The notes under the pieces were generated by a model that was given only the letters and a program-made list of their open reading frames with translations, was not told where the DNA came from and made no database searches. A DNA stretch of 64,000 nucleotides, taken from assembly GCA_963764795.1 (NCBI GenBank), contig CAVXTV010000002.1, positions 143,392 through 207,391 on the forward strand, written 5' to 3'. The stretch is from an uncultured Solirubrobacterales bacterium. Lineage in GTDB: Bacteria; Actinomycetota; Thermoleophilia; Solirubrobacterales; 70-9. Below are positions 1-64,000 of this stretch, in pieces (positions within the stretch are counted from its first letter, which is position 1; every line of letters begins with the position of its first letter). The translations under genes were made by a program, and so were the position numbers.

Positions 1-1
1 G

Positions 2-274
2 AGGGCACTTCTTGCAGTGCTCCCCCCCGGCCAGCTGGTCGCTTTTAACCGTCGCGCTGTCATCGAGCGAGCCGAGGCCGACCACGATGTCGTCATGCGC
101 ATCGTTGACTCGGTGCGTGATGTACTTCACGAGGCTTTGATGGTTGGCGACCGCGACCCACACGACTCTTGTTCCGTGCTCCCACGCGAGTTCGCAGAGG
201 CGCTGAGGGAAATCAGGGCAACGGACTCTGCGATCGACACATGGGCCGCGATGACGGGTCGCTGGCAGACTTAG
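2..274 (+). CDS. hypothetical protein, C-terminal part (frame open to left window edge)
   Basis: Track ORF 17..274. The same frame has no stop back to nt 2, and first codon positions are G-rich. No recognisable motif. The codon-aligned antisense frame is also open, so the strand call is weak. Confidence 0.3.
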   Translation, partial: RALLAVLPPGQLVAFNRRAVIERAEADHDVVMRIVDSVRDVLHEALMVGDRDPHDSCSVLPREFAEALREIRATDSAIDTWAAMTGRWQT

Positions 275-282
275 ATCACAAC

Positions 283-1218
283 CTACTTTTTAGACCGCTT
301 GACCTTTGGAGCCGGCGGTGTCCTCAGGAGCGTGACAATTGCTGCCCGTTCCTGGACATTGAAATCGGCTATCTCGGTCCACTCGGGCTCGAAGTTCGCG
401 AGTTCACTCACATCTAGGTTCTCGCACATTCGAGGGCGATCTAGGACCACTGCTGCCCGCCAATTCATCGTGTCCCAACTTGGCGAGTCGACCTCAACGG
501 CAAACGGGAATGCGAGTCCAATCTGGGGACCCTCACCGATGCGCAGTAGGTGCTTCCACTGAGACAGGGCGATGTCACTCGCCTTTCGCTCAAAGTTAAA
601 TCCGAGCGTGTTCTGAAAGAGGGTAACGGAAAAGGCTACGCCGCCGGAGGCAAATGGCTTCCATGCGACGATGTCCACTCCAGCATCCTTATCCTTGGGC
701 TTCAAGGTTTCAAGATTGCCCAAGGGTATCTTGGTGATCTCACTTATCCAGGGAAACGCGTCGATGAGCCGCTTTGGTCGGCCGTCTCGGGTGGGCCACC
801 CGAACCTGAGTGCATCCGTCCCAGTCCCGCCGTACTCCTTAGCGGCCTCTCGGACAAGTAGATCGAACAAGGGGTCGACGTCATTGAAGCGACTTTCTGA
901 TCGATAAGGTGCGATGCGCAGGGATATCAACGTGAGGAATTCGTAGACCCGACGATCAACGGCGCTGTTGAAGGTAATGACTTCGTTTTCTGAGATCGAA
1001 AATGGATAGCACTTGGGAGATGCCCCGGCGCGGTCTTTGAGCTCGTCGTAAAGAACCTCAACCTCGCTTGCATCTGGCTGGAAGTTGGTCGGAAAGCGTC
1101 GTTCGATTGATGCTCTTGAGAGTTCCTCGCGTTCCTCGAGGAACATCGTTTTCTCGACCCAATCGGCTAGCGCCCAGCGACCGACATCGGCCGGGAAATC
1201 CAGAATCTGACTAGCCAA
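283..1218 (-). CDS. hypothetical protein, partner of the ParB-like gene (nuclease-like core only suspected)
   Basis: Track ORF 283..1287. The likely start is the in-frame TTG at 1218, which overlaps the upstream stop (1211-1213) by 8 nt; an alternative ATG lies at 1146. Low-GC codon usage. The central segment KDAGVDIVAWKPF...VTLFQNT is reminiscent of a PD-(D/E)xK core but not diagnostic. Confidence 0.55.
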   Translation of the reverse strand: MASQILDFPADVGRWALADWVEKTMFLEEREELSRASIERRFPTNFQPDASEVEVLYDELKDRAGASPKCYPFSISENEVITFNSAVDRRVYEFLTLISLRIAPYRSESRFNDVDPLFDLLVREAAKEYGGTGTDALRFGWPTRDGRPKRLIDAFPWISEITKIPLGNLETLKPKDKDAGVDIVAWKPFASGGVAFSVTLFQNTLGFNFERKASDIALSQWKHLLRIGEGPQIGLAFPFAVEVDSPSWDTMNWRAAVVLDRPRMCENLDVSELANFEPEWTEIADFNVQERAAIVTLLRTPPAPKVKRSKK

Positions 1219-2320
1219 GATCTGAGGACTCGTAGTGCTCGAGGCACGCTTCAAGAGATTTGCGGGCCTCAGCGAGAGGCGCACCATCGCCGTTCATCTC
1301 TTTCTGGACGCGCTTAATAGAAGCTATCGATGAGCGGATGCTGCGCACGAGTGCGGAAATGGGGTCCACAGTCGATTGGCGGGCCGCCTCCAGATCGTTT
1401 GTGTCCTCGAGGATGGATAGGGCTTCTCGATCTTCGAGCACCCGACCCAAAGAGGTGATCTGCCGGGAATCCTGCACGACTTGCTCACCGTCCGCCCTTC
1501 CGTTTCTGGGAGGACCGAAGAGCCAAGTCGTCAATCGTGAGAGCTCCTCTTCCCGATCGTCAGGAAGTGGGAAGTAATTTTGATCGACGCCGCGAGGGGG
1601 AGGAGCGCCTATGTAGTCGCGAATCCCGGGATTTTGCATGGCCCTCGTGAAGACGCCGAAGTTGTCGGTGATACGGGCTGAGTCGCAAAGTCCCAGCTTC
1701 TCCTCGCCCTGCCGGCGAATCCAGTAGTTCCGGTAAAACGACCGCACCTCGGGCTCCCCGCGTGACAGCAAGGCGGCAACTTCCGCGAATGAGAGACCTT
1801 GGTCATCGACAAGGTCTGCGATGTACTTCGCTTGCGGAAGAGGAGCCCACGGTGCCGGCCGCGTTATGTGTCGAAAGCCCAAAATGGGTGCAGCCTGAGA
1901 GCGACTCTCAACAACAAGTACCGGGACATCGACCGGAACGTCGGCGTCCGCTGGAATCTCACGCCAACCTTTGGTAGGCAAGGTTGCGCGGATCTTCGGG
2001 TTGGCGAGGCCCTTTAGCGCGGCGAGTCGTCGATTTCCCTCCACCACGATGTAACGCCTTGGATTCCTTGGTTTTCCAGATTTGCCAAGGCTCGGTATTG
2101 CTACGAGCGGCTCGGCCTCGAAGTATCCGTGCCGAAGAATGGATTCGGCAATAGAGAAGACGTCGTAGACGCGGTCGAGGTATGGGAACAGCTCCGCGGG
2201 CTTGAGATCTTTGCGTTGCACCTCGGCGGGCAGTCTTGGATTCAGGGGATCTGGATCGAGTTCATCCAAGCGCAGCCTGGTGAGTTCTCCCCCAACTTTC
2301 ATGTCCGCCGTCTGAGCCAT
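1211..2320 (-). CDS. ParB N-terminal domain (ParB/Srx-fold) protein with HTH-like middle region
   Basis: 369-aa ORF with ATG start. Carries LDELDPDPLNPR...YIVVEGNRRLAALKG, which matches the ParB-box GxRR signature. No adjacent parA-type ATPase. Confidence 0.75.
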   Translation of the reverse strand: MAQTADMKVGGELTRLRLDELDPDPLNPRLPAEVQRKDLKPAELFPYLDRVYDVFSIAESILRHGYFEAEPLVAIPSLGKSGKPRNPRRYIVVEGNRRLAALKGLANPKIRATLPTKGWREIPADADVPVDVPVLVVESRSQAAPILGFRHITRPAPWAPLPQAKYIADLVDDQGLSFAEVAALLSRGEPEVRSFYRNYWIRRQGEEKLGLCDSARITDNFGVFTRAMQNPGIRDYIGAPPPRGVDQNYFPLPDDREEELSRLTTWLFGPPRNGRADGEQVVQDSRQITSLGRVLEDREALSILEDTNDLEAARQSTVDPISALVRSIRSSIASIKRVQKEMNGDGAPLAEARKSLEACLEHYESSDLG

Positions 2321-2669
2321 TTACGACATCCTAAGCATTGGAAACGAGCCGATCGAATATCGCTGGGCGCAGGTAGCGGCTCGCTCGGGAGAAGGTGCTG
2401 CGGTGGCACTCTGGTGTTCTGAGGATCTCCTGGTTCCTCAGAACGCGGCATTCGCTTTTGCGCGCCGAGCCACTTCGAAGATTGGCAGCCCGCGGGCGCT
2501 CGATGAGTCTGAGTCTCGGGGGCGACGTCCAGTGCCGCCGCTTCCCCTTCACGGCGAAGATCGTGCCCGCAGGAGTTCGGGTACTCGTGGGGCAACAAAT
2601 GGGGCAACACGCCCCACAGACCTCAGCCGATTCCAGCGGCCCTCGATCCCCTGAAAACCGCTGAAATCT

Positions 2670-2746
2670 GCCCCCACGTACCCCAGCCGATCGACGGGCT
2701 CGGGCTACGAAACCGAAGGTCACAGGTCCGAATCCTGTCTGGCGCG
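2670..2746 (+). pseudogene. tRNA-Arg(ACG)-like relic (no pairing acceptor stem)
   Basis: Anticodon arm TCGGG-CTACGAA-ACCGA at 2700-2716. Variable region AGGTC. T arm ACAGG-TCCGAAT-CCTGT at 2722-2738. 3' acceptor CTGGCGC plus G ends at 2746. The upstream 5' strand pairs at only 3-4 of 7 positions and the D loop lacks GG. Confidence 0.5.
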
Positions 2747-2852
2747 TTCCTTGGTGTTCCTCGGGAGGCTGCGCACTCCCGGTGCGCGCCGTTGTTTGGC
2801 CGCGTGGCTTTGTACTGCGCGCCAGCAGCTATCGCTATGTTCGAGCGGGCAG

Positions 2853-3263
2853 ATGGCCGACGATCCGACAATCCGCAAACGACTCGCGGCTGCCGTTTCC
2901 TACGCAACGATTTCCGGTGTCTGGATCTACGGGTCCCATAAGGAAGTAGGCGCCTTCCATACCGATGCTGCAGCCGTTTGCGTACTCGTACTTGGTGTCG
3001 CCGTTGGCGCCTACGTCCGCAGCTGGTGGATGCTTCTGTCGCTCGTGGGGCCGCTGATTACGCTTGGTTATCTCGAAGTCAGCGGCTTTGTTGGAACCAG
3101 TGACGATTGGGCGTCGGAGCCGCTGCTTTCACCGCCCGGAGTCTTCGTCTTCTTCATCTTCACGACGATCCTGATGATCGGCTATGCACTAGGGCAAGGA
3201 GCCGAATGGGTCGCGGAGGTTTGGAGGCGCAGGGATCGCGACGAGGAGTCGAAGCGCTGGTAG
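2853..3263 (+). CDS. hypothetical membrane protein
   Basis: Internal ATG of track ORF 2751..3263. Three to four hydrophobic helices (VCVLVLGVAVGAYV, MLLSLVGPLITLGYL, VFVFFIFTTILMIGYAL). Confidence 0.45.
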   Translation: MADDPTIRKRLAAAVSYATISGVWIYGSHKEVGAFHTDAAAVCVLVLGVAVGAYVRSWWMLLSLVGPLITLGYLEVSGFVGTSDDWASEPLLSPPGVFVFFIFTTILMIGYALGQGAEWVAEVWRRRDRDEESKRW

Positions 3264-3293
3264 CAGCCATTTGCGCTGCCTTCGGTGCTGCGT

Positions 3294-3611
3294 TTACGGT
3301 GGGCACGCCGTCCCCAGCGTGCGTCGGCAAAGTCGCTCTTCGAGTTCACCGACGAAGTGCGGGTGGGCCTGCGGGTCCGATCCCTGTTCGACGGTGCTGA
3401 GGCCCCATTCGCCCCCGCTGTAAGGGAACCAGGAGCCTGAGTACCGCCTGCCCAGGTAACTCTCGGCGGCTGACTTGTCGCTTGGGTCGAGTTCGACGAT
3501 GAACTTCGTGAGGCGTTGGTCTTCGATGCCCTTGCCGTAGATCATGGTTTCGGATCCTGGGCCGTGGACGAGCCAGTGGTTCCCTGGTAGGGCGCGCATC
3601 GTTTCGACCAC
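3294..3611 (-). CDS. hypothetical protein
   Basis: 105-aa ORF with non-repetitive, balanced composition, unlike the Arg/Pro-rich shadow ORFs around it. No motif recognised. Confidence 0.3.
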   Translation of the reverse strand: MVETMRALPGNHWLVHGPGSETMIYGKGIEDQRLTKFIVELDPSDKSAAESYLGRRYSGSWFPYSGGEWGLSTVEQGSDPQAHPHFVGELEERLCRRTLGTACPP

Positions 3612-3963
3612 GTCGGCATCCAGTCAAGTTTCTCTGAGAACTTGCCCCGGCACCTGCCAGGTCCTCGCCCGCCTGCGCTTCAAGGCCCACCGCTCGGCGA
3701 GGTCTCCTGGCAGGGCACTCGGCTCAGTGCGCCGGCAGCGCCTCGTCACCGGCTCCCAGAGGCTCGTTTTCAGACTGCCATCGAGGCTGCGACGCGCTCT
3801 GCGCGCGGCCGTCTCAAAGGGCGAGAGGGCGACGGCCAGCGTTGTCCTCGCCCTGCGCAGCCGCGACGCGGATTCGGCAACGGCTCGCGATGCGGTGCGG
3901 CTTCGCCATCTCCACCCCGGTGCCCGGCATGGGCGGCGGTAACCCAACGAATCGGAGGGAACC

Positions 3964-4555
3964 ATGCACGCCGTCACTCAGTCGAAATTTGCCACCCGCA
4001 TTTGGGGAGCGCCGCTCTCTGTGGCGATCCTGCTGCTTGCTCTCCTCGGCGCTTACGGCTCGGCAAGCGCGACGCCGCGGGCGAGCTCCCCAGCGGTGCA
4101 CACGGTCCAGGCCTCGGCAAGCACCGCGGCTCCCTGCGCCTGATCTCCGCTGGGAAGAGATGCAAGCGGGGAGAGCGCCTCATCGTCTGCCCCGGGTGTC
4201 GCCGACCTGTCCCTCGAAGAACTGGTCGAGACGCAGGGCGAACAAATTGAAGGGCTGACCGAAAGCCTCGAATCGCCCACCTCGCTGCTCCAGGGAGTGA
4301 CTCACGAACAGCTGAGCGCAGCCGTTGAAGCCGGCACCAAGCTCGCCGGCATAACGGCGAGTGAACTGAACAACGCGATCGCGACCATCCCGAAAGTGAC
4401 TACGCTCTGCACCCGCACCACGGCGCTGACGAACACAAGCCAACTCGCTGCTCTCGGGTCTCGGCGGAATCGGCCTCGGCGGCCTGCTGCCAGTGGGCCT
4501 GGAACTAAAAGTTCCCTCGTTGCCGGCGCCGCTGGCGGCGTTTGCCTGTCCGTAG
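3964..4555 (+). CDS. secreted hypothetical protein, reading frame interrupted
   Basis: Strong RBS GGAGGGA lies 5 nt before ATG 3964. Signal peptide MHAVTQSKFATRIWGAPLSVAILLLALLGAYGSASA. The frame stops at 4143. Plausible continuation ADLSLEELVETQGEQIEGL...ELNNAIATIPK in the frame of track ORF 4297..4647. A Gly/Leu-rich tail ends at TAG 4553-4555 in a third frame. Confidence 0.4.
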
Positions 4556-4576
4556 GCGATTACGCCTTGAGAAGCC

Positions 4577-4612
4577 GAACGCCCCGGCGGATGTCGGGGC
4601 GTTCCTTTTCTT
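4577..4612 (+). terminator. intrinsic terminator
   Basis: Perfect 10-bp stem GAACGCCCCG/CGGGGCGTTC with an 8-nt loop, followed by CTTTTCTT. Confidence 0.7.
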
Positions 4613-4637
4613 GCGCTGCCCGGTTAGGCTGGTCCCA

Positions 4638-4904
4638 ATGGCGGTAAAGCTCCATCGCTGTTCGGCCGAGTTCGTGAAGATCGAAGCCCACCCCTGCTGG
4701 AAAGTGCAGAAGGCACTCGATGAGCAGGGAGTCGAGTACGAGATCGTCAAGGGCCCGCTGCGGCCCGGCAAGCGCAATGAGCTCGAGCAGCTATCGGGTC
4801 AGCGCAAGTACCCGGCAATCGAGTTCGAGGATGGCCGCGTCTACCGCGAGGAATCGAAGGACATGGCGGCGCGGATCCGCGCCGGCAAGCTCTTCGACGC
4901 TTAG
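4638..4904 (+). CDS. glutaredoxin/thioredoxin-fold family protein
   Basis: Internal ATG of track ORF 4542..4904. About 88 aa: HPCWKVQKALDEQGVEYEIV...KYPAIEFEDGRVY resembles a glutaredoxin-like / GST N-terminal fold. Confidence 0.55.
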   Translation: MAVKLHRCSAEFVKIEAHPCWKVQKALDEQGVEYEIVKGPLRPGKRNELEQLSGQRKYPAIEFEDGRVYREESKDMAARIRAGKLFDA

Positions 4905-4907
4905 TCA

Positions 4908-5549
4908 GTGTCCCGGCTCAAGTTCCAGATCTCGGTATCGCTCGATGGCTTCGTCGCCGGCCCGAACCAGAGCGAGGAACACCCGCTTGGCGAAGGCGGC
5001 ATGGAGCTGCACGAGTGGGTGCTCAAGCTAGCCGCCTGGCGCAAGCCGCACGGCCGGGAGGGGGGAGAGGTCAACGCCAGCACTCCCATCTTCGAGGAGG
5101 CGACAGCCAACGTCGGCGCGACGATCATGGGGCGCGGCATGTTCGGTGGCGGTCCCGGCCCTTGGGGCGATCAGCCGTGGCAAGGCTGGTGGGGAGACGA
5201 GCCGCCTTTTCACCACCCGGTGTTCGTCTTGACCAATCACGAGCGCGAGCCGCTTGCGCTCGAGGGCACCACCTTTACCTTCGTCACCGATGGCATCGAG
5301 TCTGCGCTGGCCCAGGCCACAGAGGCAGCGGGTGGCGGGGACGTCGCGATCGGCGGCGGCGCCGAGGCGATCCAGCAGTACCTGGCGGCGGGCCTGGTCG
5401 ACGAGATGCTGCTCAACGTCGTTCCGGTCCTGCTCGGGGACGGCGCCCGTCTACTCGAGAATCTCGGTGCCGATCTCGACCTCGAGCAGGTTGAAGCAGT
5501 CGACGCGCCCGGTGTGGCGCACCTCAAGTACCGCCCGCGCCGCTCCTAG
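4908..5549 (+). CDS. dihydrofolate reductase family protein (RibD C-terminal domain type)
   Basis: 213 aa: KFQISVSLDGFVAGP...VFVLTNHEREP...IGGGAEAIQQYLAAGLVDEMLLNVVPVLLGDG. Confidence 0.8.
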   Translation: MSRLKFQISVSLDGFVAGPNQSEEHPLGEGGMELHEWVLKLAAWRKPHGREGGEVNASTPIFEEATANVGATIMGRGMFGGGPGPWGDQPWQGWWGDEPPFHHPVFVLTNHEREPLALEGTTFTFVTDGIESALAQATEAAGGGDVAIGGGAEAIQQYLAAGLVDEMLLNVVPVLLGDGARLLENLGADLDLEQVEAVDAPGVAHLKYRPRRS

Positions 5550-6146
5550 ACCTCGATCCAGGTGCCCTTCGGGCCGAGGTTGCGGACCGGCGTGTCGCCG
5601 ATCTGGCTCTCGCAGCCCCAGGACTCGTGGATGTGGCCGCAGACGGCCAGGCGCGGCGCCTTCTCCTCGATCGCTCGCAGCAGGGCGGGGCTGCCGAAGT
5701 GCATGTCGCCGCCGTTGCTGTCGCAGTGACCGCGCGGCGGCGAGTGGAGGACGAGGACGGCGTCGCTCGGGGCAGCGCGCGAGCATCGTCGCTCGCCGTC
5801 TCGTCGTCGAGGTCGAAGCTCCACTCCCACGGGGTGACCGGGATGCCGGCACCGAGACCGTAGAACTCGGTCCCGTCGATCGTCGTGCCGCTGCCGTGCA
5901 GGACCGTGGCCGCGCTCCAGCTCGCTGCGGCCTCGCGCAGCGCCTTGCTCGGTCTCGTTGTTGCCCGGGACCAGCACGGTCGGGGTCTCGATCGCAGCCA
6001 GCGCGTCGATCGTCTCGCCCAGGCCCTCGTGGACCGAGGCGAAGTCGCCGGCCCCGATCACGACGTCGGCCTTGGCCGACATCGTCGACCAGCTCGGCGG
6101 CCTGATCGAGGTCGCGGTGCAGGTCGCTGAAGGCGAGTAGTTTCAC
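5546..6146 (-). CDS. metallophosphoesterase, needs frame changes
   Basis: N-terminus VKLLAFSDLHRDLDQAAELVD in the frame of ORF 5451..6146. Then ADVVIGAGDFAS...VLVPGNNE and LVLHSPP...VCGHIHESWG in ORF 5546..6082, with an off-frame stretch between. Stop overlaps the convergent stop as CTAG. Confidence 0.65.
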
Positions 6147-6271
6147 CGGCCGAAATCTAGCTGGCGTCGCTCGGGGCCGCCGGCGTGTGTAACATCGCTT
6201 GCAGACGAAAAGTTTCGAACCTGTGACATTCAGCGCGCAACGGTTGCGGCCGACCGAGGCACACTGGAGGC

Positions 6272-6595
6272 ATGGAGGCGATGCGAGTGAATTGGACAGA
6301 CGACCGGCTGGGCGAGCGCTTCGACCGCATCGACGAACGTTTCGATCATGTCGAGAAACGCTTCGACCATGTTGACGAACGTTTCAAACAGGCTGAGGAG
6401 CAGGTGAACGAGCGTTTCAAGCTGGTCGATCATCGCTTTGATCGCGTCGAAACGGACCTTCGCGAGCTGCGCGTTGAAATGAAGGGCGGATTCGACAAGA
6501 TCGATGCTCGTTTCGACGCCATGCAGCGGACTCTCTTTTTGGCCGCGGCGGGCATTGTCGCCGCCCTGATCGGGGTGATCGCAACCCAGCTCTGA
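6272..6595 (+). CDS. tail-anchored coiled-coil protein with xRFDxVD heptad repeats
   Basis: 107 aa with eight or more consecutive heptads (ERFDRID, ERFDHVE, KRFDHVD, ERFKQAE, ...ARFDAMQ). Followed by one C-terminal TM helix LFLAAAGIVAALIGVIATQL. Confidence 0.65.
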   Translation: MEAMRVNWTDDRLGERFDRIDERFDHVEKRFDHVDERFKQAEEQVNERFKLVDHRFDRVETDLRELRVEMKGGFDKIDARFDAMQRTLFLAAAGIVAALIGVIATQL

Positions 6596-6599
6596 CGGC

Positions 6600-7499
6600 T
6601 CAGGCCTCGGCTGTCGCTGCTTTCCGCGGCAAACGCTCACGCCAGGGCCTCGCTGGCTCCTCCTCGGCTCGGACCCCGAGATCGAAGTAGAGCAGCGTGC
6701 GGCCGAGCGCCACGTAGGGGACGAGCAGGGCGAAGACGACCGAGCCGATCACGTTGATCCAGAGCAGTGAGAAGTTGGTGAAGATCAGGGTGAAGCCGAG
6801 TACCGGGCCGGCGGCGATGCTGAGCAGCCAGAAGAAGCCGAGGACGCGGACGGTGTGCCACCAGCGGCCGCGCACCCGGTCGGAGCTGGCGCGGAAGGCG
6901 TCACGGATGCCCTTGTCCCCGATCAAGATCTCCTGCTGGACGAACTGCCAGCAGACAAACTTGTAGATCGCGACGGGGATGCCGATCACGGTGATGACGA
7001 GAGCGAAGGCGCCCACGTACGGCAGCAGCGACCCCGCAGCGACGCGCCAGAAGCGACGCAGCATTCCGCGCCAGGAGTCGAGGAAGCCCATGCCGCCGGT
7101 CTCGACCAGCAGGCGTACGGCGACGATCACCACAGCGGCGACGAGCGCCCCGGCGATCGGCTGTCCGAGCGATTCGATTGTGTCGGCGAGGGCGAGGTGG
7201 GCGCCGGCACGACCGGTGGCGTTATCGACGCCGCGCTGGCCTGCGATCAGGGCGGCAAGGCCGCGCACGGCGCCGACGAGCACCAGCGCGCTCAGCCCGA
7301 TCGGCACCATCGTCCGCCAGTGGCGGCCGTAGAGCTGCCGCGCCGCGCGCACGATCTGGCCGAAGGCGCGGCGCCGGCGCAGCTCGGTCAGGTCGACCGG
7401 GCCCCACCTGGTCACGCCGACGAAGAGGATCAGCAGCAGCGCCGGGATCGCGATCATTGCGATCGCCGCCGGCCGGGAGCGCGACTCGAGGTTGATCAC
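6600..7499 (-). CDS. polytopic membrane protein, function unknown
   Basis: 299 aa with about 6 TM helices. Its GTG start overlaps a stop in the upstream gene frame (GTGA). Confidence 0.6.
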   Translation of the reverse strand: MINLESRSRPAAIAMIAIPALLLILFVGVTRWGPVDLTELRRRRAFGQIVRAARQLYGRHWRTMVPIGLSALVLVGAVRGLAALIAGQRGVDNATGRAGAHLALADTIESLGQPIAGALVAAVVIVAVRLLVETGGMGFLDSWRGMLRRFWRVAAGSLLPYVGAFALVITVIGIPVAIYKFVCWQFVQQEILIGDKGIRDAFRASSDRVRGRWWHTVRVLGFFWLLSIAAGPVLGFTLIFTNFSLLWINVIGSVVFALLVPYVALGRTLLYFDLGVRAEEEPARPWRERLPRKAATAEA

Positions 7500-8530
7500 G
7501 TCGGAGACCGTGGCGACGGCGCCGCAGAAGGCGCCGCTGACGGCGGGCCCGGCGAACGAGCCGCCCGGCAGCTCGCGGGCTGGTCGAGCGCTGCTTTTCC
7601 ATCCAGGCGAACGGTTCGAGCCATGCTGTCTTCGTCAGCGGGCCGGTCGGCCCGTTGTTGAAGCCCTTCTCCTTCTCGCCCCAGTGGCCGAAGTAGGTGA
7701 GCCACTTGAACCGGCCAGTAGTGGTCGGAAAGGTCGGGATCGCAACCGGGTGGACTCGCAGTTCGCGCAGCGGTTCGCTGGTGTTGTCGCAGCCGACGCC
7801 GGAGCCGTTCTGACCCGTTCTGGACGTAGACGGTCGAGTCGTAGAAGGTCGCGTGCGAGCCAGCGGCCGGGTAGACGACCGGGTGCGTTCCTTCCTTCTC
7901 GCACCTTCGAGTCTTCCCAGTCGGCCCGCTCGCCGCCGGCGTGCTGGAAGAGGATCATTTCGCTCGGGTCTTCGGCCAGCGCCTGCCGTGCGTTGCCCGC
8001 TTCGAAGGCGATCTGCATCCCCTCCCAGTCGCCCTCGTGCAGGTCGTTGAACTGGTTGAAGTACCAGAAGAACCAGTACTGGACGACGAAGCCCGGGTGG
8101 CCCGACCTGACGGGCGATGTGGGCGTAGGTGATCGGCGGCGCTTTGCCTTCCGTCTTCAGCTTTGCGAAGTCGCGCGCGTAGACGCAGGTGTCGCCAAGC
8201 GGATCGCCGTGCAGGTCGAGGTGGAAGGGGTCGCCGAGCCCGGCGATGTCGGCGGCGGTCGGCGCCCGCTTGATCGCCTCTTCCTTGCCGCCTTCTTCGA
8301 CCCGCTTGAGCGTCGACCGACGGGTTGCCGAGCACGGTCGAGACGCTGGTCGGCTCGTACTGCTCGGCCGAGGTTTCACAGGGCGGGTCCTGCTCTTCGC
8401 GCAGCATCGTGATCGGTGTGTAAGCGTCGATCAGCCGCTGGGCCGCGGTGGACGCGATGGCTGTCGGTGGTTGACCGAGCAGTGCGACCGCGACGAGCAG
8501 AGGGACGAGACGAAGAACCCGGGCAGTCAC
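7498..8530 (-). CDS. secreted Vps62-like protein (YWFFWYFNQFNDLHEGDWEG motif), several frame changes
   Basis: Signal peptide from GTG 8530 (VTARVLRLVPLLVAVALLGQPPTAIA). Pieces lie in track ORFs 7955..8566, 7222..8379 and 7635..8018, plus an unlisted frame. The 3' end is uncertain. Confidence 0.5.
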
Positions 8531-8558
8531 GCCCGGCAACGTAAGGCAGAACCAGGTG

Positions 8559-8605
8559 AGGTGCAACGCATTACAGCTCGCTCAGAGCCGTAAAACGTTT
8601 CACCG
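8559..8605 (+). repeat. 47-nt hairpin element, family B copy a
   Basis: AGGTGCAACG-N27-CGTTTCAC. Same architecture and spacing as the copies at 29776 and 56198. Confidence 0.55.
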
Positions 8606-8612
8606 CTGGTCG

Positions 8613-10071
8613 CTAGAACGCTGGATCGCCCTCCGCCACCTGCTCTTCGACCTTGCCCGACTGCATCGTCGCCACGGCGACGACGAAGGCGAGCGCCATC
8701 ACGCCGGCCATCGCGTAGAAGACCGTCTGCGTGGCGAGCGCGAAGTCGTGGGGGATGTTGTCGACCACCTTGGCGAGCGCACCGCTGACGTGCGCGGGCG
8801 CTTGCAGCCGGCGCCGCTGCCTTGGCTGATCGCGTCGGCGATTTCGTCGGCGGCCGCCTTCGGCAGGCCGTGGGTGCTCGCCGTCGACTCGAGGTTCGAC
8901 TTGTTCTGCAGGATCAGGACCGTGCCGAGCACCGCCAGGCCGAGGCTCGAGCCGAAGTTACGCACAGTCTGTGTGATCCCGGTCGCTTCGCCGTAGCGGT
9001 TGGCGGGCACGCGGTTGAGTGCGTCGGTGTTGGCCGGGCTGAGCACCAGGCCGACCCCGGCTCCGGCGAGGACGATGTAGTACCACTGCGAGCTGACCGA
9101 GAGGTCGGGCAGCGAGTGCGCCCAGAGGCCGAAGCCGACGGTGGCCACCGCGCAGCCCAGCACCACCGGCGCGCCGGGCTCCCGCTTTGTCGAGCATCCG
9201 CCCGCCCCACTGCGAGGCCGTGGCGAAGCCGGCGAAGAAGATCAGCAGGTAGAGGCCGGTTTCCGAGGCGCTTTCGCCGAGCGAGATCTGCGCGTACATG
9301 CTGGCGAAGAAGAAGAGCGGGATGAAGGGGATCATCAGCAGGAAGAGGATCGCGTTGTCCGACCGCGAAGGCGCGGTCGTCGAAGATCCGCACCTGGATC
9401 AGCGGGTTCTCGATTCGCAGCTCGTAGAGGACGAAGGCGGCGAGGACCGCGACGCCGGCGGCGATGCAGATCCAGGTGATTGGGTTGCCCCAGCCCCAGA
9501 CGCTCGACTGCTGCAGGCCGAGCACGGCGAGGCCCATGCCGCCGGATACGAGCGCCGCGCCGCGGTAGTCGAGCGGCGCAGGGTGCTTGGTGTTCTCCGG
9601 CTTGGCGATCGCGGTGAGGACGAGGGCGATGATCGCCACCGGGATGTTGACCCAGAAGATCGTCCGCCAGCTGATTTCGACCAGGTAGCCGCCGGCGAGC
9701 GGGCCGATCGAGGTCAGGCCGCCGGTGATCGCGAAGAAGATCGCCAGGGCGCGGCCGCGCTCGTGCACCGGGAAGGCGCCGAGGACGATCGCCAGCGCCG
9801 CCGGGAACATGATCGCCGCGCCGGCGCCCTGGATCATGCGGAAGGTGATGATCCAGGCCTCGTCGAGACTGCCGGTCGGGGTGGCGCCGCAGAGTGCCGA
9901 GGCGGTGGCGAAGACGATCACGCCGAGCACGACCATGCTGCGGTGGCCGGCGATGTCGGCGATGCGGCCGCCGAACGCGAAGAGCGCCGAAAGCGAGAGC
10001 AGGTAGCCGTTGACGATCCACTGCACCCCGGTCGAGGAGAGCGAGAGATCGTTCTGCAGGCCGCTCTCCAT
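8613..10071 (-). pseudogene. DHA2 (EmrB/QacA-type) MFS transporter, 5'-truncated and frameshifted
   Basis: Starts at LQNDLSLSSTGVQWIVNGYLLS (loop 1-2/TM2). No TM1 is found in any frame upstream. Pieces lie in ORFs 8914..10215, 8958..9335 and 8699..9166. The C-terminus ...VFYAMAGVMALAFVVAVATMQ ends at TAG 8613. Confidence 0.65.
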
Positions 10072-10352
10072 GCTCGTCCGCTTTGCCAAGAGGCCGCCAA
10101 ATCCTCCCCGTTCGATAGTCTCCCGGCGCTGATGCCGGACGTATTTCTGGATCGGAGTGGTTCTCGCTGGCGCGATCTTCCTGATCAGCGTGATCTCGTC
10201 GATGCGCTCGCGCACGACCAGCGTCGCCGCCGGCGCCGCGATGGGCGTCTACCTCGGCGTCATGCTGGCCTTCCCGCTGCTTGCCATCGGGCTCGCCTCC
10301 AGCTAGCTCAGCACCCCGCGTAGGCTCGGTCTCAGCGGGTAGTTGAGCGGCT

Positions 10353-11180
10353 ATGACGATCCCCCGCCTCACCCTCCACGACGGCGTCGAGATTCCCCAG
10401 CTGGGGTTTGGCGTCTTCCAGGTCCCGCCCGATGACACCCAGGAGGTCGTCGAGCAGGCGCTCGACCTCGGCTACCGCCACATCGACACCGCCGGCGCCT
10501 ACCGCAACGAGAAGGGCGTCGGTGCGGCGATCGCCGCCTCGGGACTCGCCCGCGAGGACCTCTTCGTCACGACCAAGCTGTGGAACTCCGAGCAGGGCTT
10601 CGACTCGACCCTGGCTGCCTTCGAGGCGAGCCTCGGCCGGCTCGGCTTCGAGTACGTCGACCTCTACCTGATCCACTGGCCGGTGCCGACCGAGGACCGC
10701 TTCGTCGATACCTGGCGCGCCTTCGAACGCATCCACGGGGAAGGCCGGGCGCGCACGATCGGGGTCTCCAACTTCCGCGTCGAGGACCTCGAGCGGCTGG
10801 AGGCGGAGACCGACGCCCGGCCGACCGTGAACCAGATCGAGCTCCACCCGCGCCTTCAGCAGGCCGAGCTGCGTGCCTGGCACGCCGATCACGGGGTCGT
10901 CACCGAGGCCTGGAGCCCGCTCGCCCAGGGCGAGCTGCTCGACGACGAGACGATCGTCGCGATCGCCGAGCGCCACGGCAAGACCCCCGCCCAGGCGGTC
11001 CTGCGCTGGCACCTGCAGCTGGGCAACGTGGTCTTCCCCAAGTCGGTGACGCCAGCGCGGATCCGCGAGAACATCGAGCTCTTCGATTTCGAGTTGAGCG
11101 ACGCCGAGATGGCCGAATTCGAGAGACTCGACCGCGGTGAGCGCATCGGCCCAGACCCGGGGACTTTCGTCTCGCCGTAG
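10353..11180 (+). CDS. aldo/keto reductase (2,5-diketo-D-gluconate reductase-like)
   Basis: 275 aa intact: GFGVFQVPPDDT...GYRHIDTAGAYRNE...LYLIHWP...IPKSVTPARIRENI. Confidence 0.9.
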   Translation: MTIPRLTLHDGVEIPQLGFGVFQVPPDDTQEVVEQALDLGYRHIDTAGAYRNEKGVGAAIAASGLAREDLFVTTKLWNSEQGFDSTLAAFEASLGRLGFEYVDLYLIHWPVPTEDRFVDTWRAFERIHGEGRARTIGVSNFRVEDLERLEAETDARPTVNQIELHPRLQQAELRAWHADHGVVTEAWSPLAQGELLDDETIVAIAERHGKTPAQAVLRWHLQLGNVVFPKSVTPARIRENIELFDFELSDAEMAEFERLDRGERIGPDPGTFVSP

Positions 11181-11802
11181 TGCGCTGGTCAACGCTGTTG
11201 CCGCGACCGCGTTCCTGATCGGCGGCTCGCTCTTCGCCCTCGGTGCGGCCCTGGCGCAGGCAGGCGTCACCCCGACCGCCTGCGCCTCGATCTACCTGGT
11301 CGGTGGCGTCTTCTTCAGCACCGGTGGCTACACCTCGGTCGTCCAGGTTCGCGGTGAGCCGCGCCTGCAACGGGCGAGCGCGGTGGTCCTCTTCGCCGGC
11401 ACGATCGTCTTCGCGATCAACCTGATCGACTCGTTCATCCAGGAACTCACCCCGGCCGCCTTCGATCGCCTCGTCTGGTCACCGGACATGGTCGGCTGCG
11501 CGCTCTTCCTCATCTCCGGCCACCTGGCGATGGCCGGGATCGCGGGTCGCTTCTGGCGCGTCTGGCACCGCCGCGACCTCGGCTGGTGGATCATCGCCGT
11601 CAACCAGCTCGGCTCGGTCCTCTTCATGGTCTCCGCCGTCGCCACCTTCGTGCGCCCCTCCTCGGGCGACATGCTGGCCACCGGCATCGCCAACTGGGGC
11701 ACCCTGCTTGGCGCTCTCTGCTTCGCGATCGCCGGCCTGATGCAGGAGTTCGAGCATCCGCTCGGCCCGCGCCGGCGCCGCGATCAGCCCTCAGCGGCCT
11801 GA
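11137..11802 (+). CDS. hypothetical membrane protein
   Basis: 221 aa with 6 predicted helices. The start is uncertain, because the only in-frame start overlaps the AKR gene by 44 nt. Confidence 0.5.
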   Translation: MSASAQTRGLSSRRSALVNAVAATAFLIGGSLFALGAALAQAGVTPTACASIYLVGGVFFSTGGYTSVVQVRGEPRLQRASAVVLFAGTIVFAINLIDSFIQELTPAAFDRLVWSPDMVGCALFLISGHLAMAGIAGRFWRVWHRRDLGWWIIAVNQLGSVLFMVSAVATFVRPSSGDMLATGIANWGTLLGALCFAIAGLMQEFEHPLGPRRRRDQPSAA

Positions 11803-12986
11803 GGGCGGCGCAGGCGGTGGCGGCCCTCGCCGTAGAGGCGGGTCTCGTAGGCGATCAAGACCCAGATCAGCACGTTGACGAAGGCCAGCGCCACCAGGGC
11901 CGGGACCTGGGTCGCCACCGGGACCAGGATCAGCAGGACGATCGCCAGCAGCAGGCGGCGGCGATTGACGGTGTGGACATGGCGGTAGCGAAAGCCGACG
12001 TGGCCCAGCAGGTAGACGGCGAGGCCGCCGAGCAGGGCAAAGGCGGGAACCGTGTGGAGGTGGGCGCCGGTGTGGCCGATCGTCAGCTTCAGGCCGAGGG
12101 CGACGAGGACGATGCCGGCGACCATCACCAGGTGGAGGTAGGAGTAGGAATCGCGGGCCATCTCGTTCTGCACCCGGCCGACCTCCGCCTCGGCCAGGCG
12201 TTTGCCGGAGACGATCGCGACGACGTCGAAGTAGATCCACCACATCGCTGCGGTCAGCGCCACGCCGAGCACGGCGGCGGTGCCGATCGCCAGCGTCAGC
12301 TCGTGTGAGGCGCCGACGCCGATCGCGACGATCGACTCGCCGAGGGCGATGATCACGATCAGGCCGTGGCGCTCGGCGAAGTGCGCCGGCATCAGTTTCC
12401 AGCCTTCCGAGCCGAAGAAGTACGGCCCGGCCATGTCGAGGAAGAGGGCTAGGGCCCAGAGGGCGCCCTGGGCGAGGCCGTCGAAGAGCGAGGCCAGGGC
12501 AAGCAGCGTGACCGCGACCAGGGTGCTGGCGGCAAGGCCCAGGACCGAGTGGCGCAGCGCGTCGTCCTCGGGGCTGGCGAGCATGAAGAGAGCGATCTGC
12601 GCGCTGCGCACCACGCCGTAGATCAGGGCGAAGGCGAGGCCCAGCTCGCCAAACGCCTCCGGCACGCAGAGCGAGACCAGCAGCAGCGCCGCCATCGCCC
12701 CGAACATCACCAGGCGCACCGCGCCCTCCTCGGGGTCGATCACGCTGGTCAGCCAGGAGTAGCCGGTCCAGGCCCACCAGAGCATGCCGAGCACGAGCAG
12801 TCCCTGGGCGATGCCGGACCAAGTCGGGTGGTGGGACATCAATGCCGTGCACTGGGTTATCGCCAGGACGAAGACGAGGTCGAAGAAGAGCTCGAGCGGC
12901 GTTACTCGCTCGCCTTCGCGCAGCGTCGTGCCGAGCCGGGACCCTCCTGTTTCGTCACTGGCGGCCATTCCCCGCCATCTTCTCAA
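11784..12986 (-). CDS. low temperature requirement protein A (LtrA) family membrane protein
   Basis: 400 aa: VTPLELFFDLVFVLAITQ signature, about 10 TM helices. TTG start overlaps the upstream MFS stop (TTGA); an alternative ATG lies at 12968. Confidence 0.8.
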   Translation of the reverse strand: MRRWRGMAASDETGGSRLGTTLREGERVTPLELFFDLVFVLAITQCTALMSHHPTWSGIAQGLLVLGMLWWAWTGYSWLTSVIDPEEGAVRLVMFGAMAALLLVSLCVPEAFGELGLAFALIYGVVRSAQIALFMLASPEDDALRHSVLGLAASTLVAVTLLALASLFDGLAQGALWALALFLDMAGPYFFGSEGWKLMPAHFAERHGLIVIIALGESIVAIGVGASHELTLAIGTAAVLGVALTAAMWWIYFDVVAIVSGKRLAEAEVGRVQNEMARDSYSYLHLVMVAGIVLVALGLKLTIGHTGAHLHTVPAFALLGGLAVYLLGHVGFRYRHVHTVNRRRLLLAIVLLILVPVATQVPALVALAFVNVLIWVLIAYETRLYGEGRHRLRRPQAAEG

Positions 12987-14571
12987 GCAGCCGCGGCCGG
13001 CTCAGTGTCTTCGGCGTTGTACTGGGCAAGCAGGCGCTGCTCCTCGTCCCGTTTCGGGAAGACGAAGAAGACGAGGGCGGCGCCGAGCAGGATCGCGACG
13101 ATGCCGGCGCTGTAGGCCCAGGCGTCGCCCTGCAGGAAGGACGACCTTGGCCGCGGCGATGATCTGTTCGCTGTGGCGCGGGTACTGGCCGGCGAGGTCG
13201 GCGGCGCTGGAGAAGGACTTGGTCAGCTCGCCTTCGACGTTTTCGGTGACCTTGGCCGATTCGCCCGAGGAGGCGATCGCGGCGCTGGCGGCGGCGGCGT
13301 AGCCGGCGGTCAGCAGGGCGCCGAAGATCGACTGCATGATCGCGCCGCCGAGGTCGCGCTGCAGGTCGGCCGTGCCGGAGGCCATGCCGGCGCGCTTGAC
13401 CGGCACCGAGCCGGTCAGCGAGTGCGAGGCGGGGGTGCCGGCGAAGCCGACGCCGATGCCGATGAAGGCGTAGCCGAGGCCGACCTTCCAGTATTCGATG
13501 TCGTCTTTCCAGAGCAGCAGCATGGTGAGGAAGCCGAGCACGCAGAAGACGTAGCCGATCAGCAGGGTGAAGCGGGCGCCGCGCGCCTCGACCAGCTTCG
13601 CCGAGCGCGGGGCGACGATCACCATCAGGATCGCCGCCGGCAGGATCGCCAGGCCGGAGTCGAGGGTCGAGTAGTCGAGCACGTTCTGGAGGAACTGCTG
13701 GCCGATGAACATCGCCCCCATCAGCGAGCCGAAGACGATGATCCCGGCGCAGGCGGCGACCCAGAAGATCCGCCGCTTCGCCACCTCGAGGTCGTAGAGC
13801 GGCGAGCGGGCCCGGCGCTGGCGCAGGACGAAGGCGCCTGTCGCGGCCAGGGCGACGATCCCGAGCCCGATCGCCAGGGCGCCCTTGCCGGGGACCGGGG
13901 CCAGGTTGATCCCGAGGACGAGCGCGGCCGACCAGCAGGATCGAGAGGATGCCGCCGAGGTTGTCGACCGGCTCGGTCGTCTCGTTGACGTGGGCGGGGA
14001 CGTAGCGCCAGGCGAGGATAGAGCGCCAGCGCTGCGAGCGGCAGGGTGACGAGGAAGACCGAGCCCCAGTCGAACTGCTCGAGCAGGGCGCCGGAGAGCA
14101 GCGGGCCGAGCGAGGCGATCGCGCCGCCGATCGCCGACCAGAGCGCGATCGAGCGGGTGCGCGTCGTTGCCCGACCACAAGCGCAGTGATCAGGGCCAGG
14201 GTGGTCGGGAAGGCCATGCCGGCGGCGACTCCGCCGAGCAGGCGGGCGACGAAGAGGACCCCGATCGAGGGGGCGAAGCCGGCCAGCAGCGAGGCCGGGA
14301 TCGACAGTCCCATGCCGAGCAGCAGCATCATCTTGCGCCCGTAGCGATCGCCGAGCGCGCCAAGGTAGAGCACCGAGGTCGCCAGCCCGAGCGAGTAGCC
14401 GACCGCGACCAGGTTGAGCGTCGTCTGGCCGGCGTCGAAGGCCTTGCCGATGTCGGGCAGGGCGACGTTGGCGACGGCGAGGTTGAGGTTGGCGACTGCG
14501 GCGACCAGGATCAGCGCGCTGAGGACGAGGCCTGCGCGCTTGGGGCTGCTCGGTTCCATCGCGGTGCCCAA
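12983..14571 (-). CDS. DHA2 MFS drug-efflux transporter, needs frame changes
   Basis: N-terminus LNLAVANVALPDIGKAFDAG...LGDRYGRKMMLL in ORF 12955..14571. The body lies in ORF 13002..14180. The tail FVFPKRDEEQRLLAQYNAEDTEPAAAA ends at TGA 12983. Confidence 0.75.
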
Positions 14572-14622
14572 CCTATCCGAGCATGACGGCGGTCACGCGC
14601 CAGGCCCTCAGCGCCTGAGAGG

Positions 14623-15636
14623 ATGAGCCGGATGGCTGAGGAGCGCAAACGCCCCGAGGCGCCGCGCAGCGAGAAGGTCCTGCCGGGCATCTGGCGACTG
14701 CGCCTCGCCCTGCCCTGGCCCGGCGTGCCGCACGGCAACGTCTGGGCGATCGAGGCCGACGGCGGCATCGTCCTCTTCGATACCGGCATCGGCGGCAAGG
14801 GCCGCATGCGCCAGTTCGACCTCGCCCTCGCCGGGGCCGGCTTCGGCCTCGAGGACGTGAAGCTGCTCGTCTGCACCCACTCCCACACCGACCACTACGG
14901 GCTGGCGGCGCCGATCGTCGAGGGCGCCGGCTGCGAGCTCTGGATGCACCCCGCCTGGGAGCACGTGCGCCTGCTCGCCGACGACCCGGCGGCGGCGCTC
15001 GAGCAGCGGCTCGAGGTGGCGCGGCAGAGCGGCGTCCCGGTTGCCGGGCTCGAACGCTACCGGGACGCGCAGCGACAACAGTGACAACGGCATCGACGCG
15101 ATCGTCGAGCCCGACCTTGACCTCCTCCCCGGGGTCGAGGTGGAGACCGACCTCGGCACCTGGCAGGTCTACGAGACGCCCGGCCACGCGCCCTCGCACG
15201 TCGTCCTGCACCAGCCTGAGCGCAAATTGATGATCTCCGGCGATCACCTGCTCGGCCGCACGGTGCTCTTCTTCGACCACGGCCACAGCCCCGACCCGAT
15301 CGGCGAGTTCCTCGGCAGCCTCGAGCGGGTCGAGCCGCTCGAGGTCGACCTCTGCCTGCCCGGCCACGGCCGGCCCTTCCGCGATCCCGAAAGCCAAGAT
15401 CGCCGAGGCGCGGCGGCAGGTCGCCGAGCTGCTGGAGAAGACCCGCGATGCGCTCGGCGAGGGGGAGAGGACCGCCTTTGAGATCGTCGCCGAGATCGTC
15501 GGCGCCGAGAACGTCAACACCCCGGTCAGCGCCTGGGTCCTGCAGATCGTCCTCTCCTGCCTCGACCACATGGTGATCGAGGGCGAAGTGTCCAAGGTCG
15601 ACGGGACTGACCCCCAACGATGGAAGCTGGGCTGAG
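14623..15636 (+). CDS. MBL-fold metallo-hydrolase, two frame changes
   Basis: THSHTDHYG motif in ORF 14623..15084 and ETPGHAPSHV in ORF 15041..15481. The C-terminus ...VLSCLDHMVIEGEVSKV is in a third frame and ends at 15636. Confidence 0.7.
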
Positions 15637-15669
15637 GGCCACCCGGCCCTCCCGATAGCCTTCGCCGCC

Positions 15670-16113
15670 GTGGCCAGCTTCACTTTCACCCGTCAGATTG
15701 CCGCGCCACCGGAGACGGTGTTCGCGGTGCTCACCGATCACCGGAAATACGCCGAGCTGACTCCGTTGCGCAAGTCGGAGCTGGAGCGCGAGGGCGAGCC
15801 CGCGCCGAACGGGCTTGGCGCGATTCGCAAGCTGACCGCGGTCGGCCCGCCGCTGCGCGAGGAAGTGATCGCCTACCAGCCGGATGAGCGCTTCTCCTAC
15901 AAGCTGCTCTCCGGCCTGCCGGTTCGCGACCACGTCGGCACGGTGAAGCTGACCGCGGCCGGCAGCGGCACCGAGATGGTCTACGCGGTGCGCACCCAGC
16001 CGACCGTGCCCGTGGTCGGGCCGGTCATCGTCGCCGTGGTCAAGCAGGCGGTCAAGGGACTTGTCGACGGCATCGTCAAGGAGTCCGAGCGACGCGCCGC
16101 GGCGGGGGGTTGA
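15670..16113 (+). CDS. SRPBCC (polyketide cyclase/dehydrase-like) family protein
   Basis: 147 aa: FTFTRQIAAPPETVFAVLTDHRKY..., typical START/SRPBCC N-terminus. Confidence 0.6.
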   Translation: MASFTFTRQIAAPPETVFAVLTDHRKYAELTPLRKSELEREGEPAPNGLGAIRKLTAVGPPLREEVIAYQPDERFSYKLLSGLPVRDHVGTVKLTAAGSGTEMVYAVRTQPTVPVVGPVIVAVVKQAVKGLVDGIVKESERRAAAGG

Positions 16114-17541
16114 GCGGCGCCGCCAAAACACTCCTCGCCGGTCTGTGGGCGCAGGCGGAGCACCTCTGGAAGCAGCACCGGCGTCTCGCGATTGGACTGA
16201 TCGCCGCCGCCGTGATCGCCGTCTTCGGCGCCGGCGTGCTCGCCTACGAGCTGCTCAAGCGGCCCGCCGACGTGCACAACGAAAACGCCACCTTCGTGCC
16301 GCAGAAGCCGCCGAAGCCGGAGGCGAAGACGGTCAACTGGCCGATGTACGGGCTCAACCCGGCGCGCACCCGCTACCTGCCGGCGACCGGGATCAAGCCC
16401 CCCTTCCGCAAGCTCTGGCGCTTCACCGAGAAGCCGCTGCTCGAGTTCCCGCCGATCTACGTCGGCGGCAAGCTCTACTGCGTCAACAACAACGGCACCG
16501 CCTACGCGCTCGACGCCGACAGCGGCAAGGTGCTCTGGGAACGCAGCATCGGCCGCCTCAACGCCTCCTCGCCGACCTACTCCAAGCACCGCCTCTACAT
16601 CGTCAACCTCGTCCCCGGCCACATCGTCAAGCTCGACGCCAAGACCGGCAAGATCATCTGGAAGCACTCGCTGCCGGGCCGGGCCGAGTCCTCGCCGGTG
16701 GTGATCGGCCGCACCGTCTACTTCGGCTGCGAGGACGGCAACCTCTACGCGCTCAGCACGATCAGCGGCAACGTGCGCTGGGCGACCGCGCTCGGCGGCC
16801 CGGTCAAGTCCGCTCCCGCTTACTACGGCGGCACCCTCTATGTCGGCGACTACGGCGGCTACATGAACGCGGTCGACGCCAAGACCGGCAAGCTCGAGTG
16901 GCAGACCGGCTCGCTGGGCCAGGGCTTCGGCACCTCCGGCCAGTTCTACTCGACCCCGGCCGTCGCCTTCGGCCGCGTCTACGCCGGCAACAACGACGAT
17001 CGCGTCTACAGCTTCGATCTCAAGGACGGGACCCTGGCCTGGAGCTACTCGACCGGCGGCTACGCCTACTCAGGACCGACCGTCTCGACCACCGCGCCAC
17101 AGCCCGCCGACCGTCTACATCGGCTCCTTCGACGGCAACGTCTACGCGATCGACGCCAAGGACGGCAGCGTGCGCTGGAGCCGCTCGGCCGGCGGCCAGG
17201 TGGTCGGTTCGCTCTCCTCGATCGGCGACATCGTCTACGTCGCCGAGTTCACCAACAACACGACCAGCGGCTTCATGATGAAGAGCGGCCGCAAGGTCTT
17301 CAGCTACCCCCGCGGCACCTACTCGCCGGTGGTCTCCGACGGCCACCGCATCTACCTGACCGGCTACTCGAGCATCACCGCGCTGCAGCCCTACAAGTAC
17401 AAAGGAGCGGTCGGGCCGGCGATCGTCGCCCCCCAGGGCAAGCCCGCGCCTAAGGCGCAAGGCCGCCCGGCGGGGGCGGAGGCGCAACCGGCGGGTTCGG
17501 CGCAAAAGCAGGGAAGACGGGGTGGTGCAGGGCGTCGCTGA
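16110..17541 (+). CDS. membrane-anchored PQQ-like beta-propeller repeat protein, frame change near 17100
   Basis: N-terminal TM helix, then repeated G.lYa.da.tGk..W blocks (LYCVNNNGTAYALDADSGKVLW, LYALSTISGNVRW, MNAVDAKTGKLEW, VYSFDLKDGTLAW, VYAIDAKDGSVRW). The last blades lie in ORF 17170..17541. Confidence 0.7.
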
Positions 17542-18517
17542 GGGCGGTCAGGCTGGACGGGTAGTTCTGGATCCGGTAGGAGCTGGTCGAGCCGAAGTCC
17601 TGGTAGTAGATGAGCATCTTGCAGCGCTTGTGGCCGCGGACCCAGCCCAGCAGGCGATCCATGTAGGCGGGGTCGTCGGCACCGGTTGAGATGCCGAACT
17701 CGGGGATCGCGAAGGGCTTGCTGGCGAAGCGGTTGTAGAGGCCGGTCAGCGCTTTCCAGTCCTGGGCGTCGGAGTAGAAGTCGGTGCCGACCCAGTCGAC
17801 GTATTTGTCGCCAGGGTAGAAGTATTTGGGCCGGTTCTGGGGGACGGTCGGCGAGCCGGCGGGCAGGGTGCTCCAGAGCACCGCGACGGGTGCGCGCGGC
17901 AGGCCACCACCGCCGGCGCGCAGCGGCGGCAGGCCAGTTTCGCCGAGGCGGGCGTTGATCTTGGCGCGGCTGCCGCCACCGTGGACGAGGATGTAGATGC
18001 GGCGGAAGGCGAGGCGGTACCAGCGCGGCTTGTGGGCGGAGTCGCGCAGGTTGCCGGCGCAGTCGTAGGCCGAGTAGACGTTGAGGCAGCGGTTCGGCTC
18101 GCCCAGGGGGCGGATGTAGGCTGCCATTTTCTTCTCCCAGAAGAGCCGGTTGAGCCGGACCAGGTATTCGTCGCCGTAGCCCTGGGCGATCGAGCGCGGG
18201 CTGATCAACTCGTGCCCGTCGCCCGAATCGGCGGTGGTCAGGTGCAGGACCGGCCGCGCCCGCGCCGCCTGCCAGCGTTCGATCGAGTCGGGGAATTCAG
18301 CGCCCCAGCTGCGGAAGCTCTCGATCAGCGCCGGGTGCTTGTGCAGGTCGGCGGAGAAATGGCCGAAGTCGGCTGGGTCGCCGGTGTCGCTGACGCCGAA
18401 GAAGATCTTCTTGCCTTTGGGCAGCAGCGTGCCCGCCGGCGCCGCGGCGGGCAGGACGGCGCAGAGCGTGGCGACGAGCGCCAGCACGAGGACGCGTTTG
18501 GAGATGCGGCGATTCAT
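17450..18517 (-). CDS. secreted glycoside hydrolase, GH26-like
   Basis: ATG 18517 with signal peptide MNRRISKRVLVLALVATLCAVLPAAAPA. YFYPGDKYVDWVGTDFY and AIPEFG motifs resemble GH26 mannanases. Confidence 0.6.
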   Translation of the reverse strand: MNRRISKRVLVLALVATLCAVLPAAAPAGTLLPKGKKIFFGVSDTGDPADFGHFSADLHKHPALIESFRSWGAEFPDSIERWQAARARPVLHLTTADSGDGHELISPRSIAQGYGDEYLVRLNRLFWEKKMAAYIRPLGEPNRCLNVYSAYDCAGNLRDSAHKPRWYRLAFRRIYILVHGGGSRAKINARLGETGLPPLRAGGGGLPRAPVAVLWSTLPAGSPTVPQNRPKYFYPGDKYVDWVGTDFYSDAQDWKALTGLYNRFASKPFAIPEFGISTGADDPAYMDRLLGWVRGHKRCKMLIYYQDFGSTSSYRIQNYPSSLTALSDALHHPVFPAFAPNPPVAPPPPPGGLAP

Positions 18518-18587
18518 CGAGGGGACTTCGATCCGGGTTGGCCGACCACCTTGCGACAACACCGCCGCCGGCGTCGGGTTGCCCCGG

Positions 18588-20109
18588 CTACTGGGCGACG
18601 AGTTGCAGCACTTCGTCGGCGTACTTGGCGACGAAGCTCGGTCCGACGCCGCTGATCTCGGCCAGGCTGGTCTCATCGGCGGGCCGGGTCGCGGCGATCG
18701 CCGCCAGCGTCTTGTTGTGGGCGACGGTGTAAGCGGGCTTGCCGGCGGCGGCCTTCAGCCGCCAGGCCTTGAGCTCCTCGAAGAGCGGCGCGTCGGCTTC
18801 GGCCAGCTCGGCCGGCGGCGCCTTCGGCTTGGCCGTGCGGCGGACCACGATCGTCTCGGGGTCGGGCAGCCAGCCGGCGCCGTCGCAGACGTCGCAGCAG
18901 CGGCCGAGCGGCTGGCCGGCTGTGCTGTCGCCGAAGTGGTCGAGGATGCTGCGGCGGCGGCAGCGGTCGCCGTAGATGAACGACTTGATCGTGCGGTAAT
19001 CGCGCCAGCCGCGCTCGCGGGCGATCGTCAGCTCGGGATCGCGCTGCTCGATGAAGCGCACGAGGCGGCCGAGGTCGGCCTTCATCGCCAGCAGCACGGC
19101 CTTCGCCGGCAGCCCGTCGCGGCCACCGCGCCCGGCCTCCTGGTAGTAGGCCTCGAGGCTGGTCGGGATCGCCATGTGCCAGACCGAGCGCACGTCGGCC
19201 TTGTCGACGCCCATGCCGAAGGCGTTGGTGGCGACGATCACTTCGACGTCGCCTTCCATGAAGCGGCGCTGGGTCGAGGTGCGGCTCTCGGACTCCATGC
19301 CGGCGTGGTAGCCGAGCGCCCGCAGGCCGGAGTCGCGCAGCGCTTGGGCGACCTCGTCGGTGTCGCGGCGGGTGCCGCAGTAGACAATTGCCGGCCGGTT
19401 GGCGGGGTCGGCGAGGCCGCCTTCGAGCAGGGCGAGCCGCCTCGCCTTCGAGCCTTTGCCCTCCAGGCGCACGACGTCGAAGGAGAGGTTGGGACGGTCG
19501 AATCCGGAGCGCACCTGCAGCGGCTGCTTGCAGCCCGAAGCGCGAGACGATCTCAGCCGCCACGGCCTTGGTCGCCGTCGCCGTGCAGGCCATCACCGGC
19601 GGCCGCCCGAGCCGCTCGGCGATCTCCGGCAGGCGCAGGTAGTCGGGGCGGAAGTCGTGGCCCCATTCGGAGACGCAGTGCGCCTCGTCGACTGCCAGCA
19701 GGTCGATCCGCCGTTGGGCCAGGGCGTCGAGGAAGATCGGCGAGGCGAAGCGCTCCGGCGAGCAGTAGACGATCCGCGCCGTGCCATCTCGTACCTGGCC
19801 GAGAGCGTTGCGGGCGCCCTCGGGGGTCATCGCCGAGGAGATCATCGCCACCGGGTGCCCGGCCGCCGTTAGCCGCCGCCACTGGTCCTGCATCAGCGCG
19901 ATCAGCGGGCTGACGACGATCGTCAGGTCCTCGCTGGCCAGCCCCGGCAGCTGGTAGCAGAGGCTCTTGCCGCCGCCGGTCGGCATCACGATCAGCGAGT
20001 CGCGGCCCTCGAGCCCCGCCTCGACCGCCTCCCGCTGCCCGGGCCGCCAGCTCTCGAAGCCAAGCGCTTCGAGCAGCTGGTCGGCCCTGTTGCCTGTGGC
20101 GACGGTCAT
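18588..20109 (-). CDS. recQ: ATP-dependent DNA helicase RecQ, one frame change near 19525
   Basis: PTGGGKSLCYQLP and DEAHCVSEWGHDFRPDY in ORF 18673..20109. ATNAFGMGVDKADVR, the Zn-finger CCDVC and an HRDC-like tail in ORF 18588..19514. Confidence 0.85.
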
Positions 20110-20128
20110 CTAGACCAGGCTATGGGTC

Positions 20129-21251
20129 TCAGCCGACGATCTGGGCGGGCACCTGTGACAACTTCTCGGCGAGAGCGTCGATTTCCTGCGCCAACTTGCG
20201 CGTGTCCGCCTTGGTCAGCTCGGTGTAGGAGACGAAGCCGTCGCCGCGCCGGTAGGGCTTCAGCGAGGCGTAGACGTCTTCGAAGCTCGACTTCGATTTC
20301 CTTCGCCAGCTTCGGGTCCTTCTTGCTGAGCAGCGGCTCGACCGCTTCGAAGGCGGCCTCGGCTCCTTCGACGTTGGCCTCGAAGTCGACCAGGTCGATG
20401 TGCGAGTAGCGCTCCTCCTCGCCGGTGATCTTCGAGGCCGAGACCTCGCCGAGCAGCTCGTTGGCGCCGTTGGCGATCTGCACCGCCTGCAGTTCGACGT
20501 GTCTTCACCTTCTGCTCGAGTTCTTCGACGTCGGCGAGCAGCTGTTCGGCGACCGGGGCCATGCCCTTGGCGGTGCCTTCTTCCCAGAGCGCCTTCTCGA
20601 TCCGGTGGAAGCCGCCGAATTGACTGGCGGGCACGTCGTTTTCACGCGCGTCGATGCGCGGGTCGAGGTCGCCGAAGGACTCAGCCACCGGCTCGATCCG
20701 CTCGTAGGGGATGCGGGCCGCGGCGTAGAGCAACTTGGCCTTCTCGACTTCGCCGGCTTCGACCGCGGCGACGAAGGCGGCGGTCGCGGCGACCAGCTCG
20801 GTCGTGTTCTGCTCGAGGTACTTGCGGTAGTCGGCGACCGCAGCTTCGGTTTCGGGATCGACCTGGCGCCTGCGCCCCGCCGGTCACGGTCAGGGTGCCG
20901 TCTTCTTCGGAGCCGCCGTTGCAGCGCAGCGTGTATTCGCCCTTCTCCAGGGTCAGCGAGAAGCTGCCGGAGAGGCCGTCGGAGAGGTTCTCCACCTCGC
21001 CGAGGATCGTTTCGCCGTCGAGCACCTCGAGCTCGGTGACGCTGGAGCTGCCGTCGTTTTCGACTTCGAAGGTGATCGGGCCCGGCCGGCGCCTTCGCGT
21101 TGTGCGGGTCGCAGCCGGCGTCGGTCAGCTTGAAGCTCATCTTCTTGGCGCCGGCGGGCCCGTCGTCGCTGGAGCCGCAGCCGGCGGCGAGCAGCGCGAC
21201 CAGGCCGACGGCCAGAGCGATCAGCGAGAGGCGGACGGGGAATCGATTCAT
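20129..21251 (-). CDS. efeO: EfeO-type iron uptake component (cupredoxin + imelysin/M75 domains), several frame changes
   Basis: Lipoprotein-like N-terminus LLAAGCGSS. Cupredoxin part ITFEVENDGSS...GEYTLRCNGG. Imelysin part ARIPYERIEPVAESFGDLDPRID...GFHRIEKALW. Pieces lie in ORFs 20505..21251, 20681..21025, 20260..20733 and 20106..20483. Confidence 0.75.
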
Positions 21252-21289
21252 CGGTGAGAGGCTCCTGTTTGAGATTGATACGAGAAGAA

Positions 21290-21305
21290 GTTAGGGCACC
21301 CTAAC
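21290..21305. promoter_or_regulatory. 16-bp palindrome GTTAGGGCACCCTAAC upstream of efeO (iron-box-like)
   Basis: Perfect inverted half-sites TTAGG/CCTAA, 39 nt upstream of the efeO start. A sibling palindrome lies at 23494. Confidence 0.4.
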
Positions 21306-21337
21306 AAAAACCGATACGAATTGTAGTCGGAATAGGC

Positions 21338-22583
<1,246 letters not shown>

Positions 22584-22602
22584 CGCCAGGCGGGGCGCGG
22601 TC

Positions 22603-23472
22603 TCAGGCCGGGCTCTGCGCCGGCGCGCCCTGGCGGCCCTCGACCCGGCTGCGCCGGCGCGGGCGAAAGCGGTCCGGCCAGAGCACGTAGAGCGCCATCG
22701 GCACCGCGTAGAGCACGTAGGCGAGCGACCTCGATCACCGTCGGGGTCGGCTGCAGGCCCAGCATCCCGGTCAGCAGCGAGCCGCGAGATCGTTCCCGGC
22801 TGCACCAGCCAGGTCAGGTCGAGCGCCTGGCCCTGAAGCCGTTGATCCAGCCCGCCTCGTGGGCCGGTGTGCAGCGGCCGTCGCCAGCAGCCCGGCGGCG
22901 ACGAAGACGAGGACCAGGCCGGTGACGCGGAAGAAGCGGGTGAGGTTGATCCGGACGCCGCCGCGGTAGAGGCCGAGGCCGATCGCGATCGCCGCGACCA
23001 GGCCGAGCACCGCGCCGGCGCCGGCGGCGGTGGTGTCGGTCGAGTCCTGAAAGGCGGCGAGCAGGAAGACCGAGGTCTCGAAGCCCTCGCGCAGGACGGC
23101 GAGGAAGGCCATCGCCGACCAGCGCCATGGTCGAGCCGGCGGCCAGCGCCGAGGCCGCCTCGCCTTCGAGGGTGGCCTTGATCTCGCGCGCGTGGCGGCG
23201 CATCCAGATGATCATGTAGGTGATCGTCGAGACCGCGATCAGGCCGATCACCGTCTCCAGCCCCTCCTGCTGCTGCTGCGGCAGTTGCTGTCCGAGCACG
23301 TCGAGGGCGACGGCGACGGCGGTGCAGAGGACGATCGCGATCGCCGACCCCGATCCACATCTGGCGCATCGCGTCGCTCGCGGCCCTCCTTGACCAGGAA
23401 GGCGGCGATGATGCCGACGATCAGCGCGGCCTCGACGCCCTCTCGCAGGGCGATGACCAGTGTGGGAATCAT
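22603..23472 (-). CDS. efeU: EfeU/FTR1-family iron permease, several frame changes
   Basis: Two REXXE motifs (ALREGVEAAL, VLREGFETSV). Pieces lie in ORFs 23248..23538, 22814..23299, 22771..23112 and further frames. Confidence 0.75.
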
Positions 23473-23493
23473 CTGTTGTGTCGAAAAGTCTGC

Positions 23494-23509
23494 ATTAGGC
23501 GACCCTAAT
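23494..23509. promoter_or_regulatory. 16-bp palindrome ATTAGGCGACCCTAAT upstream of efeU (iron-box-like)
   Basis: Inverted TTAGG/CCTAA half-sites, 22 nt upstream of the efeU ATG. Confidence 0.4.
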
Positions 23510-23545
23510 AAGGGCTGCCAAACTACCACGCCCCGCAACTCGGGG

Positions 23546-23592
23546 CCGATGGGCCTGAAAGCGGTCTATATCTTCGCTTTGAGTCCCGTCGG
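23546..23592 (+). repeat. 47-nt hairpin element, family A copy 1
   Basis: CCGATGGGCCTGAAAGCGGTCTATATCTTCGCTTTGAGTCCCGTCGG: 18-nt arms and an 11-nt AT-rich loop. Near-identical copies lie at 39889 and 50793. Confidence 0.8.
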
Positions 23593-23595
23593 CGG

Positions 23596-25003
23596 TCAGG
23601 GGAGCCAGGGGTCGGGCCACTGGGCGATGCCGCGGGTCAGCTTCTCCGCCTCGGGCGGTCCCCAGGTGCCGGGCTCGTAGCGGATGCACCGGCCCCGGTT
23701 CGTCGAGCAGGGGCTGCACGATCCGCCAGGTCTCCTCGACCGCGTCCTGGCGGGTGAAGAGCTGTGTGGTTGCCGTCGATCGCGTCGCCGAGCAGTCGCT
23801 CGTAGGGCTCGGGCTCCTCGCCGGGCACCTTTTCGAAGAGGACCTCCATGTCGGCCGGCTCGAAGGCCTCCTCGCCCGCCTTCTTGGCGAAGAGGCGCAT
23901 GCGGGCGCCGGGCGTCGGGCTCGATCCGCACCGTCATCTGGTTCGGTTCCGGCCGCTTGCCGGCGCCGACGCCGAGCGGCGGCGGCCGCTTGAAGACGAC
24001 GGTCACCTCGCTCGACTTCGCCGGCATGCACTTGCCGGCGCGGATGAAGAAGGGCACGCCGCTCCAGCGCCAGTTGTCGACCGCCAGCTCGACCGCGGCG
24101 AAGGTCTCGGTGGTGGAATCGGGCGCGACGTCCTTGACGTCGAGGAAGCCTTTGTACTGGCCGCGCACGTAGCGCTTCGGGTCGGCGGTCCGCGTCGCCT
24201 TGAAGAATTCGAGCTTCTTGTCGCGGATCGAGTCGTGGTGGTTGCCGGTCGGCGGCCCCATGCCGACCAGGGCCAGCACCTGCAGGGCGTGGTTCTGGAT
24301 CACGTCGCGCATCGCCCCGACCGCGTCGTAGAAGCGGCCGCGATCGTCGACGCCGAAGTTCTCGGCGATCGTCATCTGCACGTGGGAGACGTGCTGGCGG
24401 TTCCAGATCGGCTCCAGGATCGCGTTGGCGAAGCGCAGGTAGGTGATGTCCATCACCGGCTCCTTGCCGAGGTAATGGTCGATGCGCAGGATCTGGTTCT
24501 CGTCGAGTACCTCGCAGAGCTCGGCGTTGAGCGCCCGGGCCGACTCGAGGTCGTGGCCGAAGGGCTTCTCGATCACGACGTGGGCGTTCTCGGTGAGCCC
24601 GGCGTCGCCGAGGCCGTGGACGACGGTGGCGAAGAGCGAGGGGGGGATCTCGAGGTAGAAGACGGGGCTCTTGGCGTCGCCGAGCGCCGCCGCGACCCGC
24701 TTGAAGGTGGCGGCGTCGGCGTAGTCGCCCTGCACGTAGGAGAGGCGCGCTGCGAGGCGGGCGAAGACGTCACTCGTCGGGGCTGTCGACGGTGGCGGCG
24801 ATCGATTCGCGAGCGTGCTCGCGAAGCTTCTCGTCGTCCCACTCGTCGATCGCGACGCCGACGATCGGGCAGTCGAGCTTGCCGCGGGCCTCGAGCCGGT
24901 AGAGCGCCCGGAAGGTCATCTTCTTCGCCAGGTCGCCGCTGATCCCGAAGATCGTCAGCACGTCGGCGTCGGCATCGGCGTGTTTGGCGTCGGTCCTGGC
25001 CAT
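23596..25003 (-). CDS. zwf: glucose-6-phosphate dehydrogenase, several frame changes
   Basis: N-terminus LTIFGISGDLAKKMTFRALY in ORF 24770..25003. RIDHYLGKE and EKPFGHDL in ORF 23596..24735. The tail is spread over ORFs 23637..23900 and 23495..24031. Confidence 0.85.
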
Positions 25004-25076
25004 TCGTCCGCCAGGCTACCCGTTGGTCGCCTGGTCGCCACACACAGGGTCGCCCGCTCAGCGTAGGGTTACGCCC

Positions 25077-26094
25077 ATGGAGCTGGGAATGGTCGGACTC
25101 GGCCGCATGGGCGCCAACATGGCGCGGCGGCTGATGCGCGACGGTCATCGTCTCGTCGTCTTCGACGTCAACCCCGACGCGGTCTCCGAGCTGGCCGGTG
25201 AGGGCGCCGAGGGCGCCTCTTCGCTCGAGGACCTGGCCTCGAAGCTGAGCGCGCCGCGCTCGGTCTGGGTGATGGTGCCGGCGGGGGAGATCACCGAGAA
25301 GACGGTCGACGACGTCGCCGCCGTGCTCGACTCCGGCGACGCGATCGTCGACGGCGGCAACTCCTACTACCGCGACGACATCCGCCGCGCCGCCAAGGTC
25401 GGCGAGCAAGGGCTCGATTACGTCGACTGCGGCACCAGCGGCGGCGTCTTCGGCCTCGATCGCGGCTACTGCCTGATGATCGGTGGCCCCGATGAGGCGG
25501 TGCAGCGGCTCGACTCCGTTTTCGCCTCGTTGGCCCCAGGCGTCGAGCTCGGCCGAGCGGACGCCGGGGCGCAGCGGCGATCCCGGGCCGGCCGAGAACG
25601 GCTACCTGCACTGCGGTCCCAACGGTGCCGGGCACTTCGTGAAGATGGTCCACAACGGGATCGAGTACGGCGTCATGGCCGCCTACGCCGAGGGCCTCAA
25701 CATCCTCAAGAACGCCAACGCCGGCAAGGTCCAGCGCGAGGCCGACGCCGAGACGGCGCCGCTCGAGCAGCCCGAGTACTACCAGTACGACCTCGACCTG
25801 CCGGAGGTGACCGAGGTCTGGCGCCGCGGCAGCGTGATCGGCTCCTGGCTGCTCGACCTGACCGCCGCCTCGATGCAGGAGTCGGCCGACCTCTCCGAGT
25901 TCGAGGGCCGCGTCTCCGATTCAGGCGAGGGTCGCTGGACCTCGATCGCCGCGATCGACGAGGGCGTGCCGGCGCCGGTCCTGACCACCGCTCTCTACGA
26001 GCGCTTTGCCTCGCGTGGCCTCGACGATTTCGCCGACAAGGTTCTCTCGGCAATGCGCAAGCAGTTCGGTGGCCACGACGAGAAGTCTTCCTAG
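25077..26094 (+). CDS. gnd: 6-phosphogluconate dehydrogenase, short decarboxylating type, frame change near 25550
   Basis: [19 protein letters not shown]...DGGNSYY in the ORF 24984 frame. [24 protein letters not shown] in ORF 25483..26094. Confidence 0.85.
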
Positions 26095-26773
26095 GCGGGG
26101 CAAGTGGCGAATCGAGCTCGAGGTCTGCGCCGATGAAAAGGCGGCAGCGCGCCGTGCCGCCGAGGTGATCGCGGCGATTGGTGCCGTCGCGGTTGCCGAG
26201 CGCAACGTCTTCTCGCTGGCGATGAGCGGTGGCCGCAGCCCTTGGGCGATGCTGGCGATCCTCGGCGAAGAAGAGGAGATGCCGTGGGACAAGGCCGAGC
26301 TGTTCCAGGTCGACGAGCGGATCGCCTCGCCGGGCAGCGAGGACCGCAACCTCACCCACATGGTGCTCGGCCTCTCGATGGACCACCAGGCGACGCTGCG
26401 ACCGATGCCGGTGACCCAGCGCGACCTCGAGGGCGCCGCCCACGACTACGAAAACACGCTTCCTGACCCGCTCGACTGCGTCCATCTCGGGCTCGGCCCC
26501 GACGGCCACACCGCCTCGTTGGTTCCCGGCGACCCGGTGCTCGAGGTCAGCGACCGCCGCGTCGCCCTGACCGAGACCGCTTACCAGGGACACCACCGCA
26601 TGACTCTCACCTATCCGGCCCTCAACTCGGCCCGACAGATCGTCTGGCTCATTACCGGCCCCGACAAGGTCGACGCCCTGGCGAAGCTGATGGCTGGCGA
26701 CAGCTCGATTCCGGCTGGCCGGGTCGTGAACGCTCATATGACCGTGGTTGCCGACGCGGCCGCCGCGCCATAG
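26069..26773 (+). CDS. pgl: 6-phosphogluconolactonase
   Basis: [13 protein letters not shown]...FQVDERIA...[15 protein letters not shown]. The start is uncertain; the in-frame GTG at 26069 overlaps gnd by 26 nt. Confidence 0.75.
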
Positions 26774-26790
26774 GCGACGAAAACGGCGTT

Positions 26791-26810
26791 TGTTAGCGAA
26801 TTCGCTAACA
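26791..26810. promoter_or_regulatory. perfect 20-bp palindrome TGTTAGCGAATTCGCTAACA, putative operator
   Basis: Exact dyad symmetry, ending 9 nt before GTG 26820 of the XRE-family gene. Confidence 0.6.
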
Positions 26811-26819
26811 TTGTCTCTC

Positions 26820-27155
26820 GTGAGTCCCAGCGCCAGGACACTTGGACAGATCCTTGAGGAGAGCGGTCTCAGCCAGGCTGAGCTGGCCCGTCGCGCCGGC
26901 CTTTCCCGCTCCGTTGTCAACGCCTACCTGAAGGGCAGTCGGGAGCCCGGGGCAGACGTCCTGGCCCGGCTGGCAGCTGCGGGAGGCCTGGAGCTGAAAC
27001 TGGCGCGCCGCCGACCGCCGGTGGACCCAGACCGGGCGAGCAAGATCCTCGTTCAGGTTCTCGAGCTCGCCGAGGCGCTTCCCTTTCGCCCCCGGCCACA
27101 GCTCGATTACCCGTCGCTCCCCGATCGCCTCTCCCTCGATGGAGCAAAGCCTTGA
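26820..27155 (+). CDS. XRE-family HTH protein (antitoxin-like)
   Basis: LGQILEESGLSQAELARRAGLSRSVVNAYLKGSREP is a classic Cro/C1-type HTH. Its stop overlaps the downstream TTG start (TTGA). Confidence 0.65.
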   Translation: MSPSARTLGQILEESGLSQAELARRAGLSRSVVNAYLKGSREPGADVLARLAAAGGLELKLARRRPPVDPDRASKILVQVLELAEALPFRPRPQLDYPSLPDRLSLDGAKP

Positions 27156-27721
27156 GCGAGCTCGTCGAGAAGCTCTTCGCGATTCACGACTCGCTTGCCG
27201 GGGCGAGCATTCCGCACGCTTTCGGTGGCGCGATCGCGCTTGCCTACTGTGTCGAGGAGCCGCGAGGGACCCGCGATCTCGACGTCAACATCTTCGTCGA
27301 CTCGAGCAGGGCCGAGCGCACGCTCGCGGCGCTGCCCGAGGGAGTGCGGGTCCGCAGGGAGGACATCGCGAAGGTCGAGCGCGATGGGCAGGCACGGCTG
27401 GATTGGGACGACACGCCCGTCGACGTCTTTCTCAACAACGTGCCGCTGCACGACGCCGTCGCGGGCGCGGTCGTCTGGGTCCCCCTCGCAGGCAGGGAGG
27501 TGCCAGTCCTCGATTGCGCCTCACTGGCGATCTTCAAGGCCTTCTTCGATCGCACCAAGGACTGGGCCGATATGGAGGCGATCGCTCGGGCCGCACCCGA
27601 GGACATCGATGCGGCCGCGGCGACGATCGCCGAGCTCGTCGGCCCTGACGACCCGGCAGTGAAACGGCTGGAGAGTCTGATCCCACTCGATCTGGGATCA
27701 GGCCGCGGTTTGCGTAGCTAA
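27152..27721 (+). CDS. minimal nucleotidyltransferase-fold protein (AbiEii/MNT-like)
   Basis: 189 aa: HAFGGAIALAYCVEEPRGTRDLDVNIF matches the GG...R.T.DLD nucleotidyltransferase signature of AbiEii-type toxins. Confidence 0.6.
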   Translation: MSELVEKLFAIHDSLAGASIPHAFGGAIALAYCVEEPRGTRDLDVNIFVDSSRAERTLAALPEGVRVRREDIAKVERDGQARLDWDDTPVDVFLNNVPLHDAVAGAVVWVPLAGREVPVLDCASLAIFKAFFDRTKDWADMEAIARAAPEDIDAAAATIAELVGPDDPAVKRLESLIPLDLGSGRGLRS

Positions 27722-29085
27722 GCCGTTTCCAGCGATACCGAGTGGTTGGCGACGATCATGCCGTCGGGGTCCCACCGGCGCTTGACCTCGGCGAGGCGGG
27801 CGCAGACGTCGGCGGGCAGGATCGCGTCGGCATCGCAGGGGCGCTCGGTGAAGTTGAAGTAGGAGCCCTCGCCCGCCCAGGGCTGCATCGTCTGCTCGAT
27901 CTTCTGCAGGTGTTGCGGGGATCGCCTCGCCCAGCTCTGGCGTCATCGGCATGCCGACGCTGTACATGACGAAGTCGGTCTCGAGGTGGGTGAGGGCGCC
28001 GCCGTTCGGGTCTGGCCGGCCGAGCGCGCCGCCGAGCTGGCGCAGCTCGCTGAGCAGCATCGGGGAGCCCGAGCCCGGGCCGGCGACGCTGGCGAAGGCG
28101 TCGATCGCCTCGTCGGGGAGCTCGCGGATCGTCAATCCCTCGCCGATTCCCGGCACCGGGTTCTCCGGGTCCATGTGGATGCGGCAGAGGCCCTCGACCG
28201 GCATCTGGGCCCAGGTGTCCATGATCGTCTCGCCGAGCTCGCGCAGCGGCGCGACGATCTCTTCGCCCGCCGCCTGGCTGCCGATGCAGGCGCCGTCGAT
28301 CGTCAGCAGCGGCCGGCCGCGGATCGGCTCTGGCACGTCGGGGATCGGCGGTGGGGTGACGAAGCGGACCACCGAGGTGACGTCGTCGGAGACGCCCGCG
28401 GCCCAGTCGCGGTAGGCGCGCACCGCCTCGGCGCCGAGCTCGGCCGGGAAGACGAGGGCGCCGGCGTAGATCTCGGCGATCGGGATCAGGCGCAGCTGCA
28501 GTGCGGTGACGATCGCGTAGCCGCCGCCACCCCCGCGCAGCGCCCAGAAGAGGTCCGGCTCGTTTTCGGCGTTGACCGTGCGCGACTCGCCGTCGGCGGT
28601 GACCAGCTCGATCGCCTGGACGCGGTTGCAGGCGAAGCCGTACTGGCGGCCGAGCCAGCTGAGGCCGCCGCCGAGCGTGTAGCCGGTGACGCCGACGTCG
28701 GGCGAGGAGCCCGGCATCGAGCAGAGGCCGTGCTCCTGGGCGGCGCTCGCTCAGCTCGGCGACGAGGACGCCGGCCTCGACCCGCGCGGTCTGCGCATCT
28801 GGATCGACCTCGATCCCGCGCATGCGCTCGGTCTTGAGCAGGATCGTTCCCTCGAGCGAGCTCGCCAGGCCGAAGGCCCCGTGCCCGGTCCCCTGGCCAG
28901 CCACCTTGAGATCGTTCTCGGCCGCAAAGCGAACCGTCTTGGCGACGTCGTCGGCGCTCTCGGCGAAGGCGACCGCCTCGGGTCGCTGGTCGGCGGCCAG
29001 GTTCCAGGCTTGGCGCGCCTCGTCCCAGTCGGGGTCGCTCGGGGTGGCGACGCGGCCGGCGATCGCCAGCCCGGTGAAGTCACTC
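27718..29085 (-). CDS. FAD-binding (PCMH/BBE-type) oxidoreductase, frame changes
   Basis: VAGQGTGHG and GYTLGGGLSWLGRQYG, then ALRGGGGGYAIVT. The tail ...SYFNFTERP...VKRRWDPDGMIVANH is BBE-like. Pieces lie in ORFs 27756..29363, 27698..28717 and a third frame ending at 27718. Confidence 0.75.
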
Positions 29086-29106
29086 ATCTGGTCTCCTCGG
29101 ATTAGC

Positions 29107-29763
29107 TCAGGGACAAGCGTCTTGACGGTGCCCTCGGCCCCCACCAGCACCGCGCTCACCATATCCGGCGGAAAGAGGCCGTGGGCGGCGACGCCGGGGT
29201 CGGCCTCGAGCCGGGCGGCAAGCTCCGCCGGATCGCCGATCTCGCCGCTGTAGTCGGCGATCAGGCCGTCGTCGGGACTGGGCGGGACGTCGCGCAGCTC
29301 GACCTCGGAACCGAGGCGGGCCAGGGTCGAGGCGATGCCGAAGGCGAAGAGCTCGAGCGGCACCGGTGCGCTCAGCGCCTCGACCGGCTTGCTCGAGTCG
29401 GCGATGACGACGAAGCGCTCGGCCGCTGCGGCGACGATCTTCTCGCGCAGGTGGGCGCCACCGCCGCCCTTGATCAGCCAGCCGTCGGGGGTCGACCTGG
29501 TCGGTGCCGTCGATCGCGATGTCGAGCCGCTGCAGCTGGCTGAACTCCTCGACCGGGATGCCCAGCTCGCGCGCCTGTTCCTCGGTGGCGACCGAGGTGG
29601 CGACGCAGCGGATGTCGCTGATCCCGCGGGCCGCGATCGCCGGCAGCAGGTGGGCGACCGTCGATCCGGTGCCCAGCCCCACGGTCATCCCGTCCTCGAC
29701 CAGCTCCGCCGCCGCTTCGGCGGCGATGCGCTTCTCGGCGTCGACGCGATCACGGCGCCGCAC
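29107..29763 (-). CDS. rpiA: ribose-5-phosphate isomerase A, frame changes
   Basis: DGMTVGLGTGSTV and IAIDGTDQVD in ORF 29107..29820. The C-terminal half PLELFAFG...VLVGAEGTVKTL lies in the ORF 27756..29363 frame. Start taken as GTG 29763. The stop is ambiguous. Confidence 0.7.
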   Translation of the reverse strand: MRRRDRVDAEKRIAAEAAAELVEDGMTVGLGTGSTVAHLLPAIAARGISDIRCVATSVATEEQARELGIPVEEFSQLQRLDIAIDGTDQVDPRRLADQGRRWRPPAREDRRRSGRALRRHRRLEQAGRGAERTGAARALRLRHRLDPGPPRFRGRAARRPAQSRRRPDRRLQRRDRRSGGACRPARGRPRRRRPRPLSAGYGERGAGGGRGHRQDACP

Positions 29764-29775
29764 TCTACCCAGGTC

Positions 29776-29822
29776 AGGTGCAACGTTTTTCGGTTCCCAC
29801 AGGGCCACAACGCGTTGCACCT
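29776..29822 (+). repeat. 47-nt hairpin element, family B copy b
   Basis: AGGTGCAACG-N27-CGTTGCACCT in the divergent rpiA / FHA-gene intergenic region. Confidence 0.55.
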
Positions 29823-29831
29823 GATCGATCT

Positions 29832-30432
29832 ATGCTCGCCGACGAGATGGACGCGCGAATCTGGTTGACCGGCGAGGGTGGCGAGCCGCGTTCGGTGGCG
29901 CTCTCCGGCGAGCGCACGGTCGTCGGGCGCAACCCCGAGGCCGAGATCAAGATCGACGACGAGGCGGTCTCCTGGAACCACCTCGAGATCGAGCGCCGCG
30001 GCGACGTGCTGATGGCAACCGACCTCGACAGCCGCAACGGCACCGCGCTCAACGGCGAGCCGCTCGACCGTCCGCGCCGCCTGCGCGACGGCGACACCCT
30101 GATCGTCGGCGGCCACCGACTCGAAGTCTCCGACCCGGTCCCGGCCGCGCCGGCGGCACGATCGCTGCCACCGGCGGCCAGCGTCGCCGCTCAACGAAGA
30201 GGAGCGAGCGACCGCGACCGCCCTGGTTGCGCCCTACCGCAGCGAGGGCGCATTCGCCGGCCGTCCCGCCACCCGCGCCGAGATCGCGGAAGCTCTCCAC
30301 ATCAGCGAGCGCACCGCCCAACGCCGCCTCGACGCACTAGCCAACAAGCTCTCCGTCCCCGGGGAAGCTGGACGCGATCGGCCGCGCCTGATCGCCGCCC
30401 GCGTGATCGAACTGGGCCTCGACCGCGCCTGA
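29832..30432 (+). CDS. FHA-domain protein with C-terminal HTH, frame change near 30185
   Basis: FHA: RTVVGRNPEAEIKIDDEAVSWNHLEI...DLDSRNGTALNG in ORF 29778..30503. After the shift, RAEIAEALHISERTAQRRLDALANKL (HTH) ends at TGA 30432. Confidence 0.65.
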
Positions 30433-30551
30433 GCCGTGGCCCGGACCACGCCAAACGTGGCCCGGTTCGTGACTCGAGTGTCGTTTTCACGCACGCCCCA
30501 TGAGCGGAGCATCGGTTGTGCAATTCGCAACCGACCCGAAAGGGGAGTCCA

Positions 30552-31632
30552 ATGCTCAACCGTTCGATCAAGTTCACACTCACCGTCCTCGCCCTGGCCC
30601 TGCTGCCGGTAGCGAGCGCCGCCGCCGCCGGTCACTCCGGGGCCGTCGTCTTCTCGCAGGCGATCACCAACGTCGAAGAAACGAAAAGCGGCAAAGTCGA
30701 AAAAACCGAGGGCGGCCTCTTTGCCGCCAAGGAAGGCCACCTCAACCAGCTCACCGAAGACCCGACCGACAGCGAACCGGATTTCTCCGCCGACGGGCGC
30801 AAGATCGCCTTCGTCCGCGCTGGCGACGTCTGGTCGATGCGGGCCGACGGCACCGGCCAGCACAAATTGACCGTCCGGCACGGAGATCGACAGCCGGCCG
30901 CAGTTCGATCCCAAAGGCCAGTACGTCGTCTTCACCCGCGCGGCGACCGAAGGCGGTTCACGCGACCTCTACCGGGTCAATCTCGGGGGCAGCGCCCGCC
31001 CGCTCGTCACCAGCGCCGGCGACGAGCACGAAGCGTCGTTCTCGCCCGACGGCAAGACGATCGTCTTCGTCCGCAGCGTTGCCGAGGCCGGGGGCGGCTC
31101 CGCCGACGACATCTACTCGGTGCGCCCGTCCGGTGCCGGCCTGGCGCGCCTCAGCAAGACCGGCCACATCGACGAGTTCTCGCCGCGCTACTTCAAGGGC
31201 GGCATCGTCTTCAGCCGCGGCCAGAGCGGCGAAGGGCCGGGCGCCTACGCCGACATCTTCACGATGCGCAGCAACGGGACCAAAGTGAAGGTGCTGGTCG
31301 CCGGCGCCGGGTCCTCCTTCGTCGAAGACGTCGCCCCGGCGGCGGGGATGGTGCTCTTCCGCCGCGACCAGGGCCTCTGGGTGAAGAAAATCGGCCCCAG
31401 CGCCGCCCACAAGCTGAGTGAGGTCGCTGACAATTCCTCGACCGACTCAGTCTTCTCCTCCGACGGTCGCAAGGTGGCCGCCTTCACTGCCACCGACGAA
31501 GCCGAGACCCTCTCGGCAATCGACGTCGCCAGCCGCCGCAGCTCGCAGCTCGCCGAAGGCTTCGCGCTGGAAAGCGGCTCCACCGCGACGACGATCGGGT
31601 CGGTAATCACCTGGCAGCCGGTGCGGCGCTGA
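30552..31632 (+). CDS. secreted TolB-like PD40/WD40 beta-propeller protein, frame change near 30880
   Basis: RBS AAAGGGGAG, signal peptide, and repeated SPDG/ADGRKIAFVR blocks (FSADGRKIAFV, FDPKGQYVVFT, FSPDGKTIVFV, FSSDGRKVAAF). Confidence 0.65.
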
Positions 31633-31685
31633 GCCCATCCGGTTCTCTCGGGGGGCTCCGCACGGACTCCCCCCGGCTCCAGCGC

Positions 31686-31726
31686 GAAGGGCCCGCTCCC
31701 ACCGGAGCGGGCCCTTCGTCGTTTGG
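31686..31726 (+). terminator. probable intrinsic terminator
   Basis: Perfect 14-bp stem GAAGGGCCCGCTCC/GGAGCGGGCCCTTC with a 4-nt loop and a weak tail GTCGTTTGG. Confidence 0.5.
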
Positions 31727-31744
31727 CGGCGATATAACCGGCGC

Positions 31745-33538
<1,794 letters not shown>

Positions 33539-33617
33539 AAACGCTCCACCGGGACTCGGGCCGACCCGCTGCAGGCCAGCGCGCTGTTGACGCATCGTTC
33601 CGCCGGTGGGGATGGAA

Positions 33618-33691
33618 AGGGGCGTCCGGGGGAGGGTCTGCGGGAACTCCCGGCCGAAGGCCGGCCCGCAGACCCTCCCCCGGACGCCCCT
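33618..33691 (+). repeat. 74-nt hairpin with perfect 27-bp stem
   Basis: AGGGGCGTCCGGGGGAGGGTCTGCGGG pairs with CCCGCAGACCCTCCCCCGGACGCCCCT. The 20-nt loop itself holds CCGGCC-GAA-GGCCGG. Confidence 0.7.
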
Positions 33692-33722
33692 CCCCGTCAC
33701 TGCCGTCTCATAGGATCGATAC

Positions 33723-35768
33723 GTGAGCCGCGACCTCGACCAGCTGGCGATCAACACGATCCGCACCCTCTCGATCGACGCGATCCAAAAGGCCAACTCT
33801 GGCCACCCGGGCACGCCGATGGCGCTCGCCCCGGTCGCCTACACGCTTTGGCAGCGCTTCCTGCGCTTCGACCCGGCCGACCCGATCTGGCCCGGCCGCG
33901 ACCGCTTCGTGCTCTCCGCGGGGCACGCCTCGATGCTGCTCTACTCGCTGCTCCACCTCGCCGGGGTAAAGGCCGTCGATCCCGATTACGAGGTGGTTGG
34001 CGACCCCGCCGTTTCGCTCAAGGACATCGAGAGCTTCCGCCAGCTCGACTCGCGCGCGCCGGGACACCCCGAGTACCGCTGGACCTCCGGGGTCGAGACG
34101 ACCACCGGGCCGCTCGGCCAGGGCGTCGCCACCTCGGTCGGGATGGCGATCGCCGGCAAGTGGCAGGGCGCTCGCTACAACCGGCCGGACTACGAGCTCT
34201 TCGACTTCGACGTTTACGCGATCGCCGGCGACGGCTGCTTCATGGAGGGCGTTTCCAACGAAGCCGCCTCGATCGCCGGCCACCTCAAGCTCGACAACCT
34301 CTGCTGGATCTATGACAACAACCACATCACGATCGACGGCAAAACCCACCTTGCCTACGACGACGACGTCGCCGCCCGCTTCATCGGCTACGGCTGGAAC
34401 GTCACCCGGGTCGGCGACGCCAACGACACCGACCTGATCGCTACCGCCTTCGAGGAGTTCAAGGGGGAGGAGGGGCGGCCGACGCTGATCATCGTCGACA
34501 GTCACATCGGCTACGGCTCGCCGCACAAGGTCGACACCTCCGCCGCCCACGGCGAGCCGCTCGGCGAGGAGGAGGTGCGCGAGACCAAGCGCGCTTACGG
34601 CTGGCCCGAGGACGCTCAGTTCCTCGTCCCCGACGGCGTGCGCGAGCACTTCGATGCGGGCATCGGCAAGCGCGGCGCCGAGCTCAGCGCCGCCTGGAAA
34701 GAGCTGCTGGGCTCCTACGCGGGAGAGAACGCCGACCTCGCCGCCGAGATCGACGCTCTGCAGAGGCGTGAGCTGCCGGCTGGTTGGGACGCCGAGATCC
34801 CCAGCTTCGACCCCGACGAGAAGGGGATCGCCACTCGCAAGGCCTCGCAGCAGGTCGAGAACGCGATCGCCGCCCGCCTGCCCTGGCTGCTCGCCGGCTC
34901 CGCTGACCTCACCGACTCGACCTCGGTGCGGCTGGGTGGCGACGGCGCCGAGGACTTCGAGCCCGGCGCCTACGACGGGCGCCAGCTCCACTTCGGCATC
35001 CGCGAGCACGAGTCGGCGGCGATCTGCAACGGCCTCTCGCTCTCCAAGCTGCGGCCGCTCTGGTCGACCTACCTCACCTTCTCCGACTACGCCCGCCCGG
35101 CGATCCGGCTCTCGGCGCTGATGGAGCTGCCGGTGATCCACCTCTTCACCCACGACTCGATCGGCCTCGGCGAGGACGGCCCGACCCATCAGCCGGTCGA
35201 GCAGCTCGCCTCGCTGCGGGCGATCCCAGGCCTCGACGTGATCCGGCCCGCCGACGCCAACGAGGTAGCCGAGGCCTGGCGGGCGGCGATCGACCGCCAC
35301 CACCAGCCGGTTGCCCTGGTCCTCACCCGCCAGAACGTGCCCGTCTTCGACCGCTCCAAGTACGCCTCGGCCGAGGGGCTGCGCCGCGGCGCCTACGTGC
35401 TTGCCGACCCTGAGGGGGGCGATCCCGAGGTGATCCTGATCGCAACCGGCAGCGAGGTGGCGCTGGCTCTCTCCGCGCACGAGGAGCTGATCGCCGGCGG
35501 GGTGCGCTCGCGTGTGGTCAGCATGCCCTGCTGCGAGCTCTTCGACCGCCAGGACCCGGAGTACCGCGATCAGGTGCTGCCGTCGGGCGCCACCGCACGC
35601 GTATCGATCGAGGAGGCCTCGACCCTGGGCTGGGACCGCTACGTTGGCTTCGACGGCGTCAAGATCGGGATGCACACCTTCGGCACCTCGGCGCCGTTGA
35701 AGGACGTCCAAACCAAGTTCGGCTTCACCCCCGACAAGGTGGCCGAAGCCGCAAAGGAGCTGCTCTGA
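33723..35768 (+). CDS. tkt: transketolase
   Basis: 681 aa intact: SGHPGTPMALAP, AGDGCFMEG, HDSIGLGEDGPTHQP. Confidence 0.95.
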   Translation: MSRDLDQLAINTIRTLSIDAIQKANSGHPGTPMALAPVAYTLWQRFLRFDPADPIWPGRDRFVLSAGHASMLLYSLLHLAGVKAVDPDYEVVGDPAVSLKDIESFRQLDSRAPGHPEYRWTSGVETTTGPLGQGVATSVGMAIAGKWQGARYNRPDYELFDFDVYAIAGDGCFMEGVSNEAASIAGHLKLDNLCWIYDNNHITIDGKTHLAYDDDVAARFIGYGWNVTRVGDANDTDLIATAFEEFKGEEGRPTLIIVDSHIGYGSPHKVDTSAAHGEPLGEEEVRETKRAYGWPEDAQFLVPDGVREHFDAGIGKRGAELSAAWKELLGSYAGENADLAAEIDALQRRELPAGWDAEIPSFDPDEKGIATRKASQQVENAIAARLPWLLAGSADLTDSTSVRLGGDGAEDFEPGAYDGRQLHFGIREHESAAICNGLSLSKLRPLWSTYLTFSDYARPAIRLSALMELPVIHLFTHDSIGLGEDGPTHQPVEQLASLRAIPGLDVIRPADANEVAEAWRAAIDRHHQPVALVLTRQNVPVFDRSKYASAEGLRRGAYVLADPEGGDPEVILIATGSEVALALSAHEELIAGGVRSRVVSMPCCELFDRQDPEYRDQVLPSGATARVSIEEASTLGWDRYVGFDGVKIGMHTFGTSAPLKDVQTKFGFTPDKVAEAAKELL

Positions 35769-36864
35769 TGAAGCCGACCGCGAAGCTGCACGACATTGGC
35801 CAGAGCCTCTGGCTCGACAACATCACCCGCACGATGCTGGCCGATGGGACCCTCGAGGGGTACATCGATGAGCTCTCGGTCACCGGGCTGACTTCGAACC
35901 CGACGATCTTCGACAAGGCGATCTCCGGCGGCGACGCCTACGACGATCAGATCGCCAAGCTCAGCGCCAGCTCCATCCCCGAGGAGGGAATCGGCGCCAC
36001 TCCCACCGAGCGGATCTTCTTCGAGCTGGCCCTCGCCGACCTGCGCGACGCGACCAACCTCTTCAAGGGCGTTCACGAGCGCACCGGCGGTCTCGACGGC
36101 TTCTGCTCCCTTGAGGTCTCGCCGCTGATCGCCGACGACGCCGGGGCGACGATCGAGGAGGCCGCCGAACTGCACGCCAAGGCGGAGCGCGACAACCTCT
36201 TCATCAAGATTCCGGGTACCGAGGCCGGTCTGACGGCGATCGAGGAGTCGATCTTCGCCGGCATCCCGATCAACGTCACGCTGCTCTTCGACGACAAGCA
36301 GTACCTGGCTGCCGCCGACGCCTACATGAAGGGAATCGAGCGGCGGATCGAGGCCGGCCTCAGCGCCGACGTCGCCTCCGTCGCCTCGATCTTCATGAGC
36401 CGCTGGGACGTCGCCGTCGCAGGCGAAGTGCCCGACGAGCTGCACAACCGGCTCGGCCTCGCGATCGGCTTCCAGGCCTACCGCGCCTACCGCGAGTTGC
36501 TCGACTCAGACCGCGTGCAGCGGCTGATGAATGAGGGGGCCCGGCCGCAGCGCCTGCTCTGGGCGAGCACCGGCACCAAGGATCCCGACGCCTCCGACAC
36601 CCTCTACATCGAGGGCTTCGCCTCGCCCTTCACGGTCAACACGATGCCCGAGCCGACCCTGCACGCCTTTGCCGATCACGGCGAGGTTGGCGAGCTGATT
36701 CCCGCGGATGGTGGCGACTGCGATCAGGTGCTGGCGAAATTCGGCGACGCTGGCATCGATGTGGACGCGCTTGCCCAGCGGCTGCAGGAGGAGGGCAAGG
36801 ATGCCTTCGCCAAGTCGTGGGACGAGATGCTGAAGACGATCGAGTCGCAGGCCGGGGCGCGGGC

Positions 36865-36868
<4 letters not shown>
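35768..36868 (+). CDS. tal: transaldolase (long actinobacterial type)
   Basis: 366 aa intact: [10 protein letters not shown]...[11 protein letters not shown]...FIKIPGT. ATGA overlap with the tkt stop. Confidence 0.95.
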
Positions 36869-38505
<1,637 letters not shown>

Positions 38506-38515
38506 GCTCGCCGAC

Positions 38516-39901
38516 ATGCTCTCGCTCGACGCGCTCCCGTTGGCGGCGTCGGCGTCGAATCTGCTCGCCGCCCGCGAGCAGATGGCCTTCACCCTCGCCT
38601 TTCACATCGTCCTCTCCTGCCTCGGGGTGGCGCTGCCGGCGATGATCCTGATCGCCAACTACGTCGGCCTCAAACGCGGCGACGAGGCGGCGATGGAGTT
38701 GGCCCGCCGCTGGTCGAAGGCGATGGCCGTCACCTTCGCCGTCGGCGCCGTCACCGGCACCGTGCTGAGCTTCGAGTTCGGCCTGCTCTGGCCCCATTTC
38801 ATGGACCGCTTCGGCTCGGCCTTCGGCATCGCCTTCGCGATCGAGGGGCTCTTCTTCTTCACCGAGGCGATCTTCCTGGCGATCTACATCTACGGCTGGA
38901 AGCGGCTCAGTGGCTGGGCTCACTGGTGGTCGGGCGTGCCGATGGTGATCACCGGCATCGGCGGCGCCTTCTCGGTGGTCGCCGCCAACGCCTGGATGAA
39001 CCAGCCGCAGGGCTTCACCCTCGACGCGGCCGGCAAGGTCGTCGACACCAATCCCGGCCAGATCCTCTTCAACCCGGCGACCGGCTACGAGGCCCCGCAC
39101 ATGATCCTCGCCGCCTACATGGTGGTCGGCTTCCTCGTCGCCTCGATCTACGCGGTCGGGATGCTGAAGGGGCGCCGCGACCGCCTGCACCGGCTCGGCC
39201 TGCTTATCCCGCTGACGATCGCCTGCATCGCGACCCCGGTCCAGCTCTTCGTCGGTGACACCGCGGCGCGCGAAGTCGCCGACCACCAGCCGGCCAAGTT
39301 CGCCGGCATGGAGTGCATCCAGAAGACCGGCACCCACCAGACCGAGTACGTCGGCGGCATCTGCACCGGCGACGGGGTCGAGGGCGCGATCCCAATCCCC
39401 GACCTCGACTCCTTCCTGGTCGGCTTCCACGCCGACACCAAGGTCGTCGGCCTCGCCAACATCCCGGTCGACGAACGGCCCCCCGCCAACACCATGCTGC
39501 ACCTCGCCTTCGACGGCATGGTCGGCATCGGCAGCGCGCTGCTCCTGCTCGGCGCCTGGCTCGCCTTCGCCTGGTGGCGCCGCCGCGACATCCCCAGCAC
39601 GCCCTGGTTCCTGCGCGCCGTGGCGATCTCCGGCGCGGGAGCGATCTTCGCCCTCTGGATGGGCTGGATCGTCACCGAGGTCGGCCGCCAGCCCTGGATC
39701 GTGCAGGGCTACATGCGCACCTCCGAAGCGGTCACCGACGCCAAGGGGATCTGGTTCAGCTTCGCCCTCGTTCTGCTGCTCTACGCGGCGATCGGGACGA
39801 TCGCGGTCCTGGTGCTGCGGGGGATGTCGCGGCGCTGGCGCGAAGGCGACGCCGACACCGACGTCCCCTATTCCCCCCCAACCGAGAGCCGATGGGCCTG
39901 A
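38516..39901 (+). CDS. cydA: cytochrome bd ubiquinol oxidase subunit I
   Basis: 461 aa intact: typical CydA N-terminus and GWIVTEVGRQPW motif. The last codons and the TGA stop lie inside repeat family A copy 2. Confidence 0.95.
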   Translation: MLSLDALPLAASASNLLAAREQMAFTLAFHIVLSCLGVALPAMILIANYVGLKRGDEAAMELARRWSKAMAVTFAVGAVTGTVLSFEFGLLWPHFMDRFGSAFGIAFAIEGLFFFTEAIFLAIYIYGWKRLSGWAHWWSGVPMVITGIGGAFSVVAANAWMNQPQGFTLDAAGKVVDTNPGQILFNPATGYEAPHMILAAYMVVGFLVASIYAVGMLKGRRDRLHRLGLLIPLTIACIATPVQLFVGDTAAREVADHQPAKFAGMECIQKTGTHQTEYVGGICTGDGVEGAIPIPDLDSFLVGFHADTKVVGLANIPVDERPPANTMLHLAFDGMVGIGSALLLLGAWLAFAWWRRRDIPSTPWFLRAVAISGAGAIFALWMGWIVTEVGRQPWIVQGYMRTSEAVTDAKGIWFSFALVLLLYAAIGTIAVLVLRGMSRRWREGDADTDVPYSPPTESRWA

Positions 39902-39935
39902 AAGCGATCTATATCTTCGCTTTGAGTCCCGTCGA
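39889..39935 (+). repeat. 47-nt hairpin element, family A copy 2
   Basis: CCGATGGGCCTGAAAGCGATCTATATCTTCGCTTTGAGTCCCGTCGA between cydA and cydB. Confidence 0.8.
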
Positions 39936-39950
39936 CGGGGGTTTTCTCGT

Positions 39951-40970
39951 ATGACGCGGGCCGATGTGTGCGCCGGGATCCTCTGGGTCGGGGCGACCTT
40001 CTATGCGCTCTTCGGGGGGGCAGACTTCGGTGCCGGCTTCTGGGACCTGGTCGCTGGTGGGCCCGAGCGCGGCGAGCGGCCGCGGGCGCTGATCCAGCGC
40101 TCGCTGACCCCGGTCTGGGAGGCCAACCACGTCTGGTTGATCTTCATCCTCGTCGTCCTCTGGACCGCCTTCCCGCCGGCCTTCAGCGCCGTGATGACGA
40201 CGCTGTACGTACCGATCGCCCTGGCCGCGGTGGGCATCGTCCTGCGCGGCTCCGGCTTTGCCTTTCGAAAGTCGATCGTTGGCCTCTCGGGCCGCCGCGC
40301 CGCCGGCGCCACCTTTGCGATCTCCTCGCTCGTGACTCCGTTCTTCATGGGCGCGGTGGTCGGCGCGGTCGCCTCGGGCAACGTCCCGGCCGACGGCAAC
40401 GGCGCTCCTTTCTCCAGCTGGCTCGAGCCCCTGCCGCTGCTGACCGGGGCGATGTTCGTCGCCAGCGGCGCCTACCTCTCCGCCGTCTTCCTGATCGGCG
40501 ACGCTCGCCGCTCGGGGGACGAGGAGCTCGCCGGCTACTTCGCCCGCCGGGCCCTCGCCGCCGCCACGCTCGCCGGGGTCGCGGCTGCCTTCGGCCTGAT
40601 CGAGCTGCACGCCGAAGCCCGCTACATCTTCGATCGCCTCATCGACCAGGGCCTGCCGCTGGTGATCCTCTCCGCCCTCTGCGGGATTGGCGCCCTCGTC
40701 ATCCTCCTCTCGGCCGCCGGCCGTCGGGGCATGCGCTCGCCGGGACTGCTCCGGCCGCTCGCCGGTGGCGCCGTGATCGCGGTGATCTGGGGCTGGGGCG
40801 TCGCCCAGTTCCCCTACCTCTTGCCGACCTCGCTGAAGATCACCGAAGCGGCGGCTCCACCCGACACCCTGGCCGCCGTGGTCATCGTCTTCATCGTCGC
40901 CGCGATCCTCGTCCTTCCCGCCCTCGGCCTGCTCTACTGGCTCTCGCAGAAGGAACTGCTCGGTGAGTGA
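39951..40970 (+). CDS. cydB: cytochrome bd ubiquinol oxidase subunit II
   Basis: 339 aa from ATG 39951, within the frame of track ORF 39255..40970. GADFGAGFWDL and WEANHVWLI motifs. Confidence 0.9.
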   Translation: MTRADVCAGILWVGATFYALFGGADFGAGFWDLVAGGPERGERPRALIQRSLTPVWEANHVWLIFILVVLWTAFPPAFSAVMTTLYVPIALAAVGIVLRGSGFAFRKSIVGLSGRRAAGATFAISSLVTPFFMGAVVGAVASGNVPADGNGAPFSSWLEPLPLLTGAMFVASGAYLSAVFLIGDARRSGDEELAGYFARRALAAATLAGVAAAFGLIELHAEARYIFDRLIDQGLPLVILSALCGIGALVILLSAAGRRGMRSPGLLRPLAGGAVIAVIWGWGVAQFPYLLPTSLKITEAAAPPDTLAAVVIVFIVAAILVLPALGLLYWLSQKELLGE

Positions 40971-41643
40971 GGCCGGCGCGGACCGCGCCGTCCTCTTCGA
41001 CATCGACGGCACCATCCTCGTCACCGGGGGCGCCGGCGGCGTCGCCTGGCAGCGCGCCTTCGAGGAGCTGCACGGGGTCGAGGCAAACGTCGCCGAGCAC
41101 ACCGACGCCGGCATGACCGACCCCGAGATCGCCGCGATCGTCTTCCGCGAGGTGATCGGCCGCGAGGGCACGCAGGAAGAGCGCTCGAAAGCGATCGGCT
41201 GCTACCTCAAGCACCTCCCCGATGCCGTCACCGAGTCGGACGGCTACCGGGTGATGCCGGGGATCGAGCAGCTGCTGCCGCGCCTGATCGAGGACGGCGT
41301 CCTGCTCGGCCTGGTCACCGGCAACATCGAGGCCGCCGCCCACATCAAGCTCGCTCGCGCTCGCCTCAACCGCTTCTTCAGCTTCGGTGGCTACGGCTCG
41401 GACTCGGCCGATCGCACCGAGGTGACCAAGGCCGCCCTCGGCCGCGGCACCCTCGTCTCCGGCGGCACGCTCGGCGACGGCAGCTGCATCGCCGTTGGCG
41501 ATACTCCTCGCGACGTCAGCGCCGGCCATGGGGCTGGCATCGCCGTGGTCGGCGTCGCCACCGGCAGCTACGAGGTCGAGCAGCTGCGCGAGGCAGGAGC
41601 CGACTACGCGCTCTCCTCGGTCGTCAGCGGTTTCCCGCTCTAG
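40963..41643 (+). CDS. HAD-family hydrolase (phosphoglycolate phosphatase-like)
   Basis: LFDIDGTIL (DxDGT), LVTGN and VGDTPRDV motifs. Confidence 0.8.
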   Translation: MSEAGADRAVLFDIDGTILVTGGAGGVAWQRAFEELHGVEANVAEHTDAGMTDPEIAAIVFREVIGREGTQEERSKAIGCYLKHLPDAVTESDGYRVMPGIEQLLPRLIEDGVLLGLVTGNIEAAAHIKLARARLNRFFSFGGYGSDSADRTEVTKAALGRGTLVSGGTLGDGSCIAVGDTPRDVSAGHGAGIAVVGVATGSYEVEQLREAGADYALSSVVSGFPL

Positions 41644-41710
41644 TAGGCTGAGCGGCGGTCCCAATGCAGTTGAAGTAGGCCGTCGTCGTCGATATGGCGC
41701 AGGGGAAGGT

Positions 41711-44290
41711 TTGGCTCTTCACGCCCGCAGGGCATTGGGACTATCGCTGGTCGTCTTGGGACTGCTCCTCTTTGCGGGGCAGACCTCGGCTGCCGCCGCC
41801 GAATTCGGGATCGCTCCCGAAGGCTTCACGGTGCGGATGCTCGACGCCGAAGGCAACCCGGAGGATCGCGCCGGCGCCCACCCCGATCTTCTCCAGATCG
41901 ATTTCGCCCTAAACCTCGAAGGCAGCGAGGCCCGTGACCTCGCCTTCGAACTGCCTCCCGGGCTCGGCCTCAACGCCGCAGCGGTGCCCGCCTGCCCGCG
42001 GGCGCTGGTCGAGGCAGAAGAAGAATGTCCGGCCTCGAGCCAGGTCGGTAGCTTCGAAATCGTCCTCTCCGGCGGTGCCAGCACGGTTCTACCCCTCTTC
42101 GAGCTGGAACCCCTCCCTGGCCAGCCGGGGGCCTTCGGCACCAAGCCCTCCTTTTCGCTGCCGGTAAAGACCGAACTGCGTCCCACCGACTTCGGCATCA
42201 ACGTCGAGGTCAGCGACCTCCCGCAGGAACCGGTCGCCGAAGGGCACCTCGAGCTGTGGGGCGTCCCCGCCGATCATCAAGAAGGCACCGGGATCCCGCG
42301 CAGGGCGCTGCTGAGCGCGCCTTCGAGTTGCGGACCGCTGGCATTTGGCTTCCGCGCTCGCTCCTGGGACGAAGGCTCGCCGTGGAGCGAAGCGACGGCG
42401 GAAACCCCGCCCCTGACCGGCTGCGAGAGCCTCGCCTTCGAACCCGGGGTCCAGATGCGGCTGAGCAACCCGGTGGCAGATTCGCCGACCGGGCTGACGA
42501 CGGACCTGAGCATGCCCGAAGAAACGGCCGCCGAGGAACTCGCCCAGGCCCAGATCAAGGACGTCAGCATCGAGATGCCGGCCGGGATCGGCCTTTCCCC
42601 GGGGGGAGCGGCAGGGCTCAGCGCCTGTAGCGACGCCGAGCTGGGGCTTGGCAACGGAGCCGCTCCGCGCTGTCCTCCGTCATCCAAGGTCGGTGTGGTC
42701 GAACTCGCCTCGCCGGCGATCGCCGGCGCCCTCGCCGGGACGATCTACCTCGGCACCGAAAAGCCCGGTCAGCGGTTTCGGGTCTTCGTGGTCGCCAGCG
42801 CTGCGGGCATCCCGATCAAGTTCGTCGGCACCCTCCAGGTCGCGCCCGGCAGCGGCCGGATCTCGGCGGTCCTGCAGAACCTGCCACCGCTGGCGATAAA
42901 TCGAATCGGGATCGGCTTCGACGGGGGCAGTGGCGCGCTGTTCGCCTCACCGCTGGCCTGTGGCACGGCGAACGCCGTCGTCGGTTTCACGCCCTATGGC
43001 GGTGGTGCCCCGGTGGCGGTCTCGAGCGGGGTGGCGGTCGCTCCGCTGCCGCCGGCGACCGCGTGCACGGCGCCTTCCTTCTCGCCACAGCTGGTGACCG
43101 CGGCGACTAGTCGCCGAGCCGGCCACGAGACCTCGTTCTCCTCGACCGTGCGCCGCCGCCAGGGAGAACAGCTGCCATCGCGGCTCTCTTTCACGCTGCC
43201 GGCGGGGTTGAGCGCGAGGCTGGGGGCGGTCCAGGCCTGTCCGCCGGCAGCTGTGGCGGCGGAGAGTTGTCCCGACTCGAGCCGGATCGGCAGTCTGCTT
43301 GCCGAGATCGGCTCCGGCTCCAGTACCGCTGCGTTGCGTGGCGGCCTCTTTCTGACCGGGCCCTACCGCCGCGCGCCCTTTGGCGTGCTGATCGAGATCC
43401 CCGCTGCGATCGGTCCCTTCGATCTCGGCTCGATCTCGCTGCGTGGGGGGGCTGAGCTGGATCCGCGCAGCGGCCGGCTCATCGTCGCCACCGATCGCCT
43501 CCCGGCCTCGGTCGAAGGGGTCGATGTCCGCTTCCAGACGATCGAGCTGGACCTGGACAGGCCGGGGTTCCTCCGCAACCCGACCAGCTGCTCGGCCAGC
43601 GCCACCGATGCTTTGCTGGAAGCGCAAGAAGGCGCTTCGGCACGCGCCAGTAGCCCCTTCCGCGCTCGTGCCTGCAAGCAGCTCGGCTTCAAGCCGACGA
43701 TGCGAATCGCCCTCGTCGGGCGCAAGCAGCTGCACCGGCGCGGCAGGCCAGGCTTGCGCGCGACCGTGCGCCTGCGGCCCGGCGACGCCAACCTGCGGGC
43801 GCTGAAGATGTCGCTGCCCCCGGCGCTCGCCTTTTCCTCGGGTGGGCTCGGGGAGATCTGCTCTCGTGCCGACGCGATTGACGGGCGCTGCCCGGCCAAG
43901 TCGCGGATCGGCAGCGCCAGCGCCACCACCTCGCTGCTCGGCGAACCGCTCCGGGGCTCGCTCTACGTTGCCCAGCCCAACGGCAGCGGCCTCCCTGACA
44001 TCTGGGTCACGCTCAGCGGCGGCGGCATCGAGGTCAACCTGAAGGGCACCGGAGTCAGCCGCCACGGAAGGTTCGTGATCGACCTGGGCGGCTTGCCGGA
44101 CATCCCGCTCTCGTCATTCGTGCTGAAGCTCCGGCCGGGGGGCGCCATATCCCTCGCCGCCCCGCCCTGCCGCGGAGATCGACCGCGCCACTTTGCGGCG
44201 CCGGTCGCGATCGCCGGGCAGAACGCTGCCCGGCGCGCGTTCCAGGCTCAGGTCGGGCTTGGGGTCCACTGCACCGCCGGTTCGAGATGA
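41711..44290 (+). CDS. secreted protein built from four ~205-aa modules with a C-x(8-14)-CP-x-x-S-x-(V/I)-G motif
   Basis: In-frame TTG 41711 gives a signal peptide (LALHARRALGLSLVVLGLLLFAGQTSAAAA). The motif recurs at about nt 41993, 42626, 43238 and 43858. ATGA overlap with the MMPL gene. Confidence 0.7.
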   Translation: MALHARRALGLSLVVLGLLLFAGQTSAAAAEFGIAPEGFTVRMLDAEGNPEDRAGAHPDLLQIDFALNLEGSEARDLAFELPPGLGLNAAAVPACPRALVEAEEECPASSQVGSFEIVLSGGASTVLPLFELEPLPGQPGAFGTKPSFSLPVKTELRPTDFGINVEVSDLPQEPVAEGHLELWGVPADHQEGTGIPRRALLSAPSSCGPLAFGFRARSWDEGSPWSEATAETPPLTGCESLAFEPGVQMRLSNPVADSPTGLTTDLSMPEETAAEELAQAQIKDVSIEMPAGIGLSPGGAAGLSACSDAELGLGNGAAPRCPPSSKVGVVELASPAIAGALAGTIYLGTEKPGQRFRVFVVASAAGIPIKFVGTLQVAPGSGRISAVLQNLPPLAINRIGIGFDGGSGALFASPLACGTANAVVGFTPYGGGAPVAVSSGVAVAPLPPATACTAPSFSPQLVTAATSRRAGHETSFSSTVRRRQGEQLPSRLSFTLPAGLSARLGAVQACPPAAVAAESCPDSSRIGSLLAEIGSGSSTAALRGGLFLTGPYRRAPFGVLIEIPAAIGPFDLGSISLRGGAELDPRSGRLIVATDRLPASVEGVDVRFQTIELDLDRPGFLRNPTSCSASATDALLEAQEGASARASSPFRARACKQLGFKPTMRIALVGRKQLHRRGRPGLRATVRLRPGDANLRALKMSLPPALAFSSGGLGEICSRADAIDGRCPAKSRIGSASATTSLLGEPLRGSLYVAQPNGSGLPDIWVTLSGGGIEVNLKGTGVSRHGRFVIDLGGLPDIPLSSFVLKLRPGGAISLAAPPCRGDRPRHFAAPVAIAGQNAARRAFQAQVGLGVHCTAGSR

Positions 44291-47200
44291 GCGCTCGAGG
44301 CAAGCCCAAGCCGCCGTCAGGGGGCCGCACGCTCGCCACGCGCGTGGCGAGCCTGGCCACGCGGCGTTCGCGTCTCGTCGTCGCCCTCTGGGTCGTCCTC
44401 GTCGCCGTGCTCGCCTTCCAGGGCCGCAACGCGGAAAAGGAATTCCAGGTCCACCCGCTGTTGGTGAACGGCAGCGAGAGCAAGCGCGCCCACGAGATCG
44501 CCCTGCGCGAGTTCGGCAACGACTACCCGATGATCGTGCTGCTGCGAGGCCCCCAGGCAGCGGTCAAGCGCCAGGGCGAGATGCTTGCCGAGCGGCTCAG
44601 CCGGCAGCCGCGCATGCTGGTGATATCGCCCTGGGCGAGGGGGGCCTCGATCGACGGCCTGCACGCCGCGGCCGGGCGTGGCAGCGCTGCTACTGCGCAC
44701 GGCAAGCCGCGAAGGCGACACGGTCTCCGGCCTGCTGCCGCCGGTGCAGCGCCAGGTCGACGCGACCGTCACCGGCCCGGTTCACGCCAGCATCGCCGGC
44801 CTGCCGGTGATCATCGACTCGTTGCGCAACTCCAGCGCCGACGCGGCCTCGCTCGGCGAGCTGATCGCGATTCCGATCCTCCTCTTCGTCCTCCTCTTCG
44901 TTTTTCGTTCGTTGCTTGCCGCGATTACGCCGCTGCTCATCGGTGGCACCGTCGTAATCGCCAGCCGCGGCCTGCTCAGCCTGCTGGCGGGGGTAGTTGA
45001 GCTCGACCTCTTCGCCTTGGTTGTCAGCGCGATGATGGGCCTCGCGCTCGGGGTCGACTACTCGCTGCTGGTCGTCTCCCGTTTTCGTGAAGAGCGGGAG
45101 CGAAGTGATCTGCCGACCGCGATCGAGACGACCGTCAGCGCCACCACGCGCTCGATCCTGCCCGCTGGCGGTGCCTTGCTGCTGGCGATGCTGATGGTTC
45201 CCGTCCTGCTGCCCGGGTTGCTGATCCGCTCGGTGGCGATCGGCGTCGGCATCGCCACCGCGCTCAGCATGTTCGCGGCCTTCTGCATCGTTCCGGCCCT
45301 GCTGGTTCTCTTCGGTAGGCACCTCGATCGCTGGGCGCTGCCGAGGCGGGATACCTCACGGGGGGCGGCCCTGCGTTGGAGTCGCAGGCTGAGAAAGCAC
45401 CCCGCGATCGCGCTCGCCTTCATCTTCGTCCTCCTGGTGCTCTCGACCCTCGCCTTCAATCTCGACTCCGGCACCGCCACGGCCGGCCTCCTGCCTCCTG
45501 ACGACCCGGGCCGTCAGCAACAGGAAGAAGTCGAAGGTGCGCTCGGGCCGGGCTGGGTTGCGCCGACGGAAGTCGTGATCGACGGCCGAGGCACGCCGGT
45601 CACCTCGCCGGCGCGCCTGCGGGCGATCGCCGCTTTCCAGCGTCATGTCGAAGCGGATCCGGGCGTTGCGGGCATGGCCGGCCTGATCCCGATCGAGCGC
45701 AGCGCCAGGAAGCTCTCTGGCCTGGGCGGGCAGCTGGCCGCCCAGGAACGCGGCTTGGACCGGCTCGAATCCGGCATCGCTCGGGTCGGGGGTGGGGCCG
45801 CTCGCAACACCGCGGGGCTGCGCCAGGCCGCCGCCGGCTCGAGGACGCTCGATGCCGGCGTCAAGGCGGCCAACGCCGGTGCCGGCGCCCTGGCAAGCGG
45901 CTTGCAGCAGACCAGCGCCGGCTCGAGTCGCCTGGCGCACGGGCTCGACAACGCCGGCGAAGGCAGCGGCCAGGTTGCTCGCGGGGCGCATAAGGCCAGC
46001 GGTGGCGCCAGCAAGCTCGCTCGCGGCTTGGCCCGGGCGCAGGAACAGACGGGAGAAATCCAGGGCGGCGCCAGGCTGTTCAAGAACGCGATGCGCTCGG
46101 GTGAAGCCCGGCTCGGCGAAGTCAAGGGACCGCTGCAGGGCAGCGAAGAACAGCTTGCCGCCGCCCGGCAGGCGCTGCTGCAAATGACCACCGGGCGCAG
46201 CGACTCCGAATACGCCGCTGCGCTTGCCGCCGTCGAAGCCGCCAGTCGCCAGCTCACCGGCAAGGATCCACAAACTGGAGAACCGGAAGACCCGTCCTAC
46301 GATGGCGTCAAGGCGGGGGTCGAACGGGCGAACGGTCAGTTCGGGGTCGGTGTCTACCTGGCGGAAAGGCAGGACAAGAACGGCGCCCAGGCGAGTGAAG
46401 GGATCGAAAAGCTGGCCGGCGCCTCGGTCCGCCTCGAACATGGCTTGCAACGGCTTGCCAAGGGCGGCCAGCAGGTCTCCGAAGGCGTCGCGGCGCTCGC
46501 CCAAGGTGGGCAGCAGCTGTCGCCCGCCCTGAGGAGGCTGAGCCACGGGGCGGGGCGTCTGACCGACGGCCTCGGCTTGCTTGCCAGCGGCAGCGGCCAG
46601 CTGACCGACGGCCTCGAAGAAGGCGCGCAGAAGTCGCGGGCCCTGCCCTTGGCCCTGCATCGCATCGGCCGGGGTCTGGAAGGCCGCAACAGCTCGGGCG
46701 GCGGGCTCTCCCAGAGCGAACTGCAGCAGCGCTCACCCGGGCTCTTCCACTCGGCCTACTTCGTGCTGGCTGCACTTGACGGCAGCTCACCGACCAAGCG
46801 AGCGCAGCTCGGCTCGCTGCTCAACGTCAATCGGGGCGGCAGCGATGCGCGCCTGCTGATCATCCCCCGCGACCCGCCGACGACCGCCGCGGCAAAGGCG
46901 ACGACCGAACACCTCGAAACCGGTGCCAGCCAGCTCGAACGAAAGACCGGTGCCGAGGTGCTGGTCGGCGGGGTGGGGCCGGCCGATATCGCGATCAACG
47001 ACGAGTTCCGCGCCCAGGCGCCACTGGTGCGACTCGCACTCTCGCTGATCAGCCTGATCATCCTGGTACCGCTGTTGCGATCGCTGGTGATCCCGCTGCT
47101 GACGGTGGTGATCAACCTGATCACGGTCAGCGCCACCTTCGGCGTGCTCTCGTTGCTCTTCAACGGCTCGCTGTTCGGTGGACCGGGCTACGTCGACACG

Positions 47201-47587
47201 ACGATGATCCCCAACATCATCGTCGTCATCTTCGCCCTCGCGATCGACTACGAGGTCTTTATCTTCGCCCGCATCCGGGAGGAGTACGTGCGCACCGGCT
47301 CCACCCCCGCCGCGGTGGCCGGTGGACTCGATCGCACCGCCCACGTCGTCAGTGGCGCGGCGGTGATCATGATCACCGTCTTCCTCGCCTTCGCGGCCTC
47401 GGAGTTCGTCACGATCCGTGACTTCGGCGTCGCCCAGGCCACAGCCGTCTTCATCGATGCCTTCATCGTCCGGCTGGTCATCGTGCCGGCACTGATGCTC
47501 TGGCTCGGCGACCGCTGCTGGTGGATGCCGCGCTGGCTCAGCTGGTTACCGGGCAGGGGCTCCCCAGCGCTGGGGGAGGAGGGCTGA
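44287..47587 (+). CDS. MMPL (RND-superfamily) transporter with large xxxLxxG heptad-repeat insert, frame change near 44670
   Basis: N-terminus in ORF 44287..45000, remainder in ORF 44678..47587. Two 6-TM MMPL halves (GLALGVDYSLLVVSRFREE; ALAIDYEVFIFARIREE) flank about 330 aa of Gly/Ala/Leu heptads. Confidence 0.8.
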
Positions 47588-47599
47588 AGCCAGCCTCGG

Positions 47600-48812
47600 C
47601 TAGGCGAGTGAGCAGCGCGCCTGGTAGATCGAGAGAAAGCCGTTCTCGAAACCGTTGCGGGCGGCGCGCAGGTAAAGACGCCAGACGCGGACCCGTTCCG
47701 GCCCGGCCAGGCGCAGCGCCTCGTCGAGGTTCTCGTCCAGCCGCCGTGCCCAGTGGCGCAGGGTCTCGGCGTAGTCGGCGCCGTGCTCGGAGACGTGGCG
47801 GGTAATGAAGCCGGCCCGCTCCAGCGCCAGCAGCACCCGCGAGAGTTGCAGCGGTTCGCCGTCGGGGAAGACGTAGCGCTCGGAGAAGGCGGCAGCGTCG
47901 GGGTCGGTATGGCGCAGGCGGGAGATGCCGTGGTTGAGCAGGCGCCCGCCGGGCTCGAGCAGGCCGGCCAGGGTGCGGGCGTAGACGTCGATCTGCTCCT
48001 CGCCGACGTGCTCGACCATGCCGATCGAGGCGATCGCGTCGAAGCGCTCGCCGCTGCTCGCGAGGTCGCGGTAGTCCATCACGCGGACCTCGACCCGGTC
48101 GGCGACGCCGGCTTCCTCGGCCCGCTGCCGCGCCCGCTCGGCCTGCGGCGGCGAGAGCGTGATGCCGAGCACGCTGGCGCCGTACTTGGTCGCCGCGCGC
48201 AGTGGGAAGGCGCCCCAGCCGCAGCCGACGTCGAGCACCCGCTCTCCCTCTTTCAGCGCCAGCTTGCGGGCGACCGTGTCGAGCTTCTCTTCCTGGGCCT
48301 GCTCCAGCGTCTCGGCACCCTCGGCGAAGAAGGCGCAGCTGTAGGTCATCGACTGGTCGAGGAAGAGGGCGAAGAAGTCGTTGGAGACGTCGTAGTGGTG
48401 GCGCACCGCCTTGGCGTCGCGCTCCTTGCTATGGCGCCGGCCGCTGAGCACGCAGCTCGGAGTCGGGCCGGCGCGGCGGCCGCTGGATCCCGGCGGCGCG
48501 CACCGCGCCGAGCAGCAGGCTGCGCTTGTCGGCGCCGTCCAGCGCCGGCGGCTGCCAGCGGTCGAGCAGCTCGATCACGGCGTCCATGTCGTCGACCTCG
48601 ATGTCGCCGCTGACGTAGGCGCGGCCGAGCCCGAGCTGGCCCGGCGCGCGCAGCGCGTGCGCGGCGGCCCGCGGCGAGCGGATGTAGAAGGTCGGCCCGC
48701 TGCCATTGCTGGCGGGCAGTCGGGTGCCGTCCCAGAACTCGACCTTGAACGGTCGCTCGGGGATGCGCGCTTCGATCTCGCGGCGCAGTGGTGCGGTGCT
48801 GGAGAAGGCCAA
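47600..48812 (-). CDS. cfa: cyclopropane-fatty-acyl-phospholipid synthase family methyltransferase, frame change near 48440
   Basis: HYDVSNDFFALFLD and VLDVGCGWG in ORF 47600..48451. The N-terminal domain lies in ORF 48429..48812. Confidence 0.85.
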
Positions 48813-48865
48813 GGCGCACGACTTTACCTTTCCCCGGACCTGAGCCCGTATGATCGGCGCTCCGA

Positions 48866-49795
48866 ATGGAAAGCAGCGGCGTTCTTCCCTCAGATATTCA
48901 GCCGGTCGCCAACGAGACCCGCGACCGCATCATCACCGGCCTGGTGACGCTGGTCCCCTTCGTCGCGCTCGGCCTCGCCGGCTGGCAGGTCTGGGGCAAG
49001 GCCCTGCACTGGAGCGACGTCTTCCTCTTCCTCGGCATGTACCTCTTCACTGGGCTGGGGATCACGGTTGGCTTCCACCGCCACCTCACCCACCGCAGCT
49101 TCAAGGCGAAGACCTGGCTGCACGGCCTGCTGGCGATCCTCGGCTCGGCGGCGATCGAGGGCCCGGTGATCTCCTGGGTGGCCGACCACCGCAAGCACCA
49201 TGCCTTCTCCGACGAAGAGGGGGACCCGCACAGCCCCCACGTCGACCACGGCCACGGTTGGTCGGGAGCGATGCGCGGCCTCTTCCACGCCCACATGGGC
49301 TGGCTCTTCATCCACACCCAGCGCGGCAACAAGGAACGCTTCGCGCCGGACTTGATCAAGGACCCGACGATCAACTGGGTCGACCGCACCTTTCTCTACT
49401 GGGCGATCGGCGGCCTCCTCCTCCCCTTCGCGCTTGGCTGGGTCATCGGCGGCACCCTCTTCGCCGCGCTCACCGGCCTGCTCTGGGGCGGCCTGGTCCG
49501 CGTCTTCGTCCTCCACCACTTCACCTACAGCATCAACTCGCTCTGCCACGTCTTCGGCAACCGTGACTTCGAGACCACCGACGAGTCGCGCAACCTGGCG
49601 CTGATCGCGATCCCGACCTTCGGCGAGGCCTGGCACAACAACCACCACGCCTTCCCCACCTCCGCCACCCACGGCCTCGGCCGCTGGCAATTCGACCTCT
49701 CCGCCGTGGTCATCGACTCGCTGGAGAAGCTCGGCCTGGTCTGGGACGTCGTTCGGGTTACTCCCGAGCGGATGGCGGCCAAGGCCGCCTCCTAG
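48866..49795 (+). CDS. membrane fatty-acid (acyl-CoA/acyl-lipid) desaturase
   Basis: Three His boxes: HRHLTHRSF, HRKHHAFSD, HNNHHAFP. Confidence 0.9.
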   Translation: MESSGVLPSDIQPVANETRDRIITGLVTLVPFVALGLAGWQVWGKALHWSDVFLFLGMYLFTGLGITVGFHRHLTHRSFKAKTWLHGLLAILGSAAIEGPVISWVADHRKHHAFSDEEGDPHSPHVDHGHGWSGAMRGLFHAHMGWLFIHTQRGNKERFAPDLIKDPTINWVDRTFLYWAIGGLLLPFALGWVIGGTLFAALTGLLWGGLVRVFVLHHFTYSINSLCHVFGNRDFETTDESRNLALIAIPTFGEAWHNNHHAFPTSATHGLGRWQFDLSAVVIDSLEKLGLVWDVVRVTPERMAAKAAS

Positions 49796-52167
49796 GGCGC
49801 TTCGGTCGATTCGTACCAGTCGATCCAGGCATTGCATGCCTGGCTGAGCGGCACGATGCGGTGCGGTTTGGCGGGCACCGCGACCAGCTCTCCGAGGGTC
49901 GCCTTGCCCGAGTAGCCCGTCAGGCGCTGCAAGGTGCTCGGCTCGGTGGCGGTGATCGTGAAGTGGAGCGGGCCACCGTTGCTTCTGACTTCGCCCGCAG
50001 GCCAGAACTGGCCCTCGTTAGCGAGGCTGATCGTGTTCGGCCGCTGACCGTCGAGCGCGGCCGGCAGTGCCTGGTCGAGGCCCGGCGCGCTCAGGGTGAG
50101 GCCGAAGGGGGAGAAGTACTGGATCGAGAGGCGCCAGCGGCCGCTGGGCAGGCGCAGCGTCTGTGAGGTGCTCTGGCCGGCTTCGAGTTCCGCCGCGGGG
50201 CTCCAGCGGCCCTTGCCGCCAATCACGGCACCCGGGAAGAGCGAGGCGCGGCCGCGGCTGGCAAGCAGGATGCGGATCTCCGGCGAGGCGCAATCGGCAT
50301 GGGCCGCCGGTTCGGTCCCCTCGAGCAGCACGTGGCGATCCTCAGGCGGAGTGCCGGTGCGCTTCCAGAGGATGTAGGAGGGGGTGGCGGCGACCCGCTT
50401 GAAACCCGACGGCGCTTCGCTGTTCCAGGCGGCGCGGCCGGTGATCACGTAGGGGAAGCGGTCGAGGGTGGCGTGCGAGAAGGAGTCGAAGTCGATCGGG
50501 CTGTAGGCGTCGCCGGTGTCGAACGGCTTTTCCGGGCTGGGAGAGACGTCGGCGTCGGGAAACTCGACCAGGGGGACGTGGGTGTCGGCGCCGATCAGCT
50601 CGTAGGCGGCGTAGCGGTCCTGGCCGGCGTAGAGGACCGGTTCACCGTGCACGATCGGGATCAACGCCTGCAGCTCGGAGCCGTGGCCGGGTGGACCGAT
50701 CGGGGCGTCGCGCAGCACCAGCAGGCTGGAATAGACCGCCCCCGCCACAAACACCACCGCCAGCACGCTCCAAGCCGCCCGCCCAACTCCCCCCGACGGG
50801 CCTGAAAGCGATCCATATTTTCGCTTTGAGCCCCGTCGGCGACCGAGGTTGACCAGCAGCGGGCGGATCGCGATCAGCATCGCCAGCGGCGCGGCAATCA
50901 TCAGCGCCTTGGCCTGGGAGTACTCGCCGCTGCTGGCGAGCGAAGCGAGGTAGAGAACCGTGCAGCCGGCGAGTGCCACCGGCACGGCGAAGTTGCGCCG
51001 GCGCAGCCACCAGGTGCCGCCGAGCAGGATCGCGGTCGCGGCGATCACCGTCGCCAGCCCGGTCAGCTGGGCACCGCCAGCGGCGTTGAGCCGGTAGTTG
51101 GAGGCCGGCCAGACGCCGAGCACCTCGATCGGCGAGACCGGCCCGTAGGTGTTGGTGCCGGCGACCCGGTTGAAGCCGTGGATGAAGGCAAAGGGACCGA
51201 CGACGGTGAGCACCGCGAGGACGCCGAGCACGGCGACGATCAGCAGCGTAGCCGGCTGGCGTAGGGTGCTCAGCCACGCCCGCGGCGCCAGCGCGCGGCG
51301 CAGCGGGGCGAAGGTGAGCGCCCAGATGGCGAAGATCACCACTGGCCAGGCGAGCCCGGCGAAGCTGTAGGAGAAGAAGATCCCGGTCGCCAGGGTGAGG
51401 CCGAGGATCGCCGTGCCGAAGGGTGCGGGCGCTCCCGCCTCGCCTCGCTCGCGCTCGAGCCGGTGCAGGAGGAGGGCGAAGGCGAGCACGAAGAGCGCCT
51501 CGCCGGTCTCCTTGAAGGCGCCCTGGGCGAAGTAGGAGGCGCCGAGGTAGGGGATTGCGACCAGGGTCGCGGCGAGCACCCGGCGCCCCCGGCCGAGGTC
51601 GTCGAGCGCGGTGAGGGTGACGAGCGCGGTGAGGATGCCGATCGCGAAGATCTCGCCGACGAAGGCCTGGCCGAGGCCGATGCCCGGCAGGGCGGCGATT
51701 GCCGCCGCCAGCGCATGCGGTCCCAGCGGGTAGCCGGCTTCTGGCGCCGGGCCGAGGCCGCTGCGCAGCCACTCGGCCCAGGCCAGGTGCAGCCCGAGGT
51801 CGTTGTTGAAGCCGACGCCGACGATCCCCCAGCGACCGCTGACCGCGAACGGGATCGAGAAGGCGAGGGTGACGAGGAGCGCGACCGGCCAGCCCTCGCG
51901 CAGCAGCGATACGCCGCCGGCTTGACGCGGCCGCTGCCAGAGCAGGGCAGCCGCGGCGATGACGAGGACGACGAGGCCGATCGTCGCGCTGGTCGCGTGC
52001 CCGGGCGCCCGGGCGAAGAAGCCGGTCACCGTCAGCACGGCGCCGAAGCCGACCGCGGGCGCCAGCCAACGCCGCGACTCGCCCCCGCCGGTGAGGCCGA
52101 GGATCGCGCGTCCAACCAACAGCGAGGCGGCGCAGATCAGCGCCGCCGAGGCGTAGGTCCCGATCAT
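49792..52167 (-). CDS. GT-C-like polytopic membrane protein with C-terminal extracytoplasmic domain
   Basis: 791-aa open frame: about 12 TM helices, then one further TM helix and about 310 soluble residues. It contains repeat family A copy 3 in frame. The family assignment is inferred from topology only. Confidence 0.6.
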   Translation of the reverse strand: MIGTYASAALICAASLLVGRAILGLTGGGESRRWLAPAVGFGAVLTVTGFFARAPGHATSATIGLVVLVIAAAALLWQRPRQAGGVSLLREGWPVALLVTLAFSIPFAVSGRWGIVGVGFNNDLGLHLAWAEWLRSGLGPAPEAGYPLGPHALAAAIAALPGIGLGQAFVGEIFAIGILTALVTLTALDDLGRGRRVLAATLVAIPYLGASYFAQGAFKETGEALFVLAFALLLHRLERERGEAGAPAPFGTAILGLTLATGIFFSYSFAGLAWPVVIFAIWALTFAPLRRALAPRAWLSTLRQPATLLIVAVLGVLAVLTVVGPFAFIHGFNRVAGTNTYGPVSPIEVLGVWPASNYRLNAAGGAQLTGLATVIAATAILLGGTWWLRRRNFAVPVALAGCTVLYLASLASSGEYSQAKALMIAAPLAMLIAIRPLLVNLGRRRGSKRKYGSLSGPSGGVGRAAWSVLAVVFVAGAVYSSLLVLRDAPIGPPGHGSELQALIPIVHGEPVLYAGQDRYAAYELIGADTHVPLVEFPDADVSPSPEKPFDTGDAYSPIDFDSFSHATLDRFPYVITGRAAWNSEAPSGFKRVAATPSYILWKRTGTPPEDRHVLLEGTEPAAHADCASPEIRILLASRGRASLFPGAVIGGKGRWSPAAELEAGQSTSQTLRLPSGRWRLSIQYFSPFGLTLSAPGLDQALPAALDGQRPNTISLANEGQFWPAGEVRSNGGPLHFTITATEPSTLQRLTGYSGKATLGELVAVPAKPHRIVPLSQACNAWIDWYESTEAP
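50793..50839 (+). repeat. 47-nt hairpin element, family A copy 3 (inside a coding frame)
   Basis: CCGACGGGCCTGAAAGCGATCCATATTTTCGCTTTGAGCCCCGTCGG. Translated on the minus strand within ...GRRRGSKRKYGSLSGPSGGVG.... Confidence 0.8.
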
Positions 52168-52212
52168 CAGGGGCGCAAACTATGGCAGCGAGGGGCGCTG
52201 GCGCCGCCTCGC

Positions 52213-52923
52213 TCAGTACTTCTCGGCCGCCCGTTCCAGCGCCGGGCGCAGGTTGTCGCCCCGAAGTGGCTCTTGGTGGCCGGTGCCGACGACCTTCGGC
52301 TCGAGCGCCGCCAGCTTGCGCACCGACTCCTTTGCCTTGGCGTGATCCCAGGCCCAGGCGGGGTGGGGCACGCTTGCCTCGCCCGCGGGCAGCGGCTTGC
52401 CCATCCGGGTCGAGTCGAGCAGGTAGATCGTGTCGCTGACGAGTGCCACTCCGTCGCTCTCGCGCCAGAGGCCGATCTGGCCCGGCGCGTGGCCCGGGAA
52501 ATGGATCACCCGGAACCCGGCCACCTCGTCGCCCTCCGAGACGGTGCCGGCGATCTTCACCGCGCCGCCGTCCCAGCGCCGCAGCAGCAGCGGGTAGAGC
52601 CAGCGCGCCGGTGCCGGCAGCTCCGAGATCTCCATGTAGGGGGCGATCGCAGCGTCGCTTTCGGCGTCGGCGACTTCGTCGGGATGGCAAAAGACGGGAG
52701 CGCCCATCGAGGGGGCGGTGCCACGGTGATCGGCGTGGGCATGGCCCAGCACGACTCGCTTCAACCCGCCGAGCTGGGCGGCCGCGGCGCCTGCCTTCTT
52801 CACCATCGCCTTGGTGCCGGCGTCGAACTGCACGACCCCGTCCCCGTCCTCGAGGAAGTAGATGTTCATCGCCTTGCGGGTATCACCGCGCAGCAGCCAG
52901 ACCCCGTTGGCAACCTTCTCCAT
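52213..52923 (-). CDS. MBL-fold metallo-hydrolase
   Basis: 236 aa intact: LGHAHADHRG (HxHxDH) and HFPGHAPG. Confidence 0.8.
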   Translation of the reverse strand: MEKVANGVWLLRGDTRKAMNIYFLEDGDGVVQFDAGTKAMVKKAGAAAAQLGGLKRVVLGHAHADHRGTAPSMGAPVFCHPDEVADAESDAAIAPYMEISELPAPARWLYPLLLRRWDGGAVKIAGTVSEGDEVAGFRVIHFPGHAPGQIGLWRESDGVALVSDTIYLLDSTRMGKPLPAGEASVPHPAWAWDHAKAKESVRKLAALEPKVVGTGHQEPLRGDNLRPALERAAEKY

Positions 52924-52938
52924 GATGAGATCAGCCTA

Positions 52939-53091
52939 ATGCCAGTTCTATGGAAAGCCGGAATGGCGGTGTTGCTGATCTGCCTGCTCGCCTCGATGGG
53001 TATCGCGATCTACCGCCTGGCGACGACGCCGAGCGAAATCCTCGGCGATCGCTTTCACGGCCTGCCTGTTCGCGCCCACGACTCACGTTAG
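52939..53091 (+). CDS. possible 50-aa single-TM peptide
   Basis: ATG 52939: MPVLWKAGMAVLLICLLASMGIAIYRLATT.... Lies in an otherwise empty 200-nt gap. No RBS seen. Confidence 0.25.
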   Translation: MPVLWKAGMAVLLICLLASMGIAIYRLATTPSEILGDRFHGLPVRAHDSR

Positions 53092-53128
53092 TATCGGCCC
53101 CGTTCAGCGACTGAGTAGAGGAGGCGGC

Positions 53129-53572
53129 GTGTTCACTCGCATCGTGGTTGGAACCGATGGGTCGGAGACGGCCGCCGAGGCGGTTCGCCAGGCCGTCGAC
53201 CTCGCCAAGCTCGCGGGCGCCCAGCTCAGCATCGTCAGTGCCTACGCGCCGATCTCGAAGCGTCAGGTCGAGGGCGAGAAGGAAGGCGCCCCGGCGGACG
53301 TCCAGTACGAGATCGGCCCGCGCGAGGACGTCAACCTGGTCCTCGACGCCGCCGCCGCGGCGGCTCGCAAGGAGGGGATCGAGGTGCAGACGCACCCGGT
53401 CGAGGGCGACCCCGCCGAGGGCATCCTCAATGTCGCCGAAGAGACCAAAGCCGACCTGATCGTGGTCGGCAACAAGGGCATGACCGGGGCGCGGCGCTTC
53501 CTGCTCGGCAGCGTCCCCAACAACGTCTCCCATCACGCTCCCTGCAGCGTGATCATCGTTAGAACGACCTAG
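53129..53572 (+). CDS. universal stress protein (UspA family)
   Basis: RBS GAGGAGG, then IVVGTDGSETA...DLIVVGNKGMTGARRFLLGSVPNNVSHHAPCSVIIV. Confidence 0.85.
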   Translation: MFTRIVVGTDGSETAAEAVRQAVDLAKLAGAQLSIVSAYAPISKRQVEGEKEGAPADVQYEIGPREDVNLVLDAAAAAARKEGIEVQTHPVEGDPAEGILNVAEETKADLIVVGNKGMTGARRFLLGSVPNNVSHHAPCSVIIVRTT

Positions 53573-53576
53573 CGCG

Positions 53577-54940
53577 CTAGTCGCCTCGGGTGGCGTGCGC
53601 CTGGCCCCGCGGTTCCGTCGCCAGGGCGGCGTCGATCAGCCCGGCGCCCTCGCGGGTCGTCGGTTGCCCGAGGCTGCGTGCCGTGCGGCGCAGGCGTTTT
53701 GTCACCGCGGCCACCCGGCCTGGCGTCGGCTTGCGCTGGACCGTGCCGCTGGCCAGCACCATCGCGGCGACGCCGGAGACGTGCGCGGCGGCCATCGAGG
53801 TGCCGACGTAGCTGCCGGGCTCGCCGAAGCGGCGCGTGCTGCCGGCCTTCAGGGTCACCTGGTAGATCGAGCCCGACGAGATCGAGGGGCAGCCGGCGAG
53901 TGGCGGGCCGCCGCCGGGGGCAACCACGTCGACGTCACGGCCGGCCAGCGAGTAGAAGCCGAGGCAGCCGCCCTCGGTGCTGCCGCCGACGCCGATCGTA
54001 TGCGGGGCGGTCGCCGGCGGGGCGACACAGGTCTCCGAGCCGAGGTTGCCCACCGAGGCGACCGTGATCACTCCCTGGTGGTAGGCCTGCCGTAGAGCTT
54101 CGTCGACCCCGGGCACTTCGCGGCCGCAGCCGAAGTTGAAGCTCATGTTGATCACGTCGGCGCCGTTGGCGACGGCGAAGCGGATTCCCTTGGCGATGTC
54201 GGTCGGCCCGTCCGCGGCCCTCGGCGTCGAGCACCCGCACCGGCATCAGCTTCGCCCGGAAGGCGAGGCCGGTGAGGCCGATGCCGTTGTTGGTCTTCTC
54301 GGCGATCGTGCTGGCGACATGCGTGCCGTGGCCGTTTTCGTCGAGCGGCAGGCGGTCGCCGTCGACGAAGTCGTGGCCCTTGACGAACTGCCTGGCGGTG
54401 AAGTCGGGGCTGCGGCGGAAGCGCTTGCCCAGGGAGCGATAGGCGATCCCGGTGTCGAGCACGGCAACGGTCACGCCTTCGGCGCCGGGACGCCCCGCCG
54501 CTTCCAGGTTTTCCCAGGCACCGACGGCGTCGATGCCGCCGGGGGAGAGGGGCACCAGCGGTGTCGGCAGGCCCTCCCAGGGCAGGAAGTTCCACTGCTT
54601 CGAGACCCAGCCGCCGGGCGGTCCCGGGGGCCCGCTGAGCGGGCCGGGGTCGTTGGGAACGGTCGGTTCTTCTTCGCCCGTCGAGGCGGTGGCGATGAAG
54701 TCGGGCGCGGCGTAGGCGACGTTGGGATTGGATTGCAGCGCGGCCGCCGCCTCACCGACGCTGGTCTGCCGTGGCAGGTCGATGGTCCGCGCCCGCTCGG
54801 ATCCCGCCAGCTTGACGATCAGCTCGTGAGGGGCGAAGCCGTGCGCGGCCGCGACGCCAGTCGCGGCGCTGGCTCGACGCGGGTGCAAGCGTCAGGGCCG
54901 CGAGCAGGGTCGCGGCGGCGATCGGAAGGCGTCGATTCAT
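53577..54940 (-). CDS. secreted S8 (subtilisin-like) serine peptidase, frame changes
   Basis: Signal peptide from ATG 54940. Catalytic D (VAVLDTGI), H (HGTHVAS) and S (GTSMAAAHVSG). Pieces lie in ORFs 54752..55741 (first residues), 53935..54888 and 53577..54155. Confidence 0.8.
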
Positions 54941-55032
54941 CTTTGCGTTGGCCCTGAATCCCTGCGATCGAGCGGGCTCCTCCCTAACACCGGCCCGCCG
55001 ACGAAGTTGTAGTCCCACATACTCCCCCATGG

Positions 55033-55501
<469 letters not shown>

Positions 55502-55517
55502 GCGCCGCTGGCCCGAG

Positions 55518-55685
55518 GTGACCGACCGCAAGGCGTTGCTGCTGCGGCTCGCTGCTGCCGGCGCCGAGGCGATCGCAACCGACGCCGAGAAGCGGCGTGA
55601 GGAGATCGACGCGACCGCCGGTGCGCTTACGGGCGTGTACGAGCCGGGCGAACTCGAGCGGCTGCGCGAGGACTGGCCCGCGTGA
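55518..55685 (+). CDS. vapB: VapB-like antitoxin
   Basis: 55 aa from GTG 55518. The C-terminus GVYEPGELERLREDWPA is typical of actinobacterial VapB-type antitoxins. GTGA overlap with the PIN gene. Confidence 0.5.
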   Translation: MTDRKALLLRLAAAGAEAIATDAEKRREEIDATAGALTGVYEPGELERLREDWPA

Positions 55686-56065
55686 TCGTCCTCGACGCGA
55701 GCGTCTTGATCGCTCATCTCGACGGCCGCGATCCGCATCACGAGTCAGCCGTGGAGCTCCTTCAAGCTCATGCAATGGAGCTGCTCGGCGCCAGTCAGAT
55801 CAGCCTCGCCGAGACCTTGGTGGCGCCGGCTCGTGCCGGTCGGCTGGACGACGCCCGGGAAGCACTCGAGAAGCTCTCCGTCCGAGAGCTTGCCTTCGGG
55901 CACGACGCCTCTCCGCGTCTCGCCGGCCTGCGGGCTGAGACCGGCCTCAAGCTGCCCGACTGCGCTGTGTTGCTGACGGCGGAGGACCACCGTGGCGGGA
56001 TCGCCAGCTTCGACCGGAACATGTGCCAACGCGCCCGGGACCGGGGCATTCCCGTCGTCGACTGA
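55682..56065 (+). CDS. vapC: PIN-domain toxin VapC
   Basis: MIVLDASVLIAHL...SLAET...PDCAVLLTA...FD: conserved acidic PIN residues. Confidence 0.8.
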   Translation: MIVLDASVLIAHLDGRDPHHESAVELLQAHAMELLGASQISLAETLVAPARAGRLDDAREALEKLSVRELAFGHDASPRLAGLRAETGLKLPDCAVLLTAEDHRGGIASFDRNMCQRARDRGIPVVD

Positions 56066-56070
56066 GTGAG

Positions 56071-56160
56071 CGGAGAGGGTGGGATTCGAACCCACGAGGC
56101 GGGTTAACCCCGCCCACGCGATTTCCAATCGCGCTCCTTAAGCCACTCGGACACCTCTCC
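56071..56160 (-). tRNA. tRNA-Ser (anticodon GGA)
   Basis: Minus strand reads GGAGAGGTGTCCGAGTGG...CGCGA-TTGGAAA-TCGCG, then a long variable arm GGGCGGGGTTAACCCGCCTC and T arm GTGGGTTCGAATCCCAC. The acceptor pairs 7/7. No encoded CCA. Confidence 0.9.
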
Positions 56161-56197
56161 GTGAGTAGCTCAAGCGTATTGCCTTCCCGCCCCTGGC

Positions 56198-56244
56198 AGG
56201 TGCAACGCTTTCTCCCCCTGAGAGGGCCATAAAGCGTTGCACTA
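56198..56244 (+). repeat. 47-nt hairpin element, family B copy c
   Basis: AGGTGCAACGCTTT-N-AAAGCGTTGCAC between tRNA-Ser(GGA) and the synthase stop. It overlaps the stop codon at 56242-56244. Confidence 0.55.
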
Positions 56245-58243
56245 AGCGGCCGCGGGCTGCGGCAGTGCTTGTGGAGCCGCTGGCAGCGGCAGCACGATCT
56301 CCTCGCCTCCACCTGCGGGGGCGGCCGGCCGGTGGCCGCGCAGGCGCTCGTGGTTGCAGACGACGTAGCACCACTCCATCAGTCGCATCCGCGAGGCCGA
56401 GTCGATTTCGGTGATCGTCGCGCCGACCAGGTGGCGTCCTTCGGACTTCGCGGCAGGAGCGCACCTCGACCTGTGCCGCCACCTCGTGCGAGCTGCCGGT
56501 GGCGTCTTCGAGCTGGAGCAGGATCGCCGGTTTGTCACCGACCGCAAGCGGGGCGTCGAGGACGAGGCCGACGCCGGCGGCGCTGGCGTCGATCAGGCGA
56601 CCGCTGACGTGGCCGTCGTCGGAGTAGCACTGCGGCCGCGGCGTCGCCCTCGAAGCGGTAGACGAGGCGGCGCTGCTGGCGCTTGCCGACGGCGAAGAGG
56701 GTGCGCAGGATGCGGCGCATCTCGATCAGGCCGAGCAGCGGCACGATCACCGGCGGCGATGCCCGGCAGGTCGGGCAGCGGCCCGACTCCGGCGAGGTCG
56801 AGCAGGCGCAGCACGGTGCCGGCACCGACGACGACGGCGCAGAGGATCACCAGACGCAGCTTGCGCACCGACTCGAGCCCGCCGCCACCGGTGCCCTGCT
56901 TCGGCGTCACCTTGAAGGCGGTGTGGCCGGGGCGGAAGATGCAGCGCAGGGCGCGGGTGTAGATCTCCATCGTCAGCAGCTCGTAGTGGGCGGTCTCGCC
57001 GATCTTCATGTAGCCGCGGGCGAGGGCCGAGCCGGCGCCGAGGTTGAGCGTCACGTAGGGCAGCCAGAGCGCGGCGAGCGCCACGACGCTGATCTTCATC
57101 GGCAGCTCGCCGGTCCACATCACCAGGCCCAGCGTCGCCATCAGCAGCAGCCGCATCGGCGGTGCCAGGTAGGCGAAGAGGCTGGCGAAGTAGGAGAGCC
57201 GCTGCAGCGGTTTCAGCTCCTGGGCGCGCAGGGGGGACTCGGGCAGGGTGAAGACGGCGAGGTTGCCGCGCGCCCAGCGGTCGCGCTGCAGCAGGTAGCC
57301 GTCGAGGTCGTGCGGGGCGAGGCCCTGGACCAGGACCTCGTCGTGGTAGCGGCTCTTCCAGCCGTGGCGCTGCATGCGGATCGTCGTGTGGAAGTCCTCG
57401 GCGATCGTCTCGGTCGCGACGCCGCCGATCTCGAGCAGTGCCTCGCGGCGGATCAGCGCCGCCGAGCCGCACCAGTAGGCGGCGCCGTGGCGGTCCTTGC
57501 CGGGGCAGACGACGCGGTAGAAGAGCGACTGCTCGTGGCGGCCGACGACGTAGTGCTGGACCGAGTCGTGGTTGAAGAAGTCGTGCGGGCTCTGCACCAA
57601 GGCCATGCGCTCGTCGTCGAAGTAGCCGACCATCGCGTCGAGCGCGTCGGGCATCGGCACGTGGTCGGCGTCGAGCATCAGCACCAGCTCGCCCTCGGTG
57701 CGGTTGAGCGCCGCGTTGATGTTGCCGGCCTTGGCGTGTGAGTTGTCGGGCCGGGTCAGGTACTCGGCCCCGGCCAGCCGGGCGAGCTCCGCCATCTCCG
57801 GCCGTTTGCCGTCGTCGAGCAGGTAGGTGGTGTGTGGATAGGTGAGGGCACGGCAGCCGGCCAGGGTCGGCGGCGACCACCTCGTGCGGCTCGTCGTAGG
57901 TGCAGACGTAGACGTCGACCGAGCGCCCCGGGGTGGCGGGAGGCCGCACCGCGGGCGGCCGCGACCAGGAGAACCAGGCGAGCGTGCCGAGCGCCCAGAG
58001 CCCGTAGATCTCGGTCACCAGCAGCATCCCGTAGGCGACCGGGCTGGCTCCCTGGCCGCTCCAGCCGATCCGCCAGATCAGGTAGCCGACCCCCCAGAGC
58101 AGGGCGACGATCGCCAGCGTGCGCAGCAGCAGCGGATGGCGATCGAAGAAGCTCCCGAGCCGGGTCTGGGCGGTGCTTTCCACGCGGCTGCATCGACGCA
58201 AACCCGCCGGTTCTTGAGTCCCGAGTTCCGGCCCGAAGACCAT
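56242..58243 (-). CDS. BcsA-like processive GT2 beta-glycan (cellulose) synthase with C-terminal PilZ domain, multiple frame changes
   Basis: DADH, QSPH, EDFHTT and QRDRWARG (QxxRW) in ORF 56593..57795. The N-terminal TM region lies in ORF 56747..58363. The PilZ-like RQQRR...DASAAG is spread over three frames at 56245-56700. Confidence 0.75.
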
Positions 58244-58284
58244 CGATGCCGCCCAACCGTAAAATCGGCCCCTGACTGAGTCCC

Positions 58285-58371
58285 GGAGGGGTGCCGGAGT
58301 GGTTGAACGGGGCAGTCTCGAAAACTGTTGGCGTCGCAAGGCGCTCGTGGGTTCGAATCCCACCCCCTCCG
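58285..58371 (+). tRNA. tRNA-Ser (anticodon CGA)
   Basis: GGAGGGGTGCCGGAGTGG...GCAGT-CTCGAAA-ACTGT, long variable arm, T arm GTGGGTTCGAATCCCAC, acceptor 7/7. Confidence 0.9.
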
Positions 58372-58384
58372 CTTTGCGAGTCGG

Positions 58385-58873
58385 CTATTTCAAGTAGGGC
58401 GCGATCCAAGAGCCGTAGGCCCGGATGAACTCGCGGGCAGCCGGGAGGCCCAACTCGATTGCGTCGTGCAACCGGCCGGCTTTCATTCCCGGGTAGTCGT
58501 GCTCCACGTCCGACCGGGCTCTTTGGGTGCGCTTCAGATTTCGGCAGAGCGAGGCATTGATCGCTCCGGCTTCCCTCAGTGCATCGAAGACCCGGGCTGA
58601 GTTCGCCTCGTGAGTGCCGGGAAGCTCCAGCTGCGCCAGTCGACATCCCCGTTCTGCAAGCTCGACGACGTAGTTCTGTACCCGACTGAAGGCACGTTCG
58701 ACGGCCTGCACCCTGTTGTAGGCCTTGATCCCGTCCTTCCTTTCGAAGGCTCGTTTGAACCCGCTCAGCTCGAAGCCCTCACCAAACTCCTCCATCGCGC
58801 TTTCGAGCGCCAGGATCTCTTCGGGAAGATCCTCGAGTCGGTCGACGATCTCGCTCTGCAGCCGCTTCGACAC
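58385..58873 (-). CDS. HEPN-domain protein (toxin-like)
   Basis: 162 aa with an Rx4H motif (RSDVEH) near the C-terminus. Its start overlaps the stop of the MNT gene by 1 nt. Confidence 0.65.
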   Translation of the reverse strand: MSKRLQSEIVDRLEDLPEEILALESAMEEFGEGFELSGFKRAFERKDGIKAYNRVQAVERAFSRVQNYVVELAERGCRLAQLELPGTHEANSARVFDALREAGAINASLCRNLKRTQRARSDVEHDYPGMKAGRLHDAIELGLPAAREFIRAYGSWIAPYLK

Positions 58874-59427
58874 TACGTCTCGCTGACCAGGCGATCGATC
58901 CCTGTCAGGGCGCGGCGGCTGCGCTCGCGCAGGTGCCGCCGGGCACGGCGATCCATTGCCTCGGCTTCGGAGCCGAGCCGGGCCCAGAGGCCCTCGCGGT
59001 CAACGATCGTGCGACCCTCGGCCACGGCCTCGGCTACGAGCACTGGATTGGCACGGGCGTCCTCCAGCGCAAGCACGTCGACACGCCGGCCGAGCAGCTC
59101 TTCGAGCTTCAGCTCGAGGTCAACGATGCGAATCGACGAGGAATCGCGCATCTCGACGATCAGGTCAACATCGCTTCCCTCGTTGTCGTCTCCTCGCGCG
59201 GTCGAGCCGAAGAGGAGGGCAAAGCGCACGTTCTGCTCGGTTCTCAGCGCTTTTCGCAGGGCCGAGAGAAGCCTCCAGGAGCGACGCAGATACTGCTTCT
59301 CGACGGCACCGAGCCTCAGCCTGCGCGGCGTCGGACGCTCCGCCCTCAGCGTTCCTTCATTGAACGCCCGACGCAAGGTTCGCTCGTTCACGTCGATTTG
59401 GCGCGCCAATAGCTCTAGCTCCGTCAT
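58873..59427 (-). CDS. nucleotidyltransferase (MNT-type) with N-terminal HTH (antitoxin-like)
   Basis: LLFGSTARGDDNEGSDVDLIVEM (GS-x-DxD nucleotidyltransferase motif), preceded by an HTH-like ERTLRRAFNEG. Confidence 0.75.
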   Translation of the reverse strand: MTELELLARQIDVNERTLRRAFNEGTLRAERPTPRRLRLGAVEKQYLRRSWRLLSALRKALRTEQNVRFALLFGSTARGDDNEGSDVDLIVEMRDSSSIRIVDLELKLEELLGRRVDVLALEDARANPVLVAEAVAEGRTIVDREGLWARLGSEAEAMDRRARRHLRERSRRALTGIDRLVSET

Positions 59428-59505
59428 GTGTCCATTGTAATCACTTCATATGTCCGATCGGGCCCGGCCTCAGAGCCGACGAGGGCGCCATACCACTCTC
59501 GTTCC

Positions 59506-59535
59506 TTGACAAAGCCAAACTCGTCTGTTTATCTT
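59506..59535 (+). promoter_or_regulatory. sigma-70-like promoter candidate
   Basis: TTGACA (59506-59511), an 18-nt spacer, then TATCTT (59530-59535). Lies in a low-GC gap about 150 nt upstream of GTG 59687. Confidence 0.4.
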
Positions 59536-59686
59536 TGCGCTGTCGTTTAGGAACCCGAGTGTCAGAACTGGGAACCGGCTCGTTTGAGCAGCGACACGTC
59601 AGCACCACAGGGACATAACCGAGCCTCGAGGAAGCCGCTAAGGGAAGCGGCGGGCAGAGGGGCTCACGGGACAAGGAGAGAGCTAC

Positions 59687-62600
59687 GTGAGACGCCACGC
59701 GAAGGCATCGACCGCGGGATCGACCATGCGCCGGGCCAGGGGCCTCGGCCGCATCCGAGTGCTCGCCGCCGCCTTGGCCGCCCTCTTCCTGCTCGCGCTG
59801 GCACCCACGCTTGCCCCTGCCGCCGTGCATCCCGCATACCTCGGTGCCTTCGGTCCCGACGGGACGGAAGCGACCTCCTTCGAACGCGCCGGGGCAGTGG
59901 CCGTCGACGAAGGAACCGGAGACATCTACGTCGGCGACTGGAAGAAACAGGTCCTCTACAAGTTCGACTCCGAAGGCCACCCGCTCAACTGGGGCGGCTC
60001 CGCTCCCTACATCAAAGGCAACGAAATCAGCGGACTCTCCTTTTTCGTGGGAGAAGACGATAATCACGGGGCGGGAAATAATCAGGCCGCTGTCGACCCC
60101 GAAACCCACGTCCTCTACGTCACCAGCGGCAACAAGGTGAGGGCGTTCGAGCCCAACGGTGAACCGCACGAATTCACCGCCGGTCCCGGGGAAGGGACAA
60201 GTGAAATTCCCGGCGCGAGCGAACTCCGTGGCGTCGCGGTTGATGTCAATGGGGACATCTACGCGTCGGACTACGTATTTGACCAGTTCGAATCCACGCA
60301 TGTGCTCCGCATCTACTCGAGATCCGGAGCGCTTCTGACTACTCTCGAACCGAAAGAAACAAATGGCTATATCGCACCAGCCTCTTTGGCCGTCGCTCCC
60401 GACGGCAGCCTCTATTCGGCGCGAATAAACTCCACGGTATTCCGCTCCGAGCCCACGCAGTTTCCGGTGACCGCTTCAACCACTTACACGGTGGAAAATC
60501 GGCTCAACAACAATTTGACCCTCTCAGTCGCGGTCGATCCGACTACCAGTCACGTATATGTGGGTGAGGGTGTAGGTAAATTCGATCGCCGCGTCGCGGT
60601 ATTCGACGAAGACGACCACCCGGTCGGCAGCCTCGGCGCCGCGGGCGAAGCCGGAGAACTCGCCGGTCTCGCAGCGGGCGTAGCGGTCAACGGCGCAAGC
60701 GAACGCGTCTACGTCGCCGACGATCAGGAGTCCCTGCAGAGCCAGGTCAAAGTCTTCGAGACCTTCACCTTCCCGGTAATCGCGCCGACGGTCACGGCGA
60801 CCTCGGTGATCGACCTCAACCTCTTCACGGCGACGCTTCGCGCCCAGATCAACCCCAACACGCTGGAAACCACCTACCACTTCGAGTACGGCACAGAAGA
60901 CTGCTCGCTTGGAACCTGCACGAGCACGCCGGAGGGCACGATCCCCGCCGGCCACAAGCCCGTAGCGGTCTCCCCGCAGGAAATCGAAGGCCTCCAACCC
61001 GGCACCGCCTACCACTACCGGGTGGTGGCCGTGAACGCCGAAGGCGAAACCAAAGGCCCCGACAGGACCTTCACCACGCCGCGCAGCGGCCTCGGCTTCA
61101 GCCTGGCCGACAGCCGCGCCTGGGAGATGGTCTCCCCGCCCAACAAGTCCGGCGGGCGGATCCTCCAGTTCAACCAGGGCGTTCTGCAGGCAGCCGCCGA
61201 CGGCGACGGCATCGCCTTCCAGACGGTCACCTCGATCGAACCCAACCCCGAGGGCAACCGGGCGATCGACACCTCGACCGTGCTGTCGCGCCGCGGCGCC
61301 GGCGGCGCCTGGAGCGCCAAGGACATAACGCCACCCCACGCCGAAGTCGGCCAGCTGCGCTTCGGCGGCGACTACAAAACCTTCAGCCCCAACCTCGAGC
61401 GCGCCCTCTTCGAGCAGCAGGAGAACACCCTGCTCTCACCCGAAGCCTCCGAAGAAACCCCCTACCTGCGCGATAACACCGAACCGGCCGGCTACCGGCC
61501 GCTGGTCACCGGCAAGGAAGGCTATGCCAACGTGCCGCCGGGGACGAAATTCGGCGGCGGCGCCGGCTCGGACGCGAGCCCGGTGGCGATCAGGGCAACC
61601 AACTCCGCTCTCACCCATCCCGTCGTCAGTTCACGGACCCCGCTCGTCCCCGGCGCGGCCCCGGGCAGCCTCTACCAGTGGGACGACGGCCAGCTTGCGC
61701 CGGTCAGCGAACTGCCGGCGAGCGAAGGCGGCGCGGTGGTCAGCGCCGAAGCCGGCGCGGGAATAGGCTCCATCCACAACGCTGTCTCCACAGACGGCTC
61801 CCGCGTGTTCTGGAGTACGGGTAGCAATAGCCCCAGCGGCAGGGCCCTGACGGGCCTCTACGTTCGCGACACCGGCAGCCAGCAGACAGGGCGACTCGAC
61901 GTCGCCCAGAGCGGAGTTGTCGCCGAAGGGGAAAACCGCCCCGCCTTCGCCGGCGCCAGCCCAGACGGATCGGTTGTCTTCTTCACCGACTACCAGCGGC
62001 TGACCGCCGATGCCAGCCCCCCTGATGATCCTTTCGGTGTCTATACCCTTGACCTCTATCGCTGCGAGGTGGGACCGGTCGAAGGCGGCACCCTCGGCTG
62101 CACCAGCCTGAGTGACCTCAGCGCTCCGGCCGAACCCGGCGAAAAGGCGGAAGTCCTCGGCACCGTCCTCGGCCAGAGCGAAGACGGATCACGCGCCTAC
62201 TTCGTCGCCAGGGGCGTGCTCGACTCAGCGCCAAACGAATTCGGCGACACCGCCGTCGCCGGCCAGCCCAACCTCTATCTCTGGGAAGAAGGAGCGGGCA
62301 CGCGCTTCATCGCGACGATCTCCCGGCAGGACAGAGCCGATTGGGGCGCTCCCTCGGCAGGAGACACTCAGGGGATCGAGACCAAGCAGAGCGCCTCCGC
62401 CTCCCCCAACGGCCGCTACCTGGCCTTCATGTCGGAGCGCAGCCTCACCGGCTATGACAACCGCGACGCCAAAAGCAATGAACCGGTCGAGGAGGTCTTC
62501 CGCTATGACGCCAGCGAAGAACGCCTCGATTGCGTCTCCTGCGATCCCTCCGGTGCCAGCCCCACCGGCACGCTCTCCAACCCGACCGGCCAAGTAATCA

Positions 62601-63283
62601 ACCGGATCGACACCCAGGGCAACTGGAAGGAACGCTGGGTGGCGGCGATCCTCCCCGCGCCCCAGGAAAGCGAAGCGACCGTCGGGCTCGCCTTCCACCG
62701 CCCGCGCCTCGTCCACGACGACGGCCGCGTCTTCTTCAACGCGATCGATCCGCTCGTCTCCGCCGACTCCAACGGCGAGTGGGACGTCTATCAGTACGAG
62801 GCGCGCGGCACGGGCGATTGCACCTCCTCCTCAGAAGGCGCGGCGATCGCGATGTCGGCTGGCGGCTGTGTATCGCTGATTTCCTCCGGCACCGCCGAAG
62901 AAGAAGCGAGCTTCATCGACTCCAGCGAATCGGGCGACGACGTCTTCTTCATCACCCCGGCACGACTCTCTGCCACCGACGAAGACGAGGAGCTAGACGT
63001 CTATGACGCCAGGGTCAACGGCATCCCGGCGACCCTGCCGGTGATCAACGAATGCCTCGGCGAAGCCTGCCAGGCGGCACCCAACCCGCCGAATGATCCG
63101 ACTCCCGCCAGCGCCGCCTTCCACGGCTCGGGCAACGTCCCCTCCGAACGCTGCCCGCAGAGCAAACGCAAGGTGATCCGGGCCGGCTCCGCCAAGTGCG
63201 TGGCCAAGAAGCACAAGCAAAAGAAGAAGCACTCACACCAGAAGGCCAAGCGAGCCAACAACAACCGGAGGGCGGGTCGATGA
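59687..63283 (+). CDS. 1198-aa secreted multidomain protein: NHL-like propeller, FN3-like domain, PD40/TolB-like propeller, Cys-rich basic tail
   Basis: RBS AAGGAGAG. Signal peptide RIRVLAAALAALFLLALAPTLAPAAV. GDIYVGD/GDIYASD NHL-like blades. TYHFEYGTE...GTAYHYRVVAVN (FN3-like). Repeated DGSRVFW/SPDGSVVFF/SPNGRYLAF blades. Tail KKHKQKKKHSHQKAKR. Confidence 0.8.
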   Translation: MRRHAKASTAGSTMRRARGLGRIRVLAAALAALFLLALAPTLAPAAVHPAYLGAFGPDGTEATSFERAGAVAVDEGTGDIYVGDWKKQVLYKFDSEGHPLNWGGSAPYIKGNEISGLSFFVGEDDNHGAGNNQAAVDPETHVLYVTSGNKVRAFEPNGEPHEFTAGPGEGTSEIPGASELRGVAVDVNGDIYASDYVFDQFESTHVLRIYSRSGALLTTLEPKETNGYIAPASLAVAPDGSLYSARINSTVFRSEPTQFPVTASTTYTVENRLNNNLTLSVAVDPTTSHVYVGEGVGKFDRRVAVFDEDDHPVGSLGAAGEAGELAGLAAGVAVNGASERVYVADDQESLQSQVKVFETFTFPVIAPTVTATSVIDLNLFTATLRAQINPNTLETTYHFEYGTEDCSLGTCTSTPEGTIPAGHKPVAVSPQEIEGLQPGTAYHYRVVAVNAEGETKGPDRTFTTPRSGLGFSLADSRAWEMVSPPNKSGGRILQFNQGVLQAAADGDGIAFQTVTSIEPNPEGNRAIDTSTVLSRRGAGGAWSAKDITPPHAEVGQLRFGGDYKTFSPNLERALFEQQENTLLSPEASEETPYLRDNTEPAGYRPLVTGKEGYANVPPGTKFGGGAGSDASPVAIRATNSALTHPVVSSRTPLVPGAAPGSLYQWDDGQLAPVSELPASEGGAVVSAEAGAGIGSIHNAVSTDGSRVFWSTGSNSPSGRALTGLYVRDTGSQQTGRLDVAQSGVVAEGENRPAFAGASPDGSVVFFTDYQRLTADASPPDDPFGVYTLDLYRCEVGPVEGGTLGCTSLSDLSAPAEPGEKAEVLGTVLGQSEDGSRAYFVARGVLDSAPNEFGDTAVAGQPNLYLWEEGAGTRFIATISRQDRADWGAPSAGDTQGIETKQSASASPNGRYLAFMSERSLTGYDNRDAKSNEPVEEVFRYDASEERLDCVSCDPSGASPTGTLSNPTGQVINRIDTQGNWKERWVAAILPAPQESEATVGLAFHRPRLVHDDGRVFFNAIDPLVSADSNGEWDVYQYEARGTGDCTSSSEGAAIAMSAGGCVSLISSGTAEEEASFIDSSESGDDVFFITPARLSATDEDEELDVYDARVNGIPATLPVINECLGEACQAAPNPPNDPTPASAAFHGSGNVPSERCPQSKRKVIRAGSAKCVAKKHKQKKKHSHQKAKRANNNRRAGR

Positions 63284-64000
63284 GGAAAGCCACGAACATG
63301 CCAAAGCGCCTTGCAGGCCTCTTCGCCCTCGCCGTGACCGCCACGGCGCTCCTGGGAGCGCTCTTTGCCGGCCCCGCCTCCGCCGCACCGGCGCCCTGGT
63401 GGCAGGTGCTCGACGGCAGCCGTCCTTCTCACCTGTGGGAACCGAGCGACACCGTGCAGGAAATCACCACCGAAATCGCCTTCGGCTTGATCTTCGTCGC
63501 CAAGGTGGAAGTGGGCGGCGAAGTCATCGGTTGCCTTGGCACCGGTGAAATCCCCGGAGTCTCCACGGCGAACGAATACTGCGAAGCGGAAGCCGGCTTT
63601 CCCGCCAGCGAAACCGCCGCCGAATTCGAGGCGATGCTCGAAAGCCCCTACGGCCCCACTGTCGAAGTCAGCGGTGGCCCTGTCGGCGGTACCCCCTTCG
63701 AAGTCACGGTTCCGAAAATTGGAGCGGTGCCGCTCGCATTGACGCTGATCAAATTCGGTGGCGCCACCCCGCTTGGAACGGCCCAAACCAAAGTCATCTC
63801 CCCCGGCGGCAGCGGCCGCCTGCTGGTCACGCTGACCAACCTCGGCGACGCGCCGCTGGACGCCACCGCGGCCCCGGTCACGATCAAAGACGAATTGCCC
63901 CAGGGCGCGATCGCCACCGGCGCCACCGCGACTGCCAGCGTCCAAGGCTCGGCGGGCCCGGTCGATTGCGAAGTCAAAGCTCCCGACGAAGTCCTCTGCA
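63280..64000 (+). CDS. secreted protein with DUF11/CARDB-like domain, 5' part (runs off window)
   Basis: ATG 63280 overlaps the upstream TGA (ATGA). Signal peptide LAGLFALAVTATALLGALFAGPASA. GSGRLLVTLTNLGDAPLDATAAPVTIKDELPQG. I translated it by hand and found no stop up to nt 64000. Confidence 0.65.
   Translation, partial: MRKATNMPKRLAGLFALAVTATALLGALFAGPASAAPAPWWQVLDGSRPSHLWEPSDTVQEITTEIAFGLIFVAKVEVGGEVIGCLGTGEIPGVSTANEYCEAEAGFPASETAAEFEAMLESPYGPTVEVSGGPVGGTPFEVTVPKIGAVPLALTLIKFGGATPLGTAQTKVISPGGSGRLLVTLTNLGDAPLDATAAPVTIKDELPQGAIATGATATASVQGSAGPVDCEVKAPDEVLC

Follow-up and report, generated by a model that had tools for sequence, protein, structure and literature searches.

Restriction-modification is the oldest known form of bacterial immunity, and to our knowledge no NTP-dependent restriction-modification system dispenses with a helicase-like or AAA+ motor. 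The systems closest to the locus described here include CglI and NgoAVII, each of which combines a C5 methyltransferase with an R nuclease subunit and a DEAD-Z1 motor subunit (PMC4267653, PMC5861437); the Z1 domain denotes the motor family of these restriction enzymes (PMC5861437). GmrSD, BrxU and SspE employ a ParB-superfamily nucleotide-binding protein together with a nuclease in defence (for SspE, PMC13251355). Their targets are modified or PT-marked DNA, and no protective methyltransferase is known to share an operon with them; the GmrS and GmrD functions can sit on separate polypeptides. In PD-lambda-5 (Vassallo et al. 2022), described as 'RM+Abi', a ParB-type domain is tied to both DNA methylation and defence; the system was cloned in a host from which the mrr region had been deleted. 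The ParB fold itself binds CTP, ATP or GTP, depending on the family (PMC12704722), and KorB, too, works with a small partner protein.

The window (the whole stretch of DNA that we analysed, 64,000 nt) carries near its left end two coupled genes that, with moderate confidence, we take to encode the restriction (DNA-cutting) module of a methyltransferase-linked, R-M-like defence system; its activity, the binding of NTP and the protection conferred by methylation are inferences. We name the ParB-like gene and its protein B, the downstream partner N, and the methyltransferase M. The features of the locus are as follows:

1..274, plus strand: 3' end of a convergent SacI-like restriction endonuclease gene; the remainder lies left of the window, and the arrangement is collinear with the relative contig L004
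283..1218, minus strand: gene N, the partner, an ORF of 311 aa with a TTG start at 1218-1216
1211..1218, minus strand: 8-nt overlap of B and N (TAG of B against TTG of N), the translational-coupling junction
1211..2320, minus strand: gene B, ParB/KorB/Noc-like, an ORF of 369 aa with an ATG start and a TAG stop at 1213-1211
2678..2739, plus strand: decayed tRNA-Arg(ACG)-like remnant, a sub-threshold match to Rfam tRNA, at the GC boundary

The reading frame of N is open from ATG 1287 in the window; we took TTG 1218 as its start because the N-termini of homologues fit that position, and the equivalent start is also called for N in near-identical contigs. The cassette has a GC content of 57.1%, some 12 points below that of nt 3000-64000 (69.1%), and GC3 is 0.63 in both B and N against 0.84 in a flanking gene. 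The tRNA-like element retains an ACG anticodon loop and aligns with model positions 7-64 of Rfam tRNA at 24.8 bits (E 0.068). 'Decayed' is a fair description, since this score does not reach the gathering score of 29 and the element at 2678-2739 is not called by ARAGORN. The remnant probably marks the edge of an acquired island, and its position, taken together with the shift in GC, likewise makes it probable that the B-N module occupies the distal end of that low-GC island. An integrase, an undamaged tRNA gene and a second copy of the repeat, if present, would be situated beyond the window. Scans of nt 1-3000 for promoters and terminators yielded nothing above chance. Much of this layout had been put forward in an earlier note that was made from the sequence alone, and it held: the 8-nt overlap between same-strand genes is confirmed by the ORFs; the composition is foreign, and the G+C counts made by hand (57 in nt 601-700, 74 in nt 14701-14800) are exact; the tRNA-Arg copy, placed 350 nt away, lies 357 nt from the start of B, on its upstream side. 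The motifs that the note had picked out (LDELDPDPLNPR, YIVVEGNRRLAALKG, KDAGVDIVAWKPF and VTLFQNT) are all found in the two window proteins.

Protein B consists of an NTP-binding-type N-terminal domain, an HTH segment (residues ~160-207) and a helical C-terminal region, which is predicted by the model and is likely to be dimerising. Its AF2 model (pLDDT 90.8) returns ParB-CDP, KorB and Noc in Foldseek searches (E 8e-6 to 1e-4, probability 1.0). The B profile also aligns with Spo0J in hhalign (probability 89%, E 2e-6), such that VVEGNRRLAAL is set against IVAGERRFRAA. We therefore place B, with high confidence, in the ParB/Srx superfamily at the level of the predicted fold; NTP binding is inferred. 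As in the ParB/KorB/Noc clamps, the NTP-binding domain is joined to an HTH fold and has residues that resemble Box I (S60..G65..E70-P71) and the P-motif (GxRR; here E94-G95-N96-R97-R98). B differs from these proteins in that its P-motif reads EGNRR rather than the GERR of ParB; in having an additional conserved middle and C-terminal region (G269, S285, R286); in lacking any parA/parS context; and in its obligate nuclease-fold partner. The residues that are invariant across 107 homologues are E94-R98, H151, W158, G269, S285 and R286.

Family-level models fail to capture B. At E<=1, Pfam matched neither B nor N, and that includes ParBc, DUF262 and DUF1524; the sole ParB hit in NCBIfam, TIGR00180, is sub-threshold (13.6 bits against a cut-off of 58.45); a precomputed PF02195 hit is attached to just one of 120 listed homologues of B. 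Searches of PDB sequences with B and N, as single sequences and as profiles, gave nothing meaningful. Among PHROGs, B matches PHROG 3694 (E 3e-41), and the function of the matched families is unknown. In PADLOC, B and all of its homologues (107/107) match PD-Lambda-5_A and PDC-M38A. The match to PD-Lambda-5_A runs through the ParB N-terminal domain only, covering mainly residues 16-151 of the window protein (to 191 in one model), and only positions 87-364 of the 715 in the PDC-M38A profile align. We considered whether these hits identify the locus as PD-lambda-5, and rejected this: the ParB domain alone aligns, and N matches no PADLOC model. In PD-lambda-5 the A protein combines a ParB domain with a methyltransferase in one chain, whereas B has no methyltransferase domain and M is a separate gene.

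Protein N has a winged-helix-like N-terminal domain (residues ~14-100) followed by a PD-(D/E)xK-type C-terminal domain (~108-260). In its AF2 model (pLDDT 93.7, pTM 0.92) the core is built from a helix (108-129), three strands (135-138, 183-186, 198-203), a second helix (209-215) and a further strand (232-236). We are confident that this predicted core is the restriction-endonuclease-like alpha-beta-beta-beta-alpha-beta fold; nuclease activity is inferred. The best match among PDB folds is MspJI (E 1.4e-3, probability 1.0, TM ~0.3, 13% identity), and further matches are VC1899, NgoMIV, BsaWI, Can2, NucS, SgrAI and Bse634I. Sequence-based comparisons were silent: Pfam, NCBIfam, PADLOC and PDB sequences yielded nothing for N, and none of 101 relatives is matched by PADLOC models either (0/102).

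Candidate catalytic residues of N are D119 (mostly Glu in the family), D178, D182, Q202 and K212; their clustering in the model is unconfirmed. Across 102 homologues D178, D182, R63, Y92, R261 and R263 are invariant; K212 and the acidic character of residue 119 are nearly so. Strand 3 does not have the canonical (D/E)xK: the equivalent residues are Q-N-T in the window protein and H/Q-C-A in most members of the family. The conserved Lys212 is instead located in the helix after strand 3, a geometry that was not checked against coordinates. Like MspJI and Mrr-type enzymes, N pairs an N-terminal DNA-reading domain with a C-terminal nuclease domain, and the window protein has Gln at the strand-3 position. 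The likeness to MspJI is nonetheless at fold level only: the winged helix of N is not SRA-like, the strand-3 lysine is absent (Lys212 stands in its stead), and N, unlike enzymes of the MspJI/Mrr type, is linked both to B and to a methyltransferase.

Another key observation to emerge from this analysis is that B and N travel together. With the B profile as the only query we retrieved 80 loci, from as many species-level genomes of at least 13 phyla. N lies directly downstream of B on the same strand in 74 of the 80; of the six exceptions, two are at contig ends. In other species the two genes mostly overlap by 1-29 nt or are separated by no more than 11 nt, and a start/stop overlap recurs in nearly all homologous loci. 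Pairwise identity covaries strongly between B and N (Spearman 0.71), whereas covariation of M with either protein is weak (Spearman 0.26-0.30). We searched both B and N for a hypervariable specificity domain and found none; conservation is similar over all domains.

The second recurrent partner is a DNA methyltransferase, which we counted over the 77 pair-bearing loci, taking PF00145 to define the C5 enzyme. The number of loci with a C5 methyltransferase rises from 39 at a distance of up to 100 nt to 51 at 500 nt, 65 at 3 kb and 73 at 10 kb. Where the distance is 100 nt or less, the gene is usually (34/39) on the same strand, in the order M>B>N> or B>N>M>, and overlaps of 4 nt are frequent. 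Of the four loci that lack a C5 enzyme, two have in its place an N6_N4 methyltransferase (PF01555), ~150 nt upstream and on the same strand; one locus (L049) has no methyltransferase at all within 10 kb. The methyltransferases partnered with B-N are very diverse. Vsr is present in 38/77 loci, and in 26/77 a Z1-domain protein is encoded upstream of B, in most cases overlapping the B start by a few nucleotides. The wider neighbourhood contains genes that are typical of defence islands (AbiE, NERD, MutH, HNH, Vsr, EcoRV-like). In about a quarter of the loci, that of the window's close relative included, a second putative nuclease module is nearby, either SacI-like or HATPase_c_3-Z1-DUF4420, and it is possible that in such cases the methyltransferase belongs to that module; there also exist minimal M-B-N operons without any other nuclease. 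As for a viral origin, which we considered and regard as unlikely, there were only three hits in 2.9 million viral contigs, and the BFVD fold matches were weak.

At the window locus itself, the linkage to a methyltransferase is met by proxy only, through contigs that are 97-98% identical to the window. In these, B>N> is followed by a convergent SacI-like REase and then by Vsr and the C5 MTase. The reverse complement of the window is collinear with one relative contig, L004, up to window position 1, and a 366-aa protein of that contig matches Pfam RE_SacI (1.4e-9, 38.8 bits against a cut-off of 19.3). By analogy with the ~97% identical contigs, we expect the methyltransferase of this genome, along with the SacI-like endonuclease and Vsr, to lie just left of, and so outside, the window.

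These results bear on the remaining claims of the earlier note. Its recognition of a ParB N-terminal signature with an HTH held, in that the fold matches ParB/KorB/Noc and the profile aligns with Spo0J. The hint of a PD-(D/E)xK core in the partner held at fold level (MspJI, NgoMIV, BsaWI, NucS), although the strand-3 triad is absent. Translational coupling is supported by the start/stop overlap in nearly all homologous loci, and the remark that a partition role is not obvious without an adjacent parA also held: no partition context was found. Two suggestions needed correction. The likeness drawn to DndB and to DUF262 proteins (GmrSD, SspE) is not borne out, since B resembles canonical ParB/KorB/Noc proteins and Pfam gives neither DUF262 nor DUF1524; and the notion of an unassigned two-gene pair as a system in itself gives way to a pair that is probably not free-standing, but the nuclease side of a methyltransferase-linked system. 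None of the outcomes that the note had named as refuting it came about: the partner shows no hit to a housekeeping family, and B and N are conserved as a pair.

It is because homologues of B and N almost always adjoin a DNA methyltransferase that we consider the pair most likely to be the DNA-cutting half of an R-M system. We hypothesize that B acts as a nucleotide-binding switch of the ParB/KorB/Noc type with an HTH, and N as a winged-helix PD-(D/E)xK nuclease. Host DNA would be marked by M; a B dimer, with NTP (CTP or ATP), would engage or clamp unmethylated incoming DNA; N would then be recruited or licensed by B, and cleavage would follow. Vsr, where present, would repair the products of m5C deamination. 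Bearing in mind that B and N have no hypervariable domain and yet are paired with very diverse methyltransferases, M may supply the specificity for both site and methylation state. How one conserved nuclease pair is matched to so many methylation specificities is not explained, and this counts against the R-M reading, as do the absent strand-3 triad of N, the weak covariation of M with B and N, the other nuclease modules that lie close by in about a quarter of the loci, the position of this genome's own methyltransferase outside the window, and locus L049.

Seen in this way, the B-N-M arrangement has in common with CglI and NgoAVII its three genes, a C5 methyltransferase and an NTP-using subunit that is separate from the nuclease subunit (NTP use by B is inferred). 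The subunits themselves are different: N is composed of a winged helix and a PD-(D/E)xK domain, as opposed to the PLD and B3-like domains of the CglI/NgoAVII nuclease, and the putative NTP subunit has a ParB fold rather than being an SF2 helicase. Neither the window nor L004 carries a Z1 gene. A bolder version of this proposal, which we offer only as a possibility, is that of a new NTP-dependent R-M class, in which a nucleotide-gated clamp resembling ParB/KorB would do the work that falls to a helicase or AAA+ motor in Type I, Type III, ISP and McrBC enzymes. The clamp would be loaded on unmethylated sites or close to them, possibly by M as the specificity and sensor subunit, and would license cutting by the winged-helix PD-(D/E)xK nuclease. 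B-N would in that case be a module that can be combined with C5 or N4/N6 methyltransferases as well as with Z1-motor systems.

The alternative that survives best, though we judge it unlikely, is that B-N is a free-standing, modification-dependent pair (Type IV, GmrS/GmrD-like), in which an NTPase of the ParB/Srx fold would sense modified foreign DNA for the nuclease to cut, and that the methyltransferases are mere neighbours on the island. In its favour, MspJI, the best fold match for N, is modification-dependent, and the window protein has Gln at the corresponding position of the MspJI/Mrr type; a ParB-superfamily NTPase with a separate nuclease parallels GmrS/GmrD; and several loci already hold another complete-looking restriction enzyme for the methyltransferase. 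Against it stands the methyltransferase within 100 nt in about half of the loci (39/77), where it is usually encoded on the same strand and the stop codon of one gene frequently overlaps the start of the next. Furthermore, an N6/N4 enzyme substitutes where the C5 enzyme is absent, and a methyltransferase is missing from only 1-2 of 77 loci. The signatures of GmrSD-type systems, DUF262 (DGQQR/DGQHR) and DUF1524, are not those of B and N, and Pfam detects no such signal. B is also set apart from the GmrSD type by its HTH and its likeness to canonical ParB/KorB/Noc, and N by a PD-(D/E)xK rather than an HNH nuclease; what B-N and GmrSD, BrxU and SspE have in common is the association of a ParB-superfamily nucleotide-binding protein with a nuclease in defence.

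Also improbable is that B and N form an accessory or regulatory module for M (an activator, a loader or a controller of R-M expression), with N as a repair or nicking enzyme for methylation-associated damage. There is some precedent: ParB-like proteins activate phage DNA-modifying dioxygenases on dsDNA (PMC13229309), the ParB domains that most resemble the N-terminal domain of B are those fused to methyltransferases in PD-lambda-5_A (PMC9519451), and B-N is often found alongside another nuclease module. However, B coevolves with N and not with M, and B and N are translationally coupled; the nuclease-type acidic/lysine constellation of N is kept across ~3000 clusters; repair of m5C deamination is already covered by Vsr; and the minimal M-B-N operons contain no other nuclease.

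Less probable still is an abortive-infection or toxin-type pair that is triggered by attack on, or loss of, the linked R-M system. This idea draws on the description of PD-lambda-5 as compacted RM+Abi, with an A protein that has its ParB domain in common with B, and on the frequent addition of B-N to loci in which a restriction module is already present. Against this, N is unmatched by PD-Lambda-5_B, as by every PADLOC model, and in the minimal M-B-N operons there is no separate restriction enzyme to back up. Partition or maintenance of an integrated element, with B on a centromere-like site and an accessory protein, would suit the ParB fold of B, its HTH, its probably dimerising C-terminus and its location on an acquired island, but is very unlikely: no parA-like gene adjoins B within the window, no ParA-like family is among the 25 most frequent neighbour families of 84 loci, TIGR00180 and ParBc fail as described above, the loci are chromosomal R-M or defence neighbourhoods, and the obligate partner has a nuclease fold.

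Returning to the R-M reading, we found no description of a system that joins a ParB-like protein, a PD-(D/E)xK nuclease and a methyltransferase in the literature that we searched in full text; within the scope of that search, we lean towards regarding the arrangement as an undescribed kind of R-M system. If this is correct, a ParB CTPase-type switch would be extended from chromosome segregation and gene silencing into immunity, and a mechanistically distinct class of restriction enzyme would be added. Current defence-system annotators miss both proteins, because both are 'hypothetical' in Pfam, NCBIfam, PADLOC and RefSeq. N might also be useful as a reagent, should it prove to be site-specific or methylation-sensitive. 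Both families are large, and the pair has its wide phylum-level spread. A word-indexed search that returned 10 homologues had given the impression that N is 'very rare'; we attribute this to an artefact of sensitivity, as profile searches raised the number first to 103 proteins and later, at E<=1e-3, to 3174 cluster representatives (~3200 clusters at 50% identity).

Two overlapping minus-strand genes make up the cassette: B, which encodes a ParB-like protein, and N, which encodes its partner. The observation made in the earlier note is confirmed as a whole: it had described two same-strand genes sharing 8 nt, a foreign base composition and a decayed tRNA-Arg close by. The features concerned are these:

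1-274, plus strand: 3′ end of a SacI-like restriction endonuclease gene that converges on N, with 8 nt between it and the N stop codon
1218..283, minus strand: N, TTG start at 1218, 311 aa
2320..1211, minus strand: B, ATG start, 369 aa, TAG stop at 1213-1211
2678-2739 (roughly 2672-2748), plus strand: tRNA-Arg(ACG)-like remnant lying 357 nt upstream of the B start, its anticodon loop carrying ACG

The 8-nt overlap holds with the TTG start of N. The reading frame of N is already open from an ATG at 1287; its homologues start immediately ahead of a conserved ‘LDxP’ motif, which in the window corresponds to TTG 1218, and the same start is chosen by gene callers on near-identical contigs. The hand-counted G+C values of 57 and 74 were exact on recount; GC is 57.1% in the cassette versus 69.1% in the remainder of the window, and GC3 is 0.63 in the cassette genes versus 0.84 in a flanking gene. 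The decayed tRNA also held, as an element that scores 24.8 bits against the Rfam tRNA model (gathering score 29) and for which ARAGORN makes no tRNA call.

We found that B and N are co-conserved when the co-occurrence of the two families, a check proposed in the earlier note, was examined. From species-representative genomes, 80 loci were fetched with the B profile alone (the top scorers among 528 confirmed relatives rather than a random draw), and in 74 of the 80 an N-family ORF lies directly downstream of B on the same strand; of the six loci without it, two are contig ends. The junctions are mostly overlaps of 1-29 nt or gaps of no more than 11 nt. B is present upstream in every testable locus seeded with N, and the pairwise identities of the two proteins covary (Spearman 0.71). 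The N family seemed rare at first (10 matches in the initial search); a profile search gave 103 proteins, and an exhaustive HMM search returned 3174 cluster representatives at E≤1e-3, of which 866 also pass E≤1e-30. Hosts include Actinomycetota, Chloroflexota, Planctomycetota, Acidobacteriota, Pseudomonadota, Poribacteria, Patescibacteria, Bacteroidota, Nitrospirota and other phyla. Among the loci sampled, there is little doubt that B-N is an obligate unit.

Neither protein has a Pfam match or a PDB sequence match, and the sole NCBIfam match of B is to ParB, far below threshold. The AlphaFold model of B (pLDDT 90.8) matches CDP/CTP-bound ParB, KorB, Noc and Spo0J over 260-300 columns (probability 1.0; E 8e-6 to 1e-4), a match that spans both the nucleotide-binding N-domain and the HTH. 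In a profile comparison with B. subtilis Spo0J, SI..HG..EPL of B is aligned to Box I, VVEGNRRLAAL lies opposite IVAGERRFRAA, and the HTH is also aligned. Throughout 107 B homologues, E94-G95-N96-R97-R98 is unchanged, and H151, W158, G269, S285 and R286 are likewise invariant. Because of these fold matches, the profile alignment and the invariant motif, B is very probably, as a model-based prediction, a canonical-type relative of ParB, KorB and Noc. The ParB N-terminal signature and HTH-like segment noted earlier thus hold; the likening to DndB and DUF262 fails, and we reject that branch for B on the same fold and profile evidence.

The model of N (pLDDT 93.7, pTM 0.92) begins with a helix-strand-helix-helix-strand-strand unit, which is likely a winged helix, as predicted from this order of elements and from weak winged-helix fold matches. 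The C-terminal core is alpha-beta-beta-beta-alpha-beta. Its top PDB fold match is MspJI (E 1.4e-3, probability 1.0), followed by VC1899, NgoMIV, BsaWI, Can2/Card1, NucS/EndoMS, SgrAI and Bse634I; every one of these leading matches is a PD-(D/E)xK nuclease. Within the family, D178 and D182 are invariant, and an acidic residue at 119 and K212 are nearly so. The strand-3 ‘(D/E)xK’ is replaced by Q-N-T in the window protein and by H/Q-C-A in most members, so the active site, which we infer from sequence and model without activity data or a geometry check, is plausible but non-canonical. The earlier hint of a PD-(D/E)xK core therefore holds at the level of the fold, with a non-canonical catalytic motif.

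When all ORFs around 84 loci were clustered, one neighbour family, present in 72, proved to be the C5 cytosine DNA methyltransferase PF00145. An HMM of this family was then used to locate the match nearest to the pair.

Distance from the B-N pair to the nearest C5 methyltransferase
Within 100 nt: 39/77 pair-bearing loci
Within 500 nt: 51/77
Within 3 kb: 65/77
Within 10 kb: 73/77

In 34 of the 39 closest cases the methyltransferase gene (M) is on the same strand as the pair, as M>B>N> or B>N>M>, frequently with 4-nt overlaps. Four loci lack a C5 enzyme; in two of these an N6_N4 methyltransferase is encoded on the same strand, about 150 nt upstream. In three Poribacteria loci such an enzyme (PF01555; L071 8885-9856, L090 8902-9855, L080 8138-9109) stands upstream of B in place of the C5 enzyme, and the module is therefore not tied to m5C chemistry. 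Vsr occurs in 38/77 pair-bearing loci. A Z1-domain protein is encoded upstream of B in 26/77, mostly Actinomycetota, usually overlapping the B start by a few nt, and these loci often carry a small 105-aa gene after N. A HATPase_c_3 - Z1 - DUF4420 block also recurs, the wider surroundings (AbiE, NERD, MutH-like, HNH and NACHT genes) are typical of defence islands, and in roughly one locus in four the methyltransferase is shared between B-N and a further nuclease module.

Without activity data, we infer, on balance, that B-N is the restriction module of a methyltransferase-linked defence system, in which form the earlier note's defence-module idea is supported. Restriction-modification logic fits because the pair is obligate, has a linked methyltransferase in nearly all loci (often translationally coupled to it), and accepts different methyltransferase types. 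In this view methylation by M would protect and B with N would restrict: B, most likely binding an NTP (ParB folds bind CTP, ATP or GTP, depending on family; PMC12704722), would engage DNA as a dimer and there recruit or license N. A simple Type II picture leaves unexplained that M covaries only weakly with B and N (Spearman 0.26-0.30) and that no hypervariable domain was found in B or N when one was looked for. The linked methyltransferases are diverse, and, speculatively, M itself might supply recognition of site and methylation state, as in Type I, Type III and BREX-like systems. This reading fits because the N-domain of B is closest to the methyltransferase-fused ParB domains of PD-lambda-5_A (PMC9519451), and because ParB-like proteins activate phage DNA-modifying enzymes on duplex DNA (PMC13229309). 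The rival that B-N is a Type IV enzyme merely lying near a methyltransferase is set aside given the tight, often coupled linkage; a partition role for B and a housekeeping function for the pair are also set aside.

ParB-superfamily NTPases coupled to HNH nucleases exist (GmrSD, SspE). ParB-fold domains in restriction-modification contexts have been noted by comparative-genomic surveys (PMC4738411), and two ATP-dependent restriction enzymes, CglI and NgoAVII, built like most B-N loci around a C5 methyltransferase, have Z1 as the motor domain of their H subunit (PMC4267653, PMC5861437). The full-text literature we searched holds no description of a ParB/KorB-like protein combined with a winged-helix-PD-(D/E)xK nuclease and a methyltransferase, nor is the system mentioned in the ParB-fold survey or the DEAD-Z1 paper. 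PADLOC models, another check suggested at the outset, match 0/102 N-family members. On a RefSeq plasmid both genes are annotated ‘hypothetical protein’, beside a ‘Z1 domain-containing protein’ and a ‘PD-(D/E)XK motif protein’. We therefore regard B-N as a previously undescribed module within a restriction-modification system, its restriction role being inferred without activity data.

Contigs that share 97-98% identity with the window align collinearly up to its position 1, and past N they run on into the convergent SacI-like gene, vsr and a C5 methyltransferase gene. Because of these genes, we place B-N at the distal end of a low-GC restriction-modification island abutting the tRNA-Arg remnant; that this genome has the methyltransferase is inferred by analogy with its close relatives. 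The SacI-like gene scores 38.8 bits against Pfam RE_SacI (cut-off 19.3), and a second restriction activity may thus share the same methyltransferase. The remnant itself covers model positions 7-64, seemingly almost the full tRNA, with the T-arm intact and the D-arm and acceptor stem broken; this exceeds the 3′ part alone that integrative elements usually duplicate, and it is perhaps a decaying copy of a displaced gene. The sole ARAGORN calls in the window are two intact tRNA-Ser genes on opposite strands about 2 kb apart, at 56070-56160 (minus strand, anticodon GGA) and 58285-58372 (plus strand, CGA).

Several individual loci deserve mention. The one clear orphan, L049 9968-12033 (Planctomycetota), has no methyltransferase within 10 kb; its pair immediately follows dnaG and rpoD and precedes a 301-aa minus-strand ORF without a Pfam match. 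The same defence island is found on two metagenome contigs (L002 7610-8890, L003 8174-8530), and just one of them has a C5 methyltransferase gene immediately upstream of B; on the other, short ORFs occupy this place and a second methyltransferase, encoded downstream of a MutH-like gene, is retained. In L034 (Nocardioides; 4930-6998 and 10400-12385) two convergent pairs, one accompanied by a Z1 gene, surround a single C5 methyltransferase and vsr, and a Cellulomonas genome has two separate copies (L021, L031). In the actinobacterial Z1>B>N> variant (L020, L022, L024, L027-L029, L031, L035-L037; about 11.9-12.3 kb in each), the small conserved gene that follows N, about 105 aa long, has no Pfam match, often overlaps the 3′ end of N by 4 nt, and may encode a fourth subunit. 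At L010 3881-5050 (minus strand), MTaX1 (methylase-associated X1, PF20296), a further uncharacterised methylase-linked family in B-N neighbourhoods, adjoins the methyltransferase of a locus in which B and N are followed on one strand by vsr and M.

Follow-up and report, generated by a model that had tools for sequence, protein, structure and literature searches.

The four-module protein described here (FAM) is encoded directly upstream of an MmpL-type transporter gene (MMPL) in a 64,000-nucleotide stretch of Solirubrobacterales DNA (the window), and we tentatively read it as a partner that serves an MmpL lipid exporter on the extracytoplasmic side, by analogy with mycobacterial MmpS proteins though not as a member of the MmpS family. 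How MmpL-type pumps carry hydrophobic cargo past the membrane is an open question, and the locus combines an MmpL whose predicted stalk is longer than that of MmpL5 with a large, rigid, secreted protein that is predicted to be stapled by disulfides. FAM is thus a concrete, testable candidate for the proposed extracytoplasmic partner of MmpL, joined in other clades by a secreted, beta-propeller-like protein of about 700 aa (PROP) and by polyketide synthases (PKS). The locus further provides a setting for a large "dark" family: the FAM module is found in 8234 clusters at 50% identity and has no Pfam or NCBIfam model, and the cell envelope of the Solirubrobacterales has been little studied; searches of the literature on Solirubrobacterales and MmpL, and on the Conexibacter envelope, returned nothing relevant to the family.

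The initial annotation, made from the sequence alone, had described an 859-aa protein that carries a signal peptide and is built of four modules, each about 205 aa long, and this description holds. The surrounding open frame runs from 41495 to 44290, with the proposed TTG start lying inside it and preceded by GGGGAAGG; orthologues are 842 to 883 aa long, and their alignment begins at a common N-terminus. That N-terminus (MALHARRALGLSLVVLGLLLFAGQTSAAAA/EF) resembles a signal peptide of the cleavable kind, with residues 1-29 modeled by AF2 as a helix of low pLDDT and with the arginine pair present in the consensus of 116 orthologues; because this pair is conserved, export may follow either the Sec or the Tat route. 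At the other end, the C-terminus (...VGLGVHCTAGSR) has neither the LPXTG motif nor the hydrophobic tail of a sortase-anchored adhesin or pilin, and a Pfam search together with inspection of the sequence revealed no SLH domain, other wall-anchoring domain or membrane anchor. Promoter and terminator scans of positions 38300-48900 gave nothing beyond shuffled expectation. Coordinates of the gene, its modules and its neighbors are collected in Table 1.

Table 1. Positions of the described features in the window; residue numbers refer to FAM.
Feature	Position	Strand	Remarks
HAD-family hydrolase gene	40963..41643	+	67 nt upstream of FAM; 4-nt overlap with cydB
FAM gene (859-aa four-module protein, predicted secreted)	41711..44290	+	TTG start; stop TGA at 44288-44290
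Putative FAM signal peptide, residues 1-29	41711..41797	+	RR n-region conserved; hydrophobic core; AxA-type site before AEF
FAM module 1, residues 30-242	41798..42436	+	Cys 95, 106, 207, 238; family-wide WGVPADHQ and GxHPD
FAM module 2, residues 243-456	42437..43078	+	Cys 306, 321, 417, 452
FAM module 3, residues 457-659	43079..43687	+	Cys 510, 520, 627, 655
FAM module 4, residues 660-859	43688..44287	+	Cys 717, 727, 820, 854; no C-terminal anchor
ATGA stop/start overlap of FAM and MMPL	44287..44290	+	NTGA 4-nt or 8-nt overlap in most orthologous loci
MmpL-type RND transporter gene (MMPL)	44287..47587	+	1099 aa once one inserted base is removed
Single-base insertion breaking the MMPL frame	44663..44666	+	orthologues read IDGLNPRPGVAALL across the junction
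PD2 insert of MMPL, about 340 aa	45710..46732	+	G/A/L/Q-rich; xxxLxxG heptads, 31 L..G-type heptad positions
CMAS-like (cyclopropane/methyl-branch fatty-acyl) methyltransferase gene	47600..48812	-	convergent with MMPL; one extra base at about 48452
Fatty-acid desaturase gene	48866..49795	+	synteny in all window-like loci
1198-aa secreted NHL/fn3/PD40-like protein gene	59687..63283	+	homologue of the PROP partner family

The homology of the four modules to one another is demonstrated by per-module HMMs which, although built from orthologues only, match the other three modules of the window's FAM (E 1e-6 to 2e-17), and by hhalign probabilities of 92-99% between modules. The cysteine motif that had been reported for each module, expressed as C.{6,16}CP..S.[VI]G, does occur four times, with its first cysteine at residues 95, 306, 510 and 717, and it is rare by chance, since just 5 of 20000 shuffled versions of the protein contain even one. 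These first cysteines fall at nt 41993, 42626, 43238 and 43859; the first three positions agree with those given initially, and the fourth had been placed one base too low, at 43858. The LP.G submotif likewise stands in the first three modules (LPPGL, MPAGI and LPAGL), and the fourth has alanine (LPPAL) in place of the glycine given by the initial annotation. FAM contains 16 cysteines, four per module in equivalent positions, and they are invariant or nearly so in the 116 orthologues. Each module would probably form two disulfides, one closing the short C-x(9-14)-C loop (C95-C106 in module 1) and the other tying the last hairpin to the linker of the next module (C207-C238), with equivalent pairs in the remaining modules.

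Searches of whole FAM and of its single modules, including a module profile, against Pfam, NCBIfam and PDB sequences found no named family, and the profile had no match in the PDB at E≤10. No HMM of the Ig-like, fn3, cadherin or He_PIG families scored above threshold for FAM, and the stray matches below the Pfam threshold were LpqV (E 0.13, whole FAM) and He_PIG (E 0.009, in one of 29 module sequences). The AF2 model of the whole chain has a pLDDT of 88 and a pTM of 0.77, a confidence which suggests that the geometry between modules is fixed, and module 3 modeled alone is an 11-strand beta-sandwich (pLDDT 90). Judged from these models, the module is a generic beta-sandwich without a close structural match: Foldseek against the PDB gave none at E≤0.001 for a single module, and the closest neighbors, BslA, type II cohesin and YcnI (E 6e-3 to 3e-2, TMq 0.33-0.44), share no sequence similarity with FAM and align over just 120-170 or so module residues. 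A search against BFVD added one weak phage match, Gp680 of Bacillus phage G. The earlier statement that the module could not be assigned to a known domain is therefore upheld.

The transporter gene begins within the stop codon region of FAM, as the initial annotation had noted from the ATGA overlap, and this arrangement is conserved. Among loci at 47% identity or above, MMPL lies directly downstream of FAM in 26 of 28; 53 of 79 loci have one at a distance of up to 7 kb, and with identity falling to about 35% it still occurs near FAM in other arrangements. Overlaps of the NTGA type are present in about 22 loci and 8-nt overlaps in about 11. With both the pair and its overlap conserved, co-expression within an envelope system is a reasonable reading. 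There are three gene orders that include MMPL, namely FAM-MMPL, PROP-FAM-MMPL and MMPL-x-PROP-FAM (on either strand), and the persistence of the linkage through such rearrangement argues for function, although much of the synteny comes from one bacterial order and could partly reflect shared ancestry.

The linkage to MMPL does not extend across the whole family. None of the 18 most divergent FAM paralogues has an MMPL within 7 kb, and several PROP-FAM pairs stand in unrelated gene contexts, so the core function of the family cannot depend on MMPL. PROP is the more general partner, a near-universal neighbor across the family that lies directly upstream of FAM in 47 of 77 loci overall, and PROP-FAM fusion proteins exist (P0385). 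The cultivable relative Conexibacter arvalis DSM 23288 has PROP-FAM pairs as well (L061 and L062). In the case of the window's clade the corresponding count is 2 of 27, and PROP has been lost from the FAM operon. The view of FAM as a dedicated MMPL partner, as first put forward, accordingly needs correction, since the pairing with MMPL is not intrinsic to the protein. Named organisms among the FAM matches are all Solirubrobacterales or unclassified Actinomycetota, mainly soil Solirubrobacterales MAGs, and the clusters of distant representatives are annotated merely as "hypothetical protein" and "Actinomycetota".

Genes of lipid metabolism recur around FAM in each of the arrangements. Window-like loci have the CMAS-like and desaturase genes beside FAM-MMPL, and in about 13 sister-clade loci a type I PKS gene directly follows MMPL, with an acyl-AMP-ligase loading domain in both PKS proteins that were scanned (L040 and L037). 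The MMPL-x-PROP-FAM arrangement is accompanied by PPTase, CDP-alcohol phosphatidyltransferase and SDR genes. Even at loci that have no adjacent MMPL, FAM is followed at once by PKS, acyl-CoA dehydrogenase or AMP-ligase genes. Mycobacterial mmpL genes adjoin pks and fadD-type genes, and the sister-clade loci with PKS beside MMPL resemble that context.

By domain content MMPL belongs to the MMPL/HAE-2 RND transporters, matching PF03176 in two stretches (E 5e-56) and TIGR00833 (E 1e-56), and once its frame is repaired (see below) the hydropathy profile reads TM1, periplasmic domain 1 (PD1), TM2-7, periplasmic domain 2 (PD2) and TM8-12, which fits a 12-TM topology. Its nearest solved relative is MmpL3 (E 6e-46), to which the TM domains are closer than to MmpL5 (E 2e-17). 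SecDF-like protein export was considered and rejected, the strong matches being to MmpL3/MMPL and those to SecDF weak superfamily echoes. The PD2 insert, located between TM7 and TM8 at the place equivalent to the MmpL5 coiled coil, is predicted to form a long helical stalk. It scores near threshold against the xxxLxxG repeat model TIGR03057 (17.6 bits, cut-off 18.6), a repeat characteristic of YhgE/Pip-type proteins with long extracellular helical stalks. YhgE/Pip and EsaA-type proteins would share their stalk repeats with the insert, though unlike in YhgE/Pip the repeats here sit in a 12-TM MmpL, and no model of the YhgE/Pip N- or C-terminal domains matched.

The closest comparator for this gene pair is the MmpS5-MmpL5 system of M. 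tuberculosis, in which MmpS5 is the operon partner of MmpL5, is required for pump function and, with its disulfide-bonded Ig-like domain, is predicted to wrap around the coiled coil of MmpL5 (PMC12501195). That coiled coil comprises 196 aa inserted in PD2; at this length it falls short of the outside, and a further partner has been proposed (PMC12501195). Like MmpS5-MmpL5 and MmpS4-MmpL4, the FAM-MMPL pair would have a co-expressed extracytoplasmic protein with a disulfide-bonded Ig-like or beta-sandwich fold, encoded directly upstream of the transporter (in the window, where the two genes overlap by ATGA, and in 26 of 28 close orthologues), and like MmpL5 the HAE-2 RND transporter carries a long PD2 insert, here of predicted helical structure. 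There are also differences: MmpS is a protein of about 140 aa whose single Ig-like domain is carried by a TM helix that is not cleaved off, whereas FAM has four modules and no anchor, with an AxA-type site following its hydrophobic segment, and the MmpS model PF05423 gave no match at E≤1 to whole FAM or to any of the 29 module sequences. The insert of MMPL is also longer than that of MmpL5 and carries Gly-rich xxxLxxG repeats, the usual presence of PROP in other FAM clades sets these loci apart from MmpS-MmpL, and the hosts are Solirubrobacterales rather than Mycobacteriales. The initial suggestion of an undescribed envelope system thus needs qualification, in that the MmpS5-MmpL5 arrangement has already been described, though FAM is neither of the MmpS family nor of MmpS size.

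Under the partner reading, FAM would be exported and would then fold into a chain of four beta-sandwich modules, and termination-reinitiation at the ATGA would yield FAM and a proton-motive-force-driven MmpL-type RND transporter at a fixed ratio. FAM may dock on or alongside the helical stalk of MMPL, acting as the Ig-like domain of MmpS5 (and possibly Rv0455c) does on the MmpL5 coiled coil, and might stabilize or extend the exit route of a hydrophobic cargo, putatively a modified fatty-acyl or polyketide lipid, from the membrane across the wall; in most other clades PROP would be a third component. Anatomy, conservation, gene linkage and the recurring lipid genes are shown by the data; export, disulfide formation, contact with MMPL, the kind of cargo and any handling of lipid by FAM itself are what we infer. 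Several observations count against the partner reading. In two loci (L034 and L044) a FAM module is paired with a short, 729-aa MMPL that has no insert, PROP is missing from the operon of the window's clade, and MMPL in the window is frameshifted. The FAM fold is generic, and Foldseek searches of the PDB detected no likeness to LppX, LprG or Lpt proteins, the Lpt beta-jellyroll and LppX/LprG/LolA-like folds being absent from the top 50 matches of both chain and module. A stronger version, in which FAM, usually with PROP, and a long-stalked MmpL form a hitherto undescribed kind of multi-component machine that spans the wall and exports lipid, we consider unlikely. If it were true, Thermoleophilia would have their own counterpart of the "missing" extracytoplasmic partner that the mycobacterial MmpL4/5 pumps are supposed to require, and Solirubrobacterales would use a FAM-MmpL route to bring lipids made from PKS products or fatty acids to their surface.

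It is rather unlikely, though several points favor it, that FAM is instead a structural surface protein (S-layer-like, sheath-forming or fibrillar adhesin-like), usually associated with a beta-propeller and linked to MMPL indirectly, for example through a common envelope layer without contact. Foldseek matches of the whole chain in the PDB are indeed exclusively generic multi-Ig arrays of S-layers and adhesins, among them the Nitrosopumilus maritimus S-layer (8c8o, E 3e-9), an adhesin repeat (6xi3), a pilin-like protein of C. diphtheriae (3lso) and ClfA, and 8c8o, 6xi3 and 3lso resemble FAM in being tandem secreted beta-sandwiches; compared with S-layer and adhesin structures, however, FAM scores a TM of no more than 0.19 (identity 7-10%), and a classical Ig domain is about half as large as a FAM module. 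Genomes carry many FAM paralogues, with giant concatenated forms of up to 7161 aa, the K/R-rich C-terminal tails of distant homologues and of PROP proteins could bind anionic wall polymers, and MMPL is missing from the surroundings of the most divergent paralogues. Against this, FAM has no SLH, LPXTG or other anchoring or lattice domain, and an S-layer protein would be expected to carry a wall-binding module and to be expressed at a very high level, usually from a monocistronic gene, which does not resemble a TTG-started gene that has no strong promoter detected and is coupled to a 12-TM transporter; the recurrence of lipid and PKS genes around FAM likewise counts against this reading.

It is quite improbable that FAM serves as an extracellular or periplasmic carrier whose modules bind an exported lipid or polyketide (siderophore- or surfactant-like) or a metal, and which is not a fixed part of the pump. 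Two of the best module matches are suggestive in this respect, as BslA is a hydrophobin whose cap is hydrophobic and YcnI a beta-sandwich that binds copper (TMq 0.37-0.44), yet both are weak matches (E about 6e-3 at best, none ≤1e-3) to generic beta-sandwiches. PKS, acyl-AMP-ligase and PPTase genes adjoin FAM even where MMPL is lacking, and the His/Asp-containing motifs GxHPD and WGVPADHQ are invariant in module 1 of the orthologue consensus. As modeled, however, with its four modules rigidly joined and its predicted disulfides in a structural role, FAM resembles a strut more than a carrier.

One feature of the locus that the initial annotation had missed is that the MMPL frame is split in the assembly, into 44287-45000 (frame 1) and 44678-47587 (frame 2), and that deletion of the extra base restores a frame without internal stops. 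The frameshift is probably an assembly error, because the neighboring CMAS-like gene has a like defect. Related long contigs have fragmented housekeeping genes as well (transketolase and PGI in L001), a pattern that indel errors commonly leave in assemblies. That the locus is decaying, with MMPL a pseudogene and FAM a leftover without a current link to transport, is therefore very improbable despite the two broken genes, as both breaks are single inserted bases, their flanks keep 60-98% protein identity to intact orthologues and contain no other stop, and GC3 of both MMPL halves is at the coding level. An old pseudogene was rejected on the same high conservation around both frameshifts.

Within the 64 kb, tblastn and a profile search of the six-frame translation found no second copy of the FAM family, and a 791-aa neighbor (49792-52167) that was considered as a paralogue proved to be an unrelated polytopic membrane protein. 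Finally, the HAD-family hydrolase gene holds its place upstream of FAM in window-like and sister-clade loci.

FAM, the secreted four-module protein encoded 5' of the MmpL-type RND transporter gene (MMPL), is real, strongly conserved and outside every current family model, and its best-supported reading, a tentative one, is that it may be the extracytoplasmic partner of the window's MmpL-type lipid exporter. Its proposed start is a TTG at 41711 behind a Shine-Dalgarno-like stretch (GGGGAAGG), giving 859 aa, and the 116 orthologues (842-883 aa) share the same N-terminus in alignment. That N-terminus, MALHARRALGLSLVVLGLLLFAGQTSAAAA/EF, resembles a cleavable signal peptide in its layout, with a conserved RR compatible with either the Sec or the Tat route, and the protein sequence reads without a C-terminal anchor. 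FAM has exactly four matches to C.{6,16}CP..S.[VI]G, and only 5 of 20000 shuffled FAM sequences have any; the first cysteines of the four are residues 95, 306, 510 and 717, at nt 41993, 42626, 43238 and 43859, the last being one base from the 43858 of the initial annotation, which had placed the other three correctly. Each module contributes four of the 16 cysteines, in matching positions, and all are invariant or nearly so among the orthologues. Per-module HMMs built from orthologues only match the other three window modules (E 1e-6 to 2e-17), bearing out the four repeats first proposed, and profile-profile probabilities between modules are 92-99%; the homology of the modules is genuine.

Searches with FAM, with 29 module sequences and with a module profile found no sequence relative in Pfam, NCBIfam or PDB. 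The AlphaFold2 model of FAM, from the 116 orthologues, is all-beta (mean pLDDT 88, pTM 0.77), and module 3 modelled alone has 11 strands (pLDDT 90, pTM 0.84). Whole-chain Foldseek returned only generic Ig-like domain arrays (archaeal S-layer, adhesin repeats, integrin legs, transglutaminase C-domains, complement MG domains) at TM-scores <=0.19, while the single module, the structural check first suggested, matched nothing in the PDB at E<=1e-3, its closest structures being BslA, type II cohesins and YcnI (TMq 0.33-0.44), and nothing useful in BFVD. Because these matches are generic or weak, the module is predicted to be a large beta-sandwich without a specific known relative, which upholds the initial annotation in assigning it to no known domain. 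Cys 3 and Cys 4 of each module flank the last hairpin, and Cys 4 stands a short way ahead of the conserved L-x-F-x-P that opens the next module; from this placement and the high whole-chain pTM, FAM could form a stiff rod with a presumed disulfide pattern.

Relatives of FAM number >1068 in the 90%-clustered collection, and a profile search of 50%-identity representatives matched 8234 clusters at E<=1e-3, of which 2928 pass E<=1e-30; among them are giant proteins, the longest of 7161 aa, with 15-16 matched stretches. All organism-named matches belong to Solirubrobacterales, its families or unclassified Actinomycetota (including Conexibacter arvalis DSM 23288 and a Patulibacter MAG). Several copies per genome are common, and in more distant homologues the C-terminus is extended by a K/R-rich tail.

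Gene neighbourhoods of FAM in 79 loci from species-representative genomes, classed by identity to the window's FAM
Identity	Loci	MMPL directly downstream	MMPL anywhere in locus	PROP directly upstream
>=47%	28	26/28	26/28	2/27
41-46%	21	12/21	18/21	20/21
35-40%	12	0/11	9/12	12/12
<35%	18	0/16	0/18	13/17

In the closest class the FAM/MMPL stop/start overlap is kept as NTGA or an 8-nt overlap, and in the window the initially reported ATGA is confirmed, at 44287-44290. The exceptions at 41-46% are mostly the first copy within a PROP-FAM-PROP-FAM-MMPL array, and at 35-40% MMPL lies upstream of FAM on either strand. PROP is a secreted family of ~700 aa with a GRAWELV motif, basic tails and weak NHL/PD40 (beta-propeller repeat) matches; it sits directly 5' of FAM, usually overlapping by 4 nt, and PROP-FAM fusions exist, though the window's clade lacks it there. 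Given these counts, the FAM-MMPL link is real and survives rearrangement, yet is confined to one large subfamily, and PROP is the more general partner; MMPL stays in the neighbourhood into the 35-40% class and is absent below 35%. With the adhesin and S-layer matches on one side and the conserved MMPL linkage on the other, it is unlikely, if the strongest of the alternatives, that FAM is a surface structural or adhesin-like protein linked indirectly to the pump. In C. arvalis DSM 23288, a 1044-aa FtsX/MacB-type permease (2-3136 of locus L061) precedes a PROP-FAM pair by ~1.4 kb, with an oppositely oriented 324-aa gene in between, so that this pair has a different envelope transporter type nearby.

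In the repaired transporter, one periplasmic domain separates TM1 from TM2-7 and another (PD2) separates TM2-7 from TM8-12; the TM domains are nearer MmpL3 (E 6e-46) than MmpL4/5 (E ~2e-17). PD2 carries an insert of ~340 aa, rich in G/A/L/Q, with only 7 prolines and xxxLxxG-type heptads, at the same site as the 196-aa insert of MmpL5, which forms an 18-nm coiled coil essential for efflux (PMC12501195). MmpS5, the small operon partner of MmpL5, has a disulfide-bonded Ig-like domain, is needed for function and, by prediction, wraps the coiled coils, and an additional unknown partner has been postulated (PMC12501195). FAM agrees with MmpS in operon position alone; size, architecture, anchoring and HMM match all fail, and membership of that family was rejected. 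If FAM does assist an MmpL exporter, a role for which MmpS-MmpL is the known precedent, it might act in the manner of MmpS and serve as a strut, sheath or hand-over platform on the predicted MMPL stalk, presumably in contact with the transporter. Two loci (L034 and L044, ~1650-4650) encode a short MMPL (729 aa) that lacks the helical insert, a stalkless variant, then a CDP-alcohol phosphatidyltransferase, before PROP-FAM.

Window-like loci read cydAB-HAD-FAM-MMPL-(ArsR)-CMAS-desaturase-791-aa membrane protein, the last syntenic beside the desaturase in all of them. The sister clade reads cydAB-HAD-PROP-FAM-MMPL, and in ~13 loci a type I PKS comes straight after MMPL (acyl-AMP-ligase-ACP-KS-AT in L040 and L037). 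Where FAM has no adjacent MMPL, it is followed by acyl-CoA dehydrogenase and PKS (L046), PKS (L042) or AMP-ligase (L051), and other arrangements include PPTase, CDP-alcohol phosphatidyltransferase or SDR. In mycobacteria, mmpL adjoining pks and fadD genes marks lipid-export loci, and a lipid is the presumed cargo here. That FAM itself is a cargo-binding receiver or carrier fits this setting, but with a stiff rod suggested it seems improbable. The envelope or surface system first envisaged was partly right, needing correction for the PKS/lipid context, the beta-propeller partner, the MmpS-MmpL precedent and a frameshift.

That frameshift, overlooked when MMPL was taken as one open frame, is a single extra base at ~44663-44666; its removal yields 1099 aa with no internal stop, and over the junction the orthologues have ...ISPW..G..IDGLNPRPGVAALL... 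instead. The CMAS-like gene has a comparable break at ~48452, where a single base is added (ctg-C-gtg); on either side it shares 93-98% identity with an unbroken 403-aa orthologue in L026. Fragmented housekeeping genes also occur in related long contigs. Since the defect recurs in this way, both breaks are likely assembly indels, probably systematic, and a decaying locus is very improbable.

Features of the window
Feature	Position	Strand	Remarks
FAM ORF	41495-44290	+	
MMPL, frame 1	44287-45000	+	
MMPL, frame 2	44678-47587	+	
CMAS-like SAM methyltransferase gene	47600-48812	-	convergent with MMPL; DUF7884 and CMAS domains
Polytopic membrane protein, 791 aa	49792-52167	-	large C-terminal non-membrane domain; no Pfam match
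192-aa ORF	53577-54155	-	matches only positions 114-279 of subtilase (Peptidase_S8) profile
PROP homologue, secreted, 1198 aa	59687-63283	+	weak NHL, fn3, PD40 matches; SRAWEMV motif; K/R-rich tail

The window stops 717 nt past its PROP homologue. The subtilase-like gene looks truncated, or split by another indel. GC is 0.58-0.63 at 1-4000 and ~0.65 at 58000-64000, against ~0.70 elsewhere. Among the giant homologues, P0121 (7161 aa), P0126 (6729 aa) and others carry their 15-16 stretches as matches to the four-module unit and may be either genuine giant surface proteins or merged gene calls; NCBI MBI4897769.1, of 7167 aa and from an Actinomycetota MAG, falls in the same cluster.
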